Below, piece after piece: positions 1 through 64,000 of a stretch of 64,000 nucleotides of DNA (position 1 is its first letter; each line of letters starts with the position of its first letter). Position numbers and translations under genes: made by a program. Source of the DNA: an uncultured Candidatus Peribacteria bacterium. GTDB lineage: Bacteria > Patescibacteriota > Gracilibacteria > Peribacterales > Peribacteraceae. The stretch is taken from assembly GCA_964433325.1 (NCBI GenBank), contig CAYSPY010000001.1, positions 228,961 through 292,960 of the forward strand, in the 5' to 3' direction. The notes under the pieces were generated by a model that was not told the DNA's origin, searched no databases, and saw nothing but the letters and a program-made list of their open reading frames with translations.

Positions 1-1308
1 CGAAAATCCAAAGCGACTATCCTACTTTGTGAGAAAGTCGATCGAATCACACGGAACTTCAAAGATGCAGTCATACTTAATGATTGGCTCGAAGAAGACG
101 CAGAAAGACAGATTCATTTCGTAAAGCAAAGTCTCGTAATTCATAAGGAATCAAAGTCGAATGAGAAATTCCAATGGGATATTCATTTGGTCCTTGCTCG
201 CCAGTACAGCAATAACCTTTCTGAGGAAGCCTCCAAAGGGCTTCTCCAGAAGGCAGAAGAAGGCTGGTGTCCTGCCAGTCAGAAACGTGGTTACATCACC
301 GTAGGAGTTACCGGTAAGAAAGTATGGCAAATCGACGACTCAGAGACCTCTGAAGCCCCTTACATCCGTCGAGCATTCCAGCTCTACGAAACGGGTGAAC
401 ATACGCTCCTAAGCGCCAGCAAACAGCTCTACGACGAAGGCTGGAAGGCGCAAGACGGAAACAGACTCGGCAAGACAACGCTTCACGGTATTCTGACCGA
501 CTGTTTCTACTGCGGTGAGTTCCAATGGAAGGACAAACACTACACAAACGCCAAACATGAAGCTCTTGTATCGAAAGAATTGTTTTACAGCGTACAAGAC
601 AAACTCAATCGTAAGATCACAGGGAAATACCGCAAAAACAATTTTCTGTTTAAAGGCATCTGTCAGTGCGGAGAATGCGGCCGTTCGGTCGTCGGTCAAA
701 AGCAAAAGGGTCACTCGTACTATGCCTGTACGCGCTTTGAGACGAACTGCAGCCAGCATAAATACATGCGAGAGGAAAAACTTGATGAGAAAGTATTACT
801 GCTTCTGAAAGGCTTACAGTGTACGGATACGCGAATGCTGGAGTGGGTACGGAAGGCATTGAAAGATAATCACGCACATGAGATCGAAGGACGAGAAAAA
901 GAAGTAGTGTTGCTGCGTCAACAGTCAGACAAGCAACAGAAAAGAATCGACACACTCTACGATGACAAGGTGGACAAGAAGATCACAGAAGAATTTTATA
1001 AGCGTAAATATCCCGAATACGATGCGGAGCTACAGAGGATCAAACGAAGCATCAACCGCTTGGACGAAGCGAACAAGAAATATATGAATCTCGGCTCTGC
1101 TATTTTCGAACTGGCTCAGGCAAGCGCAAAAATCTACGAATCATGCCCTACGGACGTTGAAAAGCGTGAACTGCTCAATGATGTGTTTTCGAACCTCAAA
1201 GTAAGAGACGGAAACGTACTCCCAGATTATAAAAATGGCATCGACCTTGTTGCTGCAAGAGCGAAAACAGGTGATTGGCTGGGAGGAGGGATTCGAACCC
1301 CCGAATGA
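1..1308 (+). CDS. Large serine recombinase, 5' end outside window
   Basis: Frame 1 is open from base 1 (RKSKATILLCEKVDRITRNFKDAVILNDW... precedes the listed TTG at 187), so the gene starts left of the window. Recombinase-domain sequence is followed by a Cys-rich zinc ribbon (CQCGECGRS...YYACTRFETNCSQH) and a coiled-coil tail. Stop TGA 1306-1308 lies inside the antisense tRNA-Gln. Confidence 0.85.
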   Translation, partial: RKSKATILLCEKVDRITRNFKDAVILNDWLEEDAERQIHFVKQSLVIHKESKSNEKFQWDIHLVLARQYSNNLSEEASKGLLQKAEEGWCPASQKRGYITVGVTGKKVWQIDDSETSEAPYIRRAFQLYETGEHTLLSASKQLYDEGWKAQDGNRLGKTTLHGILTDCFYCGEFQWKDKHYTNAKHEALVSKELFYSVQDKLNRKITGKYRKNNFLFKGICQCGECGRSVVGQKQKGHSYYACTRFETNCSQHKYMREEKLDEKVLLLLKGLQCTDTRMLEWVRKALKDNHAHEIEGREKEVVLLRQQSDKQQKRIDTLYDDKVDKKITEEFYKRKYPEYDAELQRIKRSINRLDEANKKYMNLGSAIFELAQASAKIYESCPTDVEKRELLNDVFSNLKVRDGNVLPDYKNGIDLVAARAKTGDWLGGGIRTPE

Positions 1309-1349
1309 CCGCTCCAGAGGCGGTTGCCTTACCACTTGGCGACTCCCCA
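1276..1349 (-). tRNA. tRNA-Gln (anticodon CUG)
   Basis: Reverse strand reads TGGGGAG-TC-GCC-AAGTGGTAA-GGC-A-ACCGC-CTCTGGA-GCGGT-CATTC-GGGGG-TTCGAAT-CCCTC-CTCCCA-G-CCA. The cloverleaf layout matches bacterial tRNA-Gln (3-bp D stem). The 3' acceptor strand is one C short of perfect pairing. Confidence 0.7.
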
Positions 1350-1440
1350 ACAGCCGGGGCATCCTAGCATATATACGGCTTTGTTCCACCCATTTTACGG
1401 GTACAAAGTAGTAAAGAAACACGCTATACTGCCTATAGCT

Positions 1441-1517
1441 GCCTCCGTAGCTCAGCTGGATAGAGTACCTGGCTTCGAACCAGGGGGTCGTAGGTTCGAA
1501 TCCTGCCGGAGGCACCA
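1441..1517 (+). tRNA. tRNA-Arg (anticodon UCG)
   Basis: GCCTCCG-TA-GCTC-AGCTGGATA-GAGT-A-CCTGG-CTTCGAA-CCAGG-GGGTC-GTAGG-TTCGAAT-CCTGC-CGGAGGC-A-CCA. This is a canonical 77-nt cloverleaf with CCA encoded. Confidence 0.9.
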
Positions 1518-1530
1518 TTCATTATTCTTT

Positions 1531-1635
1531 TCCTCTGTAGCTCAGCTGCTCTGTTTCGCTTGTCGAAACAGATAGAAAAGATTCGTACCTGGCCCGCGTC
1601 AGCGGCTCGTAGGTTCAAATCCTGCCGGAGCACCA
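1531..1635 (+). pseudogene. Degenerate tRNA-Arg-like copy with inserts (pseudo-tRNA or tRNA-like element)
   Basis: Shares TCCTCTGTAGCTCAGCTG, GATAGA, GTACCTGGC and CTCGTAGGTTCAAATCCTGCCGGAG-CACCA with the adjacent tRNA-Arg. It differs by a 22-nt insert carrying the hairpin CTGTTTCG-CTTGT-CGAAACAG in the D loop, an 8-nt insert (AAAGATTC), an anticodon arm that does not pair, and a 1-nt deletion in the 3' acceptor strand. Confidence 0.5.
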
Positions 1636-1639
1636 TCTA

Positions 1640-2536
1640 TTAATTCGTATACAGCTTCCTGTTGTAATCTTCGGGGGCAAGTTTCAGCATATCTTTGCCC
1701 GTCCTGCTTACACCTTCTTTTCGTCTAAAAATTGTTACGCCACAGTTAGCTGGTTTGTGCTTTTCATCCCACTCCATAAACTTTGCACGATTCCAATGCA
1801 GTACCTCTGCAAGTGTCGAAAGAATGGTTAAATGGTGCGTTACTGCGAGCACATTTTCACCTCTATGCTTTCTAAATGTACGACCAAGGAAACGGCTAGA
1901 ACGGTCGCGAACATCATACTTACTTTCACCTCCTCTAAACCTATACGCATATTCGCCCTGCTTAACTGCGTGGATCATTTCCATTGGATCAAACACATAA
2001 CTCAAGCGCCAGTCATTGAAGACTGTATTCATCCCATGCTCTTGTTCACGAATAGATTCATTTTCCCATTGGGGAATATCTTTCCAATCAGAAGGTGCTC
2101 CTTCAAGAATTGCATCGAGTGTTTGATGTGGACGAAGATACGGTGACACATAAATGACATCTGGCTTTGGTATCACATCTGCAATATTCCTGCCCGTTTC
2201 CAATGCTTGTTCACGACCTAGGTCAGTAATAGGCGTATCAAAATCACTTACACCTTTCATCAATGCTCGAATTTCCCGGTAGTACGCCATGGCCAACGCA
2301 TGTAGTTCGGGGCTTGGCCATAGCCCTTCTAAAACCTGAAGATCTAAATCATCCTTAGGAATTCTTGCCTTGGCATCCGCGTAAAAATCCGCCTTAAAAC
2401 ATTTATGAAACTCTTGAAAAGATTCCCACTGAGTAGCAATTACTTTTAACCTGTTGTACTCAGACTCCGCATGGCGAATAAGCGAGAGAGTTTCGGGGTA
2501 ACGAATTACTGGCTCTGCTGGTGATGATTCAGTCAT
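1640..2536 (-). CDS. Histidine phosphatase (phosphoglycerate-mutase-like) family protein
   Basis: ATG start. RHAESEYN (RHG-type motif) near the N-terminus and a downstream VTHHLTI histidine motif. 298-aa ORF. Confidence 0.75.
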   Translation of the reverse strand: MTESSPAEPVIRYPETLSLIRHAESEYNRLKVIATQWESFQEFHKCFKADFYADAKARIPKDDLDLQVLEGLWPSPELHALAMAYYREIRALMKGVSDFDTPITDLGREQALETGRNIADVIPKPDVIYVSPYLRPHQTLDAILEGAPSDWKDIPQWENESIREQEHGMNTVFNDWRLSYVFDPMEMIHAVKQGEYAYRFRGGESKYDVRDRSSRFLGRTFRKHRGENVLAVTHHLTILSTLAEVLHWNRAKFMEWDEKHKPANCGVTIFRRKEGVSRTGKDMLKLAPEDYNRKLYTN

Positions 2537-2598
2537 ATATATAAATTAAACCTAATTTTTAGCTTGTCAATTTATGAACTAAAACATACCAAAATAGC

Positions 2599-2604
2599 TA
2601 TAAT
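2599..2604 (+). promoter_or_regulatory. -10 box TATAAT, 6 nt upstream of ATG 2611 (leaderless geometry)
   Basis: gcTATAATcgctccATG read directly; no Shine-Dalgarno sequence fits in the 6-nt gap. Confidence 0.45.
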
Positions 2605-2610
2605 CGCTCC

Positions 2611-3357
2611 ATGCTCACCCAATTCATCCGCTCCGTTGAATTGATCCGGGATACTATCCCCGACCAAACCGAATACCCATTCAATTTAGCAGCGGTGAAA
2701 TATTTGGAAACACTCACCTTTCACCCGAAGGTAACATTTTTGGTTGGGGAGAACGGCAGTGGCAAATCGACATTGATGGAGGCGATTGCCCTTCGCTACG
2801 GACTCAATGCCGAGGGTGGCTCTCGCAATTTCAATTTCGCAACACAGGAATCACATTCCCCTCTCCATAATCATATTCGCCTAGCCAAGGGAATAAAGCG
2901 CGCAGAAGATGCCTATTTTTTGCGTGCCGAGAGTTATTACAATGTCGCGACAAATATTGATGAACTAGATCGAGAACCAAGCTTCGGGCCACCACTGAAA
3001 GATTCCTATGGCGGCAAATCACTCCACGAGCAATCACATGGGGAATCGTTCTTCGCCCTCTTTCATCACCGGTTCCGCGGCAAGGGTATGTACCTGCTCG
3101 ATGAGCCAGAGGCGGCACTCTCCCCCAAGCGCCAGATGGAGTTACTCCAACGACTCCACGAGCTTATTGAACAGCAGTGCCAGTTCATTATCGCAACGCA
3201 CTCCCCCATTCTGCTGTCTTACCCGCATGCTACGATTTACTCCCTCACAAAAGACGGATACCAGGAACTCCCCTACTACGAGACGGAGCACTACAAACTC
3301 TATAAAGAATTTCTAGACCGCACCGAACAATCACTTGGAAATCTCGGCATTGCCTAA
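2611..3357 (+). CDS. Small AAA/ABC-like ATPase (predicted ATPase, COG3910-like)
   Basis: Walker A GENGSGKST, Walker B LLDEPEAALS, and an ATHSPILL H-loop region. 248 aa with no transmembrane or transporter partner. Confidence 0.75.
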   Translation: MLTQFIRSVELIRDTIPDQTEYPFNLAAVKYLETLTFHPKVTFLVGENGSGKSTLMEAIALRYGLNAEGGSRNFNFATQESHSPLHNHIRLAKGIKRAEDAYFLRAESYYNVATNIDELDREPSFGPPLKDSYGGKSLHEQSHGESFFALFHHRFRGKGMYLLDEPEAALSPKRQMELLQRLHELIEQQCQFIIATHSPILLSYPHATIYSLTKDGYQELPYYETEHYKLYKEFLDRTEQSLGNLGIA

Positions 3358-3377
3358 CGTGCTGATATACTGGGGTC

Positions 3378-4394
3378 ATGCGTCACCCCCTCCCTACGAT
3401 CATCCTTTGTCTTCTGCTTAGCGCCTGTGCAACAAGCACGGCAGAGCCTACGGTTATGATCCCGTATGGGGACGACGCTTTGGTTGCAGAAACGACCGAA
3501 TCAGAATTACCGATCGTCTTGGAGCAGTGGCCACAGTCGGTCACTGATTTTTCGACAATGACGCTCTCGGGTTCTGACCTGCGAATCGGGAAAGTTCTTG
3601 AAGCTAACACTGCCTACACCAAGTACTTCATTACTTACCGCAGTAACGGACTCAAGATCAGCGGTACGCTTGCGATCCCTAAAGGTGATGGGCCTTTCCC
3701 ATTGATTATCCAAAATCACGGCTACATCGACCCCGATATCTACACCAATGGGCGAGGTCTTCGGCGCGAGCAAGATGCGATGGCCCGTGCAAACTTCGCA
3801 GTGCTCCACACCGACTACCGTGGCCACGCACAGAGTGACGATAACCCTAATGCCGAAGGCCCATACGAAAACGGTCTGGGCTACGCACTTGATAGTGCCA
3901 ATGCAATCTTGGCAGCTAAGGCTCTACATGACCCACGGATCGACGCAGAGCGTGTCGGAATGCTTGGGCACTCCATGGGAGGTGGCGTCACTTTGCAGAT
4001 CCTAGTGGCACACCCAGAGCTCTTAGATGCTGCTGTGCTCTATGCACCAGTGAACACCGATGCATGGGAAAACTTCAGCCGCTGGAATGATGACCAAGAG
4101 TACGCACCAATCACCTTCGCTACCTTTGGCGGAACAAAGGAAGAGGCCCCCGAAGCATGGGCAGCAATTTCCCCTCATGGTTCCCTCAGCAAGATTGAGG
4201 ATCCAATCCTGTTGTTCCAAGGGCTCAAAGATAAAGATGTGCCCGTGGAATGGAGTAACCAACTAAACTTAGACCTAGAAGCTGCAGATAAAGATATTCG
4301 CTACATCACCTACCCCAAAGAAGGGCATGAGTTCGCGGAGACCTGGAAGCACTTTATCGATACAACGATCACGTTCTTCAACGATCATTTGTAA
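3378..4394 (+). CDS. Alpha/beta hydrolase lipoprotein (S9 peptidase / dienelactone hydrolase-like)
   Basis: Lipobox LLLSAC in the signal peptide. Nucleophile elbow GHSMGG and a C-terminal D...H region (KDKDVP...EGHEF). Confidence 0.75.
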   Translation: MRHPLPTIILCLLLSACATSTAEPTVMIPYGDDALVAETTESELPIVLEQWPQSVTDFSTMTLSGSDLRIGKVLEANTAYTKYFITYRSNGLKISGTLAIPKGDGPFPLIIQNHGYIDPDIYTNGRGLRREQDAMARANFAVLHTDYRGHAQSDDNPNAEGPYENGLGYALDSANAILAAKALHDPRIDAERVGMLGHSMGGGVTLQILVAHPELLDAAVLYAPVNTDAWENFSRWNDDQEYAPITFATFGGTKEEAPEAWAAISPHGSLSKIEDPILLFQGLKDKDVPVEWSNQLNLDLEAADKDIRYITYPKEGHEFAETWKHFIDTTITFFNDHL

Positions 4395-4440
4395 GAAAAA
4401 ATTTATTTCCACTATATAAAACAATACCCCCGTAAGGAGG

Positions 4441-4460
4441 TATTGAATCGCGATTCAATA
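4441..4460. repeat. Perfect 20-bp palindrome TATTGAATCG|CGATTCAATA
   Basis: Read directly. It lies between the convergent hydrolase gene and the Lys-rich micro-ORF, and is preceded by an imperfect GTAA-loop hairpin at 4422-4443. Confidence 0.6.
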
Positions 4461-4471
4461 ACGAGACGCGA

Positions 4472-4591
4472 TTATTTCTTTTTCTTCTTCACTGTCTTCT
4501 TCTTCGTGGCTGTCTTCTTCTTGGCAGCCTTCTTTACAGTCTTCTTAGCAGCCTTCTTCTTTGGAGCTGCCTTCTTCTTTTTTACTGGCAT
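4472..4591 (-). CDS. Lysine/alanine-rich 39-aa basic protein (histone H1-like tail composition)
   Basis: Translated by hand: ATG...TAA gives MPVKKKKAAPKKKAAKKTVKKAAKKKTATKKKTVKKKKK. Strong AAG/GCN codon periodicity. Below the ORF-track size cut-off. No obvious SD. Confidence 0.45.
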   Translation of the reverse strand: MPVKKKKAAPKKKAAKKTVKKAAKKKTATKKKTVKKKKK

Positions 4592-4730
4592 GTGACTGAT
4601 GGGAAAGGAAATAAGATTGGTTCCAATTGTAGATCAGTGCTGCGTCTTGTGAAGTGAATGGTGCAGCGTAAAAGTAAAATTGTGATATGGTTGTTTATTT
4701 TTTGTGTTCGCAAAATTTTTTCAAACTGAA

Positions 4731-4753
4731 AACGCGGAGACATGCTCCGCGTT
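4731..4753 (-). terminator. Rho-independent terminator of the SLH-protein gene
   Basis: Stem AACGCGGAG/CTCCGCGTT (9 bp, loop ACATG), followed on the minus strand by TTTTCAGTTTG. Confidence 0.6.
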
Positions 4754-4778
4754 ACGCGTCGATGATAAATAATTTTAT

Positions 4779-4845
4779 GTCATGGTGAGCCCGACGAACC
4801 ATGACAGTCGTGTCACCCCTTCGTCGAGCTCAGGGTGACACGACT
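4779..4845. repeat. Two-hairpin intergenic palindromic repeat, copy 1
   Basis: GTCATGG-TGAGCCCGACGAA-CCATGAC followed by (AGTCGTG)TCACCC-CTTCGTCGAGCTC-AGGGTGA(CACGACT). Same unit as 14356, 33217, 45417 and 61074. Confidence 0.8.
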
Positions 4846-4857
4846 TATATTTCAAGA

Positions 4858-6201
4858 TCATTCGTAGCGAATCGAGAACGAAACTTTTCCTTGGCGCTGA
4901 TCACGACGTACAACACCGACAACATATGTCCCCTTGGGTAGTTCGTACTCTGCGTTACACACCGGTCCGCTGAATCCAAACAGATCCACATCTGCCATCG
5001 GGTAGATCAAGCATGTCGTGTTATCTGCCTCGCTTACAATCACTGTGAGCTTCTCTGTTTTCGTAAGAGTGAAGGTATAAAATTCGCCATAATCCTCGCT
5101 TTCCAAATAGCCAGTTTTTGGCGACTTCTTCAGCAATTTCGCTGCTTGGTTGAATCCGTCATTACCATCACCCGTCACAGACTTTGTGGATACTTTGTAG
5201 TTACCATCTTTCGTACCTGGCACAACTTCTAACTGGTAGTTAGCAGGTGCAAGGGACACGCGCATCCAGCAGTGGTTGTCGACCACTTGCCCCACGTAGT
5301 ACTCCAATGCGAAGGATGTTTCGGCATCGAGTTTATACAGCCGACACATTGCAGACTCGTTTGCCGACACATCAATTTTAATCTCTGCGACCGTGGCTGC
5401 CTTCTGTGTGAACTTGTAGACCTTGGAGGTTTTTCCCTTAAACATTCCGTCATCACTAAATGGGAAGTCGACATCTAAGAGTACGGGTGCGGACTCCGTC
5501 GACTTGGATGACGATGTCGTGCGTGCGGATGACGATGATGACGATCTCTCTGTCTCTACACTGCTACTACTGCTGCTTACGTATCCGCGCAACGTCAGTC
5601 CGAGTCCGTTAAAAATATATGCCGCAGCTTCGGCTCGACTGAGTGCAGCCTCTGGCATAAAGAGCGTGCCTGTCTGTCCGGAGACAGGGAGCACTTTGTG
5701 TGCAAACGCACTAGCCATGTACGGCGTGTACCACGCTGTTAGTGACACATCGCTATACGTCTTAAGTGGCGTTGTTGATGCGGAGGCATCTACTGCCAAC
5801 CCCAGCACTGTATGAATCATCTTGAGTGACTCCACACGGTTGACTGCATTGCCTGGGCGGAAGTATCCGTCGGGGTAGCCACCTACGTATCCGTTCTTTG
5901 CGCTGTCACACACCACAGCCGAAAACCAGGCATCTGTATTCACATCCTTAAAGCATGACTTTGTTGGTGTGGCCGGCGTCTTCCCCGCTGCTCTATAAAG
6001 AAGAGTGAGAAGTTCGGCACGGTTAATGGTCCCACCAGGGTTGAATGTCCCATCAGGATTTCCCTTCACAATACCCATGTCAGCAAGCGTTTCGATCTGC
6101 TCGCGGTAAATATGCGTAGTAGAAACATCGGGGAACGATACGGCAAGCGCAACAGAAGGAAGTGCGATTGCAGCGAGGACAGCGATTGAGCGTCGAAACA
6201 T
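4858..6201 (-). CDS. Secreted SLH-domain surface protein
   Basis: Start moved to ATG 6201 (MFRRSIAVLAAIALPSVALA signal peptide). Tandem SLH-like repeats (FPDV...GIVKGNPDGTFNP...RAELLTLL). Ser-rich linker and a beta-rich C-terminal domain. Confidence 0.75.
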   Translation of the reverse strand: MFRRSIAVLAAIALPSVALAVSFPDVSTTHIYREQIETLADMGIVKGNPDGTFNPGGTINRAELLTLLYRAAGKTPATPTKSCFKDVNTDAWFSAVVCDSAKNGYVGGYPDGYFRPGNAVNRVESLKMIHTVLGLAVDASASTTPLKTYSDVSLTAWYTPYMASAFAHKVLPVSGQTGTLFMPEAALSRAEAAAYIFNGLGLTLRGYVSSSSSSVETERSSSSSSARTTSSSKSTESAPVLLDVDFPFSDDGMFKGKTSKVYKFTQKAATVAEIKIDVSANESAMCRLYKLDAETSFALEYYVGQVVDNHCWMRVSLAPANYQLEVVPGTKDGNYKVSTKSVTGDGNDGFNQAAKLLKKSPKTGYLESEDYGEFYTFTLTKTEKLTVIVSEADNTTCLIYPMADVDLFGFSGPVCNAEYELPKGTYVVGVVRRDQRQGKVSFSIRYE

Positions 6202-6304
6202 GATGAATGGGGTGGAAAGAACGTGCAGCATGCTACAGTTGAACACATTGGTTGTTCAATATGCTTCCTTCTATATAAGGTTGAAGCAGTGGGCGAATAA
6301 TGTC

Positions 6305-6622
6305 ATGGTGAGTGCCGTGCAAGAATTCACTCCCCCACCAGAAGTACAACTCGAAGCATCTCGTGGCTTAGATTTGCGAAAAATCTTTAAACGCGGCGGG
6401 ACAGAAGTAGGCTTAGCAATGGCAGAGCACTTAGCTGCAGGTAAGCCGGTGTCTGCTCAAACAATTGGGAGGATGTATAGCTACTTCGCTCGTCACGAAG
6501 TTGATAAGCGTGGCAAGAATTTCTTTAACCCCGAAAAACCCAGTAACGGGTTTATTGCATGGTTACTCTGGGGTGGGGATAAGGGGCAGGAGTGGGTGAA
6601 GAAAATACGAAAGGAAGCTTGA
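6305..6622 (+). CDS. Hypothetical small protein
   Basis: Internal ATG 6305 chosen so as not to overlap the divergent SLH gene. Conserved-looking C-terminus (MYSYFARHEVDK...NGFIAWLLWGGDKGQEW). From memory this resembles a domain seen in prophage regions; unverified. Confidence 0.5.
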   Translation: MVSAVQEFTPPPEVQLEASRGLDLRKIFKRGGTEVGLAMAEHLAAGKPVSAQTIGRMYSYFARHEVDKRGKNFFNPEKPSNGFIAWLLWGGDKGQEWVKKIRKEA

Positions 6623-6662
6623 AGTCGTTCCATTTTCTCCAGTGTTGTTAAATCTGATGTTG

Positions 6663-8876
6663 TCATATTTCCAATAATTTCCAACTCGAAAAATCATCTT
6701 CTGACAACTTCTTGTCTTCATCTTGATAAACCATCCATCGCCCCTTAAACCTCTTTGAGTCAGTATTTGCCACAATCCCACCCCAGCAATTCTTGTGTTT
6801 CTTTATATACGATTGGAGACCGTCACTTTTCTCCTTCGCAAGTTTAATCTGCTGTCCGCTTTTTGTATCAAATAATCCAATTTTGCCATCCTTAAACTGC
6901 ACGATGAAATCGACAAAGAAAGGCTTATTCTCGCCATTTTCTTCATATGGAACTGCAAAATAGATTGATTCACGCTCGCCATTCTTGAACCACCATTTAA
7001 CTGCATCGGAAGCATCGAGAATTGCCATGAATTCGCTTTCTGTTTTCCATTCATCTTTTCGGTAATGATTTTGCATCACAGACTTGCCGCTCTTCATTTC
7101 CTCATAGTCGCCACTAAAGTTCAGTATTTCAGGAACCTCCCAATTTTGATTCACTTGTAGCTCATTGTCCTTCTTCTGAGTCTCAAGAATGTATTTTGTT
7201 TTGGTGCTGTCGAGCACATTTACGAAATGCTGCCTATTCTTCGGGCTAAGCACCATATTAATGATCTCAGAAAAACGTTCCGTGTACTGCATGCCAAGAC
7301 GCATTCGGAAGAAATAGTAGATAGCTTCCTTCACCCTTCCAATAGAACGATCTTCTGGATAGAACGGTGAAAGATTGTTTCTGACAAAGAAATCGTAGAG
7401 CTTCTGCAAATCGACCTCATCTCCAACATCAATTTTTGCTTCACCAGTAATCTTATGCGCAGTGAGCCTATCAACACTTTCGGCCTCGAAATCTGATATC
7501 AAAGATACTTCGACTTTCTGTCCCCTTATTTCGATTTTCTTTTCAAGATCGTACGCTTGCGCCTCTTTTAGGAACATTTTAATAAAGAGTGGGCTTAAGC
7601 GTGTTTTCTCGCGCAGTCGCAAACGATGAACCGATTCGAGTTTTATGGGCTTGTATTCATCAATGCGTTTACTTGTATAAATGGTGACGTAGCTACGTGC
7701 CATATCTTCTTTAATTTCAATATCAGTAAGATTGGTAAAAACATAGCCATGATTCAGAATCTTCTGTTCATAATGCCCAATGTCCGGCTGTGGCATTCGC
7801 ATAATGCGCCCGACGGTCTGTACCGAGAATGTTAGGCTCTTCCAGTCTCTAAATAACACTAGAATTTGTGCACGTGGGCAGTCCCAGCCGAGCGCAATGG
7901 CTTGCTTGAAAATCAGTACATCTGTTTCGTTATCGTTCTTTGAAATATTTTCCAAGTTTTCTTTTTCTTCAGAAAGATAAATTGCCAGCCTCCCATTTTC
8001 CGTGGTCATTCCGTAAGAATCTTTCAAGATACGTACAATCTCTTCTTTCATCTGATCTTCCTGCTGAGTCTTTCTGTCGGGAAGCTGTATGAGAAGAAGA
8101 GGATTAATATTTATTCCAGCTGCTTTATAGGCAGCAGCAAGCTCATCACGCTTTTTTAGCGCCAGTTGCAACACCATGGCATCCGTTCCATTAGCCAGAG
8201 CCGTTTTAAGGCTTTCCTTTTCGAGTACGTTCTTGAAATCTGGATTCAGTATCACTGATTTTTTTATCATCCCCTCTAGCTTTACGTCTTCCAGAGGTAC
8301 GGAAACAATTTCATCAGGGTTATTCATTATTGGCGTAGCCGAAACTTCTATAGTGAGCCTCGGCGCAATATCTGTAATAAGTTCTTTGGAAATTTCGCTT
8401 GTTGCGTGATGATGACTTTCATCAATAATAAGCACTATTTCACGCCCTTCGTCTTTCGTATTCTCAACGATTTTACTCAAATAAAACTCCTTCTCGTTCT
8501 CTTTAACGATTGTGTTCTTATCCTTCTTATTGATGCTTTCCCAGTTCAGAAACAAAATTTCATTTTCTCCGATTTGTTTATCTGTGAGGTCATCAAAATC
8601 AGAACACTCGAGCGCCCGAGAATCTTCGTAGTATTGTTCCAATTTTTGCTTGCTCTGAGTGTGGAGCTTCCGCGGTGCAGTCCAAACAAAGGAAAGGGGT
8701 ATCTTCATATCCCTATCACCTACAAGCTGTTTTAGAAACTCTGCTGTGATGATTGTTTTGCCCGAACCAGTAGGAGCCTTGAAAATCAGCTTCTTCTCCC
8801 CACTGCTTTTAAGTAATTCCTTGCTGCGGACGAGCAGTTTTTTGACGGCTGAGTTTTGATAGTCCTTGAGTTGCAT
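6663..8876 (-). CDS. res: Type III restriction enzyme, Res (helicase-nuclease) subunit
   Basis: First ATG at 8876. Walker A KAPTGSGKT, DEAH-like IIDESHH, helicase motif QTVGRIMR, and a C-terminal PD-(D/E)xK-like VDFIV...DTKSG. Located 12 nt downstream of mod. Confidence 0.8.
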   Translation of the reverse strand: MQLKDYQNSAVKKLLVRSKELLKSSGEKKLIFKAPTGSGKTIITAEFLKQLVGDRDMKIPLSFVWTAPRKLHTQSKQKLEQYYEDSRALECSDFDDLTDKQIGENEILFLNWESINKKDKNTIVKENEKEFYLSKIVENTKDEGREIVLIIDESHHHATSEISKELITDIAPRLTIEVSATPIMNNPDEIVSVPLEDVKLEGMIKKSVILNPDFKNVLEKESLKTALANGTDAMVLQLALKKRDELAAAYKAAGININPLLLIQLPDRKTQQEDQMKEEIVRILKDSYGMTTENGRLAIYLSEEKENLENISKNDNETDVLIFKQAIALGWDCPRAQILVLFRDWKSLTFSVQTVGRIMRMPQPDIGHYEQKILNHGYVFTNLTDIEIKEDMARSYVTIYTSKRIDEYKPIKLESVHRLRLREKTRLSPLFIKMFLKEAQAYDLEKKIEIRGQKVEVSLISDFEAESVDRLTAHKITGEAKIDVGDEVDLQKLYDFFVRNNLSPFYPEDRSIGRVKEAIYYFFRMRLGMQYTERFSEIINMVLSPKNRQHFVNVLDSTKTKYILETQKKDNELQVNQNWEVPEILNFSGDYEEMKSGKSVMQNHYRKDEWKTESEFMAILDASDAVKWWFKNGERESIYFAVPYEENGENKPFFVDFIVQFKDGKIGLFDTKSGQQIKLAKEKSDGLQSYIKKHKNCWGGIVANTDSKRFKGRWMVYQDEDKKLSEDDFSSWKLLEI

Positions 8877-8888
8877 AGTCAAAAGAGG

Positions 8889-10784
8889 TCATACAAATAT
8901 TCTACGATATACACGGAGTATGACCTCCGGTATAGGCAGTAATTTAACTTTCTGCTTCACATCCTCAAATTCCTCTTCAAATTCATCGTCACCAAGAGAG
9001 AAGATATATATGCAGAATTTTCCGTCAATCTTCGCTATGGCCTTCTTGAAATCGTCTATAGCGTCATGATCTAAAATTATTCCTGTATATCTATCCTTAT
9101 CGCGAAAAATTTTAAATTTATCGTTCGAAGTAACTCTTTCAAATGTATCTTCTTTTACACATAGCATTTCTGTCGCTTTTTGCGTGAAATCAACCTTATT
9201 TTTGTCAGTCACATTCGCAGGTACAAAAGTAGTTTTAAAATACTTAAGATTGCCACCTAAGCCCTGCTTTTTTCCGTTAGATTTTTTTATCCCATACAAA
9301 CGCAAAGAATTATCTTCTACTGTTACCTCTAGCTTATCGTAATTTTGTTGGTTAGCTTCTTTTATTTTTTCCAAATCATCTAAAACGACATCAATGTCTA
9401 CCAATACCTTTTCGTTTAATTTTGCCTCAAAAATAACATTTTTTTCTGTGCCGGTAAATTTATATCCACTAATAACATTCTTCATTCTGATTAGCGTAAC
9501 TTCTTGAGCTATATTACTTTCATTACTTGTACAGAGGATAAATTTTCTATTACCACCATCTTCTTTATTGAGCTCTAGTACTGCATGCCCAGTCGTCCCA
9601 GATCCTGCAAAAAAATCGAGAAAGATTCCGTTTTTATTACTAGATATTATTCTTAAGCAATCAATTACTGCATAAAGAGATTTTGGATAGTCGAAAGAAT
9701 TAGTGCTAGACATTATCTTTGATAATAGATTTGTTCCATATGCAGTAGCTGAATACTCAGTTTTGTCCCACCAAGTAAGGGGCAGCATGCCTTCTGAATT
9801 CATTCTCGCTTTTACGTAAACTGTAGGTTGCTTTCTTTGGTCCAATTTAACAGTCGTATCTGTTTTCATTTTTTCCATTACTGTCTCAATTCCCCATTTC
9901 CAGCAACGCAATTGACCGTGATCATCAACAGGATACTTAATAAACTCATCCTGGCCCGGTTCTTCAAGTAGCTTAAATTTTCGACTAATTGAGTCCCATT
10001 CAAGACTTGGGATCCTAAAGCCAGTTCCGTCTTTTTTAACGAAGAGTGGATATTGTAATCTCGGAGAAGACTCTGAATATCTTGCACGGAAATTTACCCA
10101 CTCAAAATTGCCAATTTCATCTTTATTCTTGTATCTTGCAATCTGATTTGAACTTCTTTGCAAACGCCCAATCGTCGTTTTTGATGATTTTCCATAAAAT
10201 AGTGCATACTCATGGGAAACTGCGAATCCGGCAGTAGTAGATCGACCTGAAGGGTTATTTTTAATGACCACCGTTCCAAGTCGATTTTCCTCACCAAATA
10301 TCTCGTTCATCATCAATGTCAGTGTTGCAATCTCATAGTCATCAATAGTTATAACAATAACCCCATCTTCTTTTAGTAAAGTTCTAGCTAACTTTAATCG
10401 CTTTTCCATAAAACTAAGCCACTTACTATGACGAAATGCGTCATTCCCATCTACATAGTCATTGTTATATTTCCAATTTTTTGCCCCTGTATTGTAAGGA
10501 GGATCTGCGTATATCGCATCAATCTTTCCTTTGTGTGTGTAATTAAGGATCGAAAGAGCATGAAAGTTATCTCCTTCAATTATTAGATTTGTTGGATCTT
10601 TCGGGTCATTAAGTATTTCCTTGTCCTTCACTTCTTCTAGAACAGGCAGCTCGGACTTGCACTGCACCAAAATGTCTTCTGGCTTTTCCTCCCATACAAG
10701 GCCATATTTTTTCCGCTTGCGTAATTGGTCAATCTCTTTGACCAGTTCATCTCGAGACCATGATGTGTAATCTTTTTTAGCCAT
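8889..10784 (-). CDS. mod: Type III R-M DNA methyltransferase, Mod subunit
   Basis: ATG 10784 (MAKKDYTSW...YGLVWEEKPE). Catalytic motif IYADPPYNTG precedes the AdoMet motif FFAGSGTTGHAV (beta-class order). Confidence 0.8.
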   Translation of the reverse strand: MAKKDYTSWSRDELVKEIDQLRKRKKYGLVWEEKPEDILVQCKSELPVLEEVKDKEILNDPKDPTNLIIEGDNFHALSILNYTHKGKIDAIYADPPYNTGAKNWKYNNDYVDGNDAFRHSKWLSFMEKRLKLARTLLKEDGVIVITIDDYEIATLTLMMNEIFGEENRLGTVVIKNNPSGRSTTAGFAVSHEYALFYGKSSKTTIGRLQRSSNQIARYKNKDEIGNFEWVNFRARYSESSPRLQYPLFVKKDGTGFRIPSLEWDSISRKFKLLEEPGQDEFIKYPVDDHGQLRCWKWGIETVMEKMKTDTTVKLDQRKQPTVYVKARMNSEGMLPLTWWDKTEYSATAYGTNLLSKIMSSTNSFDYPKSLYAVIDCLRIISSNKNGIFLDFFAGSGTTGHAVLELNKEDGGNRKFILCTSNESNIAQEVTLIRMKNVISGYKFTGTEKNVIFEAKLNEKVLVDIDVVLDDLEKIKEANQQNYDKLEVTVEDNSLRLYGIKKSNGKKQGLGGNLKYFKTTFVPANVTDKNKVDFTQKATEMLCVKEDTFERVTSNDKFKIFRDKDRYTGIILDHDAIDDFKKAIAKIDGKFCIYIFSLGDDEFEEEFEDVKQKVKLLPIPEVILRVYRRIFV

Positions 10785-11010
10785 AGAGGAATATGCGCAT
10801 TGTAGCGACTTCACCTGAGAAATAAACGCGATGGCATATTTCTTGTTTCATCTATATGAGCTTCCCCTCTCCGCACAAACCATCACAATTATCCCTAAAT
10901 TTATTATTGCTTTAAAATACTAAAACATTAAAGCACCCCTCGCAGGACATCATGTCTGTTAGGGGTCTTTTGCATAATGTAATCCGTTCCCGGACGACCA
11001 CCAGTACTCT

Positions 11011-11222
11011 TTATTGATGCCAGTAAAAGTGCTCATTTGGCTCCTGAACAGCGTTTTGACAGGATTCCTTTGCTCTCGCAATAGCGATTTCAAAATTTTG
11101 CCAATTCTTATAATCCCAGATGAGGCATCAGGTCACGAGCAGTCCAGTATTCACTGTCATACTCATTGACGTGCCGGATGGATTCGAAGATGTTCGAGTG
11201 AGGTAGTCAAAGAATATTGCAT
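11011..11222 (-). pseudogene. Decayed dinD-like (DNA-damage-inducible protein D family) gene fragment
   Basis: Hand translation of the minus strand gives FESIRHVNEYDSEYWTARDLMPHLG, then a frameshift, then YKNWQNFEIAIARAKESCQNAVQEPNEHF, then a stop, with a further frameshifted remnant. It resembles the E. coli DinD N-terminus (FEEIK...WSARQL..LLGY...AKEACENSG) recalled from memory. Confidence 0.45.
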
Positions 11223-11399
11223 CCAACCACAAATTCCTCAAATCCCGCGCTTCAATCCGCTAGCGCACTAAAGCATTTCCCCGTTTTTTCCTCACCCTAA
11301 GCCTAGACAGAACCTCCAAAAATCGATAAGCTCAGGCGTCGCTCCGCCCAACGCGGGGCCGTTTTTTTGTTGTATACATTTTTTCGCCTATCCCCTCTT

Positions 11400-14342
11400 A
11401 TGGATAATATCGTCGTCAAAGGTGCAAAGATGCACAACCTCAAGAATATTGATGTCACTATTCCCCGAAACAAGCTCACCGTGATTACGGGAGTATCGGG
11501 TTCCGGTAAATCGACGCTTGCGTTCGATACCATTTTCGCCGAAGGACAGCGTCGCTACGTCGAAAGTCTTTCTGCGTACGCCCGGCAGTTCATTGCGCAG
11601 ATGGAAAAACCAGAGGTCGATTCGATTGAAGGCCTATCCCCTGCCATTTCTATTGATCAAAAAACTGCGCCAAGAAACCCACGCTCGACGGTGGGGACTA
11701 TTACCGAAGTCTACGATTACATGCGTTTGCTCTGGGCAAAAATCGGTAAGGTGCACTGCACGGAGTGCGGAAAGCTCCTGGAGCGCCAGACAGCCAGCCA
11801 AATGGTAGAAACGATTGCCAATTTGCCAGAAGGAAAGAAGATTTACCTGCTTGCCCCACAAGTGGAAGGACGCAAAGGCGAGCACGTGAAGATTTTGGAT
11901 GCAATCAAGCGCGAAGGATTCGTCCGTGTTCGAATCGACGGCCAGATCATGACCACCGACGAAGAAATCACGCTCGACCCTAAGAAAGCACACAGCATTT
12001 CCATCGTCGTCGATCGTATGATGGTGCGCGAACTACAAACGAAGGAAGGCGAAGTAAATCCGCACAGGACGCGCTTGGCCGACTCAGTGGAACTCTGTTT
12101 AAAGAAGAGCGACGGAACGCTCATTGTGTTGGATGCAGACACGAACGAAGAATGGAGATTCTCGCAGTCATTCGTGTGCCCCGATCACCCCGCGCAGCAG
12201 ATTCCCGACCTAGAACCGCGCAGCTTCTCCTTTAACTCACCACAAGGTGCATGTGAGGAGTGTCACGGAATCGGTTCTATCTTGCAGATCGATGCATCAT
12301 CCCTTGTCCCAAACCCTGCTTTAACCTTGGCCGAAGGAGCCATTCACCCATGGGCAACATCTGCGAGTCGCATGGGGTTCATGAATAACGTGCTGGAAGC
12401 ACTCTCTAAAGCCGTTGGCTTTCGCATGAATACGCCATGGCAAAACCTTACAGACGAGCAGCGCCAGATCATTTTGCACGGGTACACGGAACCGCTGGAA
12501 GTAGAGATGGATACGCGCAGCTTTGGCGGAACCTACCGCACCACCTACGAAGGTGTTATTCCAAACCTCCAGCGCAGACACAGCGAAACGGATAGCAGCT
12601 ATGTTCGGCAGCAGATTGAAGAATACATGTTGGAGCTTCCTTGCCCTTCGTGTGGCGGTGAGCGTCTCAAGAAAGAAATCCTTGGCGTCACTGTTGGAGG
12701 CAAAAACGTCGTGGAGACAACGGACTTGAGTATTGAAGAGGCGGAAGAGTTCTTTAAGAGTCTGACACCACCCGAAAAAGACGGAAAGCGGAAAGCGGAA
12801 AGCAAACAGGATGCTACGAACGATGCCGCTATCCGACAACCGCTATCCGCATATGAATACACCATCGTCAAAAAAGTCCTACAGGAAATCGTAGCCCGTT
12901 TAAGTTTCCTTAAAAACGTCGGGCTTACCTACCTGACACTTTCCCGCAGTGCATCGACACTCTCCGGTGGAGAAGCACAGCGTATCCGCCTTGCAACGCA
13001 AATCGGTTCTGCACTCGAAGGCGTGCTCTACGTGCTAGATGAACCATCGATCGGGCTCCATCAGCGGGACAACGCACGCTTGATTGCAACCATCACCAAG
13101 CTGCGTGACCTGGGCAATACCGTGATTGTCGTAGAGCATGACGAAGAAACAATCGAAGCTGCGGATTACCTCCTTGAAATCGGACCAGGCGCAGGTAAGT
13201 ACGGCGGATCTGTTGTGGCACAGGGCCTACCCGAGGAACTGATCAATAATGCAGATTCTGTGACAGGGCAGTATTTGAGCGGCAAGAAGATGATCGAAAT
13301 TCCCAAAAAGCGCAGACCTGGTAATGGAAAAACAATTGATATTAAAGACGCGCACCACCACAACCTTCGCCACGTCGATGTCTCCATTCCACTTGGAACA
13401 TTCGTCGGAATCTCTGGTGTTTCTGGTTCTGGTAAATCGAGCTTGATTCACGGCATCCTTGGCCCCGAACTTCTACGTGTCCTTAACAAGGCGCACGCTA
13501 AGCCGCAGAACGTCGGCTCCATTACAGGGTTACAGCACCTGGATAAAGCGATTGTCATCGACCAGTCCCCTATTGGCCGTACACCTCGCAGTAACCCCGC
13601 AACGTACACGGGCATCTTTACCGATATCCGCGACTTGTTCGCCGTAACACCCGAAGCAAAACTACGCGGCTATCAGCCTGGTCGCTTTAGCTTTAACGTC
13701 AAAGGAGGCCGCTGCGAAGAATGTGAAGGAGACGGTATGAAGCGCATCGAAATGCATTTCCTCCCAGATGTCTTCGTCACGTGTGAAGCATGTAGCGGCC
13801 GACGCTACAACCGTGAAACTCTCGAAATCACGTATAAAGGAAAAAACATTGCCGATGCCTTGGATATGACAGCAACCGAAGGTATCGACTTCTTTGGGTC
13901 CATCCCCACACTCCACAAAAAACTGCAAACACTAGAAGATGTCGGCCTTGGTTACTTGCACCTTGGGCAAAGCGCTACCACGCTTTCGGGTGGAGAAGCT
14001 CAGCGCGTAAAACTGGCAACCGAGCTCCTGCGTCGTTCCACAGGACAAACATTCTATATTCTGGATGAACCAACAACAGGTCTGCACTTCGAAGATATTC
14101 GTAAACTTTTGATTGTGCTTGAGCGCCTTGTCGATAAGGGAAACACAGTGCTTGTCATTGAACATAACCTCGATGTGATTAAATCTGTAGACCACGTGAT
14201 CGACCTTGGTCCCGATGGTGGTAATGGTGGAGGCTACATTATTGCAACCGGTACACCGGAAGAAGTTGCAACAGTGGATGGAAGTTACACGGGGCAGTAC
14301 TTGAAAAAGATTTTTGAGAAACAGGCGAGTAAGAAGAAGTGA
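11400..14342 (+). CDS. uvrA: Excinuclease ABC subunit A
   Basis: Start at ATG 11400 (MDNIVVKGAKMHNLKNIDVTIPRNKLTVITGVSGSGKSTLAFDTIFAEGQRRYVESLSAYARQF). Two ABC modules, zinc-finger cysteines, two LSGGEAQR signatures. Confidence 0.95.
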   Translation: MDNIVVKGAKMHNLKNIDVTIPRNKLTVITGVSGSGKSTLAFDTIFAEGQRRYVESLSAYARQFIAQMEKPEVDSIEGLSPAISIDQKTAPRNPRSTVGTITEVYDYMRLLWAKIGKVHCTECGKLLERQTASQMVETIANLPEGKKIYLLAPQVEGRKGEHVKILDAIKREGFVRVRIDGQIMTTDEEITLDPKKAHSISIVVDRMMVRELQTKEGEVNPHRTRLADSVELCLKKSDGTLIVLDADTNEEWRFSQSFVCPDHPAQQIPDLEPRSFSFNSPQGACEECHGIGSILQIDASSLVPNPALTLAEGAIHPWATSASRMGFMNNVLEALSKAVGFRMNTPWQNLTDEQRQIILHGYTEPLEVEMDTRSFGGTYRTTYEGVIPNLQRRHSETDSSYVRQQIEEYMLELPCPSCGGERLKKEILGVTVGGKNVVETTDLSIEEAEEFFKSLTPPEKDGKRKAESKQDATNDAAIRQPLSAYEYTIVKKVLQEIVARLSFLKNVGLTYLTLSRSASTLSGGEAQRIRLATQIGSALEGVLYVLDEPSIGLHQRDNARLIATITKLRDLGNTVIVVEHDEETIEAADYLLEIGPGAGKYGGSVVAQGLPEELINNADSVTGQYLSGKKMIEIPKKRRPGNGKTIDIKDAHHHNLRHVDVSIPLGTFVGISGVSGSGKSSLIHGILGPELLRVLNKAHAKPQNVGSITGLQHLDKAIVIDQSPIGRTPRSNPATYTGIFTDIRDLFAVTPEAKLRGYQPGRFSFNVKGGRCEECEGDGMKRIEMHFLPDVFVTCEACSGRRYNRETLEITYKGKNIADALDMTATEGIDFFGSIPTLHKKLQTLEDVGLGYLHLGQSATTLSGGEAQRVKLATELLRRSTGQTFYILDEPTTGLHFEDIRKLLIVLERLVDKGNTVLVIEHNLDVIKSVDHVIDLGPDGGNGGGYIIATGTPEEVATVDGSYTGQYLKKIFEKQASKKK

Positions 14343-14355
14343 GTAAGCATAGAGT

Positions 14356-14418
14356 GTCATGGTGAGCCCGACGAACCATGACATAGCAAAAAATCACCCT
14401 TCGTCGAGCTCAGGGTGA
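14356..14418. repeat. Two-hairpin intergenic palindromic repeat, copy 2
   Basis: GTCATGGTGAGCCCGACGAACCATGAC ... TCACCCTTCGTCGAGCTCAGGGTGA, between the uvrA stop and the next start codon. Confidence 0.8.
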
Positions 14419-14430
14419 TAGTGCCCCACT

Positions 14431-15405
14431 ATGAAATACCGTGAACCCTCCCAACATCGGCGCCTCACCCATACACCACTGTTCTGGGACACGCTCACCG
14501 CGCTCATGATGCTCACATCACTCGCGGTGTTTGCGTATGGGGGAATGATTGGATGGATTGGTCTGATCAGCTTTGTCGTACTCCTCTACGGATCCTTTAT
14601 TGAGCCGAGAATGATCACAGTGAATAAAAAAAGTATTCATATTAAAGGGCTCAAAGATATAACAATTGCCATTATTGCAGACCAGCATATTGGCCCCTTT
14701 AAAGGCGAGCAATACATGCGTCGTATTGTCGAAAAAACACAGGAACTAAAACCTGATTTAATCTTACTTCCCGGTGATTTTATCTACGATCACCTGAGTG
14801 ACATTCATAAGCTCACACCACTCAAAGATCTTCATGCGCCACTAGGTGTGTTTGCAGTGCTCGGAAACCATGACACGGGGCACATGCTCGATCGCATCCG
14901 CGGTGCATTCGTCCCGTACCGAACACCAGACCGATCTGCAGATGTCATAGAATTGCTTGCATCATTCAATATTCCAATGCTGCGAAATGAACACCGCATG
15001 CTGCGTCATAAGGGACAAACATTCGCACTTGCTGGGACAGATCACTCGTTGATGGACAGTTGTGACCTTGATCAATCACTTACAGGTATTCCGCACGACG
15101 TCCCCGTCATTCTGCTGTCCCATGTTCCAGATATCATTATGAACGAAGCATCAACAAGAGCGTCGCTGATTGTGTCAGGCCATACACACGGCGGCCAGAT
15201 TCGTTTACCTTTTATTGGAGCAATTTACCCAATACCCGACAGACTTGGTAGCAAGTTTGACCAGGGCTTATTTGACCTTGGAAATGATCGAACACTAGCA
15301 ATCACACACGGTATTGGCGAAACACTGGCACGAGCACGCCTCTGTTGCCCACCAGAAATTATGATGTTACAAATTGAGAATGAAGAATTGAGAATGAAGA
15401 ATTAA
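14431..15405 (+). CDS. Membrane-anchored metallophosphoesterase
   Basis: Two N-terminal hydrophobic helices. Calcineurin-like motifs ADQH, GDFIYD, GNHD and GHTHGGQ. Confidence 0.8.
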   Translation: MKYREPSQHRRLTHTPLFWDTLTALMMLTSLAVFAYGGMIGWIGLISFVVLLYGSFIEPRMITVNKKSIHIKGLKDITIAIIADQHIGPFKGEQYMRRIVEKTQELKPDLILLPGDFIYDHLSDIHKLTPLKDLHAPLGVFAVLGNHDTGHMLDRIRGAFVPYRTPDRSADVIELLASFNIPMLRNEHRMLRHKGQTFALAGTDHSLMDSCDLDQSLTGIPHDVPVILLSHVPDIIMNEASTRASLIVSGHTHGGQIRLPFIGAIYPIPDRLGSKFDQGLFDLGNDRTLAITHGIGETLARARLCCPPEIMMLQIENEELRMKN

Positions 15406-15410
15406 TCCTT

Positions 15411-15929
15411 ATGATGAAAAGACTTTTGTTATTCTCCATTTTCCATTCTCAATTGATTCGTCATTTCACCGCCACCGCCTTCGTCACCGACTCCCACAAC
15501 AGAGTCCTTCTCTTGTGGCATAAGCGCATGCAAAAATGGATGCCACCCGGCGGACACATCGACCCCAATGAAACACCCGAAGATTGTGCCAAGCGTGAAT
15601 GCAAAGAAGAGACTGGATTGGATGTGGAAATTATCGGAGCAGAGCAACCTGATCTTTTTGAAGGTGCTAATGAGGAAGGGCGGATGCTGAAAAAACCCTT
15701 TGCAATGCTGCTCGAAAATATTCCCGCGAGCGAAGCGCGGAATGAACCCGCTCATCAACATATGGATTTCCTCTTTCATGCGAAGCCCCTTGATGAATCG
15801 CAAATACTTGAACGAGCAGAGGCAGAGGCTGAGGAATTAAAATGGTTTACCAAGGAAGAGGTAAGCTTATTGCCTGACGATCAAATATTTTCAAATGTTC
15901 GTCACTACGTCCTATCGGATTTTCGGTAA
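15411..15929 (+). CDS. NUDIX hydrolase
   Basis: Nudix box GGHIDPNETPEDCAKRECKEETGL. Confidence 0.85.
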   Translation: MMKRLLLFSIFHSQLIRHFTATAFVTDSHNRVLLLWHKRMQKWMPPGGHIDPNETPEDCAKRECKEETGLDVEIIGAEQPDLFEGANEEGRMLKKPFAMLLENIPASEARNEPAHQHMDFLFHAKPLDESQILERAEAEAEELKWFTKEEVSLLPDDQIFSNVRHYVLSDFR

Positions 15930-15933
15930 TAAA

Positions 15934-17406
15934 CTATGCATCGTGCGTGACATCTCCATATTTCTTTTGTATCTCGTGCCAAAGGGATTGGGATTGAGCA
16001 GTAAAGGCATCAAATGGAGCATTGAATGCAACCCACTCAGGGTTGAGATACATTTTAGAATTATCGGACAACACTCGCTCTGACATAGGACCCCCCTTCT
16101 TGTTGTAGTCATACGCAAAGTTGGCACAATCGCGATCGGCAAAAAATGCTGAGCTGCTCAAGTTTTCCGTCATGCGGATAGGCTCACGAAAGCCCGGGAA
16201 TGCTGGCTTCATTTGGAGTGAATACACTCGATAGCCCAAGAGCGTCTTAATATTGGAATAATGACGCTGAATGTCAGAAGCTGCTTTACATACCAGACGA
16301 GAAGCGGCAAAGGGCAACCCACCTCGTAGCGTGTCGATCATTAAAATTTCATCAACGCTCCTTTTAAATTTTTTCTTGGGAGGATCGCGCCTGTAAGCCA
16401 TGTCACCACCCGTTACTCCGTTGTTTAGATACGAAAGAATTTGAGATCGATGTGCGTCGCTTGGAAATCGGGGAGGCTGCCAATACGTGAACCAAGCCAA
16501 CAATTCACCGTTATCATCCATCAAATAACGCCCTTCATACGTCGGCTCGGTTTCCTTTTTTTCTGCTGTGAAATCTTTATACATCTGCTCTCCAACAGAT
16601 GGCTGACCATTGACCGATTCATCAAACCCAAACACGAACACTCCTTTATTTGTCTTCCGCCTGAATTCTGCGGCTTTATCTGCCTTGTTATGACGCAGTA
16701 ATTCAATTGTTGCAGGTGTGAGCCAAGCCTTCTCATACGAAGTTCGTATTTTTGGCAGCAATTCATCCACATTTGATGGCGTAACGTTGCCATATACAGC
16801 CGTCCTGACACGCTCAAAGACTGCTCGCATTTTTGGGTCAATGCCAAACATATGCTCAAGATTGGTCACGCATTCTGCAACAGCTCCAATGTGTGATTGT
16901 GCACCATCACTACTAATGAGTGGCTGCATGGTAGACCTCAGCAAATCTTCGGGTTCATCTGATGCAATAATAGACCTACTTGTTTGCGCCTTACCCCAGT
17001 CAATCACGCCCCGTTCATGTGTAAACTGCTGCTCCGATTTTGAATTACTAACTGGGGTATAAATATCCCGCGTTGCCCACCAAGTATCGAATTCCTTATC
17101 GACTGCATCAGTAATCCTATCGATTAAATCCATATCAGTCAGTGGCTCTACCGGGTGCGGGAAGACGTACTCATTTGCCAACCGAAAGACGGTCGCTCTC
17201 CCTAAGCGCGCTGCAATACCTGACATATTTTCTTCGGACAGTACTTGTCGAAAGGCGCATTGAACATTGCCACAGAGACGAGTGAGCTCTTGCACTACTC
17301 TTCCTTCAATCACTGCTGCGACTTTGGATATTTCCATGTGTCGCTGCAACTGCTTCTGATCAAGCGACATTTCCTGAGTTGCCCTTGCTTCCATTCTCAT
17401 AACCAT
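15934..17406 (-). CDS. Hypothetical protein, paralogue A of 20397-21542
   Basis: Long ORF; the listed start is GTG and the first ATG is at 17406. Shares MAYRR..KKKFKRS...IDT, LLGYRVY, and the SDNSKMYLNPEW segment (SGNKCEQFEPRW in the paralogue) with the gene at 20397-21542. Confidence 0.65.
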   Translation of the reverse strand: MVMRMEARATQEMSLDQKQLQRHMEISKVAAVIEGRVVQELTRLCGNVQCAFRQVLSEENMSGIAARLGRATVFRLANEYVFPHPVEPLTDMDLIDRITDAVDKEFDTWWATRDIYTPVSNSKSEQQFTHERGVIDWGKAQTSRSIIASDEPEDLLRSTMQPLISSDGAQSHIGAVAECVTNLEHMFGIDPKMRAVFERVRTAVYGNVTPSNVDELLPKIRTSYEKAWLTPATIELLRHNKADKAAEFRRKTNKGVFVFGFDESVNGQPSVGEQMYKDFTAEKKETEPTYEGRYLMDDNGELLAWFTYWQPPRFPSDAHRSQILSYLNNGVTGGDMAYRRDPPKKKFKRSVDEILMIDTLRGGLPFAASRLVCKAASDIQRHYSNIKTLLGYRVYSLQMKPAFPGFREPIRMTENLSSSAFFADRDCANFAYDYNKKGGPMSERVLSDNSKMYLNPEWVAFNAPFDAFTAQSQSLWHEIQKKYGDVTHDA

Positions 17407-17615
17407 AGAAATATACACTCAAGAAGTAGTTTGGATCAGTTCCGTATGATATAGAGGTTAAAAACTTGTTAATACAACATTAACTGTACATGCTATCCAG
17501 AATCAGTAAAAAGTATTTATTGACTATATTTCTTACCATTTATTCCTTGTACAAACGGCTTATGGAAGAGCAATACAAGATGTAAGAGATATTTTACTTA
17601 TTACGAAAAAGGTTC

Positions 17616-17621
17616 TATAAT
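17616..17621 (+). promoter_or_regulatory. -10 box TATAAT 8 nt upstream of ATG 17630
   Basis: ggttcTATAATccaaaatcATG, in an AT-rich divergent intergenic region. Confidence 0.4.
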
Positions 17622-17629
17622 CCAAAATC

Positions 17630-20365
17630 ATGCAGTGGGATGAGTTTCGCTTTCATATTCGGCAACATTCCACTGACGATCAGAAATTGATCCGACAAGC
17701 GTTTGACCTAGGAAAAGAGGCTCATAAAGACCAAAAGAGGCAATCAGGGGAGCCCTATTTCACGCATCCCATCGCCGTTGCCCAGATTCTAGCCAATATG
17801 GGGGCAGACCCCGAAACAGTGATCGCGGCCTTATTACACGATACCGTCGAAGACACACCCCTAAAGCTCGAAGAAATTATTAGGCAATTTAGCCCTACTG
17901 TAGGCGCACTTATTGATGGAGTGACAAAACTGAGCGAAGAGGACTTTGAAGAACGAACAAACCTGAATAAACAAATTGAAACCCTGCGTAAGATGTTCAA
18001 CTTGATGCAACAAGACGTGCGCATCATGGTTATTAAACTGGCCGACAGACTGCATAACATGCAGACGATTTCCTTCCGGCCCCAGGAAAAGCAGGTAGCA
18101 GTGGCGAATGAAACGATGGATGTGTACGTAAAAATTGCAGACCGCCTCTGTATGCGTGATGTGCGCGATGAACTTGAAGGCATGTGTCTCGCAATTTTAG
18201 ACCCGATGAAATACGGCCGCATGACTGATGCATTAAAAAAGAATGAAGAAAAAAGCAAATCAATTCTGGAAGATATAAAGGTTGGACTCTCCGGGTTATC
18301 ATCACAAAATCCGTTCGACATTCACTACGAACGTAAGTCATGGGAAAGTTTAGAACAACAATTGGATGGCCTTGAACAATCGGGCCAGTCATCGACCATC
18401 AACTTTGCGATGCTCTGCGAGGATATTGATGGATGTTACAACGTTCTTGGCCACTTGCACCGCTTGTGGCTACGGGAATCACGCACCTTTGAAGACTTCA
18501 TTAATACACCAATTATCAATGGGTATAAGGCGATTCACACAACCATCATTCTGGAAAATGGTATCCGTGTCCGCTGTAAAATCCGCACACAAGAAATGGA
18601 AGACTATGCACACAGAGGGATAACAACCGTCTGTTTCGACCAACAGCAACGCGGCGTGTTGGAATATCTCCCGTGGACATCACGCATTTCTCCTCTTTCC
18701 AAAGATACAGAACGTCAGAGTCAGGAATTCTGGGAAAGTTTGCAAAGCGATATTCTTGGTGAATCCATATTCGTCTATGGCGATGCTGATCAAACGCAGC
18801 TATTACCAAAAGGTTCCACGGCGCTTGATGCTGTGTTCTATTTATATGGTGATCGTGGGCTTCGCACGAAAGAAATTTTTATCAACGGAAAACAAGTTCC
18901 GTTTTACGAAGAAGTTCCCTATGCCGGAACTATTCATGCGATATTCCAGAAAACATCCGATATGCACCTTGGCTGGCTTCAGTATAGCCGCACGGGTATC
19001 GGCACAGCACTTATCCGGAAGGGTCTCGCGAAACAAGATCCGGCAGTAAAACTCTCGATTGGGCAGAAGTTGCTCCAAGATTACTTTAGCAGCCATAATC
19101 GCGGCTTCATTAGTGAGCTTGATAAAAACTATATTGAACGATCTCTGAAAGAGAATGATTATCCCCACTTAGAAGAGTTGTATATGCGCATCGCAGAAGG
19201 GCGGGTACAACCTCAACAAGTCGAAGATGTGCTGTATGGCAAAAACAAGCGCAAAGAATCAGATTCGGATGCCCATAGCTACACCCTGTCATTGAACATG
19301 GCGAATGTAAGTAAAACGTCTATCCGTGATGCACTGCAACCCTACACCGTTAAAAACTTCCGTCTTACATCAAAAGAAGGTTCGAGTGAAATATATAAAT
19401 TAACACTGCTTCTTACCGATCATGACTACGACACGCTTACATCCACGCTTGATCATATTGTAAATGGACCCTATGAGATCCGCAGGAATAGCAGTGTCTA
19501 TAAAGCGAGTTTCTATAGCCTCGCTCTTTTTGCGCTGTGGGGGCTCGACCCGGCAGTTGCACACATCCTTCTGCATCAGCCAGGAATTGGTTCTGTTGAC
19601 CTAACTATCATCCGCTTCGTCTCACAAACGCTTCTGAGTGGCATCTTCCTCCTATGGATGCGCTCTCGTCAGCCACTGCCACAAGCGCGATTGTCTCTCA
19701 CTAACCCATCACTATGGCTCTCGGTCGTTTTCCTCTTCTGCGTGGCTCTGTCGTCGTATGGAGCGCTGCGGGGGACAGCACCATCGTACTATTCCATCCC
19801 GATGACATCGGCCGGTCTTATTCTTACAACGATTGTGAATCGTAAGCGTAAGTGGACATTGATCGCGACATGGCTATTGGTTATTGCAGGCATTGGCCTA
19901 TTGATCGGCTTTACCCCGGACTGGAACGGGCGCTTTATCACCGACACATTGCTGGCAGTAGTCGCCTTCACCGGGTTCTCGCTCATCAGTGAACGCTACA
20001 AGCGACAAGAAAAAGTATCACTGCGTGCTGCGCAGTATTTCTTCCTTCTGTCTGCATTCTGCACACTTCTCTCACTTACGTTGCTGCCAGTAGCAACCTT
20101 AGGGGATATTTCTCTACACAACTTCCTTTCCATCATTCTCTTTAGCGTCTTTATCTCTGGTCTCCCCTACTACATTTACTACTATCTCCTCTCACACAAA
20201 GAAATCGACTTCGTGCTTCGCTATTCATTCCTCATTATCCCAGCCACCGTCCTGAGCGAAGTAGCCTTTATTCACATTCCACATCCAGTGGTGTGGCCCG
20301 CTGCAATACTGGTGATTGCAGGAGCGTTCTTACCGCTTATGACATGGAGAAAAAAGCGGGCATAA
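17630..20365 (+). CDS. RelA/SpoT homologue (HD hydrolase, degenerate synthetase, TGS, ACT-like) fused to a C-terminal EamA/DMT-like membrane domain
   Basis: HD motifs FTHPIAVA, LLHDTVEDT, KLADRLHNM. Synthetase-like block YERKSWES...CYNVLGHLHRLW...INGYKAIHTTI...RVRCKIRT. TGS-like LLPKGSTALDAVFYLYG. From about residue 620 there are multiple hydrophobic helices with an EamA-like pattern. Confidence 0.8.
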   Translation: MQWDEFRFHIRQHSTDDQKLIRQAFDLGKEAHKDQKRQSGEPYFTHPIAVAQILANMGADPETVIAALLHDTVEDTPLKLEEIIRQFSPTVGALIDGVTKLSEEDFEERTNLNKQIETLRKMFNLMQQDVRIMVIKLADRLHNMQTISFRPQEKQVAVANETMDVYVKIADRLCMRDVRDELEGMCLAILDPMKYGRMTDALKKNEEKSKSILEDIKVGLSGLSSQNPFDIHYERKSWESLEQQLDGLEQSGQSSTINFAMLCEDIDGCYNVLGHLHRLWLRESRTFEDFINTPIINGYKAIHTTIILENGIRVRCKIRTQEMEDYAHRGITTVCFDQQQRGVLEYLPWTSRISPLSKDTERQSQEFWESLQSDILGESIFVYGDADQTQLLPKGSTALDAVFYLYGDRGLRTKEIFINGKQVPFYEEVPYAGTIHAIFQKTSDMHLGWLQYSRTGIGTALIRKGLAKQDPAVKLSIGQKLLQDYFSSHNRGFISELDKNYIERSLKENDYPHLEELYMRIAEGRVQPQQVEDVLYGKNKRKESDSDAHSYTLSLNMANVSKTSIRDALQPYTVKNFRLTSKEGSSEIYKLTLLLTDHDYDTLTSTLDHIVNGPYEIRRNSSVYKASFYSLALFALWGLDPAVAHILLHQPGIGSVDLTIIRFVSQTLLSGIFLLWMRSRQPLPQARLSLTNPSLWLSVVFLFCVALSSYGALRGTAPSYYSIPMTSAGLILTTIVNRKRKWTLIATWLLVIAGIGLLIGFTPDWNGRFITDTLLAVVAFTGFSLISERYKRQEKVSLRAAQYFFLLSAFCTLLSLTLLPVATLGDISLHNFLSIILFSVFISGLPYYIYYYLLSHKEIDFVLRYSFLIIPATVLSEVAFIHIPHPVVWPAAILVIAGAFLPLMTWRKKRA

Positions 20366-20396
20366 TTTCATTACTCTAATTAACCGCACGAAAGAG

Positions 20397-21542
20397 TTAT
20401 GCTGCCTTTTTGAGTAGCTCTTCACCCTCTTCCATCAATCCCGTTTCGCGCATATATGCTGCAAGATAGCGTTGAATTTTATTAGGCCCGTTATGCATGA
20501 ATAGCCATCGTGGTTCAAACTGTTCACATTTATTTCCACTAAGCAAACGATATACAAACTCTGATGTGTCATGACGAGTTGCCATTTCCTTAAACCCTAT
20601 TGCAGTGAGAAAGTCTCCGCTTGCCTTATTTGCTCCAAATACCTGATCCTCGCCCGTATCACTATCAGTGGCGGTAACACCTTCGAAACGATAGCAATAG
20701 ACAGCCAATAAGAGGCTCTGGAAATCATCCTGAACTTGCTGGAGAGCATTTCGCGTCAGAATAGCCGCCGCACCTCCCCACCCCGGCTCCACATTGTAGG
20801 TATCAATTTCCCATGTCGAACGCAGGTGTTTTTTAGTGGTTTCCGTATTCCACGTGCGCCTGTAATGCATGCTGTCATTAAAAAGTACGCCTCGCAAAAA
20901 CTGCTCATATTCATCCAAGGCGGTTTGGTATGCTTGTGGATCAGCATACTTTTGCGGCAAGGGAGGGGTGCGAAAAGAAAGGTATGCCCGCATCGTTTCC
21001 GTGGAATCAAACAGCCCAAGGATGCGATAGTCGCCAGGCTTGCCGGATAAGGAACGCTCTGGGTGAGCGGGGTCCCTTAGAACATCTTTTATAATCTGCA
21101 TTTGGACACTTTCATACTGCACACCATACCCCTGGGCTTCGTCAGTATTCGGCTGAAAAGGATTAAGCATCCCACCCCTTTCTACTGCACGTTCAAATGT
21201 CCAAGTATCCCCCGCAAGCAATGCTTCAAATGCAACATCTGGTACAAGGTTCAGATTATAAATGCGTTGGACCTGCAAAAGATCAGGAGATGCTTCTGGG
21301 GCAGTAGCATTAAATTCCAGTAAACGAGGCTTTAAATTTTTGAGGCTCTCAATTCGTTCAGGAGCTAAGCGACGTCTATTTGGCAATGACACAACAGAGT
21401 GAAGATTATCTCGTGAAGACTGTAATGCAGGTAGTGATGGGCTTCCTACGGCCTCACTCTCTTCAGATGTGGGACAACCGACATCCACTGCCTTCATCCA
21501 TTCGTCTACATTACGAGCCGGTGGAGTTGGGTCTAAAGGCAT
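20397..21542 (-). CDS. Hypothetical protein, paralogue B of 15934-17406
   Basis: ATG start; 381 aa. Shares MHYRR..TTKKHLRS..IDT, LLLAVYCY and the LSGNKCEQFEPRW segment (LSDNSKMYLNPEW in the paralogue) with the gene at 15934-17406. Confidence 0.65.
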   Translation of the reverse strand: MPLDPTPPARNVDEWMKAVDVGCPTSEESEAVGSPSLPALQSSRDNLHSVVSLPNRRRLAPERIESLKNLKPRLLEFNATAPEASPDLLQVQRIYNLNLVPDVAFEALLAGDTWTFERAVERGGMLNPFQPNTDEAQGYGVQYESVQMQIIKDVLRDPAHPERSLSGKPGDYRILGLFDSTETMRAYLSFRTPPLPQKYADPQAYQTALDEYEQFLRGVLFNDSMHYRRTWNTETTKKHLRSTWEIDTYNVEPGWGGAAAILTRNALQQVQDDFQSLLLAVYCYRFEGVTATDSDTGEDQVFGANKASGDFLTAIGFKEMATRHDTSEFVYRLLSGNKCEQFEPRWLFMHNGPNKIQRYLAAYMRETGLMEEGEELLKKAA

Positions 21543-21650
21543 GAAAAACGCAAGGAGTAGGACATTCCTTTACAAAAGGAATTATATAGTATTTAAATGA
21601 TATTAAAAGGCAATAGACCTCATAATACCTTCTTGCTTCGCTGATTCAGA

Positions 21651-22034
21651 TTACTGGACGTCTCCCCTCAAATCCGATCCTGACACACTGGCAGCATTGG
21701 TAACTCTCATTGAGACAGTTAGACGTGATAGCAAAGCTGCGACCGCAGCCGCTGTTTCTTTAATTACTTGCCGTCGCGTTGTTGCTGGAAGTCCACCAAG
21801 TCTGCTATCTAAATCTTGCACAAAATCAACCTTATCCTTAAAACTTAAAGGATCTGTTGGATCTCTCACCTCAGGAACAATTAATTCTATACCAGTCACA
21901 ACTTCTTCTGAGGAATTGGAAATGGTATCAGTTACTGGCTGAGGGCCAACTCCAGATAGATCTGCAGTAACTAATACATCCTCGCCAGTAGGGGATTCTC
22001 CCAATGCAACCATAAAGCGCCACATTATTGCCAT
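21651..22034 (-). CDS. Hypothetical protein
   Basis: ORF only. The listed start is TTG; the first ATG is at 22034. No recognisable motif. Confidence 0.35.
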   Translation of the reverse strand: MAIMWRFMVALGESPTGEDVLVTADLSGVGPQPVTDTISNSSEEVVTGIELIVPEVRDPTDPLSFKDKVDFVQDLDSRLGGLPATTRRQVIKETAAAVAALLSRLTVSMRVTNAASVSGSDLRGDVQ

Positions 22035-22134
22035 AATTTGGCTAAAGTCAAACAAATAACGGGAGTTTTGATGTGTAACTTATTTGTCCAAAAGCTTGAT
22101 GCTTTTTACAAAGGAGTGTTAGAGTAAGCCACTT

Positions 22135-23385
22135 ATGGCACGTGAATTTCCTACCTCTTTGGAATTACTGCGGCGTTACGTCGATATACGCAGTGACATA
22201 CGCACTCCAGAAGGAAGGGCAGGATACCGCCAAATCATCGACGACATCCGTGATATGGTTGAACGATGGAGCCTTGGAAAGCCAACCATCCATGAATTCG
22301 ACGATGGTTCGGCGCTTGGCCCACAGGAGCCAAAGCCTTCAAACCTGACTATTGATATCGGAGAAGGGGAAGAGCTGGGCGTGTGGTATGCCCATGCAGA
22401 TTCCATTCATGCTTCGATGTACCCATCCATACCTGATGCATATCACCTACGTGAGAAAGGGTCAGAAGGCATTTACACAGGGTGTGCGAGCTTAGATATG
22501 AAAGCTGGAATGGTCGCGGAAATTTGCGCGCTTCGTGGTTTAGACGATATTTTACGAAAAGTGAATCGCCGCATACGCGTCCTTTTTGTCTATGCAGAAG
22601 AGGAAAATTCGGATGGGATTCATGCGGCAAGACCCCTGATCCGCAATGCAGACTGGGCTATATCTACCGAAATTAGTGTCGGCTCTAAGTTGGGGGACAA
22701 TGGACATGTGCTCCACGCGCGCCCTGGGCGGGCACAGTTTGCAATCGAGATAGATGCCCTGGAAACCGCACACCTAGGACAAGCACTCACCATTCCCTCT
22801 TCGAGCCAGGTGGATTACAGATTACAAAGAACACTTAAGAGTATTAAGAAGATACGCTTCCCTGATAAATATAAAGAAAAAGACGGGCTTATGCCTGATT
22901 CTCACTGCGTAACAGTGAGCGGCGGAATTTGTGAGCCAGAGTCATTTACCACGCCAAATAAGGCAATTATTAAAGTCGAAGCGCTCTATACCAACCCTAC
23001 ACTGGAACTCGTAGCGATCGAGGGCATGATCCGTGGAGAGCTGCGAAAAATTCTTAAGCGTGATTTCAGTGTGACACTAGTTAAACGACGAACTCCGTAT
23101 ATTAAACCTTGGTATGAAAAGCGGGATAACCCCTTGGTTCAAGCCGGACTTGCCGAAGCGACCGCAGTCCTTGGCAAGCCTGCAATTCTCAGTTGGGGTA
23201 AACCAGTTGCCGAAGAGGGAGTATTTGATGATGAAGGTGTATCGATCATCACATTCCCACCGGATGGACAGGGGGAACACACAATTGGAGAATGTGTCTC
23301 TCATCCATATCTAGAACACCGCATGATTCCTTTTTTACAAAACATGGCTGGGACAACACGACATCTTGTAAAAGAAAAACAGTGA
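22135..23385 (+). CDS. M20/M25/M40-family metallopeptidase or deacylase (ArgE/DapE-like)
   Basis: AHADSI, ASLDMKAG and YAEEENSDG fit the H-x-D / D / E-E metal-ligand pattern. AAAGGAG lies upstream. Confidence 0.6.
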   Translation: MAREFPTSLELLRRYVDIRSDIRTPEGRAGYRQIIDDIRDMVERWSLGKPTIHEFDDGSALGPQEPKPSNLTIDIGEGEELGVWYAHADSIHASMYPSIPDAYHLREKGSEGIYTGCASLDMKAGMVAEICALRGLDDILRKVNRRIRVLFVYAEEENSDGIHAARPLIRNADWAISTEISVGSKLGDNGHVLHARPGRAQFAIEIDALETAHLGQALTIPSSSQVDYRLQRTLKSIKKIRFPDKYKEKDGLMPDSHCVTVSGGICEPESFTTPNKAIIKVEALYTNPTLELVAIEGMIRGELRKILKRDFSVTLVKRRTPYIKPWYEKRDNPLVQAGLAEATAVLGKPAILSWGKPVAEEGVFDDEGVSIITFPPDGQGEHTIGECVSHPYLEHRMIPFLQNMAGTTRHLVKEKQ

Positions 23386-23424
23386 TCACTTACAGGCTAG
23401 TGTGCCATCCGCTACACTCCCTGC

Positions 23425-26400
23425 ATGTTTGATGCAGTCGACCCCAAACAGTCTTTCCCAGAACTTGAACGTGCCATTCTTCAGTATTGGCGCGAGGAAG
23501 ATATGTTTCGCAGATCCATCGAAGAACGAGCAGGGTGTGAGGAATTTAGCTTTTATGATGGACCTCCATTCGCGACAGGGCTCCCCCACTACGGCCACCT
23601 CCTAGCCGGCACTATTAAAGATGTCATCCCCCGCTACCAGACGATGCGTGGTAAGCGTGTGGAGCGCCGGTTTGGTTGGGACTGCCATGGGCTCCCGGTG
23701 GAGAACCTCATTGAGAAAGAGCATGACATTAAGAGTAAGCAAGATATTGAAGCGATGGGGATCGGCCAGTTCAATGAGCTCTGCCGTTCATCGGTGCTGC
23801 GCTATGCCAAAGAATGGCGAACAACGGTAGAGCGTACTGGCCGTTGGGTCGATATGGACTGGGATTACCGAACCATGGACCCCTCCTACATGGAATCTAT
23901 TTGGTGGGTGTTTCAATCCCTCGAGAAGAAAGGGCTCGTGTACGAAGGGTACAAGCCAATGCATGTATGCCCGCGATGTGTTACGCCGCTCAGCAACTTT
24001 GAGGTAACCCAAGGTTACAAGGATGTCACAGACCAATCCGCCACGGTAAAGTTCGAACTGAAGGGGGAAAAGACGCCAACCTACCTCCTGGCATGGACTA
24101 CTACGCCATGGACACTGCCCGGCAACCTGTTTGTTGCCGTTGGCCCCGATCTTTTGTATGTCCATGTTGAATACGAAAATAGTACATATATTGTCGCAGA
24201 AGAAAGGGCTGAACACGTTTTCAAAGACAAAGAATATACAATATCAGGTAAGCCCTTTAAGGGGTCGAGTTTGATAGGAAAAACCTACACGCCAGTATTT
24301 CTCTACTTTGCCGATTCCTACCCCGATGCATTCAGAGTGGTTGGTGGTGACTTCGTTTCAACAGCTGATGGTACGGGCTTAGTGCATATCGCACCTGGCT
24401 TTGGTGAAGATGACTTCCGCGTCGGACACCAAGAAGGGGTAGACATGCTCCAGCATGTAACGATGCAAGGACGTTTTGTATCTGCCGTCACAGATTTTGC
24501 AGGTGAGGACGTAAAGCCGATTGATGACCCATCAAAGACAGATCGTAAGGTAGTCGAATGGCTGGAGAAACACTCAAAGCTGTTTAGCAAAGAAAGCTAT
24601 CGTCACAGTTACCCTCATTGTTGGCGTTGCGATAGCCCACTGCTTAACTACGCAACGAGCTCGTGGTTTGTGAAGGTCGAAGACATTAAGGGGGACATGC
24701 TTAAGAGTAATAAAAAGACCGAATGGGTCCCTGCTCATATCCGTGATAGGCGATTTGGGAACTGGCTGGAAAATGCTCGCGACTGGGCTATTTCCCGCAA
24801 CCGCTACTGGGGTACACCGCTGCCTATCTGGCGAACGGATGATGCATCGGTCACCCAAGTTATTGGAGGACGCGATGATCTCTTTACTCACTGCCCTATT
24901 CGCTTTACCAAGCTGACGGCTGTGCGCCATGGCCAGGCGGAACATAATGTCGGTCACTTCTTCCAAAGTGCGATCCCCGGCGTAGACCTCACAGCCGAAG
25001 GGCAAAAGCAAGCAACGGCTGCCGGTGAGCATCTTAAAGGCCAGAATGTGAAGGTTATTTACTGCTCTCCGCTTAACCGTACCCAGCAAACAGCTAAGGC
25101 TATTGCACAGGCTACCGGGGCAACCGTCATTGTGGACGAACGCCTACGCGAAGTAGATGTTGGAGCACACGAAGGGACGCACTTTAACTTGAGCGATCGG
25201 GCAGTCATGGCCCTTAAGCGAAAGAAAAAGATGCAGGAGAATGCACCGGAAAGCCCCTATCACTTAGATGGAATGGAGAAATGGACTAGTGTGCAGAAGC
25301 GTATCGATGATTTCTTGGCCGATATCCTCCCACGTCACCGTGGAGATCATGTCGTGATCGTGACCCATGCGGACCCCCTCCGAAGCGTCCGGCATTTCTT
25401 TACCAAAGAAGATCCATTCAAGTTAAGCCACCAGCCAGAACCTCGGTTTGCCTCGCCTGAACATTTTTTCTGGGATCACACGACGCAACAGCAGATGGAC
25501 CTCCACAAGCATAGAATTGATGATCTTGCGTGGACGATCCCAGGGACTGGTACACCTGTAGAAGCAGTGCTTGTTCGCCATGGTGAGACCGATTGGAACA
25601 AAGATGGCAAAGTACATGGCGGGAATGCAGATGAACCTCTTAATGAGATCGGCAAAAAACAGGCAGAGGAATTAGCAGCCGCACTCAAAGGCCAGGTGTT
25701 TGACTGTGTTATCACGTCCGATCTAAAACGTGCTAAAGAGACGGCAAACATTCTTTCTAACAGCCTGGGATTACCAGAACCTGTAGAACTCGATGCACTC
25801 AGGGAGCGACATGTCGGTGTATGGAGTGGGCAGAAGGCAGCGGACCTACTCGAGCAATTCCCCCCTATTGAAGAAGGAATAGTGGCCCTACATCATGGAA
25901 CGCCCGAAGGTGGCGAAAGTCTGAGTGACTTTTTGTCGCGCATGCAGAAAGCGTACGACGAGATCAGCCGTACCTATGCGGGTAAAAAAATCCTCATTAT
26001 CTCGCACCGTGCAGTGATGCTGGGACTCCAGTCGATCGCTGGCAACATGAACTACCGCGATACCGCACTCCTCAAGTCTGCCAACTGTGAGCCAGTGCCC
26101 TGCATGATGTATCCCCTGCTTAAGCGCATCCCCGAAGTCCTCGACTGTTGGTTTGAAAGCGGGTCCATGCCATATGCACAGGGCAATCACCCCTTCGCAT
26201 ATCAATACGATCAAAAAATGTATTCACCAAAGGGTTTCCCTGCAGACTTCATTGCCGAAGGAATCGACCAAACACGTGGATGGTTCTATACGTTGACCGT
26301 CCTTTCAAGTGCACTCTATCAACAACCTGCGTTCCATCACTGTGTGGTGAACGGCATTGTCCTTGCAGAGGATGGTCGCAAGATGAGTAAGAAGCTAAAG

Positions 26401-27741
26401 AACTACCCAGACCCTTCGGAACTCGTAGAACGCCATGGTGCTGATGCTATGCGCTTTGCCCTCATGCACTCCCCTGCTGTCCGCGGCGAGGATTTGCGAT
26501 TCTCTGAAAAGACGGTCGAGGAAACACTGCGCACCATGCTGCTACCACTGTGGAACAGCTATAGCTTCTTTGTGACCTACGCAAACTTGGCGAAGTTTGA
26601 ACCCACTACCACACCTATTGCTTCTACGCATCCGCTCGACCGATGGATTTTGGCCGAAGTGCAAGATTTGGCTAATAGAATGACCGATCAGCTTGATGCA
26701 TATGACCTTTCTGCGACCTGTGATGAATTATTTGAAACGATCGATGCTCTCACCAACTGGTACATCCGCCTCTCTCGCCGTCGCTTTGCTGGTAAGGGTG
26801 CTGGAGGCGAGACAGAAGCTTTGGATATCGACGTATCAGATGCGGACAGGACCGATGCGCTCAACACGCTCCACGGGGCATTGCTCACCATCAGCCAGCT
26901 GCTCGCACCATTCTGCCCCTTTGTGACCGAGGCGATCTATTTGAATATCGGAGGCCAGCCACATGGGTCGGTTCACCTTACAAACTGGCCCGCGGTGCGA
27001 AAGCTGAGCAAGGATGAACAGCTTCTGATCGCGAAGAACAGGCTTTTACGTAAGGTGGTCTCGTTAGGGCTCAAGATCCGTTCCGAACGCACCATCAAAG
27101 TACGCACACCTCTTCGCTCAGCATCGTTTGCGTTCCCAGACTCTCTGCTAAAGGCATCCGAATTGAACGAGACTGACCTCGGGCTCCTCAAGCAGGAATT
27201 GAACGTGAAGGAGATCACTATTGCTGCCGACCCCGAAACACTCGGTGAACGTTTTGTCTTGGTCGATGCACGCAAGGCTGGGCCAAAACTCGGCAAACGA
27301 GTGCAAGAAGTGATCCAGGCAGGAAAGCGCGGCGAATTCACCCTTAATGCAGATGGCTCAATTGTTATTTTGGATGAAACCCTCGCTGCAGACGAAGCAG
27401 CCGTCATGTACCGCGGACGTGAAGGAAGTGATGTCGCAGCTGAGTCTGGTGTGGTCGTAAGCCTAGATGTATCTGTGAGCGAGGAATTGCAGATGGAAGG
27501 CGTAGCTCGCGATTTGATCCGTGCAATCCAGAAGCTGCGCAAAGAACAGGGCTATAGCCTGGGTGAGGTTGTCACCATCGGCATCAGCGGAGAGGTACAT
27601 GAGCTTCTAAACCTCTATAAAGCGCTCGTAGAACAGGAGGCGAGTGTGACGATCGGCACACTTGATGCCCACGCGCATGATGTAGTGATCGGTGATACCA
27701 TGGTAAAGATCCACCTCCCTCCAAAACCTGCTCATGGCTGA
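23425..27741 (+). CDS. ileS: Isoleucine--tRNA ligase (type 2) with two inserted histidine-phosphatase domains
   Basis: FYDGPPFATGLPHYGHLL (HIGH), CP1 TTTPWTLPGN, WAISRNRYWGTPLPIW, EVLDCWFESGSMPYAQ, KMSKKLKNYPDP. About 400 extra residues carry two RHG...H phosphatase motif sets (see findings). Confidence 0.9.
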   Translation: MFDAVDPKQSFPELERAILQYWREEDMFRRSIEERAGCEEFSFYDGPPFATGLPHYGHLLAGTIKDVIPRYQTMRGKRVERRFGWDCHGLPVENLIEKEHDIKSKQDIEAMGIGQFNELCRSSVLRYAKEWRTTVERTGRWVDMDWDYRTMDPSYMESIWWVFQSLEKKGLVYEGYKPMHVCPRCVTPLSNFEVTQGYKDVTDQSATVKFELKGEKTPTYLLAWTTTPWTLPGNLFVAVGPDLLYVHVEYENSTYIVAEERAEHVFKDKEYTISGKPFKGSSLIGKTYTPVFLYFADSYPDAFRVVGGDFVSTADGTGLVHIAPGFGEDDFRVGHQEGVDMLQHVTMQGRFVSAVTDFAGEDVKPIDDPSKTDRKVVEWLEKHSKLFSKESYRHSYPHCWRCDSPLLNYATSSWFVKVEDIKGDMLKSNKKTEWVPAHIRDRRFGNWLENARDWAISRNRYWGTPLPIWRTDDASVTQVIGGRDDLFTHCPIRFTKLTAVRHGQAEHNVGHFFQSAIPGVDLTAEGQKQATAAGEHLKGQNVKVIYCSPLNRTQQTAKAIAQATGATVIVDERLREVDVGAHEGTHFNLSDRAVMALKRKKKMQENAPESPYHLDGMEKWTSVQKRIDDFLADILPRHRGDHVVIVTHADPLRSVRHFFTKEDPFKLSHQPEPRFASPEHFFWDHTTQQQMDLHKHRIDDLAWTIPGTGTPVEAVLVRHGETDWNKDGKVHGGNADEPLNEIGKKQAEELAAALKGQVFDCVITSDLKRAKETANILSNSLGLPEPVELDALRERHVGVWSGQKAADLLEQFPPIEEGIVALHHGTPEGGESLSDFLSRMQKAYDEISRTYAGKKILIISHRAVMLGLQSIAGNMNYRDTALLKSANCEPVPCMMYPLLKRIPEVLDCWFESGSMPYAQGNHPFAYQYDQKMYSPKGFPADFIAEGIDQTRGWFYTLTVLSSALYQQPAFHHCVVNGIVLAEDGRKMSKKLKNYPDPSELVERHGADAMRFALMHSPAVRGEDLRFSEKTVEETLRTMLLPLWNSYSFFVTYANLAKFEPTTTPIASTHPLDRWILAEVQDLANRMTDQLDAYDLSATCDELFETIDALTNWYIRLSRRRFAGKGAGGETEALDIDVSDADRTDALNTLHGALLTISQLLAPFCPFVTEAIYLNIGGQPHGSVHLTNWPAVRKLSKDEQLLIAKNRLLRKVVSLGLKIRSERTIKVRTPLRSASFAFPDSLLKASELNETDLGLLKQELNVKEITIAADPETLGERFVLVDARKAGPKLGKRVQEVIQAGKRGEFTLNADGSIVILDETLAADEAAVMYRGREGSDVAAESGVVVSLDVSVSEELQMEGVARDLIRAIQKLRKEQGYSLGEVVTIGISGEVHELLNLYKALVEQEASVTIGTLDAHAHDVVIGDTMVKIHLPPKPAHG

Positions 27742-28129
27742 AGAAGGTCATCTATCGGCCCCAAGTAAACTCCTCCTGCGATTACTTCTTACGATCCTCC
27801 TTGTATATCTATTGAGTACATTTATGGATCGGACTTTTTTCCTATCTGGAGGGCTCCCTGCGTATATCATCATTGGATCTCTTATCACGTTAATGAACTA
27901 TATCGTCCGCCCAGTAGTGAACGTTCTCTTCTTCCCCTTTAAATTGATCTTTGGGATTATCGGGCTCATCGCGGCCAATGGTCTTATCCTCTGGATTACA
28001 CAAAAGATTGCTGAAAGGATGGATTCATCACTCCTTGTCTTGAATATCGACCAAGGAATTGGAGGCTGGCTTCTGTTGGCATTAATCTTAGGACTAGCGA
28101 ACTGGGTGATGAAGGAAGTGATTAGATGA
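27734..28129 (+). CDS. Small membrane protein, phage-holin-4 / DUF360 (YvlD-like) family
   Basis: Four hydrophobic helices. NYIVRPVVNVLFFPFKLIFGIIGLIAANGLILW pattern. Overlaps the ileS stop by 8 nt. Confidence 0.65.
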   Translation: MAEEGHLSAPSKLLLRLLLTILLVYLLSTFMDRTFFLSGGLPAYIIIGSLITLMNYIVRPVVNVLFFPFKLIFGIIGLIAANGLILWITQKIAERMDSSLLVLNIDQGIGGWLLLALILGLANWVMKEVIR

Positions 28130-28201
28130 ATACATAAGTAATACTAGTATTTTGATTTAGGTTAGGGCTATTCATTAATTTGTAATTTTTTATATGTATA
28201 C

Positions 28202-28510
28202 GTTCTTTCTTGTCACCCCGACAAGAAAGAACCAAAGAAGCGCACCGCGCACCAGTACTCCTCCACCCGGCTCTGGCTTCCTTGACGATTCCTCCAAGGT
28301 TTCGGAATCGTCTTCGTCAGCACACGAACAGAGCCTTCCCCTTACACCCCCATGGTGCGCGGAATCCATCTACGAAACGATAAACACATCTACCGGGTGG
28401 GCGTTCGCCGCCACGGCTGGTGGGGGCCTGCGGAGGAGCGGCTTGGCGGCGCGCGCTTTTCTTCGCCACTTCTTTTACGCGTATAAAAGAAGTGGCAATT
28501 CCCGTTCTTT
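28202..28510 (+). ncRNA. Unclassified structured RNA candidate (strand uncertain)
   Basis: GC-rich core 28234-28464 with perfect helices: 28245-54/28353-62 (10 bp), 28269-75/28329-35 (7 bp), 28284-92/28304-12 (9 bp), 28406-12/28445-51 (7 bp), and closing stem 28234-43/28453-64. Flanked by perfect 13-bp hairpins 28202-32 and 28465-96. The overlapping 125-aa ORF has non-protein-like composition. Confidence 0.35.
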
Positions 28511-28719
28511 TATAAAGATTTTGAAGCAAAATCATGTAGCGCCCATGTCATCCCCTTCACTGCCGCATTAACCGGCATTTCATGGAAAGAAGACACAACA
28601 CCGAACTGATCATGTTCCTTCTGCCATCCAAAGACGATAAAGCCGGGAATGCCGAGTTCACGGAGAAACGCTTCGCACTTCACCTGTACCGCATTGTTAT
28701 CAATTGGTTCTGGAGTCAT
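28510..28719 (-). CDS. Hypothetical 69-aa protein
   Basis: ATG-initiated ORF with plausible globular composition. No SD or recognisable motif. Confidence 0.3.
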   Translation of the reverse strand: MTPEPIDNNAVQVKCEAFLRELGIPGFIVFGWQKEHDQFGVVSSFHEMPVNAAVKGMTWALHDFASKSL

Positions 28720-28844
28720 AGCTCAAGTATAGAACGGCAGATAGGTCGATGCACAATCTTATTTGTAAAAAATCCCGAGTTTCTTGGTTGAGTCATCGCG
28801 CTTCGATCGTCATAGTATCCGCTCACCTTTTTCTTCTCCGCCCT

Positions 28845-30086
28845 ATGACGTCTCTTGCCGCCAGTCGCTTTCCTCTGCTCCTCACTGTCTTTTTAGACGT
28901 TGTTGGCCTTGGTATCGCCATTCCAACACTCTCTATTGTGCTGTTAGACCCAGCACAAAGCATTCTTCCTGCAGACGCGACTGATGCTTGGCGAAATATT
29001 TTATACGGACTTTTGATTGCCTCCTATGCAGGCGCTCAATTCCTAGGGGCCCCTGTGCTTGGCGCACTTTCGGACCGCCATGGCCGTAAGAACCTCCTGT
29101 TGGTATCGCTCTTTGGAACAATGGTGGGCTACGTTCTCTTTGCCCTCGGTATCTATTACCGATCCGTTCCCCTCCTCTTTATCAGCCGTCTACTCGATGG
29201 ATTTACTGGCGGCAATATCTCGATTGCCCAGTCTGCGATTGCCGACACATCCACCCCAGAAACAAAGACACGAGACTTTGGACGTATGGGTATGATGTTT
29301 GGTCTCGGGTTCATTCTTGGGCCCTTCATTGGTGGTAAATTGTCTGATACGGATATTTTATCGTGGTTTACGCTCGCAACACCGTATTGGTTTGCAGCCC
29401 TCCTCACCCTGTTTAACATGGTGGTGTTGAGCCTGCTCTTTAGTGAAACACTCAAGACAAAGCTCACGAGTAAGGTAACGGCGCTCACGGGTTTCCGAAA
29501 TTTTGCCAAAGCATTCAGCTTACCAGGCCTACGTGCAGTCTTCGTGATGTCCTTCCTTTTTTCGATCGGATTCACGTTCTTCACCCAATTCTTCAACGTA
29601 TTCTTGATTGAACGCTACAGTTTTGACCAAGGGGATATCGGGAACGTCTTCGGCTTGTTTGGACTCTGTATGGCACTCACCCAGGGCTTACTCGTTCGAC
29701 CAATTGCAAAACGATATAAACCATACCAAATACTCCGTTTCTCGATGCTTGCTCAGGCATTGATCATCCCAACGATGCTGCTCGCATACAGCCCTGCGGT
29801 GCTCTATATGATCATCCCATTCATTTCGATTTTTAACGGTCTTACGTTCCCCAATATGACGGCAATCGTGTCAGACCAAACGGGAGAAGAATCCCAGGGT
29901 GAAGGCTTGGGGCTGAACCAATCTGTGCAATCGATGGGACAAGCATTCCCGCCTATCATTGCTGGTTTTATTGCTGCGGTTCACCCAAATCTGCCGATTC
30001 TCATCGGCAGCGGGTGTATTTTCGTTGCATGGGTGCTGTTTATGGCGCTCTATCGCGAAGGGAAATCTAAGTTACATTCGGCATAG
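28845..30086 (+). CDS. MFS transporter (drug:H+ antiporter / Tet-like)
   Basis: Start moved to ATG 28845 (MTSLAASRFPLLLTVFLDVVGLGIAIP). GALSDRHGRK motif; about 12 hydrophobic helices. Confidence 0.8.
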   Translation: MTSLAASRFPLLLTVFLDVVGLGIAIPTLSIVLLDPAQSILPADATDAWRNILYGLLIASYAGAQFLGAPVLGALSDRHGRKNLLLVSLFGTMVGYVLFALGIYYRSVPLLFISRLLDGFTGGNISIAQSAIADTSTPETKTRDFGRMGMMFGLGFILGPFIGGKLSDTDILSWFTLATPYWFAALLTLFNMVVLSLLFSETLKTKLTSKVTALTGFRNFAKAFSLPGLRAVFVMSFLFSIGFTFFTQFFNVFLIERYSFDQGDIGNVFGLFGLCMALTQGLLVRPIAKRYKPYQILRFSMLAQALIIPTMLLAYSPAVLYMIIPFISIFNGLTFPNMTAIVSDQTGEESQGEGLGLNQSVQSMGQAFPPIIAGFIAAVHPNLPILIGSGCIFVAWVLFMALYREGKSKLHSA

Positions 30087-30107
30087 TTGATCACATTTTT
30101 TGATCAG

Positions 30108-30707
30108 TTATTTCTGCAGTATCTTAGCAAGATTCGCTCCTGCTACGCATCCGACTAGTGGCATAAGGACGAAGATGACAAGTGCGACAATATCCATCTG
30201 CCATGCACCAATACCTAGTGCGACTGCAGGGTTAAGCACGCCTGGGGAACCCATGGTTGCAACAAGCACGCCTGTGAAAAGGGAGAATCCGACTGCAAGA
30301 CCTGCCGCAGCATCTGGCACTTTGCCTTTTACGACCATCGCGACGCCCATAGCAAGGATGGCCGCACCAAGAAATTCGCCTACAGAGCCATCGATAAGGA
30401 CAGCTTCTGGCATAGGGAGACCCGAAAAGGTGCTAAGGGCAAGATATGCCAATAAGCCACCAATCAGCTGAGAAACCATATATTTGCCTGCTTCTGGAGT
30501 CTTGATAGCACCAATGGACCAGAGCCCCGCGGTTACTGCTGGGTTCACATGTGCGCCCGAGACAGGGCCGAGCACATAGACCAAGGTCAAAAGCGTTATA
30601 CCTGCCACTAATGGGGTCGCAACGCTTGTTTGGCCAGATGCACCGACGGCGGCGGCAAGAATAAACGTGCCGATAATTTCACTGAGGTAAGGACGAAATT
30701 TTTTCAT
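30108..30707 (-). CDS. MIP-family channel (aquaporin-like)
   Basis: Two NPA boxes (HVNPAVT and VLNPAVA); six hydrophobic helices; 199 aa. Confidence 0.85.
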   Translation of the reverse strand: MKKFRPYLSEIIGTFILAAAVGASGQTSVATPLVAGITLLTLVYVLGPVSGAHVNPAVTAGLWSIGAIKTPEAGKYMVSQLIGGLLAYLALSTFSGLPMPEAVLIDGSVGEFLGAAILAMGVAMVVKGKVPDAAAGLAVGFSLFTGVLVATMGSPGVLNPAVALGIGAWQMDIVALVIFVLMPLVGCVAGANLAKILQK

Positions 30708-30750
30708 GGGAAGAAAAGGGGGAGAATGAGCACGAGTATACGCGGAGCGA

Positions 30751-31713
30751 ATGTCGGAGACACTTTACATGCCTAAGAAGGATGATATGATGACGTACTT
30801 TCTTTCTTTTACCCCTATGATTCGCTTTATTGTTGGTCTTGGGTTATTTATAACCCCACTGGCATCGGCACATGCCATGTTTATCGAAGACCTCACTCTT
30901 CCTAAAAATGTGCCTGCTGCAGTCACAGAGCAAAAGACTGAAACTGTCACCCCAGCACCTACTGCGACTGAGAGAGAGGCAGAGATGCCTAAGGCGGTTG
31001 TTATGCCTGTAAGTGCACCTTCGAATCTAGCAAATATCCCTGATGGGCTGCTGAGCCGCGCAGCCTTCACTGCCATGCTTGTGCAAAAAATGTATACACA
31101 AGGAGAGATCGACGTCTGCTATTGGACAATCGCCCCAAGCGTACCGCCAAGCTTCACGTTGGTATTCAGTGACGTACAAACAACGGATATGTACGCAAAA
31201 GAACTCTGTGTCGCCATGCGTGATGGACTGATTCGCGGATACGGAGACGGGAGCTTCCGCCCTAACCAAGCAGTGACATTTGCTGAAGCGAGCAAGATTC
31301 TCTCCCGCAGTTACGCCCTTGCACCATACGCTGATGCAGACCAGGTAAGTGCATGGTACTTCCCCTATGTCACCGCCTTGACTGCCAAGAACGCTGTTCC
31401 AACCAATATTGTATCGCTCAACCAAAAGATGACCAAGGCTGACACTGCTGAAATGCTGGATCGCGTCCATAACGGCATTACAAGCCGTCCATCCCAGACA
31501 GCAACAAAGCTGATGCCACCAGCTCCAGTTGCTCAGCCTAAACCTGCAGTAAGTACATCTACGAGTTCTCAGCCGACATCTGGCCAGAGTTCCAGCGCTC
31601 ACTCCTCTACTGTCATCAAATCATCTAAGAAAGGTACGGCCGTTTCATCCGTAGCCTCCGAGACTCCAGCAATGACAAGTTCGAGCAAACGATCCTTGTG
31701 GGACCTCTTCTAA
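30751..31713 (+). CDS. Secreted SLH-domain protein with Ser/Thr/Pro-rich tail
   Basis: Signal-like FIVGLGLFITPLASAHA. SLH-like FSDVQTTDMYAKELCVAMRDGLIRGYGDGSFRPNQAVTFAEASKIL. Start may be a later ATG. Confidence 0.65.
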   Translation: MSETLYMPKKDDMMTYFLSFTPMIRFIVGLGLFITPLASAHAMFIEDLTLPKNVPAAVTEQKTETVTPAPTATEREAEMPKAVVMPVSAPSNLANIPDGLLSRAAFTAMLVQKMYTQGEIDVCYWTIAPSVPPSFTLVFSDVQTTDMYAKELCVAMRDGLIRGYGDGSFRPNQAVTFAEASKILSRSYALAPYADADQVSAWYFPYVTALTAKNAVPTNIVSLNQKMTKADTAEMLDRVHNGITSRPSQTATKLMPPAPVAQPKPAVSTSTSSQPTSGQSSSAHSSTVIKSSKKGTAVSSVASETPAMTSSSKRSLWDLF

Positions 31714-31732
31714 TCTGACTCTTCAATCATGA

Positions 31733-31771
31733 ATGCCACCCTGCGAGTAGCTGCAACGGGTGGCATTTTTT
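31733..31771 (+). terminator. Rho-independent terminator
   Basis: ATGCCACCC/GGGTGGCAT stem followed by TTTTT. Confidence 0.7.
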
Positions 31772-31805
31772 GTATAGCGAGCTTCACACGTGCTACCATC
31801 GAGTA

Positions 31806-32081
31806 ATGACAACCAAGCGCACAACTGATGAAGATGTAACACTCTCAGATTTAGTGGGGAGCACTCTGGCCATTGCTCAGCATGGAATTGACCTGGCCGT
31901 GACGGGGTTATTTAAGCGACTGAAGGAAAGTGGAGAGCCGGCAAAGAAGGCACAACAGAAGAACGGTGTTCTACGTTACGCGGCAGATTTTACCCGCGGC
32001 TTTGTTGGCTTTATTGGTAGTACAGGTGACTCCTACATGGAAACGTACGAACACCTAAAGAAAGACCAGGGGAAGAAATAA
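31806..32081 (+). CDS. Hypothetical 91-aa protein
   Basis: ORF from internal ATG 31806 (MTTKRTTDEDV). No motif. Confidence 0.4.
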   Translation: MTTKRTTDEDVTLSDLVGSTLAIAQHGIDLAVTGLFKRLKESGEPAKKAQQKNGVLRYAADFTRGFVGFIGSTGDSYMETYEHLKKDQGKK

Positions 32082-32130
32082 GGAGCGTTGCACCTAGCGC
32101 TCATGCCCGTCATAATCGGACACGTACCCC

Positions 32131-33138
32131 ATGACCGACCACCCTCAACCCTCCCCCGTCGTCTTTCCATCCGTATCCGTACGACGTAGTTCGTTCGGGA
32201 TCGACGTCCCGAGTATCACCCTAGAGCGTGGGGAGATTATGGGTATTTTCGGCAAGTCTGGATCGGGAAAAACAACCTACATGAAACGAGTACGGGAAAG
32301 CTTTTCACCGGAGCGTGTGCACTACATGTCACAATACGACTGCTTGTTAGAAGAAATTACGATTCGCCAGAATATCGAACTAGGGCTCGCTTGTAGCGAT
32401 AAGCCAGCCAGTAGTTTTAAGAACTGGGAAAAGGATTTTTCCGGGCTACTCCAGGAATTCGAGGTCGATCGTCACCTGCACAAATACCCTCGCATGATGA
32501 GTGGAGGGCAACGAAAGCGTGCCGAGATTGTCCGCTGCTTGATGATGGACCCAGAAATCCTGCTGCTGGATGAGCCATTCCAAGGAATCGGTCATTTGTT
32601 TGAAAGCGTCTCAACCAAATACATCCTGAAGCGTGCAGAAGATAAGCGTGGGGTGACTGCGATTGTCAGCCACGACTTCGACCTACTCTGTCGTTTCAGT
32701 AAAAAAATTCTACTGGTAGACGATAAAGGCGTGATTGAAATGGCCCCCACAAGTGAAAAGGGATGGAAGCCAGGCAACCTCCGTTCGGCTTGGACACTCG
32801 GGGTCGAGAACCTAATCCCTGGGACGCAAGCCCCAAGCATGGTTGAACATGGATCTGCAGGAGACGTAGGGGCTACGCGCATGCTCGCCTTCTGGGGACG
32901 TGGCGCTCGTTGGGCAACGGACGGCGACCATCTTCGCCTAAAAATTAAACGCGCTGATATTGGTTCGCAGCGAACATTCCAACGCCATGGTGAACTCTAT
33001 ACCCAAGTAGAGATGGTTCCAGCGGGGGGTAGCAAGCCGCTTATACTGATTGGTGCAGGGACAGCACACAGTGATGGAGACCTTGCATTATCTGTACATG
33101 AACACTGGGTGATCGAGGATAATGAGAAGAGAGAATAA
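32131..33138 (+). CDS. ABC transporter ATP-binding protein (PotA-like, with C-terminal regulatory domain)
   Basis: Walker A GKSGSGKTT, signature MSGGQRKR, Walker B LLLDEP, plus a C-terminal extension of about 100 aa. Confidence 0.8.
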   Translation: MTDHPQPSPVVFPSVSVRRSSFGIDVPSITLERGEIMGIFGKSGSGKTTYMKRVRESFSPERVHYMSQYDCLLEEITIRQNIELGLACSDKPASSFKNWEKDFSGLLQEFEVDRHLHKYPRMMSGGQRKRAEIVRCLMMDPEILLLDEPFQGIGHLFESVSTKYILKRAEDKRGVTAIVSHDFDLLCRFSKKILLVDDKGVIEMAPTSEKGWKPGNLRSAWTLGVENLIPGTQAPSMVEHGSAGDVGATRMLAFWGRGARWATDGDHLRLKIKRADIGSQRTFQRHGELYTQVEMVPAGGSKPLILIGAGTAHSDGDLALSVHEHWVIEDNEKRE

Positions 33139-33216
33139 ATTATTTATACAGATAAATACACCCATAATTACTAAAAATAGGTGATTGTCCTTTGAAGACT
33201 AGTAAATCCTAGCGGT

Positions 33217-33277
33217 GTCACCCTGAGCCCGACGAAGGGTGAATATAGCGTGTATGGTTCGTCGCGCTCACCATGAC
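33217..33277. repeat. Two-hairpin intergenic palindromic repeat, copy 3 (inverted orientation)
   Basis: GTCACCCTGAGCCCGACGAAGGGTGA ... GTATGGTTCGTCGCGCTCACCATGAC; reverse orientation of copies 1 and 2. Confidence 0.75.
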
Positions 33278-33333
33278 ACGCTCGTCCTAGTCTTGAGAGG
33301 ATATTTACCAAAAATAATTTCATGCATTTCAAA

Positions 33334-33359
33334 AGGAGCCCTTATTGCTAAGGACTCCT
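33334..33359 (-). terminator. Terminator of the solute-binding protein gene
   Basis: AGGAGTCCTTA-GCAA-TAAGGGCTCCT stem (one mismatch), followed by TTTGAAAT on the minus strand. Confidence 0.5.
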
Positions 33360-33405
33360 TTGAATACTTTTTTTACTCTTTTACTACGCACCCGCGGAGG
33401 GGGGG

Positions 33406-34443
33406 CTACTGCTTCACGCTTTCCCATGCCTTGTTGTACATCTCAATGTTCTCGCCAACATCCTGTACGTACTGGAGCTTCTTGAGTACTTCTGGAGATG
33501 GGAAGACTGCAGGGCTCAGGCGTACATCCTGCGTAATGAGGTCAAACGCTTCGGTGTTTGGGTTGCCGTACTGCACCTCGTCCGTGATCGCAGCAGATAC
33601 ATCTGGACGTAGAATGTAGTTGATCCAGATCTGAGCAAGCTCGTTATGAGGAGCGCCCATTGGAATCACCATGCTATCGAGGAACTTAAGACCACCGTAG
33701 GTTGGCAGCATGTAGTTTACTGCTTCGTTTTCTGCCTTCATCTGGAGGCTATCTCCACTATATCCGTAGGAGATCCATGCACCCTCGGTCACCATCAGGT
33801 CCACAGGACTATCGGATGTGAACTTTACGATGTTTGGCACAACCTGTTTAAAGAGGGCCACAGCCTTATCGATATCACTCTGGCTGGTCGTGTTAGGGTC
33901 GAGCCCCAGTTCCATAAGCACAGAGCCAAGGACGTAACGCATGTCATCCATCACTGCGACTTTGCCCTTGTAGGCTGGCTTTGTAAGCTCCTGCCAGCTG
34001 ATAGTTGTACCAGAGTAATACTTGGAGTTCACCGCAAACCCTGCCGTACCGTAGGCATAAGGAACGCTAAGTGAGCTTGTTGGATCGAAGTAGTTATCGC
34101 GGAAGACCTGATCGATATTATCGCCGTTTGTGACAGCCATTTTGTCGATGCGCTCGAGTCCCTGTTCGTTTCGCATAATATCAACCATGTAGTCGGATAC
34201 GACTGCAATGTCGTAGACACCAGGGTTAGCCTTGATGCGTGCAAGAGCCTCTTCATTATTCTTAATAAGCTCGTATGTCACTTTTGCATCGAATTCCTTT
34301 TCGAAATTAGCGATTGTCTCGGGGCCAATGTAGTAATCCCACGACAGCACCGTTAGCTGCTTTTGTTCATTTTGACTGGTCACGTACCAGATGCCTCCGC
34401 CGATAATGGCGATAACAATGATGATTCCCAGAAGTTTCTTCAT
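33406..34443 (-). CDS. ABC transporter substrate-binding protein (spermidine/putrescine PotD-like)
   Basis: Start at ATG 34443 (MKKLLGIIIVIAIIGGG anchor). Length and sequence pattern typical of PotD/PotF-type binding proteins. Confidence 0.75.
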   Translation of the reverse strand: MKKLLGIIIVIAIIGGGIWYVTSQNEQKQLTVLSWDYYIGPETIANFEKEFDAKVTYELIKNNEEALARIKANPGVYDIAVVSDYMVDIMRNEQGLERIDKMAVTNGDNIDQVFRDNYFDPTSSLSVPYAYGTAGFAVNSKYYSGTTISWQELTKPAYKGKVAVMDDMRYVLGSVLMELGLDPNTTSQSDIDKAVALFKQVVPNIVKFTSDSPVDLMVTEGAWISYGYSGDSLQMKAENEAVNYMLPTYGGLKFLDSMVIPMGAPHNELAQIWINYILRPDVSAAITDEVQYGNPNTEAFDLITQDVRLSPAVFPSPEVLKKLQYVQDVGENIEMYNKAWESVKQ

Positions 34444-34518
34444 GGATGGTAGAAAAAGAAATAATTGACAGAATCGTAAACCTGACAAGGTTTATTAGGC
34501 AAGAGGATATCTATGGCG

Positions 34519-34654
34519 AGCTGGTTAGCTGGTCAGCTTGTTAGCTTTTACAAGGAGCTGTTTTCATGTGTGCTAGGTATCACTCGTACGTCTCTCACTC
34601 AGCACACACCAAAACTTCCGCATAGAAGCTAACTAGCTAACAAGCTATAAAGCT
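34519..34654. promoter_or_regulatory. Two arrays of four AGCT motifs at exact 8-nt spacing, mutually inverted, in a divergent promoter region
   Basis: AGCT at 34519, 34527, 34535, 34543 and at 34627, 34635, 34643, 34651. AGCTTGTTAGCT (34535-46) is the reverse complement of AGCTAACAAGCT (34635-46). Inner inverted repeat GTGTGCT/AGCACAC. Confidence 0.5.
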
Positions 34655-34670
34655 AGGTACACTCCGCCTC

Positions 34671-36254
34671 ATGCGTAAAACCGTCGTTGCCCTCGACTCT
34701 CTCAATGTGATCTTCTGGATCCTTTCGATCTTGCTGCTGGCAGTGATGATCGTTGTGCCGTTCCTGCAGATTGATAGAAGCTTCAATATTACCCCCAGCT
34801 TATCGCTCTCTGGCGTTGTCTCGACGTGGGATATGTCGCTGGTCTCAGCACTGATGAACTCTGTGGTGCTGTCGGTGATTGCGTCGCTGTTTGCAATTGT
34901 ATGTGGCGGACTCTTGGGACGATTCATTGATAAGCGACCACTGTGGCTATTTGCCTTAATGATTGCGGTCTACAGCGTGAACCCTGTTGCTCGTGCCCTT
35001 TCGTACTTTGACCTCTTTCAGGTCTACACACCTTTTTACGATTGGACAGTAGCACTACTGGGACGACGGTTTGCGACAACTATTTTCCTGCCAGCGTTGA
35101 TCCTCGGCATGCATTACCTGCCGATTTACTTAATGCGAAATTTATTCGTCCTGAAAAAGCGCAACACCGCGCATGATTTACCGCCATTGATGGAAACGAT
35201 CTTCGATAATATTCCGCTGTGGGTACGGGGCTTCCCTATTTCCTTCGCCCTCTTTTTCCTCCTCACATTCTTTGATTACTGGGTCATTCAAGTGATTAGC
35301 GGAAACACGGTGCTCTACTGGACGCCACTCTTTATTCAAAAAGGGTTCCAGGCACGTGCTGTCAGCGAAGCAGCATTGATGATTGATATCGGACTTGTTG
35401 CGACTCTCGCTGCTTACATTGTTGCATTGGTACTCAGTTGGCTACTTCGACATGTGATTCGAAAACTCAAGCCATTGTGGTTTGCTGGCATCACTGGTCG
35501 TTCGAAGATCGCAGATGCGATAGGCACATTTCTTGCGTGGTGCATGCTGATTTTTGCCAGCTGGCCACTGATTGGAACCATCATCAAATTACTCCTCTCC
35601 CTGAGCTCCGATGTCCCAGTGCGTCTTGTTACCGATACCGACCGTGGCATTTTTATGATGGTGGTGATGGGTGTTGGCATGGGCGTTGTCTCTGCAACGC
35701 TGGGGCTGATTTTATCGATTGTGTACCAAGAGCACCCAACGAGAAGTAAGTGGTGGTTGCCGTCCCTCTACTTTTTAGCACTTGTCCCCGAGGCTGCGTA
35801 TGTCCTCTTTAGCTTGTTCATGACTGGCGCTGGGTTCATTCATGCTAACCCTGTGTGGCTCTTCTTTTTAATGATGTCGTTTAGCGTGCCGATGAGCTTC
35901 TTTTTGTGGGATAGCCTGTGGGGTGATATCGAGCGACAGAAATTGTGGATGCTTGGTTCGGCCATGGGCAAGCAGCCGATTAAATCGTTAGGCCTTGCGA
36001 TTAAAGAATGGACAAAGCCATGGGCGATCGTGTTCGTTGTTATTTTTTGGCTGACGATCGATAACGTCTTTATTACCGACTTCGCCGCTGGGCCTAAGTG
36101 GAAAACACTGTCGGCGGTGATCTTTAACTCCACCAAGCGTGGGTTTTCGGAAGAAGAGTTTTATTCGAGTGTCCTTGGAACGCTGTGCTTACTTGCAGTA
36201 ATTGGCGTGACCTTTGTGATGACACGAAAGCCGCAATTGCAAGCCAAAGAGTAG
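34671..36254 (+). CDS. ABC transporter permease, fused two-module type
   Basis: About 12 hydrophobic helices. Two EAA-like loops (AVSEAALMIDIG and ERQKLWMLGSAMG). Confidence 0.65.
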   Translation: MRKTVVALDSLNVIFWILSILLLAVMIVVPFLQIDRSFNITPSLSLSGVVSTWDMSLVSALMNSVVLSVIASLFAIVCGGLLGRFIDKRPLWLFALMIAVYSVNPVARALSYFDLFQVYTPFYDWTVALLGRRFATTIFLPALILGMHYLPIYLMRNLFVLKKRNTAHDLPPLMETIFDNIPLWVRGFPISFALFFLLTFFDYWVIQVISGNTVLYWTPLFIQKGFQARAVSEAALMIDIGLVATLAAYIVALVLSWLLRHVIRKLKPLWFAGITGRSKIADAIGTFLAWCMLIFASWPLIGTIIKLLLSLSSDVPVRLVTDTDRGIFMMVVMGVGMGVVSATLGLILSIVYQEHPTRSKWWLPSLYFLALVPEAAYVLFSLFMTGAGFIHANPVWLFFLMMSFSVPMSFFLWDSLWGDIERQKLWMLGSAMGKQPIKSLGLAIKEWTKPWAIVFVVIFWLTIDNVFITDFAAGPKWKTLSAVIFNSTKRGFSEEEFYSSVLGTLCLLAVIGVTFVMTRKPQLQAKE

Positions 36255-36263
36255 AAAGGTACA

Positions 36264-37343
36264 ATGGTTTACTTTATGGCAAATCCTGCGCTTTCCCCGG
36301 TTATACTTGATTACGACACTCCTGCATTCACTTTGCATGAGCCAATTATCGATGAACTACTCAGAAGAGCCTTTAAATGTAAGTGCATCCAAGAAGAGGC
36401 TCGACAAAAAATTTTCACGGAAGCAGGCGTAGTATGCGCCGTCCCACAAGATAGAGATGCAGAATCTGTATCCAAAAGATTTTTTGGTTACGCGATTGGA
36501 GTTGTCCGTGATGAACAAGAAGCGGCTAAGCATAGAACGCGGCTGGATGAAATCGTGCAGCAACGACGCGTGTTACTTCAGGATGTTCTTGCTGTGCATT
36601 TCAGCATTATGGAAATGCAATCACTGCGATTCCAAACAGAGAATGATATTGCATATGAGGGATACCAAATTGGCATTGAAGAAGTGGAAGCCTATTGCCG
36701 TGACAACCAACTCCCTTCCATTCTCCCCAATCTTTTTCACCCTCGTTCCTTAGCAAATATTCTGAGAGATCAAGCATCTTACCCGAAATCGCCAGCAGTA
36801 AAGGGGTTACATAAAAAACTCGTGGGCTTGTTTTTGCATCAGCCAAAACATTTGCATGCAGTGATTAATAAAGAGAGTAGGGATCATTCGCATGCCCAGG
36901 TTGTTGAGCTCCTCGATGATGTTGCAAGCGATAGAGGACTCCCACTCGAAGATATTTTAATGGAAAATAGGATGACATGTGAAACATTCGTTATCGCGCT
37001 CTTTCACCTTAAAAGATACAGCGATGTCATTCGAGTCGCAGGGAAAGTCCCTGACTTCTTTCGAGAAACACCGTTTCTCGTCGAGAAATATCTACGTGCA
37101 ATTATTATCCAAAGAGACCTCAATGCGCTTGTGCAATTGCTGACAGATTATGCAGACCGCGTTCCTCTGCGTGAAGAACTTGTAGAAACTGCAGCGATTG
37201 ATGCATGTGTCGACCTTGGGTGGGAATTGTATGGCCTTGGCCGATACGATGAGCTTAACAACATGCTGAAATGCATCAGTTACCGAAGACAAGACAATGA
37301 GGAACTACACACACTGCTTGAAACACTAGAAACGGGGGAATAA
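36264..37343 (+). CDS. Hypothetical helical protein
   Basis: GAAAGG SD upstream of ATG 36264; 359-aa ORF; no recognisable motif. Confidence 0.55.
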   Translation: MVYFMANPALSPVILDYDTPAFTLHEPIIDELLRRAFKCKCIQEEARQKIFTEAGVVCAVPQDRDAESVSKRFFGYAIGVVRDEQEAAKHRTRLDEIVQQRRVLLQDVLAVHFSIMEMQSLRFQTENDIAYEGYQIGIEEVEAYCRDNQLPSILPNLFHPRSLANILRDQASYPKSPAVKGLHKKLVGLFLHQPKHLHAVINKESRDHSHAQVVELLDDVASDRGLPLEDILMENRMTCETFVIALFHLKRYSDVIRVAGKVPDFFRETPFLVEKYLRAIIIQRDLNALVQLLTDYADRVPLREELVETAAIDACVDLGWELYGLGRYDELNNMLKCISYRRQDNEELHTLLETLETGE

Positions 37344-37347
37344 TCGC

Positions 37348-37806
37348 CTAGCACATCGCTATGTATTCTCCGTATCCCTCTTTCTCTAAATCTTCTTTGA
37401 GGATAAAACGGAGCGACGCACTGTTAATACAATAACGGAGTCCCCCTTTGTCTTGTGGCCCATCGGGGAAGACATGACCCAGGTGAGAATCCGCATTTTT
37501 ACTTCGCACTTCAACACGCGGCAAAAATAAACTGAGGTCACTGCGCTGTACGACAAGTTCTGGGTCAACAGGCTTGGTAAAACTCGGCCAGCCAGTACCA
37601 GAATCGAATTTGTCGGCGGAGCTAAAGAGCGGCTCGCCAGAGACGCGATCGACATAGAGCCCATCACGATGTTCATTCCAATACGCATTCTGGAATGGCG
37701 GCTCTGTGCCACAAGCTTGCGTCACATCGAACTCTTCTGGATTGAGCATCTCTTTAAGTTTTTGATGCTCGGGCTTTGTAAATTGTGTCCAATCGTGTGT
37801 GCTCAT
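37348..37806 (-). CDS. msrB: Peptide-methionine (R)-S-oxide reductase
   Basis: GTGWPSF and RYCINS catalytic-Cys motifs; 152 aa. Confidence 0.9.
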
Positions 37807-37812
37807 ACCCCT

Positions 37813-37818
37813 ATTTTA
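37813..37818 (-). promoter_or_regulatory. -10 box TAAAAT 6 nt upstream of the msrB ATG (leaderless geometry)
   Basis: Minus strand reads tcTAAAATaggggtATG. Confidence 0.4.
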
Positions 37819-37842
37819 GAGCACGGCAAAAATACATGCACG

Positions 37843-37879
37843 AAAAATGGATCCGACAGCTGCAATGAGCTTCGGATCC
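37843..37879 (-). terminator. Rho-independent terminator after the small-membrane-protein operon
   Basis: GGATCCGA/TCGGATCC stem, followed on the minus strand by ATTTTTCG. Confidence 0.6.
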
Positions 37880-37917
37880 TTGAGCGATTTACCAATGCCG
37901 CAAGCAACTGCTTGGGG

Positions 37918-38049
37918 CTAGATACCAAGGGCAAGACAAGTGGCGAATGCACATGCAGCGATTGCAAATCCCAGATTACCGGTCCACACGAAGGTGAATA
38001 CCGTCACGACCAGAATAGCAATGGACCATCCAATGATCTTGATCTTCAT
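37918..38049 (-). CDS. Small membrane protein, 43 aa
   Basis: Hand-translated: MKIKIIGWSIAILVVTVFTFVWTGNLGFAIAACAFATCLALGI, stop TAG. AGGAGA lies 5 nt upstream of the ATG and overlaps the stop of the preceding ORF. Below the ORF-track cut-off. Confidence 0.5.
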   Translation of the reverse strand: MKIKIIGWSIAILVVTVFTFVWTGNLGFAIAACAFATCLALGI

Positions 38050-38057
38050 GATGTCTC

Positions 38058-38306
38058 CTAGAACAACAAGGGTAGTAACGGCGCTGCAGCCCCGGACACG
38101 AGGCCGACTCCTACGCCGTACTCAGACTTCCAAATGCGTGGCAACCGACGCAGCACGAACAGCAGACCGAGGGTCACCGTGATCGTCCCCAAGCGACAGA
38201 AGCATTCCTCCTGATGAAAGATGTTCAAAAATTCCAACAGGAAGAGCGAACTCACAAATGCACCAAGGACAACGCCGAATGCAGTGTTCTCGTAACTATT
38301 ATGCAT
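38058..38306 (-). CDS. Small membrane protein, 82 aa
   Basis: Internal ATG 38306 (MHNSYENTAFGVVLGAFVSSLFLLEF...), 10 nt after the stop of the upstream ORF. Hydrophobic. Confidence 0.45.
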   Translation of the reverse strand: MHNSYENTAFGVVLGAFVSSLFLLEFLNIFHQEECFCRLGTITVTLGLLFVLRRLPRIWKSEYGVGVGLVSGAAAPLLPLLF

Positions 38307-38316
38307 GTGAATTCTT

Positions 38317-38589
38317 TCAAAAACACATACACCAGAGCTGTGCCGCCAATCCTGCAAGCAAGAAGGGGGCAATAACGCCAGCAGATGCGATGCCCATGCG
38401 GGCAACAACATTCACCTGCGCATGACTGGCGACGTAAAACGCAGCCACAACTGCGAACACAACTCCCATCAGAAAGATGTCGATGCACTTTGCATCGCCA
38501 GAACAGAGCATGGCCACCAGCAGAACTCCCCCCGTTGCAATGGATGCGACGAGAATTTCTTTACTTGTTCGACAGAGCTTCATTTCCAT
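38317..38589 (-). CDS. Small membrane protein, 90 aa
   Basis: First ATG at 38589, preceded by AAGGAA at 8 nt. Three hydrophobic segments. Confidence 0.5.
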   Translation of the reverse strand: MEMKLCRTSKEILVASIATGGVLLVAMLCSGDAKCIDIFLMGVVFAVVAAFYVASHAQVNVVARMGIASAGVIAPFLLAGLAAQLWCMCF

Positions 38590-38617
38590 GTGCAAGATTC
38601 CTTATGTGTGAACATTG

Positions 38618-38818
38618 TTAACGAACGCTGGAACGAACCTGCTTTGCATTACTCCATGCAAGAAGCAGGATAAACAATTCATACCCCAGAATCAGCGGGA
38701 ACACACAACTATACACAGAGCGCACGCAATGCCACTCCGATTCTGACCACCCACAGAGCGAATAACCAAGACCGATATTCGCGACGGCAATGATCGCCAG
38801 AGTGATCCACATCTTCAT
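38618..38818 (-). CDS. Small membrane protein, 66 aa
   Basis: ATG preceded by AAAGGAG at 7 nt. Two hydrophobic segments. Confidence 0.5.
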   Translation of the reverse strand: MKMWITLAIIAVANIGLGYSLCGWSESEWHCVRSVYSCVFPLILGYELFILLLAWSNAKQVRSSVR

Positions 38819-38855
38819 CTTTGTACTCCTTTAAGCCATTGATTTGAAAAAACGA

Positions 38856-38885
38856 CCCGCGACGCGCGGGGCGTCGGGGGTTTTT
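38856..38885. terminator. GC-rich hairpin with T/A runs on both sides (bidirectional terminator)
   Basis: CCCGCGACGC-GCGGG-GCGTCGGGGG with one mismatch. TTTTT follows on the plus strand and TCGTTTTTTC on the minus strand (ends the YdjC-like gene). Confidence 0.6.
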
Positions 38886-38976
38886 GGTAAACCGCTTCCG
38901 GCCTTTTAGCAGGTCGACTGCCAGATTTCAAGGGACTAAGAGCAAGGTTTGGAATATTTCCAAAAGCACAAAAATG

Positions 38977-39813
38977 CTAGAGATCCGCCCATGTGATCAG
39001 TTCTATTTTCTTTTCTTCAAGCATTGTGGGAATCGTTTCATCCAAGAGCATTCGCAATTCTGTTTGGCGCTGAGGGTCGAGGTCAAACGCCGTACCATAC
39101 GCTGTCTGGCTACCGGGGTGGACACGCAACTCTGTTGTCCCCTCGCCCAAGCGCGAGAGTGTGTGACGGAGATTTTTGACGGATGAATTCCCAAAAAGTG
39201 TTGCCCCGCGGAAGTGATCTGTTGATTGAATATCGTGTGCCCGGTATCTCTCACGTGCGGCAAGAGCGAGTTCGTTCATTGCTCTCACTGCGGTGAGCTC
39301 TGCATCGGTAACTTCGTATCCATGTGGTGGGAGCGGGAGTTCACACGGGATACGCGTGAAGCGAATGCCATATCGCTCCATGATAGGAATGAGTGTTTCG
39401 ATGACAGCAGGAAACACATTCACACTCATATGGCCATTCACATGGGTAGGTTGTCCGTAGACATCGAACATCCATTCCACTTGAGCTCGAATCTCCCGTT
39501 CCAAGTGTTCAGATTTAATAGCCCCTTCATCGAGTAACTGACGAAGTCTGGGGGCTTCGAAGAAACAGCCATTGCCATCAATGAGTGTGGGAATGTCATC
39601 GCGCTTAGAGAGGGGATACTCATCTGTCAGGTTTAAATGCAGACCTGCACTAATCCCCTTTTCCCGCGCTCTTTTTACCGCATCCTCTGAATCTGTCATA
39701 GTCGCAAAAGCCGATACAGAGCGTACAATGCCAAATTCGACGCACTGCAAGATTCCATGTGACCGCTGAGGGTTTACCCCTAGGTCATCGGCGTTGATAA
39801 TCAGACGAAACAT
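38977..39813 (-). CDS. YdjC/ChbG-family carbohydrate deacetylase
   Basis: N-terminal MFRLIINADDLGV; HLNL, HMSVNVF and RVHPG histidine motifs typical of the YdjC family. Confidence 0.75.
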   Translation of the reverse strand: MFRLIINADDLGVNPQRSHGILQCVEFGIVRSVSAFATMTDSEDAVKRAREKGISAGLHLNLTDEYPLSKRDDIPTLIDGNGCFFEAPRLRQLLDEGAIKSEHLEREIRAQVEWMFDVYGQPTHVNGHMSVNVFPAVIETLIPIMERYGIRFTRIPCELPLPPHGYEVTDAELTAVRAMNELALAARERYRAHDIQSTDHFRGATLFGNSSVKNLRHTLSRLGEGTTELRVHPGSQTAYGTAFDLDPQRQTELRMLLDETIPTMLEEKKIELITWADL

Positions 39814-39834
39814 ATGCAGAGTATGCCAGTGAAT

Positions 39835-40602
39835 ATGCTTCTACGCCCCCTCATTATTGCCTGTGACGACGCTGGCTTTGCCAGTACCGATCGCGGAATC
39901 CGCACATTAGTAGAACAAACTGGTGTGCCAGTATCCGCAGAGTATTTAATTGAACAAGAAGGCGCAGTAGCTAGGGCCAAGGCAATTGCCACGCTCGGGC
40001 TTGTCTCACGCGGGCTCCACTTTGAACTCTTCAATATCTCCGATGCCGATCGTGTCGCACTCACAAAAGAATTAGAAGGACGAGGGACATCCCTTGGGGA
40101 GCAGTCATACATTCGCCAACAAGCAGAAATAGATGCACGCAGGCAGCTGCATATCTTCCAGCAAGAGCTGGGGGTACAACCTATGCATATCAGTACACAT
40201 GGAAACTTTAACCTGGATGCGCACGGTGAAGTGATGCAGTGGTGGAATGATTTAATGAACGAACTCTTCGATGGTAATCCCCCACCGATGCAATTGGATT
40301 TACCCCATGTCCGGCACAACTTGTATTCGTGGAATACAAATGCAATGAGGCGCGACCCCCGCTCACCAGAAGAATTTGCGCAGGAGCTACGAGCTGCCCC
40401 TGGCCATGGGCCAGTGGAATTTGTGTTACACCCAGCGCTACCACAAGAAGAAGATGCATCACTCAATATGCTCTTTGATGCACAGATGCGTATCGCAGAC
40501 TTGGAATCTGCGATCAACATTATTCGCTCGGGTGTGATCGAACGTGCAGGGTTTGAGATTGTGCCTGTGACAGGGCTACAGCAGATGGCGAAGGCTGCGT
40601 AG
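39835..40602 (+). CDS. YdjC-like protein (divergent paralogue)
   Basis: MLLRPLIIACDDAGF parallels the MFRLIINADDLGV start of the neighbour; HISTHGNFN and VLHPA motifs. ATG 39835 preferred over 39814. Confidence 0.6.
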   Translation: MLLRPLIIACDDAGFASTDRGIRTLVEQTGVPVSAEYLIEQEGAVARAKAIATLGLVSRGLHFELFNISDADRVALTKELEGRGTSLGEQSYIRQQAEIDARRQLHIFQQELGVQPMHISTHGNFNLDAHGEVMQWWNDLMNELFDGNPPPMQLDLPHVRHNLYSWNTNAMRRDPRSPEEFAQELRAAPGHGPVEFVLHPALPQEEDASLNMLFDAQMRIADLESAINIIRSGVIERAGFEIVPVTGLQQMAKAA

Positions 40603-41715
40603 TTACGCAACGATCTGCCCATTAAGTGCTTCTACCACGATCTCGAAGATGCGCTGCTTATCCAGCAATGGACCGCTGCCATTTGGGTAACGGGGCGCAC
40701 CCATAATGACATCACCACCACCCCACCTCGCATTGAGCATTACTGCGTCTGTTATGCCACGCTCAGATTTAACAAGAGACTCTGCTGCATTCAACGCTTC
40801 ACTGACCTTAGAGAGCTTGAAGTCATTCACAAAACCAGAGAGCTTGATGGTCCACTTTGCTTTTCCATCGTGGAAGATCACGCATGCACAATCTTTATCA
40901 TTGTGATGATTAAGAACGGTGAGCTCCACTTCATAAATACCTGAGTCCGGAGCCTGTATAAAATGGACCTTCTGCCCATTCGTAAGTTCACGCTTTTCTT
41001 CCATTTGAAACGAAACAGGCATATCACTTGAGTCACGGAAGAGTGCATACTGGTCGATTCTACGAAGAGATTCTTCGGTAAAATCAATAAAGTCTGTTGT
41101 ACCCCAGCGACCGCGAGCTTTAATTTCCCGCTCTTCTTTCATCAGCCAATCGAGACGCTTGCGTGTATCGGAAATAAGATCGGCTGGTAGGCCGAGTAGT
41201 TCTTCATATCCTTTTCCGTAACCATCGATGTTTCCTTCGACCAGCATGAGCGGCTGAATACGACGGAATACCCTGTCATCATGTGCGATGAGATCCGCAT
41301 TTAAGAGCGCCCATCCTCCCCCGACCGTATCAAGATCTGGGTCATTGCCGACGATTGTAAAGCCACGCTCTGGAATAACACGCGTACGGGCAAGGTTCAT
41401 TCCTTGTACACAGGTAGAATCAGTAATTTGTCGAATGCACTCTTCGTGATGATCGAGAGAAAAGATGCCACGCATACTGTCATAGAACGGGCCACGTGCG
41501 GCCCCATCTAAGTAGGCAACATTATGTGGGTGAGCTACCGCTTCCAGCTCGCTCCTGCTTTTAGCCAATCCCGGAATAATAATCATGCGATTACCATCAG
41601 CAACAAGATCTCTGCGAAAAATAGCTTTGTGCTTCGCCCCTGCAAATTCGCGAACTTCGACGTTGTAGCGGTCTGGTGAAAATGATGGCATAGATCTATT
41701 TCTACTCTTTGCCAT
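40603..41715 (-). CDS. Hypothetical protein with DHH-like motifs
   Basis: 370-aa ORF. Contains SLDHHE, GNDPDLDTVGGG and WGGGDV, reminiscent of DHH/DHHA1 phosphoesterases; unverified. Confidence 0.6.
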   Translation of the reverse strand: MAKSRNRSMPSFSPDRYNVEVREFAGAKHKAIFRRDLVADGNRMIIIPGLAKSRSELEAVAHPHNVAYLDGAARGPFYDSMRGIFSLDHHEECIRQITDSTCVQGMNLARTRVIPERGFTIVGNDPDLDTVGGGWALLNADLIAHDDRVFRRIQPLMLVEGNIDGYGKGYEELLGLPADLISDTRKRLDWLMKEEREIKARGRWGTTDFIDFTEESLRRIDQYALFRDSSDMPVSFQMEEKRELTNGQKVHFIQAPDSGIYEVELTVLNHHNDKDCACVIFHDGKAKWTIKLSGFVNDFKLSKVSEALNAAESLVKSERGITDAVMLNARWGGGDVIMGAPRYPNGSGPLLDKQRIFEIVVEALNGQIVA

Positions 41716-41771
41716 TTAACAGTCAATAAGATGTATGGTGGCCAAGATCACCACGTATGCACATGCCCATT

Positions 41772-43535
41772 TTAAGCCATACTCTGGGCAACTCCCGGAA
41801 TATTGAGTGACCGGATGTACTTACGCAATCTGCCATACATTAGAGTTTTAGACTCCCTATCTAAGTGTTGCTCTGCATAGCGATTCAGCTGCTGCTCCAT
41901 AACCATTAACCGACTTTTCATTTCTTCGTACGGTGCTACGAGTTCGGGGACGGTGTGGCCAGGGAGCATCTGATATGCCGTAAAGAGCAAGCGCAACTTC
42001 GCAATTTCATCACGCACATGTTCGACAGAAATATGCGGATTAATAATTTCATGTGCAATGCGCTGGAAAACAGTTTCAATTTCTTGGAACTTTCCAATCA
42101 CGTGCATGCGCAAAAATGCTTCTTCGGTTTTGTGACTATCACGCATAAGTAGTGCATCTTGCAAACGTCCTTCCTGTTGCGCCAACAATACACTGAACTG
42201 GCGGAAAGGGCTTAGCTGCACACGGTCAAGCAATGCAAAATCCACATGTGTGACACGACGGAACCCCGCAGCAGATGCTTCTAGTGCAGAGGGAGACAGT
42301 GGGGCATCACCGAATAGTTGTTCAAATGCATGCATCTTGCTTGGGGCCTCTGCCACTGCACTACGAAATGAACGCATCCTCTCTTCGTCCCTTCGGATAG
42401 CACGTTCGATTGCATACGCATCAGACTGGTTAAATCCTCCCTTGCCCATCATTTCGGTAAGTCGCGATTGCAATCGTCGAATTGCCCCGACTGTTTTAGC
42501 CATCACCACACTCACATTTTCGCGACCACGGGTATCTTTTAATAATGCGGCGGCTTCTAACATCCCCTGGGCCTCTACTTTGTATATATTCTCACACGAC
42601 CCAAGTGCATCGGCCGCACCTGCCAATAATTGCTGTGCTTCGGACCGGAGACCATCGCGTGCTGCAGGCCTTTTCCACTCAACATCGAGTCGTCTATTGA
42701 ACGCATCGAGCTGCTGCTCGAGGCTTGCAAGCATCGTCACCTCTGCATCGTACTCATGTTCTTCGTGTGTTGTTTTACGATCCGCTGCAAATGCCGAATC
42801 GAATACTTGTACCGTACGTTGCTGGAATGGGTTCGTGTCTCCACTCACTCGTCCACGGAAGTAGAGGATATGGCCAAGTACTGACTGATCGACAGGTTGT
42901 TCGTTTTCGTAGCGACTTGCTACAGCATCACTTGGTTCATGCACGACAAATACACGTTGATGCCCGCGCTGCACAGAATGAGCACTCTCAAATACTTCTT
43001 TGAGCCTATTAATACATTCAAGTTGACGAAGACGGATACGTGCAAGTGGATCGCCTTTTGTTTCGCTGTCATCAACAAGGTGAAGGGATTCTGCAATTGT
43101 GCCCGTAATACGATCCGGACTTACCAGACATCCTTGGAGTGACAGTGTATGAACATTGATACCGCGGAAGCTAACCCCTCCCCGATCGTCGATGCTATAC
43201 GGTGGAACAATTAACTGATGGGAATAACAGAATGCTTCTTGGAATCGCTTGAAACGACAGTTGGGTAACGCAGTCCACACAGCATCACGAATCTTTTGCT
43301 CAGGGATATCACGCAATCGGACAAAATCCTGATTCCATTGTTCGATACCATAATCTTCGCGCTGTGGCTGGGTAGATGCGAAATCTTCAATTTCTTGTCG
43401 CGCCCCTAACAGAGCTTGAATGCGCCCCTCTTGCTTCGGATTCAACTCCGTTGGATCTTTAAAATACCCTGCACGCTTAAGTGCCTGTTCGTTAGACTCT
43501 CGAAGATCGTCGAAGGAGGGAACATTGAGCGCCAT
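41772..43535 (-). CDS. Hypothetical 587-aa protein
   Basis: GAGGA SD 5 nt upstream of the ATG; long ORF; helical C-terminal half; no recognisable motif. Confidence 0.65.
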   Translation of the reverse strand: MALNVPSFDDLRESNEQALKRAGYFKDPTELNPKQEGRIQALLGARQEIEDFASTQPQREDYGIEQWNQDFVRLRDIPEQKIRDAVWTALPNCRFKRFQEAFCYSHQLIVPPYSIDDRGGVSFRGINVHTLSLQGCLVSPDRITGTIAESLHLVDDSETKGDPLARIRLRQLECINRLKEVFESAHSVQRGHQRVFVVHEPSDAVASRYENEQPVDQSVLGHILYFRGRVSGDTNPFQQRTVQVFDSAFAADRKTTHEEHEYDAEVTMLASLEQQLDAFNRRLDVEWKRPAARDGLRSEAQQLLAGAADALGSCENIYKVEAQGMLEAAALLKDTRGRENVSVVMAKTVGAIRRLQSRLTEMMGKGGFNQSDAYAIERAIRRDEERMRSFRSAVAEAPSKMHAFEQLFGDAPLSPSALEASAAGFRRVTHVDFALLDRVQLSPFRQFSVLLAQQEGRLQDALLMRDSHKTEEAFLRMHVIGKFQEIETVFQRIAHEIINPHISVEHVRDEIAKLRLLFTAYQMLPGHTVPELVAPYEEMKSRLMVMEQQLNRYAEQHLDRESKTLMYGRLRKYIRSLNIPGVAQSMA

Positions 43536-43661
43536 AGATCCTCATTCTCGCATGTTTTTATGCGATGACAAGAAAATTCTACAATAGACGCGTGGATGGA
43601 TGCTTTCTGAAAAAAACTGGGAATGTTGTTACGAATCACCTAGTCGTTCGTATACAGTTGC

Positions 43662-44264
43662 ATGATGCGCCTCACCCTCCCCGCTCTCATCGTCGGCATA
43701 CTCCTACTTACTGCATGCTCCCCTGCTACAAACTCCGAAGCTGCAATTAAAGAAGCAATTGTCGCAGCCAATTATTGTGACACGCCCAATGACTGTGTGG
43801 ATGTCGGCGGCAAGTGCCCGTTTGATTGTTATATCTTCGTGAACATGAATGAAGAAGAGCGAATAAAGGCGATGGTGGAAGGATATGAATCGACGTGCAC
43901 GTATTCGTGCCTCGCGATTACTGGCGTTGATTGTGTGGAGCACACATGTAAACCAATGCTCGACCCACCTGAACGCGTTTCGGACGACACAGACGGAAAT
44001 ACAGGAGCAGACTGCACCTCGCATGATGACTGTCATACACCGATGGATTATTTAATTCGCTCTAGTTGTCCATTCACCTCAATGTGCATCGAAGGCAGCT
44101 GCTCGGTCGTCTGCCCCATGATGCAACATGATGCAAACCCGGTGATTAGTAAAAGCACGCCCGTCTCCTGCACAGCCGATGCAGACTGCACATGCACCGA
44201 ATTTATGGCAGGTGCTGGCAACTGCCGATGTATCGATAATACTTGTGTTGCTGTGATGGAATAA
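43662..44264 (+). CDS. Cysteine-rich lipoprotein
   Basis: Lipobox LLLTAC. About 20 Cys in 180 mature residues (repeated C-x-x-x-C patterns). Confidence 0.65.
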   Translation: MMRLTLPALIVGILLLTACSPATNSEAAIKEAIVAANYCDTPNDCVDVGGKCPFDCYIFVNMNEEERIKAMVEGYESTCTYSCLAITGVDCVEHTCKPMLDPPERVSDDTDGNTGADCTSHDDCHTPMDYLIRSSCPFTSMCIEGSCSVVCPMMQHDANPVISKSTPVSCTADADCTCTEFMAGAGNCRCIDNTCVAVME

Positions 44265-44297
44265 AAAAAGCCTGGACGGCGGCGTACCGCCGTCCAG
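44263..44297 (-). terminator. Rho-independent terminator
   Basis: CTGGACGGCGG/CCGCCGTCCAG stem (11 bp, loop CGTA), followed on the minus strand by GCTTTTTTT. Confidence 0.75.
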
Positions 44298-44305
44298 AGC
44301 CGTGG

Positions 44306-44425
44306 TCAGGCGACCATCATCGTGCCCCAGACTGGAACAATCATGAGCATAAGCCCCGCAACGACTTGAGCTAGTACTGCAAGCATGAACGCTCCAATCG
44401 GCAGATGTCGGAGAAATTTCCCCAT
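44306..44425 (-). CDS. Small membrane protein, 39 aa
   Basis: Hand-translated: MGKFLRHLPIGAFMLAVLAQVVAGLMLMIVPVWGTMMVA, stop TGA. AAAGGAGG lies 6 nt upstream of the ATG. A terminator follows directly. Confidence 0.55.
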   Translation of the reverse strand: MGKFLRHLPIGAFMLAVLAQVVAGLMLMIVPVWGTMMVA

Positions 44426-44478
44426 GCCTGGCCTCCTTTCTAGGCCGAAAAGCCAACGATAGTATACATGTTTTTGCC

Positions 44479-45351
44479 TTAGACTAGGGCTTTTTGTCGA
44501 AGCATGCTTTTACAACGCTTGCTGCAGGTATTGCACCCTTCCTTCTTGAGGCATCCTTCACACACACGCTTATTCGTCCCACAGTAGCAATTGATCGTGA
44601 CATCACCAGGGTTTCCACAGTGTGGGCAGGTTCCGTAGATTTTTGATGGCTGTAGATGACCGTCGACTGATACGCGGTAATCGAAGACAAAACATTCACC
44701 TTCGAATTTTCCTTCGGGGAATTGCTCGAGGTAGGCAAGGATTCCCCCATCCAATTGATACACATCGTTGTAGCCTTGCGATTCCATTTCGATGAGCGCC
44801 TTCTCGCAGCGAATACCACCCGTGCAGTACATCATGATTTTTTTATCTTTCGGGAGCTCGGCTTTTTCCACAAATTCCGGAAACTCACTAAAGCACGTCG
44901 TGCCACAATCTAGGGCTCCCTCGAATTTTCCAATTTGGTACTCATAGGAATTACGCGCATCCAGCACAATGACATCTTCGTTCTTCATCATCGCATCCCA
45001 CTCTGCAGGTGTTAAGTGCTTATGCTTACCCGATGGCTTTACCTCTGGCTTACCGAGACCAACAATTTCGCGCTTTATCTTTACGGACCACTTACGGAAC
45101 AGCACTCCGAATGCCTTACTGTCTTTGTAGGTGATGTCACCGAACTTCGCATTGAGGTACTTCTTCCACGCTGCAATCTCCTCTTCGCTCCCCGCAATCG
45201 TTCCGTTTACTCCTTCGGCCGCAATCAGCACCAGCCCTTGCAGGTTATGCTCCTGACCATACGCCATAAGCTCGGTATGGAGTGCTGGCAACGCAGCTTC
45301 ATCGATATCGACGAAATGATAGAAGGCAGTGATGGAGAGAGGTTCTGACAT
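44479..45351 (-). CDS. trhO: Rhodanese-domain protein, UPF0176/TrhO (tRNA U34 hydroxylase) family
   Basis: ITAFYHFV N-terminus, rhodanese active-site loop CTGGIRCEKA, C-terminal Cys-rich tail. Confidence 0.75.
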   Translation of the reverse strand: MSEPLSITAFYHFVDIDEAALPALHTELMAYGQEHNLQGLVLIAAEGVNGTIAGSEEEIAAWKKYLNAKFGDITYKDSKAFGVLFRKWSVKIKREIVGLGKPEVKPSGKHKHLTPAEWDAMMKNEDVIVLDARNSYEYQIGKFEGALDCGTTCFSEFPEFVEKAELPKDKKIMMYCTGGIRCEKALIEMESQGYNDVYQLDGGILAYLEQFPEGKFEGECFVFDYRVSVDGHLQPSKIYGTCPHCGNPGDVTINCYCGTNKRVCEGCLKKEGCNTCSKRCKSMLRQKALV

Positions 45352-45357
45352 GAGCCA

Positions 45358-45363
45358 ATTATA
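45358..45363 (-). promoter_or_regulatory. -10 box TATAAT 6 nt upstream of the trhO-like ATG (leaderless geometry)
   Basis: Minus strand reads gcTATAATtggctcATG. Confidence 0.45.
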
Positions 45364-45416
45364 GCGGGGAATGGGTGCAACAGAAATTGCTTAAAAACTA
45401 GATATAACCCAAATCT

Positions 45417-45453
45417 GTCACCCTGCCTGCCGGTAGGCGGGCTCACCATGACA
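45417..45453. repeat. Hybrid/partial copy of the palindromic repeat, copy 4
   Basis: GTCACCCTG + GCCTGCC-GGTA-GGCGGGC hairpin + CTCACCATGAC. Outer halves match the family; the centre is replaced. Confidence 0.6.
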
Positions 45454-45456
45454 TAG

Positions 45457-45489
45457 TAAAAGACCGCAGAGCCCTAGAGGATGCGGTCT
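45457..45489 (-). terminator. Terminator of the DoxX-like gene
   Basis: AGACCGCA/TGCGGTCT stem, followed by TTTTAC on the minus strand. Confidence 0.5.
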
Positions 45490-45515
45490 TTCTTGTACTA
45501 CAAATGTGAACAGTA

Positions 45516-45902
45516 TTAGATCTTACCCATCAAGCGAGCTGTGAGTTCTGGCTTACGGAACCATGCATCAACGGTCAGAAGAGCTAGGACAATAAGAATC
45601 ATGGCATATTCAGCAAACAAGAATCCATGAGTCATGTTTGTAGCCAGTGCACCACCGTAGTAACCAACTAGCAGTACGAAACCAACAGTGGATGTGCGTG
45701 GATACAGGTAGAGCGCAGCGAATGCGAGCTTGGCAGCACCAAGGTAATACTCCATACCTGCAACCCCGAGACGTGCGACCATGGCAGCAACCTCAGGATT
45801 ATCCATCGGCATGATAAATTCCATTACACCGCTAAAGATCGTGAGTGCGGCAACGAGGACAGTACAGACCCAACCAATAACTGAGTTAACGCGGGAAGAC
45901 AT
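45516..45902 (-). CDS. DoxX-like membrane protein
   Basis: Four hydrophobic helices. Paralogous to 46648-47040 (IGWV...PRTSTVGFVLLVGYYGGALATN versus IGWV...PRTTTVGFILLVGLLGGATATS). Confidence 0.7.
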   Translation of the reverse strand: MSSRVNSVIGWVCTVLVAALTIFSGVMEFIMPMDNPEVAAMVARLGVAGMEYYLGAAKLAFAALYLYPRTSTVGFVLLVGYYGGALATNMTHGFLFAEYAMILIVLALLTVDAWFRKPELTARLMGKI

Positions 45903-45937
45903 GGGAGAGGAGGAAAGAAGTGAGATTTTTAGATACT

Positions 45938-46642
45938 TTATTTTAAATTTCCATATCTATCAATTGGACCAATTGGCTGCATACCAATTTCTGAAATATT
46001 ATCTGGGCTTAAAACAATGGTTCGCTTCATATCAATTTTATTTTCAATAATTGGTTTCGCAATAAAAAAATTATCATTCATTTGAATTAAAATCATTATT
46101 TGATCCCCGTTAATTATAGGATATGTAATCCTTTTTGAAGCAACGCTAAATGCTGCTAAATATGAAAAAGGCAATGAAATAATAATAGGCAAGATTACTC
46201 CTCTTATTGAATCCATTATTGTTATTGGTTTATGTATATTTTTAATATCCCTCCGCAGATCGAAGGTGAAGAATAAGCTAAATATGAAACAAAGTATTAT
46301 TCCGGTTATACCAGAAGATAAATCAAAGCCGGTTGAAAATTGAATAATATAAAATACTAATAATATTATGGCATATATCCTAATAAATACAGAAAAGAAG
46401 GTTTTTTGTAGATGTGTGCCCAATAAAAATCCAACAAAAAGAATTAATCCCGCAGTGATAGTAAGTGCTATTAATCCCAATACAACACCAAGTACATCTA
46501 AGCGAAGAAACACTAAAGGAATATCGTAGTATTGAAGATTACCAATTTCATAGACATAGGTTAAAAGGTAACCCCATAAGGTAATTGCAGATACTAATAA
46601 TGCCTCATGTTTGAATAAATCAACTTTAGAAGAAGTCGTCAT
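45938..46642 (-). CDS. Hypothetical polytopic membrane protein in an AT-rich insert
   Basis: 234-aa ORF with ATG start. GC clearly lower than its flanks (about 25-30% by eye). Confidence 0.6.
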   Translation of the reverse strand: MTTSSKVDLFKHEALLVSAITLWGYLLTYVYEIGNLQYYDIPLVFLRLDVLGVVLGLIALTITAGLILFVGFLLGTHLQKTFFSVFIRIYAIILLVFYIIQFSTGFDLSSGITGIILCFIFSLFFTFDLRRDIKNIHKPITIMDSIRGVILPIIISLPFSYLAAFSVASKRITYPIINGDQIMILIQMNDNFFIAKPIIENKIDMKRTIVLSPDNISEIGMQPIGPIDRYGNLK

Positions 46643-46647
46643 ACAGA

Positions 46648-47040
46648 TTATCGAACACTAGTCCCCTTTGCCCTACTCAAAAGTTCAGGACTCCTGAAGT
46701 ACGCAGCGAACGTCGCAATCAAAAGTACGACCATCGGGAACCAAGGCCAGTTGCCTTCAACATTGTGGGTGAGGCTTGTAGCCGTCGCACCACCAAGAAG
46801 ACCAACGAGCAGGATGAACCCGACTGTTGTTGTGCGGGGAATAAGGAAGAGAACTGGCGCAATGATTTCAATTATCCCAATAAGGTAGCGGCTATCCCAT
46901 GCGCCAAGGGCCTTCATAAAGTCTGCAGTTGGTGTGCCATCGACCATAAAAAACTTAGGCAACGCAGATGCGACGATAAGAAAGAGGGAGACCAGAATGG
47001 CGGGGACCCAGCCGATGATGTTTTTGGTGCGAGTAGTCAT
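46648..47040 (-). CDS. DoxX-like membrane protein
   Basis: Paralogue of 45516-45902. TAGAAT lies 7 nt upstream of the ATG. Confidence 0.7.
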   Translation of the reverse strand: MTTRTKNIIGWVPAILVSLFLIVASALPKFFMVDGTPTADFMKALGAWDSRYLIGIIEIIAPVLFLIPRTTTVGFILLVGLLGGATATSLTHNVEGNWPWFPMVVLLIATFAAYFRSPELLSRAKGTSVR

Positions 47041-47079
47041 GCGAAAGATTCTACCAAATGCACTGCTAAACGCTTAGTT

Positions 47080-47114
47080 AAAAAAAGATCCCTGGGCCGC
47101 GTGGCCCAGGGATC
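47080..47114 (-). terminator. Strong rho-independent terminator (minus strand)
   Basis: GATCCCTGGGCC/GGCCCAGGGATC 12-bp stem, loop GCGT, followed on the minus strand by T7. Confidence 0.75.
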
Positions 47115-47115
47115 A

Positions 47116-47215
47116 TCATTCGAGTTGTGCGAGCGACGCTACTGCGGGGAATACGGGCTTGACCTACATGGTCAGGTCTCCGTCCCGGGTGCATCGAATT
47201 CGCGTCACGAATGAC
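47116..47215 (-). ncRNA. Candidate small RNA: about 100-nt imperfect hairpin between promoter and terminator
   Basis: Closing stem TCATTCG/CGAATGA (47116-22/47208-14) and apical stem around 47156-47180. A promoter-like TTGCAT-16-TAAAAT sits upstream and terminator 47080-47114 sits downstream on the minus strand. No ORF. Confidence 0.35.
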
Positions 47216-47222
47216 AAAGAAT

Positions 47223-47250
47223 ATTTTAACAGTAAATTTATATAATGCAA
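47223..47250 (-). promoter_or_regulatory. Promoter-like TTGCAT-N16-TAAAAT (minus strand)
   Basis: -35 = reverse complement of 47245-47250; -10 = reverse complement of 47223-47228. It overlaps a plus-strand TATAAT at 47241-47246. Confidence 0.4.
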
Positions 47251-47500
47251 GTATTTACTCAAAATTTGATTTTTACCACGCAAATATGTGTTTTTCCTAG
47301 CATTTAGCACTATTTCGTGCAGAATGCCTCCGCTGATCTCTGGAACCTTCGGCTCTCTTATGAGTACAAATTGTATACAGAATTTTTGTCTCCTACATGA
47401 AGAATCTGTCCCACGTCGCCGATACGCGGCTCCTCTGGACGATGGATCTTCGGTTTCACACTTCGCCCTACAGGCTCGCGTTCAACGCGAATTCACCAAC

Positions 47501-47911
47501 GGGGATGACAGGCTTTGACAGCGTGATTCTGCATATGCGTTTGTCTCGATCCGGGATGGCGACGGTTCCCGATACCCACTTGTCGCAACCTTAATTGCAA
47601 ACCGCAATTTCCTTGGCACACGCTTCTCCAAGGTGAAGGCAGCCTTCACGGCTCCTTCCTTTGGTCTGACGCTTGCTGTCTAAGTCCGTCTAGCACGGAC
47701 ACGTCTCGCCCGCGATTCTCGCTGACGGGATGAGGCGCTATTAGCGAGACTGGCATCCGTATGACACGACGGACGCTCCGTATGTAGTGTCATCACTCAC
47801 TCCCCTTTCTTGGTTCCTTTCTTAGGGGGATGTGAGAATTGAAAGGAACATGATCGTATGGACACCATGTGTACACGTTGGACCCGGGTTCAATTCCCGG
47901 CATCTCCACCA
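47501..47911 (+). ncRNA. ssrA: tmRNA (transfer-messenger RNA)
   Basis: 5' GGGGATGACAGGCTTTGACAGCG pairs with 3' CATCTCC-A-CCA. T-arm GGACCCGGGTTCAATTCCCGG. Candidate tag frame GCA 47597 to TAA 47681-83 encodes ANRNFLGTRFSKVKAAFTAPSFGLTLAV. Confidence 0.9.
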
Positions 47912-47934
47912 TTGACATATTAATATAATTTAAT

Positions 47935-47940
47935 TATAAT
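47935..47940 (+). promoter_or_regulatory. -10 box TATAAT 6 nt upstream of ATG 47947 (leaderless geometry)
   Basis: aatTATAATaaaattATG. Confidence 0.45.
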
Positions 47941-47946
47941 AAAATT

Positions 47947-48246
47947 ATGAATGAACAAATTCCCAATACACTGAGAGATGTGCCCCTTAAAAAGGGTTAT
48001 GAATATCAGGTTGAAAATACTATTAGTTTGGATGTAGGAACAATAAGAGGAACTGCTGCGGAACTTTTGTTGGAACCGGGTGACATCATTAAAATAATAA
48101 ACCCTAAGTATATAGCAGAAACTCTTCTTGTAGATGTGGTAGATGTGAATCATGACTCAAAAAACATTATGCCGGGATATGATGTCGCGATACTTATAAA
48201 GCCAAATGATCTCGAAAAAATCCACGTATCAGAGCGAGAAAGTTAA
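47947..48246 (+). CDS. Hypothetical 99-aa protein (AT-rich islet next to ssrA)
   Basis: ATG ORF; plausible globular composition; no motif. Confidence 0.5.
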   Translation: MNEQIPNTLRDVPLKKGYEYQVENTISLDVGTIRGTAAELLLEPGDIIKIINPKYIAETLLVDVVDVNHDSKNIMPGYDVAILIKPNDLEKIHVSERES

Positions 48247-48376
48247 TACAGAACTTTCTGCCAGGTAAAAATTACTTCTTCAATCTGGTTCCACTCAAAT
48301 CGAATCCTGTCCACCAAACTGACTTTATGGCCTATTTAAGCCAAATACCTGTACTTTACAATATATATTTGTATTG

Positions 48377-48382
48377 TATAAT
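48377..48382 (+). promoter_or_regulatory. -10 box TATAAT 6 nt upstream of ATG 48389 (leaderless geometry)
   Basis: ttgTATAATatatatATG. Confidence 0.45.
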
Positions 48383-48388
48383 ATATAT

Positions 48389-49522
48389 ATGAGCGATTCT
48401 GTGAAATTGTCAAAAGAGCTTACAGATGCGATTTCAGTGGATGGTGGGATAAAGTTTCATTTTCCCGAAGGATCCGACGAGCAATTGCGGAAATTTGCTG
48501 GTTTAGGTGAATCTCAGGATGTTACTATATCCCCGATTCTGACGGTGCGTTGTTTTAATAAACAATCCATCGAGGATCTGGTCGCCAAGGCACGACGGTA
48601 TGACGAAGCGATTGGGCTGGGGGGCGTAATCGTTGCCGTTCCGGAACCGATGGATAAAGGAGTGACGCAAAAAGCGTACGCAGACGCTCAAGCTAAAATC
48701 CAACATGCGTTCCCCCAGAAACCGTTCTTGATGGTCGCTCATGAACGCAATGATTTTGAAGGGAAGCCGATCAATCCGTTCGATGCGCCGCTCAATCTTG
48801 CGGCTGCAATCGTGCATCACCAGAAAATGAAATACGGCATTCACGCAAACAGCCCGATGTTTTACCACTCGTACGGGCCAAACCTTACCGATGAGCAACT
48901 GGAGAACGTAAGATTGTCACTGCAAAAATCTCCCTATCTTCTTTCTGTACGCACGAAAGAGGAAGGGGCGAAATTACCAGTTGAGATGACGGTGAGCATT
49001 GCCGCACTCAGGGAACATCTCGATGATCTCCCCAGTAGCCTGCCAGCCGCGCACATCTACAATTTGAAGCAACTCTTCCGAAACACATTGATGAGTTGGG
49101 GCTCGAATGATCTTATTCAAAAAGGAGGCTTCAACCGATTGCATAGTGGCGAGTCTGTTTCAATCGATCATCTGCCCCACAGCATCAAACCTGTCGGATA
49201 CGACGGCATGGTTCTCAAGGGTGCAGGCGGTGAGGAAGATACTGAGCTCCTGCTCCGTCTTGCAGACGATGCACAGATTCGAGAAGTGCTTCGATCACTA
49301 CTGAACGGCCCCGTTGTAACCTATACCGACCCTGACGTGCATCCGGAGCGAAAAGATAAATATGAGCGGGCATGGAACACGGACCCGCATCCCGCACATC
49401 CGTTCATGTTTCCTCAAATCGCAGAAACAACCGAGCACAAGGCGGGAATCGCCGTTCGACAAAAAATTCGCGATAACGGCGGCGTGATTCCTGAAGATTG
49501 GAGAGGAGTGCGCTTTGTATGA
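48389..49522 (+). CDS. Hypothetical 377-aa protein
   Basis: The listed start 48374 is TTG; the first ATG is 48389 (MSDSVKLSKE). Long ORF; no recognisable motif. Confidence 0.65.
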   Translation: MSDSVKLSKELTDAISVDGGIKFHFPEGSDEQLRKFAGLGESQDVTISPILTVRCFNKQSIEDLVAKARRYDEAIGLGGVIVAVPEPMDKGVTQKAYADAQAKIQHAFPQKPFLMVAHERNDFEGKPINPFDAPLNLAAAIVHHQKMKYGIHANSPMFYHSYGPNLTDEQLENVRLSLQKSPYLLSVRTKEEGAKLPVEMTVSIAALREHLDDLPSSLPAAHIYNLKQLFRNTLMSWGSNDLIQKGGFNRLHSGESVSIDHLPHSIKPVGYDGMVLKGAGGEEDTELLLRLADDAQIREVLRSLLNGPVVTYTDPDVHPERKDKYERAWNTDPHPAHPFMFPQIAETTEHKAGIAVRQKIRDNGGVIPEDWRGVRFV

Positions 49523-49566
49523 GTTCATTACTTTATTTTCCTAAACCAAATCAATAAGGTGGCACT

Positions 49567-49995
49567 ATGCCAACTATCAACCCCTACATTAACTTTAACG
49601 GAAATGCCGAAGAGGCATTCACCTTCTACAAATCCGTCTTTGGAGGAGAGTTCGGGAACATTGTTCGCTTTAAAGATCTAGCGAGTGCGGATTTTCAACC
49701 ATCGGAGGAAGATGCACACAAAATAATGCGCATTACGCTGTCTATCGGCAGCAATATGCTGATCGCCAATGACGTTCCTGCATTTATGGGGCCGGTAAAT
49801 GAAAATGAGAATCGATCAAAAATAGCTATTACTGCAGACAGCCGCGAAGAAGCCGAAAGGTTATTCACCGGACTTTCGGAAGGAGGAGTTGTTGAAATGC
49901 CCATGGACCAGAGCCCTTGGGGTTCCTACATGGCAATGTTCAGAGATAAGTACGGCATTGAATGGACGGTCGAGTTTAACGAAGCCTCGGCATAG
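49567..49995 (+). CDS. VOC-superfamily protein (PhnB / glyoxalase-like)
   Basis: AAGGTGG SD. N-terminal [26 protein letters not shown] and C-terminal DKYGIEWTV are typical of the PhnB-like family. Confidence 0.75.
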
Positions 49996-50740
49996 GCACG
50001 AATACACTCGTACGTTTTTTGTATACCTCGAAATCAGGTCTGCCCGCATACTTTTTTTCGAGCAACGGAACACCCGAGATGAACAGAATGAGGAACGTGA
50101 TGAGCAACGGACCGATCATGGTTAGATATCCACTCGGGAGAGACGCTGCGCATAGGAAGATCCCCCACCATTGCAGCACTTCGCCGAAATAGTTCGGGTG
50201 GCGCGAATAGGCCCATAAACCTTGGTCCATGATTTTCCCTTTATGTGCAGGGTCCTTCAGAAATTGTTTGAGCTGATGGTCGCTGACGGATTCAAATAGA
50301 AATCCGATGATCCAGATTGCTACACCTGTCGCATCAATAAGCGTAAGTGGAATGGACATTGATGTGTGTACAAACAACACGGGAAGTAGAATGATGTACA
50401 GAAATACGCCCTGAAGCAAAAAAATCTGTACATAGCTGCGCAGGTAGAAATAGTTCCACGATGCTCGCCACGCGGCATACCGACTATCTTCGGATTTCCG
50501 GAGGTTGCGAAGTGCGATGTGCCATGCAAGTCGCATGCCCCAGATGGTCACCAGTAAATTGACGAGCAAAGATCGTGCAGAAAAATCGGAGAAAGCGAAT
50601 GCAATCCAACTCATTGTCACAAAGCCAAGACCCCACGCGATGTCGGCGACATCATTGCGCTTGGTGATGCACGCAACGATAAACCAAGCACTCATATACA
50701 GAAAAAGAGCCGATGCGATGAAAGTATAGACCGACGTCAT
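49976..50740 (-). CDS. DUF1295 / steroid-5-alpha-reductase-like membrane protein
   Basis: Start moved to ATG 50740 (ATGA overlap with the upstream gene). [20 protein letters not shown] motif. Confidence 0.75.
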
Positions 50741-51132
50741 CCGATTTTTTCCGCAATGAAATATGTGAGCGCGGCGACCACCGCACCGAGTGTCGTGCCC
50801 CACAGGAGATCGACGACGGTGATGAGCAACGGCCAATCTTTTGCGACGGCGAGATTTGTTAAATCGTATGTCGCGTAGGTCACAAGACCGAAGAATGCAC
50901 CCGCTGCAAGCGCCTGCAACCACTGCTTTTTATCGACTGCAGGCTCAATAACGAAGAACACGAGACCTGCAATAAAGAGGAGATAGAAAAGAATTGCTGC
51001 TACCCAGTTCACATCAGGCTTGAGCAGTGTACCTATCTGACTTTGATAGAATTTTTTTGCGATGAACACCAGCCACATCATGTCAACGAGCAGGAAAATG
51101 GGAAGCGCGATGCTGTAGAGCTTAAAAAACAT
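50737..51132 (-). CDS. DUF2177-like membrane protein
   Basis: Start moved to ATG 51132 ([29 protein letters not shown]). Confidence 0.65.
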
Positions 51133-51137
51133 AGCTG

Positions 51138-51536
51138 TTATTTGGAATTCAAATAGGTAACGGTAAGTTGCAGAACAGTGGCGAACATCACCCACAGCAG
51201 ATATGGAATCTGTGCGTAGGTAATCCACGGAGCATACGGAAAAATACTGCGCATCGCCCAAATGAGTGTTGCGAGAACAAGAAGAATATCGATCGCAGCG
51301 AGCAGGTTACTTCTGAGCCCGAACTGGAGCGGCGTGAAGGCAAAATTAAACAAGAGATTGAGTATAAAAGGCAGCGCAATCATCAATGCAATTTTCTTCT
51401 GCCCTGCCATCACAAACACAGCGCCAAATGAAATAATGATGCCGATATACAGAACGGTCCACACAGGGCCGAATACAGAAGAAGGCGGAGCCCACGACGG
51501 CTTTATTAATTGTTGATACCACTCATATGTTTGCAT
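51138..51536 (-). CDS. tspO: TspO/MBR tryptophan-rich sensory protein
   Basis: Start moved to ATG 51536 (MQTYEWYQQLIKPSWAPPSSVFGPVWTVLY). TATACT lies 5 nt upstream. Confidence 0.75.
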   Translation of the reverse strand: MQTYEWYQQLIKPSWAPPSSVFGPVWTVLYIGIIISFGAVFVMAGQKKIALMIALPFILNLLFNFAFTPLQFGLRSNLLAAIDILLVLATLIWAMRSIFPYAPWITYAQIPYLLWVMFATVLQLTVTYLNSK

Positions 51537-51746
51537 GGTAGCAGTATAGCACACGTATCGTTTCACTCCGCTCATACGCACTGCCCATCTGTTAGAGATG
51601 GCTACTTCTCCTTCGCATTCCCCTGCAGTATCCACCTTTGCGAGCGATTGATTTTTATTGGTGCAATGAGAGCAGTCTATCCAACAAAAAGGATGATAGC
51701 CTCCTTCTTTCAATTGCTCAGGCACAAAAGACCTGTGCTCTATGCA

Positions 51747-52130
51747 TTAAACCACCGGAACAGCCGACGAATGATGATGAAGGATTTTCCATTCGCCGTT
51801 CTCCTCTTTATTCCAAATCATACTAAACCGCGCATCGAGTGGCTTTCGTTCACCATCGCGATCAAGCATAAACTGATACACACCGCAGTGTAGATAACTG
51901 TGGTCGGAAATAGGCACAGTGTGCTCTTCGAGCATCGTCACTGTTGGGTGAAACGACCCGAAGAACGCAAAGTATTTCTCTGCACCGACATAATCGGTCA
52001 TGACAGTTTTGGCCATGGTCGGTAAAAGCGTTAGATTCTCGCTATATAACTGAGCAATAATTGCAGGATTTCCAGTCTGAAGAGCTCTGTCCCACCGGGC
52101 AAAATTCATAGTAGATAGATTGGCATCCAT
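51747..52130 (-). CDS. SnoaL-like / DUF4440 (NTF2-fold) protein
   Basis: Start ATG 52130. The ...ARFSMIWNKEENGEWKILHHHSS C-terminus is typical of the family. Confidence 0.6.
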   Translation of the reverse strand: MDANLSTMNFARWDRALQTGNPAIIAQLYSENLTLLPTMAKTVMTDYVGAEKYFAFFGSFHPTVTMLEEHTVPISDHSYLHCGVYQFMLDRDGERKPLDARFSMIWNKEENGEWKILHHHSSAVPVV

Positions 52131-52180
52131 ACGTCGACTGTAACATGGCAATCCGTTGAATTCACACGATAATCAGATGA

Positions 52181-52702
52181 TCAGATGATCCGACTGTCAT
52201 ACGCCCAATGCAGAACGGCCTGTCGCTGTCTCCTTCTGCACGAGAGATCTCCCCTGTCACAATTATTTTTAATCTGCGTGATGTGCCGCTTGATCGCAAG
52301 CCATCGCTTGATCTGTCGATCATCTTCCTGCGGCAAACGTCGTCCCATGTAATATCGACAATACCACTGGAACCATCCACGGGGGTCTGCGGGGTGAATC
52401 CATCCGTTCTTCCGCCAAACGGAAAGCGACTGACTTGCATTCACGCCGAAGAAATTCAGTGTGGGGTCATGCTTCTCGTGACAGAGTTTCGCCTTGGTAA
52501 ACCAGTCTGCGGCAAATTCATCGCGACAATCGGTCATATACTTTCCGCCAAAGACCCCCAGTTCCAACATCTGCTTGGGCGTAAGTTCGGGCTTAAAACG
52601 CGGATCGAAGTTTTTTCCCTCCGGTTCGGTTAACACATATGTTGCCTGCTGCATGAGGTCACTGACAGAAACAGTAACGGGGCGCTTCGTCGTGCGTTTC
52701 AT
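52181..52702 (-). CDS. Conserved hypothetical protein
   Basis: Start ATG 52702 (MKRTTKRP). Trp/Arg-rich conserved-looking core (GWIHPADPRGWFQWYCRYYMGRR). TATTCT lies 6 nt upstream. Confidence 0.55.
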   Translation of the reverse strand: MKRTTKRPVTVSVSDLMQQATYVLTEPEGKNFDPRFKPELTPKQMLELGVFGGKYMTDCRDEFAADWFTKAKLCHEKHDPTLNFFGVNASQSLSVWRKNGWIHPADPRGWFQWYCRYYMGRRLPQEDDRQIKRWLAIKRHITQIKNNCDRGDLSCRRRQRQAVLHWAYDSRII

Positions 52703-52860
52703 GGTGAAGAGAATACAGGACATATGCAAACGACGAGAGTAGACACATAAAAAATCCCTCTCCCGCAAATGCGCGCAGTGGAGTGAGTGTTTCTAGATTG
52801 AGTATGTTCAGCAGAAAGATGTTATTGAGGTTGTACAACGAAAGTGTAGATTGATTCCCA

Positions 52861-53724
52861 ATGCCCTCCCGCCGAGAATTCCTCGCGTCGGCAGTAGCCA
52901 CAGCGACCTATGCCGCGGTTGGCCCCCTGTGTGCAGAAGAAGGTGAGTTACAACTGGGGCCGGACATCAATGCCACACTCGAACACATTGCCTGCGTGTT
53001 GATGGGAACGGACTATGTGAAAAACGTCGAGATGCATTTAGTGGACAATCCTTCGATTGGATTAACACAGTGGCGCTGGTGGCACTTTAACCAAGGGTTA
53101 ACCTTTAGCGAGTATGCAAAAGTAGAAAGAGTGAATATGGAATTATACAATGCGATGAAGCTTGTATATGACCAAGGAGACATGGGGCTGGATCACTTGA
53201 TGCTTGAAGGGCTGGTAGAAGGAAGAAGAAATTCCATGATTCAATGCATGTGGGACACGCACTATGCAATGACCTATAAATTGGCGAAGCGAATATCACC
53301 TTTTAGAGACCCCGACCCAGAAGCCGTAAAAGAAAAGATGTACAAAGAAAACTATCTACGTATGCGTGGGACATACATGCTGCAAGATAGGAGGAATGTC
53401 ACACTTTCCCCCATTGGTCGCTTGGGTGCTGGGTATGCGCTGGCAACACAACGCGCAATGTACTTTGACCATGCCGAAGACCCAGTGATTGATGCTCAAG
53501 CAGAAATCGAACAGAACAAAGGAAGAGGTCCAGGGTTTGAAGAGTGGGTGATACGTAAGCGTAATGAACACTTTGTAAAACTCATTCGCGAAAATAGGCA
53601 CGCACTCTCGCACTTGCTTGTTGGCGCAGAACACGATTTGCGGAGTGAGGTGACGATTAATAACGAACTACATACAGAAAAAATCTCGCATATCGTTGTG
53701 AGTGTAAAAGGGGTAGAAGAATAA
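52861..53724 (+). CDS. Hypothetical protein with Tat-type signal peptide
   Basis: N-terminus MPSRREFLASAVATATYAAVG has the twin-arginine consensus S-R-R-x-F-L. Confidence 0.65.
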   Translation: MPSRREFLASAVATATYAAVGPLCAEEGELQLGPDINATLEHIACVLMGTDYVKNVEMHLVDNPSIGLTQWRWWHFNQGLTFSEYAKVERVNMELYNAMKLVYDQGDMGLDHLMLEGLVEGRRNSMIQCMWDTHYAMTYKLAKRISPFRDPDPEAVKEKMYKENYLRMRGTYMLQDRRNVTLSPIGRLGAGYALATQRAMYFDHAEDPVIDAQAEIEQNKGRGPGFEEWVIRKRNEHFVKLIRENRHALSHLLVGAEHDLRSEVTINNELHTEKISHIVVSVKGVEE

Positions 53725-53780
53725 CCAAAAACAAACCCCCGGGTTTATGCCCAGGGGCTTGTATCACTCACAGAGTAGTA

Positions 53781-54257
53781 TTAGTTACCGAATGCGGCGT
53801 CCAGCTTAAGGCTGAAGGCAGCTTTGATCTTAGCTTTCTGGTCGGCCATACATGTTGTTAAGGATGTACCATTGCTGTTACCAAGTACTGCGCAGATCTT
53901 TTTAGAGAAGGCAGCAACAACACGTGCGGCAAGAGATAGGGACTTATCTACTTTGTTCTCCAAACGTGCAACCGTTGCACCGCTGCCATGCACTGTGGAG
54001 CCTGTGCCATACCACCAACGACCATTCTTTAGGTCATCACCCTTATCCATTTTTGCGAGCTTAACCGACGAAGATGCTTTCACATCTGCATTAGTATGCG
54101 TGTCGACATCGACATGCTTGGTGTTAACGCCAGCAGAAATACCTGCGCCAACATTGGCAGAACCACCTAGACCAACAGAATATGCAAAGGCCGGTGTGGC
54201 ACTAAGTGCTATGGAGCCGATGGTGAGTGTACTGATGAAACGGTGCGAGAGAGTCAT
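53781..54257 (-). CDS. Secreted hypothetical protein
   Basis: Start moved to ATG 54257 (MTLSHRFISTLTIGSIALSATPAFA signal peptide). Confidence 0.55.
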   Translation of the reverse strand: MTLSHRFISTLTIGSIALSATPAFAYSVGLGGSANVGAGISAGVNTKHVDVDTHTNADVKASSSVKLAKMDKGDDLKNGRWWYGTGSTVHGSGATVARLENKVDKSLSLAARVVAAFSKKICAVLGNSNGTSLTTCMADQKAKIKAAFSLKLDAAFGN

Positions 54258-54383
54258 AAGAAAAGAGGGAAGAAATACAAACATGCACGAGAACCGCGCA
54301 CGTATGTAAGACGCCCGCTTTATGGCTCTCTTACAAAGAAACGGCACAGAAAAACTACCTAAAAATCGCAAGCATCTAACGAA

Positions 54384-54797
54384 TTACGCCTTACAACCTC
54401 CAAACATGCACTTAAGGCTATTCATCATCGAATTCATCATGCTTATCATCGAATCCATCATGCCCTTCATTGTTTTCATCAACGAATCAAACATGCCTGG
54501 GTCGAGTGCAAAAGAAGACGCTGACGACGCACTGCTTACGCTGCTAGGTGAGGATGATTGAGAAGATGAAGAGACTACCAAAGCAGAAGAGGATGATTTC
54601 TTCACGACTGGCACAACTGGCTTGGTAACAGGAACAACTTTTGGCGGAACCACTCCATTCGGCGTACACGTACCCGGCACAACGCCTGTTGTAAGCGAAG
54701 TGCATTTAAGTGGTGCTACACAATCACTTGGGGAGTAGCACGTTTGAGCCGCTGCCACAGAAGGTACTAAAAGAAGGGCGATAAGGAGAGTTCGCAT
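54384..54797 (-). CDS. Secreted protein with Cys-rich N-domain, Ser-rich linker and Met-rich C-terminus
   Basis: Start ATG 54797 (MRTLLIALLLVPSVAAA). C-terminus MFDSLMKTMKGMMDSMISMMNSMMNSLKCMFGGCKA. Confidence 0.55.
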   Translation of the reverse strand: MRTLLIALLLVPSVAAAQTCYSPSDCVAPLKCTSLTTGVVPGTCTPNGVVPPKVVPVTKPVVPVVKKSSSSALVVSSSSQSSSPSSVSSASSASSFALDPGMFDSLMKTMKGMMDSMISMMNSMMNSLKCMFGGCKA

Positions 54798-54826
54798 GGG
54801 CAGAGAGTATGTACAATGTGCATCTG

Positions 54827-55726
54827 ATGCAAATGAAACTCTTTCTCCCCGTATCGGCCCTGTGCGTGTTCCTGGTGGGCTGCGGCCCCATTGGCCCAAG
54901 CAACACATCATTTGTAGGCGTGATGATCGATAACCACGAAGATGCGAGGCCCTATCAACTTGGGCTAGAGAATGCAGTATTTATACAGGAGCAACTGGTC
55001 GAAGGGTTCATTACACGGTTTGAGGCTGTATTCGACATGCGCAACCTCCCGGCAGAAGTTGGACCTATTCGTTCGGCTCGTCCCTATTTTATCGATGGAG
55101 TATCCCCCATCGTGTCGGCCATTATGCATGTGGGCGGTAGCCCCGAAGCATTGGAGCAATTAGAAGAGAGTGCAACCGTCACAGACTTTAATGCACTCAA
55201 TGGGTACGATCGATTTTTTACCTATGACGACGAAGCACCTGCACCTCATCATCGGTTCTTAACCAGCCAGAGTGGAGCCGCGCTGTTTGCGAAGGTTGTA
55301 TCCCCTATCAGCATTCCCCTGCCCCTATTCCCTGTGGGAGCAGTGGAGGAGGGTGAACCTGCGACAATGATTTCGATTAATTACTACAGCACGCTGCATA
55401 ATGTTGAGTACATCTACAACGCCGATACAAAGTGGTATCAAAAAGAAAGTGGCAAGACTCTTCGCCCACCCTTCCCTCCGAATCTTTTGCTACTGGAAAC
55501 AGACGTTGCAGTAGTAGGGCCACTGGGGCGATTGAGCGTGCGGATGAATGGGAGTGGGTCTGCACTGCTGTTCCGTGATGGAATGGTAAAACACGGCAAC
55601 TGGAGTAAGTGGGGAGACGATGTATTCTTTTCGTTTACAGATGAAACGGGAAAGCCATTTACCTTCCATAAAGGACAGGTGTGGATGTTGGTCCTCGATT
55701 CCCTGAAGCGTGTGTCCTGGCAATGA
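54827..55726 (+). CDS. DUF3048 (YerB-like) lipoprotein
   Basis: MQMKLFLPVSALCVFLVGC lipobox. VMIDNHEDARPYQLGLENAVFIQEQLVEGFITRF matches the DUF3048 N-terminal pattern recalled from memory. Confidence 0.7.
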   Translation: MQMKLFLPVSALCVFLVGCGPIGPSNTSFVGVMIDNHEDARPYQLGLENAVFIQEQLVEGFITRFEAVFDMRNLPAEVGPIRSARPYFIDGVSPIVSAIMHVGGSPEALEQLEESATVTDFNALNGYDRFFTYDDEAPAPHHRFLTSQSGAALFAKVVSPISIPLPLFPVGAVEEGEPATMISINYYSTLHNVEYIYNADTKWYQKESGKTLRPPFPPNLLLLETDVAVVGPLGRLSVRMNGSGSALLFRDGMVKHGNWSKWGDDVFFSFTDETGKPFTFHKGQVWMLVLDSLKRVSWQ

Positions 55727-55775
55727 TATTGTCTTACGACGAGAAAGTTGAGTATCAAAAATCGACAAGCTCCTT

Positions 55776-56237
55776 TTACAGTAACAGCTCACGCGAATGA
55801 CCACCCTCTTTACCGACGAATTTTGTCACGGTCATGTGATACAGCGTCATCGGAATTTTCGGGTTATCCATAAAATCGCGGAACACTGAAAACATAATGT
55901 TTTTCTTATCGACTCTGCTCCAGAAATCTTCCACAAGCAGTTTGAACTGTCCAACATCCGCACTGCCTACCTCGGAAAATTTCCCCCATGCCTGCACACT
56001 CTTCCACGATTTGGGCGCATGCAATTCTTCTACTTGAATACAAATATCGGGATTTTTTTGCATGGAGTGTATTTTACTTCCGCGTGTCGAGAAGCTGAAA
56101 AACACGCCATCGTCATACACATAGGAAATAGGCAGAACATTTACAGCTCCCTGCTCATCCAAAAAACCCACATGCGCATAGCACTGCGCTTTTAGCAATG
56201 CATCAATTTCATCTTTGGTGAGGTCGCGATCAATCAT
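55776..56237 (-). CDS. Pyridoxamine 5'-phosphate oxidase-like flavin-binding protein
   Basis: Start ATG 56237, 2 nt downstream of the upstream kinase gene's stop codon (TAA, 56240-56242). Split-barrel family pattern ...CYAHVGFLDEQGAVNVLPISYVYD. Confidence 0.65.
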   Translation of the reverse strand: MIDRDLTKDEIDALLKAQCYAHVGFLDEQGAVNVLPISYVYDDGVFFSFSTRGSKIHSMQKNPDICIQVEELHAPKSWKSVQAWGKFSEVGSADVGQFKLLVEDFWSRVDKKNIMFSVFRDFMDNPKIPMTLYHMTVTKFVGKEGGHSRELLL

Positions 56238-56239
56238 GA

Positions 56240-57649
56240 TTACATCGGGAGTGTAAAGTGTACCTGCGTTCCCTGCCCTTCTTTGCTCTCGAGCCAAATA
56301 GTGCCTCCGGCTTTTTCGATAATGCCTTTCGCAATATAGAGACCAAGTCCGTTTCCATCGGGCTTTTTAAGGTGTGCGTTTCCTGCACGGCGATATTTTT
56401 CGAATAAGTGCTCAATATCTTTTGGCGGAATACCACAACCCTTATCCGTCACGACCAGTTCTACCGATGTGCGACCTGGGCGTACGCAAATATCAATCTG
56501 CGACCCATCTGGTGAGTACTCAATCGCGTTCACCAAAATCTGTCGCATTACGAGCAGCAAGAGCGTCTTATCCATTGGGATCATCACATCTTCACCCATA
56601 TCGATTTTTATCGTCTGCTTGCGGCTCTGCAAACTGGAATGCCATTCATCCACTGCGTTATCTACAAGTGCTTTGAGCGATGCTGGGACAGGCAAATATT
56701 CCAGTGTGTTGAGGTCAACTTTTTCGGCCAGCTGCAATGTATCGATAATACTATTGAGACGACCGAGGCCTTCGTCCATACAGACGACATGTTCTTCTAC
56801 CAACTTCTTGAGCTCTGGGCTGGCAGTTTCATCACGGAGGGTTTCGAGCGACCACTTCATAATTGTCAGCGGCTCACCCAATTGGTGAAACGTGAGACGA
56901 AGAAGCCCCGAGCGTTCAGCGTTAATGCGCTTGAGTACCTGGACTCTGCGTAGTTCCCACAACGATGCAATGCCTCCTGCAATGGCAAACGCACTAATAA
57001 GAACGGCAATGAGCGCTTGAGGAGAAAAGATGCTGCGGGATAAGCGATCAAAATCATCGGCATACATGTCGATGCCAAGAACAGCACTGACACTGCCATC
57101 GCTACGACGAATAGGTGCATAACCAGAAACAAGCGTCCCCCATTGGTCTACCGATATACCAGGGTCTGCAACTGCATGATCAAATGCATCTTGCTGCAAC
57201 ATCGGTGTCTCAGAAATATCGTAGAACTCACCAGGCTGCGCAGCTTCTTCGTCGGGATCGATTGCTCTGTTTCCATTTGTATCAAGCTCTGCAAACGAGA
57301 GTGTTGCATCTGCATCACCAATAAATTCGAGCATCATGGGGTCCTGCGTTTTACGAAGGACATACACAAAGCGCATGTCTGTTTCGGTGCGTACTTTTTG
57401 TAACTGATCAATCAACATGCGGTAGTCTGGGCTGTTTGCATCTTCAATTCCACGAATATGATCTAACGCTTCGCCATCAATAGACAAAGCTGCCGCACCA
57501 GCAACTGCCGCAAGCCTAGAACGCAATTGATCTGCAAGCACTGCCTGGGACCGCGTGTAAAAACTCACACCAATCAATATGATAATGAGTCCAACTATTG
57601 CGGAGAGAAGCACTACAGGCCAGTGAGCGAGATGGTTTCGTGTGGTCAT
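56240..57649 (-). CDS. Sensor histidine kinase with periplasmic Cache-like domain
   Basis: TM, extracytoplasmic domain, TM, H-box FHQLGEPL, then HATPase N/G boxes (NAIEYS, DKGCGI, GNGLGL). Confidence 0.85.
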   Translation of the reverse strand: MTTRNHLAHWPVVLLSAIVGLIIILIGVSFYTRSQAVLADQLRSRLAAVAGAAALSIDGEALDHIRGIEDANSPDYRMLIDQLQKVRTETDMRFVYVLRKTQDPMMLEFIGDADATLSFAELDTNGNRAIDPDEEAAQPGEFYDISETPMLQQDAFDHAVADPGISVDQWGTLVSGYAPIRRSDGSVSAVLGIDMYADDFDRLSRSIFSPQALIAVLISAFAIAGGIASLWELRRVQVLKRINAERSGLLRLTFHQLGEPLTIMKWSLETLRDETASPELKKLVEEHVVCMDEGLGRLNSIIDTLQLAEKVDLNTLEYLPVPASLKALVDNAVDEWHSSLQSRKQTIKIDMGEDVMIPMDKTLLLLVMRQILVNAIEYSPDGSQIDICVRPGRTSVELVVTDKGCGIPPKDIEHLFEKYRRAGNAHLKKPDGNGLGLYIAKGIIEKAGGTIWLESKEGQGTQVHFTLPM

Positions 57650-59073
57650 GCTGCTTGACGGAGGAAAAGTGTGACGGTCGTCCCCTTACCAAGTTCACTC
57701 GCAAGAGTGATACGACCCCGTGAACGCTGAACGATGCGCTGGACAATATACAGACCCAGACCATTCCCTGCTGGCTTATACCGTGTCGCATTAGACCCGC
57801 GCTTGAACTGTTCGAAAATACGAGGCAAATCTGCTTTCGGGATCCCGTATCCTTCATCTTTAATCTTGATCTCGATTCCTCCGCGGACAGCAACTGCAGT
57901 CATATGCACCGTAGACCCTTTAGGTGAATACCACGATGCATTTTCCAAAAGTTCCCGGAGCATTCCAGAACACAGCTTGGAATCTAGCAAAGCCAGAGGC
58001 AATGTACGTGGAATACGGAGGACAATTTTCTGCTTTCGTAGATTGTAGGTTTTTGCCAGATCCTTGATGACCGCACGTGTGACCGCTGCAATGGAGCAGG
58101 TATTTAATTCAATACTCGTATCAGACGCCTGCAACTTTCCCGCTTGCTGGAGCCCTTTAATAATACCATCCATACGATCAATTCCTTCTTGGAGTTGGTC
58201 ACAAATATCGCCACGCTTACAGAATTTTCCATTATCGCGTTCGCGTAGGAGCTCTAACCACCAACGAAATGTTGCGAGTGGCATTCCTAGTTGATGCGTC
58301 GCAAGATCCAACAGTGCCGTACGCTCGGTATCTAACTGGCGCAAAGAATCTACATGGCGTGCGCGAATAACCATGACGACGTAGAACGCAAGTAATGCTC
58401 CAACGAGAGCAACCAACAACACGGACATCATCGAGAATGTCGTACTGATGGAATCGAAGAATTCATCGGCTTCCATATCGATACCAAGGACGGCGATAAC
58501 ATTTCCTTTTGCATCTTTAATAGGAGCGAATGCAGACAGCAGACTGCCCCATTGGTCTACAGTGATTTCATCTTCGACAACAGGATAATCAAATGCTGCA
58601 TTTTGCAATGTTGGAATGTCATTGATGGAATACGCATCCCCTGGCATCCCGGGAATCTCGTCATCATCAACGACACCATTCTTATTTTCATCCAACTCTG
58701 TATCAGACTTAAGCCCATCTGCATCTGCCACAAAGGAGAGCATCATGGGGTCAGTCGTCCTGCGCATGATGTAGGCGAACCTCGTCCCTGGCGAAAGAGT
58801 GCGAATGGATTCTAACTGCGATACAAGTTTGCGATACGCAGTCGATTGCATATCTGCTTGGCGATACACGCGTTCGACCGATACAGGGTCAATCGCGAGG
58901 ACAGCGATGGAAATAGTGCTTTGTAGTCGCAACCGTAGTTGCTCCTCGGCTACATGCTGGCCACGCACATGAAACATCACCCCCAAAGATGCCGTCACAA
59001 AGACAATTGTGAATGGAGCCACCGCTAGCTTAAGAGTGGTCCATAGCGGCCGCAAAGGGGTATAGATGTTCAT
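57646..59073 (-). CDS. Sensor histidine kinase, paralogue of 56240-57649
   Basis: Start ATG 59073. Same architecture; H-box THQLGMPL; DEGYGI, GNGLGL. ATGA overlap with the downstream kinase. Confidence 0.85.
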   Translation of the reverse strand: MNIYTPLRPLWTTLKLAVAPFTIVFVTASLGVMFHVRGQHVAEEQLRLRLQSTISIAVLAIDPVSVERVYRQADMQSTAYRKLVSQLESIRTLSPGTRFAYIMRRTTDPMMLSFVADADGLKSDTELDENKNGVVDDDEIPGMPGDAYSINDIPTLQNAAFDYPVVEDEITVDQWGSLLSAFAPIKDAKGNVIAVLGIDMEADEFFDSISTTFSMMSVLLVALVGALLAFYVVMVIRARHVDSLRQLDTERTALLDLATHQLGMPLATFRWWLELLRERDNGKFCKRGDICDQLQEGIDRMDGIIKGLQQAGKLQASDTSIELNTCSIAAVTRAVIKDLAKTYNLRKQKIVLRIPRTLPLALLDSKLCSGMLRELLENASWYSPKGSTVHMTAVAVRGGIEIKIKDEGYGIPKADLPRIFEQFKRGSNATRYKPAGNGLGLYIVQRIVQRSRGRITLASELGKGTTVTLFLRQAA

Positions 59074-59200
59074 AAAAGGTTTCCAGTTATTATAGCAGGA
59101 AGTAGGTTTTTGAGCCAGTTTTTGAGTATCAATGGACACCAAAAGTAGATAGGCGCAAGGTCCTGTTTCGGCCTGTGATTTGCTGCTAATCTGCAGTTCC

Positions 59201-61072
59201 ATGAAACAACTCACGACAGACCAGATTAGGCAGGCCTACCTCGATTTCTTTGCTGCCAACGGGCACGCCGTTATCCCCGGAGCCCCGCTTGTCCCAGAAA
59301 ATGACCCAACGGTGCTGTTTACAACAGCGGGAATGCACCCGTTGGTCCCCTATTTAATGGGGGAAACCCACCCTATGGGTAAGCGCTTGGTAGATGCACA
59401 AAAGTGTGTGCGCACAGGGGATATAGATGAAGTAGGAGATAGCTCTCACCTGACGATGTTTGAAATGATGGGTAACTGGAGTTTGGGAGATTACTTTAAA
59501 GAAGGAGCGATTACGATGAGCTTTAAATTCCTGACAGAGGTCTTGGAAATCCCCATTGGTATGCTTGCCGTCACCTGTTTTGAAGGGGATAGCGACGCTC
59601 CACGTGACGAAGAGTCTGCTGGAATTTGGGAGAAACTAGGTATCCCACGCGAGCGAATTGGATTCCTTCCGAAAGCTAAAAACTGGTGGGGGCCTGCCGG
59701 CGTCACTGGCCCCTGCGGCCCCGATACAGAAATGTTTTACTGGGTAGGCGAAGGCGAACCAACGGGGAACCCAGCGACTCATGATGCGCAGTGGATGGAA
59801 ATCTGGAACGACGTGTTCATGCAATATAACAAGAAGGAAGATGGAACATTCGAGCCACTCACACAGCAAAACGTCGATACAGGCATGGGGCTTGAGCGTG
59901 TAGCTGCAGTGCTACAGGGAGTTGATAACGTGTATGAGACGGACCGGATGCTTCCAATTATGAAAGCGGTCAGCGGGAAGCGGTTAGCGCAAAGCTCTGA
60001 TACGAATGACCAATCGCTCATTGCTAATCGCCACACTCGTATCATCACCGACCACCTAAAAGCTGCAACCTTTATGATTGCAGACGGCGTGACACCCGGG
60101 AATGTGGACCAGGCGTATGTTCTCCGTCGTATTATTCGCCGCGCGATTCGTTCGGCACGTGCACTGGGGATCGAAGCTACAGGCCAGTTTACTTCCGGCA
60201 TTGCAGAAGAAGTAATCGCCCAATATGGACATATCTACGGAGCCCTAGTGGATAAGAAAAAGTCGATCCTTGATACTCTCAGCCACGAAGAGCAACAGTT
60301 CGGAAAAACGCTCCAGGAAGGGCTGAAGCGGTTCTCTAAAATTGTAGAAGAATTGAGCGGAAAGCATATCGACGGCCAGATTGCCTTTAACTTATACGAC
60401 ACCTACGGCTTCCCGCTGGAGCTGACCAAAGAAATGGCTGCAGAACAGGGGCTTACTGTAGATGAACAAGGATTTAATACAGCTTTTGCCGCTCACCAAA
60501 GGCTTTCACGTGCTGGTGCTGAACAAAAATTCAAAGGAGGTTTGGCCGATAACAGTGCCGAAACAACCAAGCTCCATACAGCGACTCACCTGTTGAACGC
60601 TGCACTCCACCGCGTACTCGGCGCTCATGTCATGCAGAAAGGAAGCAACATTACCGCTGAGCGCCTGCGTTTTGACTTCACCCACGGGGACAAGATGACA
60701 CCGGAACAGATTCAAGAGGTAGAAACCTTAGTGAATGAAGCGATCAACGCTGATCTTCCCGTGAGTTACCACATCAGCACGGTGGATGGCGCAAAAGAAG
60801 AAGGAGCAATTGGTGTGTTTGATGACCGCTACGGTAGTGATGTGAAGGTCTATGTGATGGGCGACCCACAGGGCATGACGGCGGGCTCTGGAAAAATCGG
60901 TGATGGGACTGTCTTTAGCAAAGAGATCTGTGGCGGTCCGCATGTGTCACACACCGGAGTGCTAGGCAAGTTCACCATCCAAAAAGAAGAGAGCTCATCG
61001 GCAGGAGTCCGTCGTATTAAAGCGATTGTGAGTGGTGGCCCAGAAGAGATTGAGACAGCTGGGGAACGATAA
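59201..61072 (+). CDS. alaS: Alanine--tRNA ligase, short form lacking the C-terminal C-Ala domain
   Basis: Start ATG 59201 (MKQLTTDQIRQAYLDFFAANGHAVIPGAPLVPENDPTVLFTTAGM). Editing-domain HTATHLL and CGGPHV. The ORF ends shortly after the editing domain (623 aa). Confidence 0.9.
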   Translation: MKQLTTDQIRQAYLDFFAANGHAVIPGAPLVPENDPTVLFTTAGMHPLVPYLMGETHPMGKRLVDAQKCVRTGDIDEVGDSSHLTMFEMMGNWSLGDYFKEGAITMSFKFLTEVLEIPIGMLAVTCFEGDSDAPRDEESAGIWEKLGIPRERIGFLPKAKNWWGPAGVTGPCGPDTEMFYWVGEGEPTGNPATHDAQWMEIWNDVFMQYNKKEDGTFEPLTQQNVDTGMGLERVAAVLQGVDNVYETDRMLPIMKAVSGKRLAQSSDTNDQSLIANRHTRIITDHLKAATFMIADGVTPGNVDQAYVLRRIIRRAIRSARALGIEATGQFTSGIAEEVIAQYGHIYGALVDKKKSILDTLSHEEQQFGKTLQEGLKRFSKIVEELSGKHIDGQIAFNLYDTYGFPLELTKEMAAEQGLTVDEQGFNTAFAAHQRLSRAGAEQKFKGGLADNSAETTKLHTATHLLNAALHRVLGAHVMQKGSNITAERLRFDFTHGDKMTPEQIQEVETLVNEAINADLPVSYHISTVDGAKEEGAIGVFDDRYGSDVKVYVMGDPQGMTAGSGKIGDGTVFSKEICGGPHVSHTGVLGKFTIQKEESSSAGVRRIKAIVSGGPEEIETAGER

Positions 61073-61073
61073 T

Positions 61074-61177
61074 GTCATGGTTTCGTCTGTGCTCACATCA
61101 TGACATCTAGTGTGTCATCCTGAGCCCGACGAAGGGTGATAGATAGTGACGTCATGGTTCGTCGAGCTCACCATGAC
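61074..61177. repeat. Palindromic repeat, copy 5 (three hairpin units)
   Basis: GTCATGGTTTCGTCTGTGCTCACATCATGAC, then GTCATCCTGAGCCCGACGAAGGGTGA, then GTCATGGTTCGTCGAGCTCACCATGAC. It fills the whole alaS-to-next-gene spacer. Confidence 0.8.
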
Positions 61178-61179
61178 AG

Positions 61180-62361
61180 ATGCGGTCTGTCCGTAGTACA
61201 CTCTGCAATGTGTCTAAGCGTGTAATTATTGGCATTGCCCTATCCATGATTGCCGGCACGGCATTTGCGGAAGAAATTACGCCGTGGAGTTTTCTTGGTG
61301 GCACGCCTAAAGATGCAAATGTGGTGCAATTGAGTAATGCAGATATTACGCCCCAAGGACTGCACATCACAACGCAGCAAGATGGGTACATCGTGTGGAA
61401 CAATAACCCTATTGATGGCCCAACTGACGTTATTACTGTGCGCGCACAGAGTGCTCGCCCCGTCGAAGGCGCTATTTTATGGCATCCAAAAGGCTCAACA
61501 GACAACAACCTGATACAGATGAACTTTACGATCCCCGGTGGTGGGCTCATGCAGAATATTGATGTCATTGTGAATCGCTACCCACAATGGGACTGGCAAA
61601 CCGCACAGTTGGCTATCGCCTTTCCTGCAGGGAGTGACGTGACAATTGAGGAATTACAATTCCGTCACTGGCCATTCTATGAACGTTTAGGAGAAGCGTG
61701 GATGAGCTTTTGGACCTTCGATACGTTCCGCCCATTTAGTATCAACTTTTTATGGGGGCCATTGGTTGCCACCAATACACCCGAACGAGTGGCACTTTAC
61801 GAAACCTTGCCCCCCTTTGCTTGGTCTGCGACGCGGTACATGTACGGCTTACTTGGTGCTGCAGTTGTACTTGGCATTCTTGTCGGCTGGATGCGTGGCA
61901 GCAAAGCCCAAGGTGTTGCAGTATTTGCCTTGGTGCTCGCTGGTTTGTGGCTAGTGTTTGACCTTCGTATGAGTAGTGAAATCGTCTCGTATGCTGCTGA
62001 TGATATTCAGCGCTATGTTGCCCCGCCCGCAGCGCAGAAAGAACTACGAAATTTCGGCAATGTGTATGCGCATATAGAACGCTTCATACCTGCGATCAAA
62101 AAAGAAGAAAAATTTGTAATGATGAGCCCCATTCGCGAAGTGTATTTTCCGATCTCGCGCTACTTGGCGTACCCAAGCGTGATTATCGCGGACCCGAAAG
62201 AAGCAACGGGCGCAACGCTGTGGATGATTCTGGATAGAACAGATATCTGGGTAGATACAGGTTCGATGCTACGCATGGGCAATGACGTCACGCTTGCTGG
62301 CCCTGGGACCATTATCGACAAAATCGATGCATCGAATTTCCTCTTTAGTACAGCCAAATGA
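61180..62361 (+). CDS. Hypothetical protein: signal peptide, extracytoplasmic domain, two or three TM helices
   Basis: N-terminal VIIGIALSMIAGTAFA; mid-protein hydrophobic helices. ATGA overlap with the next gene. Confidence 0.65.
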   Translation: MRSVRSTLCNVSKRVIIGIALSMIAGTAFAEEITPWSFLGGTPKDANVVQLSNADITPQGLHITTQQDGYIVWNNNPIDGPTDVITVRAQSARPVEGAILWHPKGSTDNNLIQMNFTIPGGGLMQNIDVIVNRYPQWDWQTAQLAIAFPAGSDVTIEELQFRHWPFYERLGEAWMSFWTFDTFRPFSINFLWGPLVATNTPERVALYETLPPFAWSATRYMYGLLGAAVVLGILVGWMRGSKAQGVAVFALVLAGLWLVFDLRMSSEIVSYAADDIQRYVAPPAAQKELRNFGNVYAHIERFIPAIKKEEKFVMMSPIREVYFPISRYLAYPSVIIADPKEATGATLWMILDRTDIWVDTGSMLRMGNDVTLAGPGTIIDKIDASNFLFSTAK

Positions 62362-63854
62362 TTATCCTCGCCTACATCGTCGGCCTTGGTCTCCCAACGC
62401 TGAATGGAATGCTCCTGCTGAACATCTTCCAGAAACGCGCACGCGTCCTCGACCGATGGGAACATATCGCCGTTGGATTCACCCTTGGGCTGACACTAAC
62501 GATGCTCCTCACATTTTCTGCACACGTCTATGCAGGGCTTCCACTTACATTGATTGGATTCTTGGGTGTGCAAATACTCACCCTCATCATCCTTTTAATC
62601 GCTAACCGCTTTCCGCTCTCCGCTAACCGATTACCGATTACCGATAACCAAGTATCGCCCTCGTCCGTCCCCCGCTGGCTCAACATTACCCTGTGGATTT
62701 TAGTCGCATCAGTAATCTTAAAAACTCTCTTTGCTTCGACGGTGTTTTTGTTCCTAACACCAACATTTTTGGATGACACATTGGATAACTGGAACCTGCG
62801 TGCGAAGGTCTACTACATCGATCAAGCCCTTACCTTAGCGCTCCCCGGGGAACCTGCGGAAGTATCAGTAAAAGGAATTAGCTCGTACCCCCCAGCCGTT
62901 CCACTCGCAAAAACCTGGCTCGCCACACTGAATGGAAGCTGGAGCGATAGCGTCGCTAATGGAATCCATATCTTCTGGTATGCAGCAGTGTTGATCTTCC
63001 TGGCGCGCACGCTGCGAAGACTTGTAGGACCAGGGTGGGATTTGGCTGGCGTGTACTTACTTGGGAGCATGCCGCTCTATACGATGCACGGAACAAATAC
63101 GTATGCCGACCTCTTCTTGTCACTTCATGTACTCATAGCAGTTGTCTTCCCGCTACGTGCGATGCTCTCGCATGACCGTGATACACGCATGACCTTACTG
63201 CGCATAGGTGCATTAGCTGCGGGGATTATCCCGTTCACCAAGAACGAAGGACTACTCCTATACCTTCCACCATTAATTCTTCTTATTGGCCTAGGCCTAC
63301 TTATCGCGTGGAAAAAGCAGCAAATGACGATCCGCGACATCGCGGAAGTGATTGCATGGTACGCAGGGTGCTTGATTGTCCTATCGCTCCCATGGCTAGC
63401 CTTTAAATGGAGCAATGGCCTCACCTTTGGTAACGCAAAGCCTTTCACCTCTCTTGGGTTTGCCTGGCAGGATGGAATCTGGCTCGCACTCGTGATTAAC
63501 GCATTTTTTGAAGGGAACTGGTTGCTACTCTTCCCTGTATTCATTCTTCTCCTTATCTGGCGCGGGCGCAGTGCCTTTGGCATGTGGCTACCACTCACGT
63601 GTTACGTGCTCATTGTCTACCTTGGTCAGATGTTCCTATACCTCTTTACGGGGCTCTCTGCCGAAGCTCGCATGCAGACAGGGCTTGGGCGTGGAGGTGT
63701 GCAATTAATGCCAGTGATGATGCTGCTTGTAATGTTGCTCCTCGCAAGTGGCAAAGAGTTGCTGCGACAAAGTGCCGAAGCAGCATTCGGATGGGTAGGT
63801 GTTAAAAGGAACATGTTCCGCACAAAGACAGAAAGCGGTATGCTTGCGCCATGA
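62358..63854 (+). CDS. Polytopic membrane protein, possibly a GT-C-type glycosyltransferase (ArnT/PMT-like)
   Basis: At least 10 hydrophobic helices; size and loop pattern resemble GT-C enzymes. Assignment not verified. Confidence 0.5.
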   Translation: MIILAYIVGLGLPTLNGMLLLNIFQKRARVLDRWEHIAVGFTLGLTLTMLLTFSAHVYAGLPLTLIGFLGVQILTLIILLIANRFPLSANRLPITDNQVSPSSVPRWLNITLWILVASVILKTLFASTVFLFLTPTFLDDTLDNWNLRAKVYYIDQALTLALPGEPAEVSVKGISSYPPAVPLAKTWLATLNGSWSDSVANGIHIFWYAAVLIFLARTLRRLVGPGWDLAGVYLLGSMPLYTMHGTNTYADLFLSLHVLIAVVFPLRAMLSHDRDTRMTLLRIGALAAGIIPFTKNEGLLLYLPPLILLIGLGLLIAWKKQQMTIRDIAEVIAWYAGCLIVLSLPWLAFKWSNGLTFGNAKPFTSLGFAWQDGIWLALVINAFFEGNWLLLFPVFILLLIWRGRSAFGMWLPLTCYVLIVYLGQMFLYLFTGLSAEARMQTGLGRGGVQLMPVMMLLVMLLLASGKELLRQSAEAAFGWVGVKRNMFRTKTESGMLAP

Positions 63855-64000
63855 CTCCTGCAACAACCAAGATTTATGCTGCCTTTCTGGGGAATCACCC
63901 AGGATTAAGCCTTTCTGAGCTTTTTGCATGCGTACCGGGACTGACGCTTCGACGTATGGTTATGCCACAAATTGCTCTGCTTTCCAGCCCCGTCCCACTC
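63851..64000 (+). CDS. Partial CDS (N-terminal 50 codons), possibly a TRM11/COG1041-like RNA methyltransferase
   Basis: ATGA overlap with the upstream stop. MTPATTKIYAAFLGNHPGLSLSELFACVPG resembles the FILGR.PELSLAEL N-terminus of that family (memory only). Runs off the window. Confidence 0.3.
   Translation, partial: MTPATTKIYAAFLGNHPGLSLSELFACVPGLTLRRMVMPQIALLSSPVPL

Follow-up and report, generated by a model that had tools for sequence, protein, structure and literature searches.

The ileS locus

The window analysed here is a 64-kb stretch of a 379-kb contig from an uncultured Candidatus Peribacteria bacterium. It contains an ileS gene which encodes an unusually built isoleucyl-tRNA synthetase (IleRS); its features are collected in Table 1. 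The ORF is open without interruption for all of its 1438 codons, as an earlier note on this DNA had described, and every motif peptide quoted in that note is found in the translation. TTTPWTLPGN lies at residues 225-234, WAISRNRYWGTPLPIW at 454-469, DCWFESG at 907-913 and KMSKK at 986-990.

Table 1. Features of the ileS gene and a further histidine phosphatase gene in the window
Feature	Coordinates	Strand	Evidence
Stand-alone histidine phosphatase gene	1640..2536	-	PF00300, 78 bits
ileS, 1438-aa type-2 (eukaryote-like) isoleucyl-tRNA synthetase with two nested His_Phos domains	23425..27741	+	ORF; TIGR00392
HIGH signature PHYGHLL, residues 54-60	23584..23604	+	99% conserved in 120 family members
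CP1 editing domain including TTTPWTLPGN, residues ~197-400	24013..24624	+	Aligned to 1wk8 and 1ue0
CP2-CP3 linker and first part of CP3 (WAISRNRYWGTPLPIW ... GGRDDLFTHCPI), residues 454-492	24784..24900	+	Yeast/human alignment
Insert 1, His_Phos_1, residues 493-688, site 1 (WxISRxRxWG motif / DLHK)	24901..25488	+	PF00300
Retained CP3 segment between the inserts (QQMDLHKHRIDDLAWTIPGTGTPV), residues 689-712	25489..25560	+	Human/yeast alignment
Insert 2, His_Phos_1, residues 713-895, site 2 (DLHK / DCWFESG)	25561..26109	+	Pfam stretch 715-888
Second Rossmann half (RIPEVLDCWFESGSMPYAQ, GIDQTRGWF) up to KMSKK 986-990	26110..26394	+	Aligns to yeast 519-614
Anticodon-binding domain, residues 1072-1231	26638..27117	+	Pfam Anticodon_1, 86.8 bits
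DUF5915, C-terminal domain of type-2 IleRS, residues 1255-1429	27187..27711	+	PF19302, 71.4 bits

Upstream of ileS lie an M20 peptidase gene and, at a distance of 3 kb, a gene for a long RelA/SpoT homolog; a holin-like protein is encoded downstream. At another locus (L001) the ileS neighbours are pentose-phosphate genes and ruvA, and no partner gene is common to the two neighbourhoods. AlaRS, UvrA and Rel in the window have ordinary architectures with no nested enzyme. The third, stand-alone histidine phosphatase gene reported in the earlier note is present; at L067 and L073, ileS was not seen beside the free-standing His_Phos homologs.

The synthetase body is that of a type-2 enzyme on both sides of the inserted block. 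The whole protein scores 858 bits on the NCBIfam ileS model TIGR00392 (cut-off 621.4), and the PDB sequences most similar to it are those of cytoplasmic IleRS from yeast and human; residues 10-486 and 899-1383 align to chain positions 9-488 and 519-1010 of these enzymes. Pfam finds a split tRNA-synt_1, two His_Phos_1 stretches (E = 1.3e-81), Anticodon_1 and DUF5915; the two complete phosphatase domains had been recognised earlier. The class I signatures are conserved in 120 relatives (PHYGH in 99%, KMSK in 100%), and the editing motif W224-G233 is invariant or nearly so in the family alignment. CP1, whose boundaries were set by yeast IleRS numbering (PMC7955072), matches the editing-domain chains 1wk8 and 1ue0 of T. 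thermophilus IleRS. An AF2 model of residues 1-1200 has a pLDDT of 91.3 and a pTM of 0.87; its best Foldseek matches are the IleRS of yeast, Candida and T. thermophilus and the IleRS2 of P. megaterium. No second ileS is present within the 64-kb window. The gene product is probably a working type-2 IleRS, and the gene is likely the sole ileS of the cell.

Insertion points in CP3

In yeast IleRS, CP3 comprises residues 459-526, and the CP2-CP3 linker lines the reveromycin A pocket; the drug occupies the tRNA-binding site (PMC7955072). The corresponding linker of the window enzyme, which corresponds in the alignment to yeast 453-ARDWNVSRNRYWG-465 and what follows, lies directly upstream of site 1. 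About 412 inserted residues stand where yeast IleRS CP3 has about 30, in agreement with the earlier remark that IleRS normally bridges these points with a short segment. The block from 24898 to 26115, marked then as inserted, corresponds to residues 492-897. When both inserts are removed, the remaining sequence forms one continuous alignment with human, yeast and Candida IleRS, in which there are only two gaps of 2 residues each.

The short piece between the inserts had been described as IleRS-like, and it is: after insert removal it aligns to the 'DLHRxxIDxLTIPS' segment of human and yeast IleRS. It includes MDLHKHRIDD (residues 691-700), in which D692, L693, H694 and D699 are invariant. The alignments place both His_Phos domains in the CP3 surface subdomain, outside the strands of the Rossmann core. 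The earlier statement that they interrupt the catalytic core therefore holds for the catalytic region but not for the Rossmann core strands.

Two short histidine phosphatases

Both inserts have the full set of motifs of the family. In insert 1 these are VRHGQAEHN (500-508), SPLNRTQQTA (548-557), LREVDVGAHEG (574-584) and VTHADPL (646-652); in insert 2 they are VRHGETDWN (717-725), SDLKRAKETA (765-774), LRERHVGVWSG (792-802) and ISHRAVM (859-865). The two PF00300 stretches total 273 bits against a gathering threshold of 21.7, and either insert searched alone matches many branch-1 histidine phosphatase models. The inserts are nearly gap-free across 120 family members. Among these, the catalytic sextet of insert 1 (R501/H502/N508/R552/E576/H648) is 99-100% conserved; in insert 2 (R718/H719/N725/R769/E794/H861) the first five residues are invariant and H861 is 99% conserved. 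The claim that every catalytic residue is kept, from which selection had been argued, is borne out at this depth. Insert 1 also has a conserved, family-specific C-terminal extension (FTKEDPxKLSHQP...FFWDH). The two inserts are 31% identical over 86 aa, which rules out a recent tandem duplication of one of them.

PhoE and PspA, to which the inserts are most alike in structure, work as dimers. The two inserts are likewise modelled as one packed unit. Their pLDDT is about 90-98 in the model of residues 1-1200, and the insert block modelled alone has a pTM of 0.83; the pLDDT of the insert models is 89-91. Because pTM is high both for residues 1-1200 (0.87) and for the block, and the inserts are modelled at such pLDDT, the models suggest that the inserts pack against one another and against the synthetase rather than being loose appendages.

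Foldseek matches the insert models to PhoE, PspA and GpgP with a probability of 1.00 and a TM of 0.73-0.81. The TM is 0.78-0.81 to PhoE and 0.78-0.80 to PspA (rmsd 2.0 A), against 0.6-0.7 to cofactor-dependent phosphoglycerate mutases (dPGMs). Judged by modelled fold and by length, the inserts are short PhoE/PspA-type phosphatases and not dPGMs. They share fold, length and the R-H-N-R-E-H set with Geobacillus PhoE/YhfR (1H2E, 1EBB) and Hydrogenobacter PspA (4IJ5) at 25-27% identity; the inserts are nested in another enzyme, whereas PhoE and PspA are free-standing. The nearest characterised relatives are metabolic phosphatases, namely PhoE, PspA, CobC, GpgP and a riboflavin-pathway phosphatase.

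The inserts score below the curated cut-off of every named enzyme model. For CobC (TIGR03162, cut-off 162.9) insert 1 reaches 89.5 bits and insert 2 117.9; the apparent pass of the whole protein (197 bits) is not valid, since it is the sum of two domains. For PspA (NF045917) the scores are 87 and 76 bits against 350, and for SixA (TIGR00249) 31 and 27 bits against 74.5.

Conservation within Peribacteria

Searches for relatives, of the kind the earlier note had proposed, recovered more than 120 protein clusters; the search among representatives used IleRS residues 380-1010 as query. The same junctions between IleRS and the inserts occur in about 53 species-level Peribacteria genomes, which were assembled independently, and in these clusters; a chimeric assembly is thereby ruled out. 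Insert 1 is present in every Peribacteria locus examined. Insert 2 is missing at seven loci, and a third domain accompanies it at three. The third domains are 80-82% identical between genomes but only 45-51% identical to the neighbouring domain, which again speaks against a recent tandem duplication. In a tree that carries no support values, insert 2 was apparently lost repeatedly, in seven scattered Peribacteria lineages; since these do without it, insert 2 would be dispensable.

Distribution among CPR bacteria

IleRS proteins bearing His_Phos domains occur widely among CPR bacteria; a protein has from one to three copies, and four positions are used. These sites are, in order, A-HP-L (site 1), L-HP-B (site 2), B-HP-C (site 3) and a position after KMSKS (site 4). 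Paceibacterota/Minisyncoccia IleRS have a single His_Phos domain, at site 1 as in Peribacteria. Relatives in Gracilibacteria/Peregrinibacteria have one to three copies, and all four sites are used. Over all these IleRS, sites are filled alone or in the combinations 1+2, 1+4, 2+3, 2+4, 3+4 and 2+3+4. IleRS is the host enzyme in at least three large CPR groups. Among the matches listed, at least one copy is found in 120/120, 107/120 and 120/120 proteins. The catalytic sextet is kept in 111/126, 108/116 and 118/120 embedded domains of three wider sets. Embedded domains resemble each other at 118-315 bits within a site and at about 70-100 bits across sites, the latter being equal to their similarity to free-standing homologs.

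By their titles, two loci (L075 and L081) may represent Saccharibacteria; for L081 this conflicts with its closest relatives, which are named Paceibacterota/Minisyncoccia. No cultured organism with a nested His_Phos IleRS is found among the named matches.

Other enzymes are nested in these synthetases as well. Some Gracilibacteria/Peregrinibacteria IleRS hold GNAT, P-loop kinase, DUF559 or serine-hydrolase domains, and the GNAT-bearing relatives often have His_Phos too. The P-loop kinases (AAA_33/AAA_18; in P0352 also Zeta_toxin) have an intact Walker A motif and lie beside the phosphatase. One IleRS (P0336) lacks His_Phos and instead contains, at site 3, a tandem pair of HAD phosphatase domains whose DxDG[TV] motifs are intact.

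The earlier note knew of no aminoacyl-tRNA synthetase of this kind, and neither full-text literature searches nor the Peribacteria genome paper yielded any description of histidine phosphatase domains in an IleRS. The architecture is nevertheless shared well beyond the window, as the distribution above makes plain. NCBI curates only the GNAT variant, and no curated model of a His_Phos IleRS appeared in the NCBIfam scan.

Comparison with known systems

Aminoacyl-tRNA synthetases are among the best-studied enzymes, and to our knowledge their nested domains serve editing or tRNA binding. The IleRS of S. cerevisiae (7D5C, 8WND) and IleRS2 of Priestia megaterium (8C8U) have the same body as the window enzyme from HIGH to DUF5915: CP core, CP1, CP2, CP3 remnants, KMSKS and anticodon-binding domain are held in common. 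Yeast IleRS aligns in two blocks of about 480 residues each, and the Foldseek TM to type-2 IleRS is 0.69-0.86. The window enzyme differs from both in that CP3 is broken twice by complete enzyme domains of 185-195 aa. Sequence and Foldseek searches of the PDB found no entry spanning IleRS and a His_Phos domain.

An IleRS with a nested accessory enzyme domain is also described by the model NF040702 (ileS_w_GNAT, 'isoleucine--tRNA ligase, N-acetyltransferase domain-containing'), but the window protein has no GNAT Pfam match, and its 261 bits on this model lie below the cut-off of 1999. The bifunctional RNase H/acid phosphatase of the M. tuberculosis Rv2228c type (NF005567, PRK07238) couples a CobC-like His_Phos domain to an enzyme that acts on nucleic acid. 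That protein is a terminal fusion to a different partner enzyme, whereas the IleRS inserts are nested. Both inserts have NF005567 among their top NCBIfam matches, although the 93-104 bits reached are far under its cut-off of 326.

CP1 is a hydrolytic domain within the Rossmann fold which acts in cis on the tRNA acceptor end; every IleRS, ValRS and LeuRS has it, and the bonds it hydrolyses are aminoacyl esters. A functional parallel may exist in the His_Phos inserts, with the differences that they are lineage-specific, lie in CP3 and would hydrolyse phosphate esters.

Possible functions

The occurrence of an intact phosphatase in the catalytic region of IleRS across much of the CPR suggests that phosphate-ester chemistry is wanted there, for which no reason has been described. 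From the observed architecture, insertion points, conservation, fold class and distribution we infer catalytic activity, coupling to the synthetase and, most tentatively of all, a substrate. Our working proposal, which we hold at somewhat less than an even chance, is that active phosphomonoesterases are kept beside IleRS by selection and perhaps act on a phosphorylated tRNA acceptor end. CP3 of this type-2 IleRS would carry two short PhoE/PspA-type histidine phosphatases, both predicted to be catalytically competent. The RHG histidine (H502, H719) would serve as nucleophile, and a phospho-histidine intermediate would form as phosphate is released from a phosphomonoester. Selection would hold the phosphatase in cis, because IleRS has one to three such domains at four loops and one relative has a non-homologous HAD phosphatase.

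The candidate substrate would be a phosphorylated molecule that the enzyme encounters where aminoacylation takes place. The likeliest candidate is a tRNA whose acceptor end carries a 3'(2')-phosphate or pyrophosphate, a group that would have to come off before the tRNA is charged; the second is a nucleotide by-product. We know of no His_Phos member that acts on an RNA 3' end. One would also look for a general tRNA-end repair activity on many different synthetases, or on the CCA-adding enzyme, and not on IleRS alone. A precedent for the lesion is given by toxSAS toxins: pyrophosphorylation of the tRNA 3'-CCA end blocks aminoacylation (PMC11559606; bioRxiv 10.1101/2021.04.30.441581). This precedent, the position of the inserts in CP3 beside the CP2-3 linker and the co-occurrence of kinase and HAD domains in relatives make up a circumstantial case. 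If the target is the tRNA end, the inserts would amount to a novel form of quality control exerted on tRNA in cis and might also counter tRNA-modifying toxins.

The main competing reading, possible if on balance rather unlikely, is that the inserts are ordinary small-molecule phosphatases of serine, cofactor or sugar-phosphate metabolism which are parked in permissive IleRS loops and have no link to aminoacylation. They would have been fused, in streamlined CPR genomes, into loops at the surface of an essential protein whose gene is constitutively expressed. The nearest characterised relatives are indeed metabolic enzymes. The GNAT, DUF559 and serine-hydrolase domains nested in the same IleRS clade indicate permissive loops; insert 2 was apparently lost several times, and the position of the domain varies. 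Chance parking fits less well with the recurrence of the same host at four sites in at least three large CPR groups, with the presence of at least one copy in nearly all proteins among the matches listed, or with the substitution of a non-homologous HAD phosphatase in P0336. The other large housekeeping proteins of the window have no nested enzyme, and the high pTM of the models suggests an integrated rather than a tethered arrangement.

A broader version of the proposed tRNA-end phosphatase activity is that CPR IleRS is a platform for a built-in kit for acceptor-end repair or defence against toxins, which we consider unlikely. Nested His_Phos or HAD domains, joined in some lineages by P-loop kinases, GNATs and esterases, would reverse chemical damage or toxin marks on the tRNA 3' end or on aminoacyl-tRNA, such as toxSAS-type pyrophosphorylation, at the enzyme which needs that end. 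Permissive loops fit the GNAT, DUF559 and serine-hydrolase guests as well as such a toolkit does. If the kit exists, it would be a second in-cis quality-control activity of IleRS, directed at the tRNA rather than the amino acid.

The inserts could instead be a regulatory module, although we regard this as quite improbable. They would sense a phospho-metabolite or alarmone (2,3-BPG/3-PG, or a (p)ppGpp-like molecule), and ligand binding or transient phosphorylation would tune IleRS to the energy or nutrient state via the CP3/KMSKS region. In favour of this, the residues for phosphate binding and catalysis are conserved, the models dock the inserts beside the active-site entrance, and the nearby RelA/SpoT homolog indicates that alarmone signalling is probably present in the organism. 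Four insertion sites are nonetheless hard to square with one allosteric route, and since the proton-donor Glu and the second His are both fully conserved, the domains more likely turn a substrate over than simply bind a ligand. We know of no precedent for a His_Phos domain as an allosteric sensor within an aminoacyl-tRNA synthetase.

The earlier note had left the choice between phosphatase and mutase activity; by class, the models favour the first. A glycolytic, cofactor-dependent phosphoglycerate mutase built into IleRS is very improbable, even though JGI has automatically given several members such names and the best NCBIfam match of insert 1 is dPGM_arch. That match reaches 114 bits against a cut-off of 225; TIGR01258 gives 37 and 50 bits against 81.7, and other dPGM equivalogs stay at 27-77 bits where 261-421 would be required. 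The inserts have about 185-195 aa where dPGMs have about 230-250, and their models are closer by TM to PhoE and PspA than to dPGMs.

That the gene is a misassembled chimera, or a redundant paralog gathering junk beside a canonical ileS, is hardly credible: ileS is split over two ORFs in a related MAG (L026) and the search for a second copy covered 64 kb of the 379-kb contig, but that search found none in the window, no stop interrupts the ORF, strong conservation extends over both the core motifs and the insert catalytic residues, and the shared junctions effectively refute a chimera.

Proteins of this kind are already held in public databases, where they have automatic names such as 'isoleucyl-tRNA synthetase/bisphosphoglycerate-dependent phosphoglycerate mutase' (JGI). 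Even if the inserts are merely parked enzymes, automatic names for PGM or CobC fusions can mislead annotation, and false calls of 'PGM present' or 'CobC present' are possible in metabolic reconstructions of CPR bacteria.

Domain organisation of the isoleucyl-tRNA synthetase

The ileS gene encodes a type-2 IleRS into which two His_Phos_1 domains are nested, HP1 (residues 493-688) and HP2 (residues 713-895). All peptide motifs quoted in the earlier note are found in the ORF translation, in the order given there. Pfam returns what that note expected of hmmscan, namely tRNA-synt_1 (split), His_Phos_1 in two stretches (E = 1.3e-81) and Anticodon_1, and DUF5915 besides. The ileS equivalog of NCBIfam, TIGR00392, reaches 858 bits where 621 is the cut-off. 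The nearest solved proteins by sequence are the yeast and human cytoplasmic IleRS, which match query residues 10-486 with chain residues 9-488 and, in a second block, query 899-1383 with chain 519-1010; there are thus about 412 residues where yeast has about 30. When residues 493-688 and 713-895 are removed in silico, the alignment to human, Candida and yeast IleRS is continuous, with two gaps of 2 residues each, and the short middle piece MDLHKHRIDDLAWTIPG also aligns to IleRS. Yeast CP3 spans residues 459-526 and the CP2-3 linker 453-ARDWNVSRNRYWG-465 (PMC7955072), which places both insertion points within CP3. The inserts had been assigned to the catalytic core; they are indeed nested in the Rossmann-fold region, but in CP3, a small connective peptide of that fold, and not in the core strands.

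The two inserts are only 31% identical over 86 residues, which rules out a recent duplication of one of them. Scored singly, the inserts stay below every curated cut-off for a named enzyme: dPGM_arch scores 114 bits (cut-off 225), CobC 118 (163), PspA 87 (350) and SixA 31 (74.5). The CobC "pass" of the whole protein is only apparent, two domain scores being summed. Modelled by AF2 on its own (pLDDT 89.3, pTM 0.83), the insert block superposes best on short broad-specificity phosphatases, PhoE (TM 0.78-0.81) and PspA (TM 0.78-0.80, rmsd 2.0 A). The match to the longer dPGMs is weaker (TM 0.6-0.7), and a glycolytic dPGM role of the inserts is less likely. The IleRS body of the predicted model matches the yeast, Candida, T. 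thermophilus and P. megaterium type-2 enzymes. Confidence in the model of residues 1-1200 (pLDDT 91.3, pTM 0.87; inserts at 90-98) suggests, as an indication only, that the inserts pack against one another and against the synthetase.

Conservation and copy number in Peribacteria

In a search of 5.8 billion proteins, clusters with 56-72% identity to the window IleRS and lengths of 1391-1640 aa number at least 120. Among those listed, all have an identical Pfam set, and all that are named are Peregrinibacteria, Peribacteraceae or Patescibacteria. An insert-only profile matches about 53 Peribacteria/Peregrinibacteria genomes among the GTDB species genomes, the nearest 82% identical. The inserts are almost without gaps in an alignment of 120 members. 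Conservation, taken as the mean frequency of the commonest residue, is 0.67 in insert 1 and 0.55 in insert 2, against 0.77-0.79 in the two halves of the catalytic domain and 0.62 in the C-terminal domain. Both inserts keep their catalytic residues, as the earlier note held: R501/H502/N508/R552/E576/H648 and R718/H719/N725/R769/E794/H861 are 99-100% conserved, and so are the HIGH and KMSKS signatures. The clusters, genomes and conserved residues exclude a chimeric assembly, and an artefact is excluded as an explanation; conservation across genomes also argues against a decaying paralog. There is no second ileS within the 64-kb window. Judged from the sequences, the inserts are real and under selection.

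Copy number was read with segment HMMs on the ileS loci of relatives. Most genomes have the layout N-HP1-linker-HP2-C. HP1 is alone in seven (L042, L044, L045, L047, L050, L051, L053), and three domains are found in three (L014, L019, L026; L014 confirmed by Pfam). When the core without inserts is placed in a neighbour-joining tree, one-copy forms are scattered among two-copy relatives; as an indication only, since it carries no support values, the tree suggests that HP2 has been lost repeatedly and HP1 never. In the three-copy proteins the additional domain shows 80-82% identity between the three genomes but only 45-51% to the adjacent HP2, which indicates one older origin. The ileS of L026 (6416-11417) is broken into two ORFs, possibly by a frameshift or sequencing error. 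In L010 (3288-10871), a 2528-codon open frame runs from upstream into ileS; this may be a fusion or merely a missing stop codon.

Nested enzymes in other IleRS

With residues 380-1010 as query, 1.84 billion representatives were searched exhaustively by HMMER, and matches were sorted locally by five motifs of IleRS: A (WxISRxRxWGxPxP), L (DLHRxxID), B (DxWFESG), C (GxDQxRGW) and K (KMSKS). Many other IleRS have nested His_Phos domains, at four sites. Site 1 (A to L) is the commonest; site 2 (L to B), site 3 (B to C) and site 4 (past K, ahead of the anticodon-binding domain) are less common. The earlier note knew of no described synthetase with this architecture. An IleRS with a histidine phosphatase is described neither in the full-text literature searched nor in the Peribacteria genome paper. 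The arrangement itself is widespread in IleRS of CPR bacteria. The component families are well known, nested or appended domains in synthetases have precedent, and the sequences are already public under automatic names; the main new result is the nesting of His_Phos in IleRS at four sites and in several groups.

The R-H-N-R-E-H set is kept in 111/126, 108/116 and 118/120 embedded domains in three sets. Embedded domains from different sites score about 70-100 bits to each other and about 75-88 bits to free-standing homologs, and so are no closer among themselves than to the latter. Among the matches listed for the IleRS P0174, named relatives are Gracilibacteria or Peregrinibacteria and PF00300 is present in 107 of 120; all four sites are occupied, in combinations that include 2+4, 3+4 and 2+3+4. 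Relatives of the L081 IleRS have a single domain at site 1 (120/120 among the matches listed), and those with names are Paceibacterota or Minisyncoccia. The L081 genome is titled 'Candidatus Saccharibacteria', which points to a wrong label on the bin or else to transfer of the gene. Plain type-2 IleRS, with lengths of about 1030-1100 aa, are confined to the end of the relatives' lists. The L075 IleRS (1346 aa; 5779-9819, + strand), whose genome bears a Saccharibacteria label, has one His_Phos insert, around which a CxxC...CxxC zinc knuckle is kept; its CP1 contains a low-complexity insertion rich in Gly, Asp, Glu and Asn.

Other enzymes are nested in IleRS of the Gracilibacteria/Peregrinibacteria group. 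Among the 120 listed, 16 have a GNAT acetyltransferase, five a DUF559 domain and five a P-loop kinase (AAA_33/AAA_18) with Walker A intact. The GNAT form is curated at NCBI (NF040702) and is the only one curated in NCBIfam. Five proteins (P0352, P0337, P0278, P0251, P0290) combine His_Phos with a P-loop kinase, GNAT, serine hydrolase or DUF559: the AAA_33/AAA_18 kinase is found in P0337 and P0352 (in the latter also matched by Zeta_toxin, with DUF559 at 294-399, apparently inside CP1), and the serine hydrolase in P0251. P0336 (JGI) has no detected His_Phos; it has two tandem HAD phosphatases at site 3 (residues 567-733 and from 769), with motif I IFFDFDGV and IFFDNDGV and the DxDG[TV] motifs called intact. 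A non-homologous phosphatase here takes the place in the same host enzyme. In the window, AlaRS, UvrA and the long Rel have ordinary architectures without nested enzymes.

Possible function

To judge from these comparisons, the protein is a complete IleRS with two (elsewhere one to three) phosphatase-type His_Phos domains whose active-site set is intact; such domains are conserved, and their association with IleRS recurs. The inserts are putative active phosphomonoesterases. Selection would maintain their placement in cis with IleRS: the host enzyme is the same across three or more large CPR groups, with four insertion sites, at least one copy is retained near-universally, a non-homologous phosphatase replaces them in P0336, and neighbouring housekeeping genes show no nested enzymes.

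CP3, which hosts the inserts, adjoins the CP2-3 linker; this linker lines the pocket of the inhibitor reveromycin A, which occupies the tRNA-binding site (PMC7955072). Pyrophosphorylation of the tRNA 3'-CCA end by toxSAS toxins blocks charging (PMC11559606; bioRxiv 10.1101/2021.04.30.441581). On these circumstantial grounds a tRNA terminal phosphate is the leading candidate substrate, and would be taken off the tRNA prior to aminoacylation. This reading leaves the choice of IleRS as host unexplained, and we know of no His_Phos enzyme that acts on RNA ends. The strongest rival to a tRNA-end substrate is an ordinary metabolic phosphatase seated in loops of an essential gene that tolerate insertions; in favour of this rival are the diversity of further domains nested in IleRS and the recurrent HP2 loss. 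A regulatory or sensor role of the inserts is less likely. Specialists in synthetases and in CPR bacteria should find the proteins clearly interesting, and metabolic reconstructions could take on false calls of PGM or CobC from them.

Other features of the window

The recombinase and tRNA genes may mark the edge of an integrated element; the AbiEii-like ATPase and the ResIII/methylase pair suggest a small defence-gene neighbourhood. The stand-alone histidine phosphatase reported earlier is confirmed, with RH...R...E...H intact; it has a long extra segment near the N-terminus and diverges from both inserts, whose HMMs give it only 29-47 bits. From the position of its start, ahead of the ileS stop codon, the Phage_holin_4_2 gene is probably translationally coupled to ileS. 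The RelA/SpoT homolog makes alarmone metabolism probable in this CPR organism.

Coordinates of features in the window
Feature	Position	Strand	Remark
Serine recombinase, C-terminal part	187-1308	+	Recombinase + Zn_ribbon_recom; no resolvase domain detected; ORF runs into tRNA-Gln
tRNA-Gln(CTG)	1277-1350	-	
tRNA-Arg(TCG)	1441-1517	+	Adjoins tRNA-Gln(CTG)
Histidine phosphatase	1640-2536	-	298 aa; His_Phos_1 78 bits
AAA_21/AbiEii-like ATPase	2611-3357	+	
ResIII helicase and N6_N4 DNA methylase	6663-10814	-	Resemble type III restriction-modification pair
Large ORF	15934-17418	-	494 aa; no Pfam match at E <= 1e-5
Long RelA/SpoT homolog	17630-20365	+	911 aa; HD_4 + RelA_SpoT; 3 kb upstream of ileS, same strand
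ileS	23425-27741	+	1438 codons, uninterrupted
Phage_holin_4_2-family membrane protein	27734-28129	+	131 aa; starts 8 nt before ileS stop
Large ORF	34671-36254	+	527 aa; no Pfam match at E <= 1e-5
Large ORF	41772-43535	-	587 aa; no Pfam match at E <= 1e-5
tmRNA	47501-47911	+	96 bits; predicted tag peptide unusually long: ANRNFLGTRFSKVKAAFTAPSFGLTLAV
Short AlaRS	59180-61072	+	630 aa; tRNA-synt_2c + tRNA_SAD; further C-terminal domain not detected
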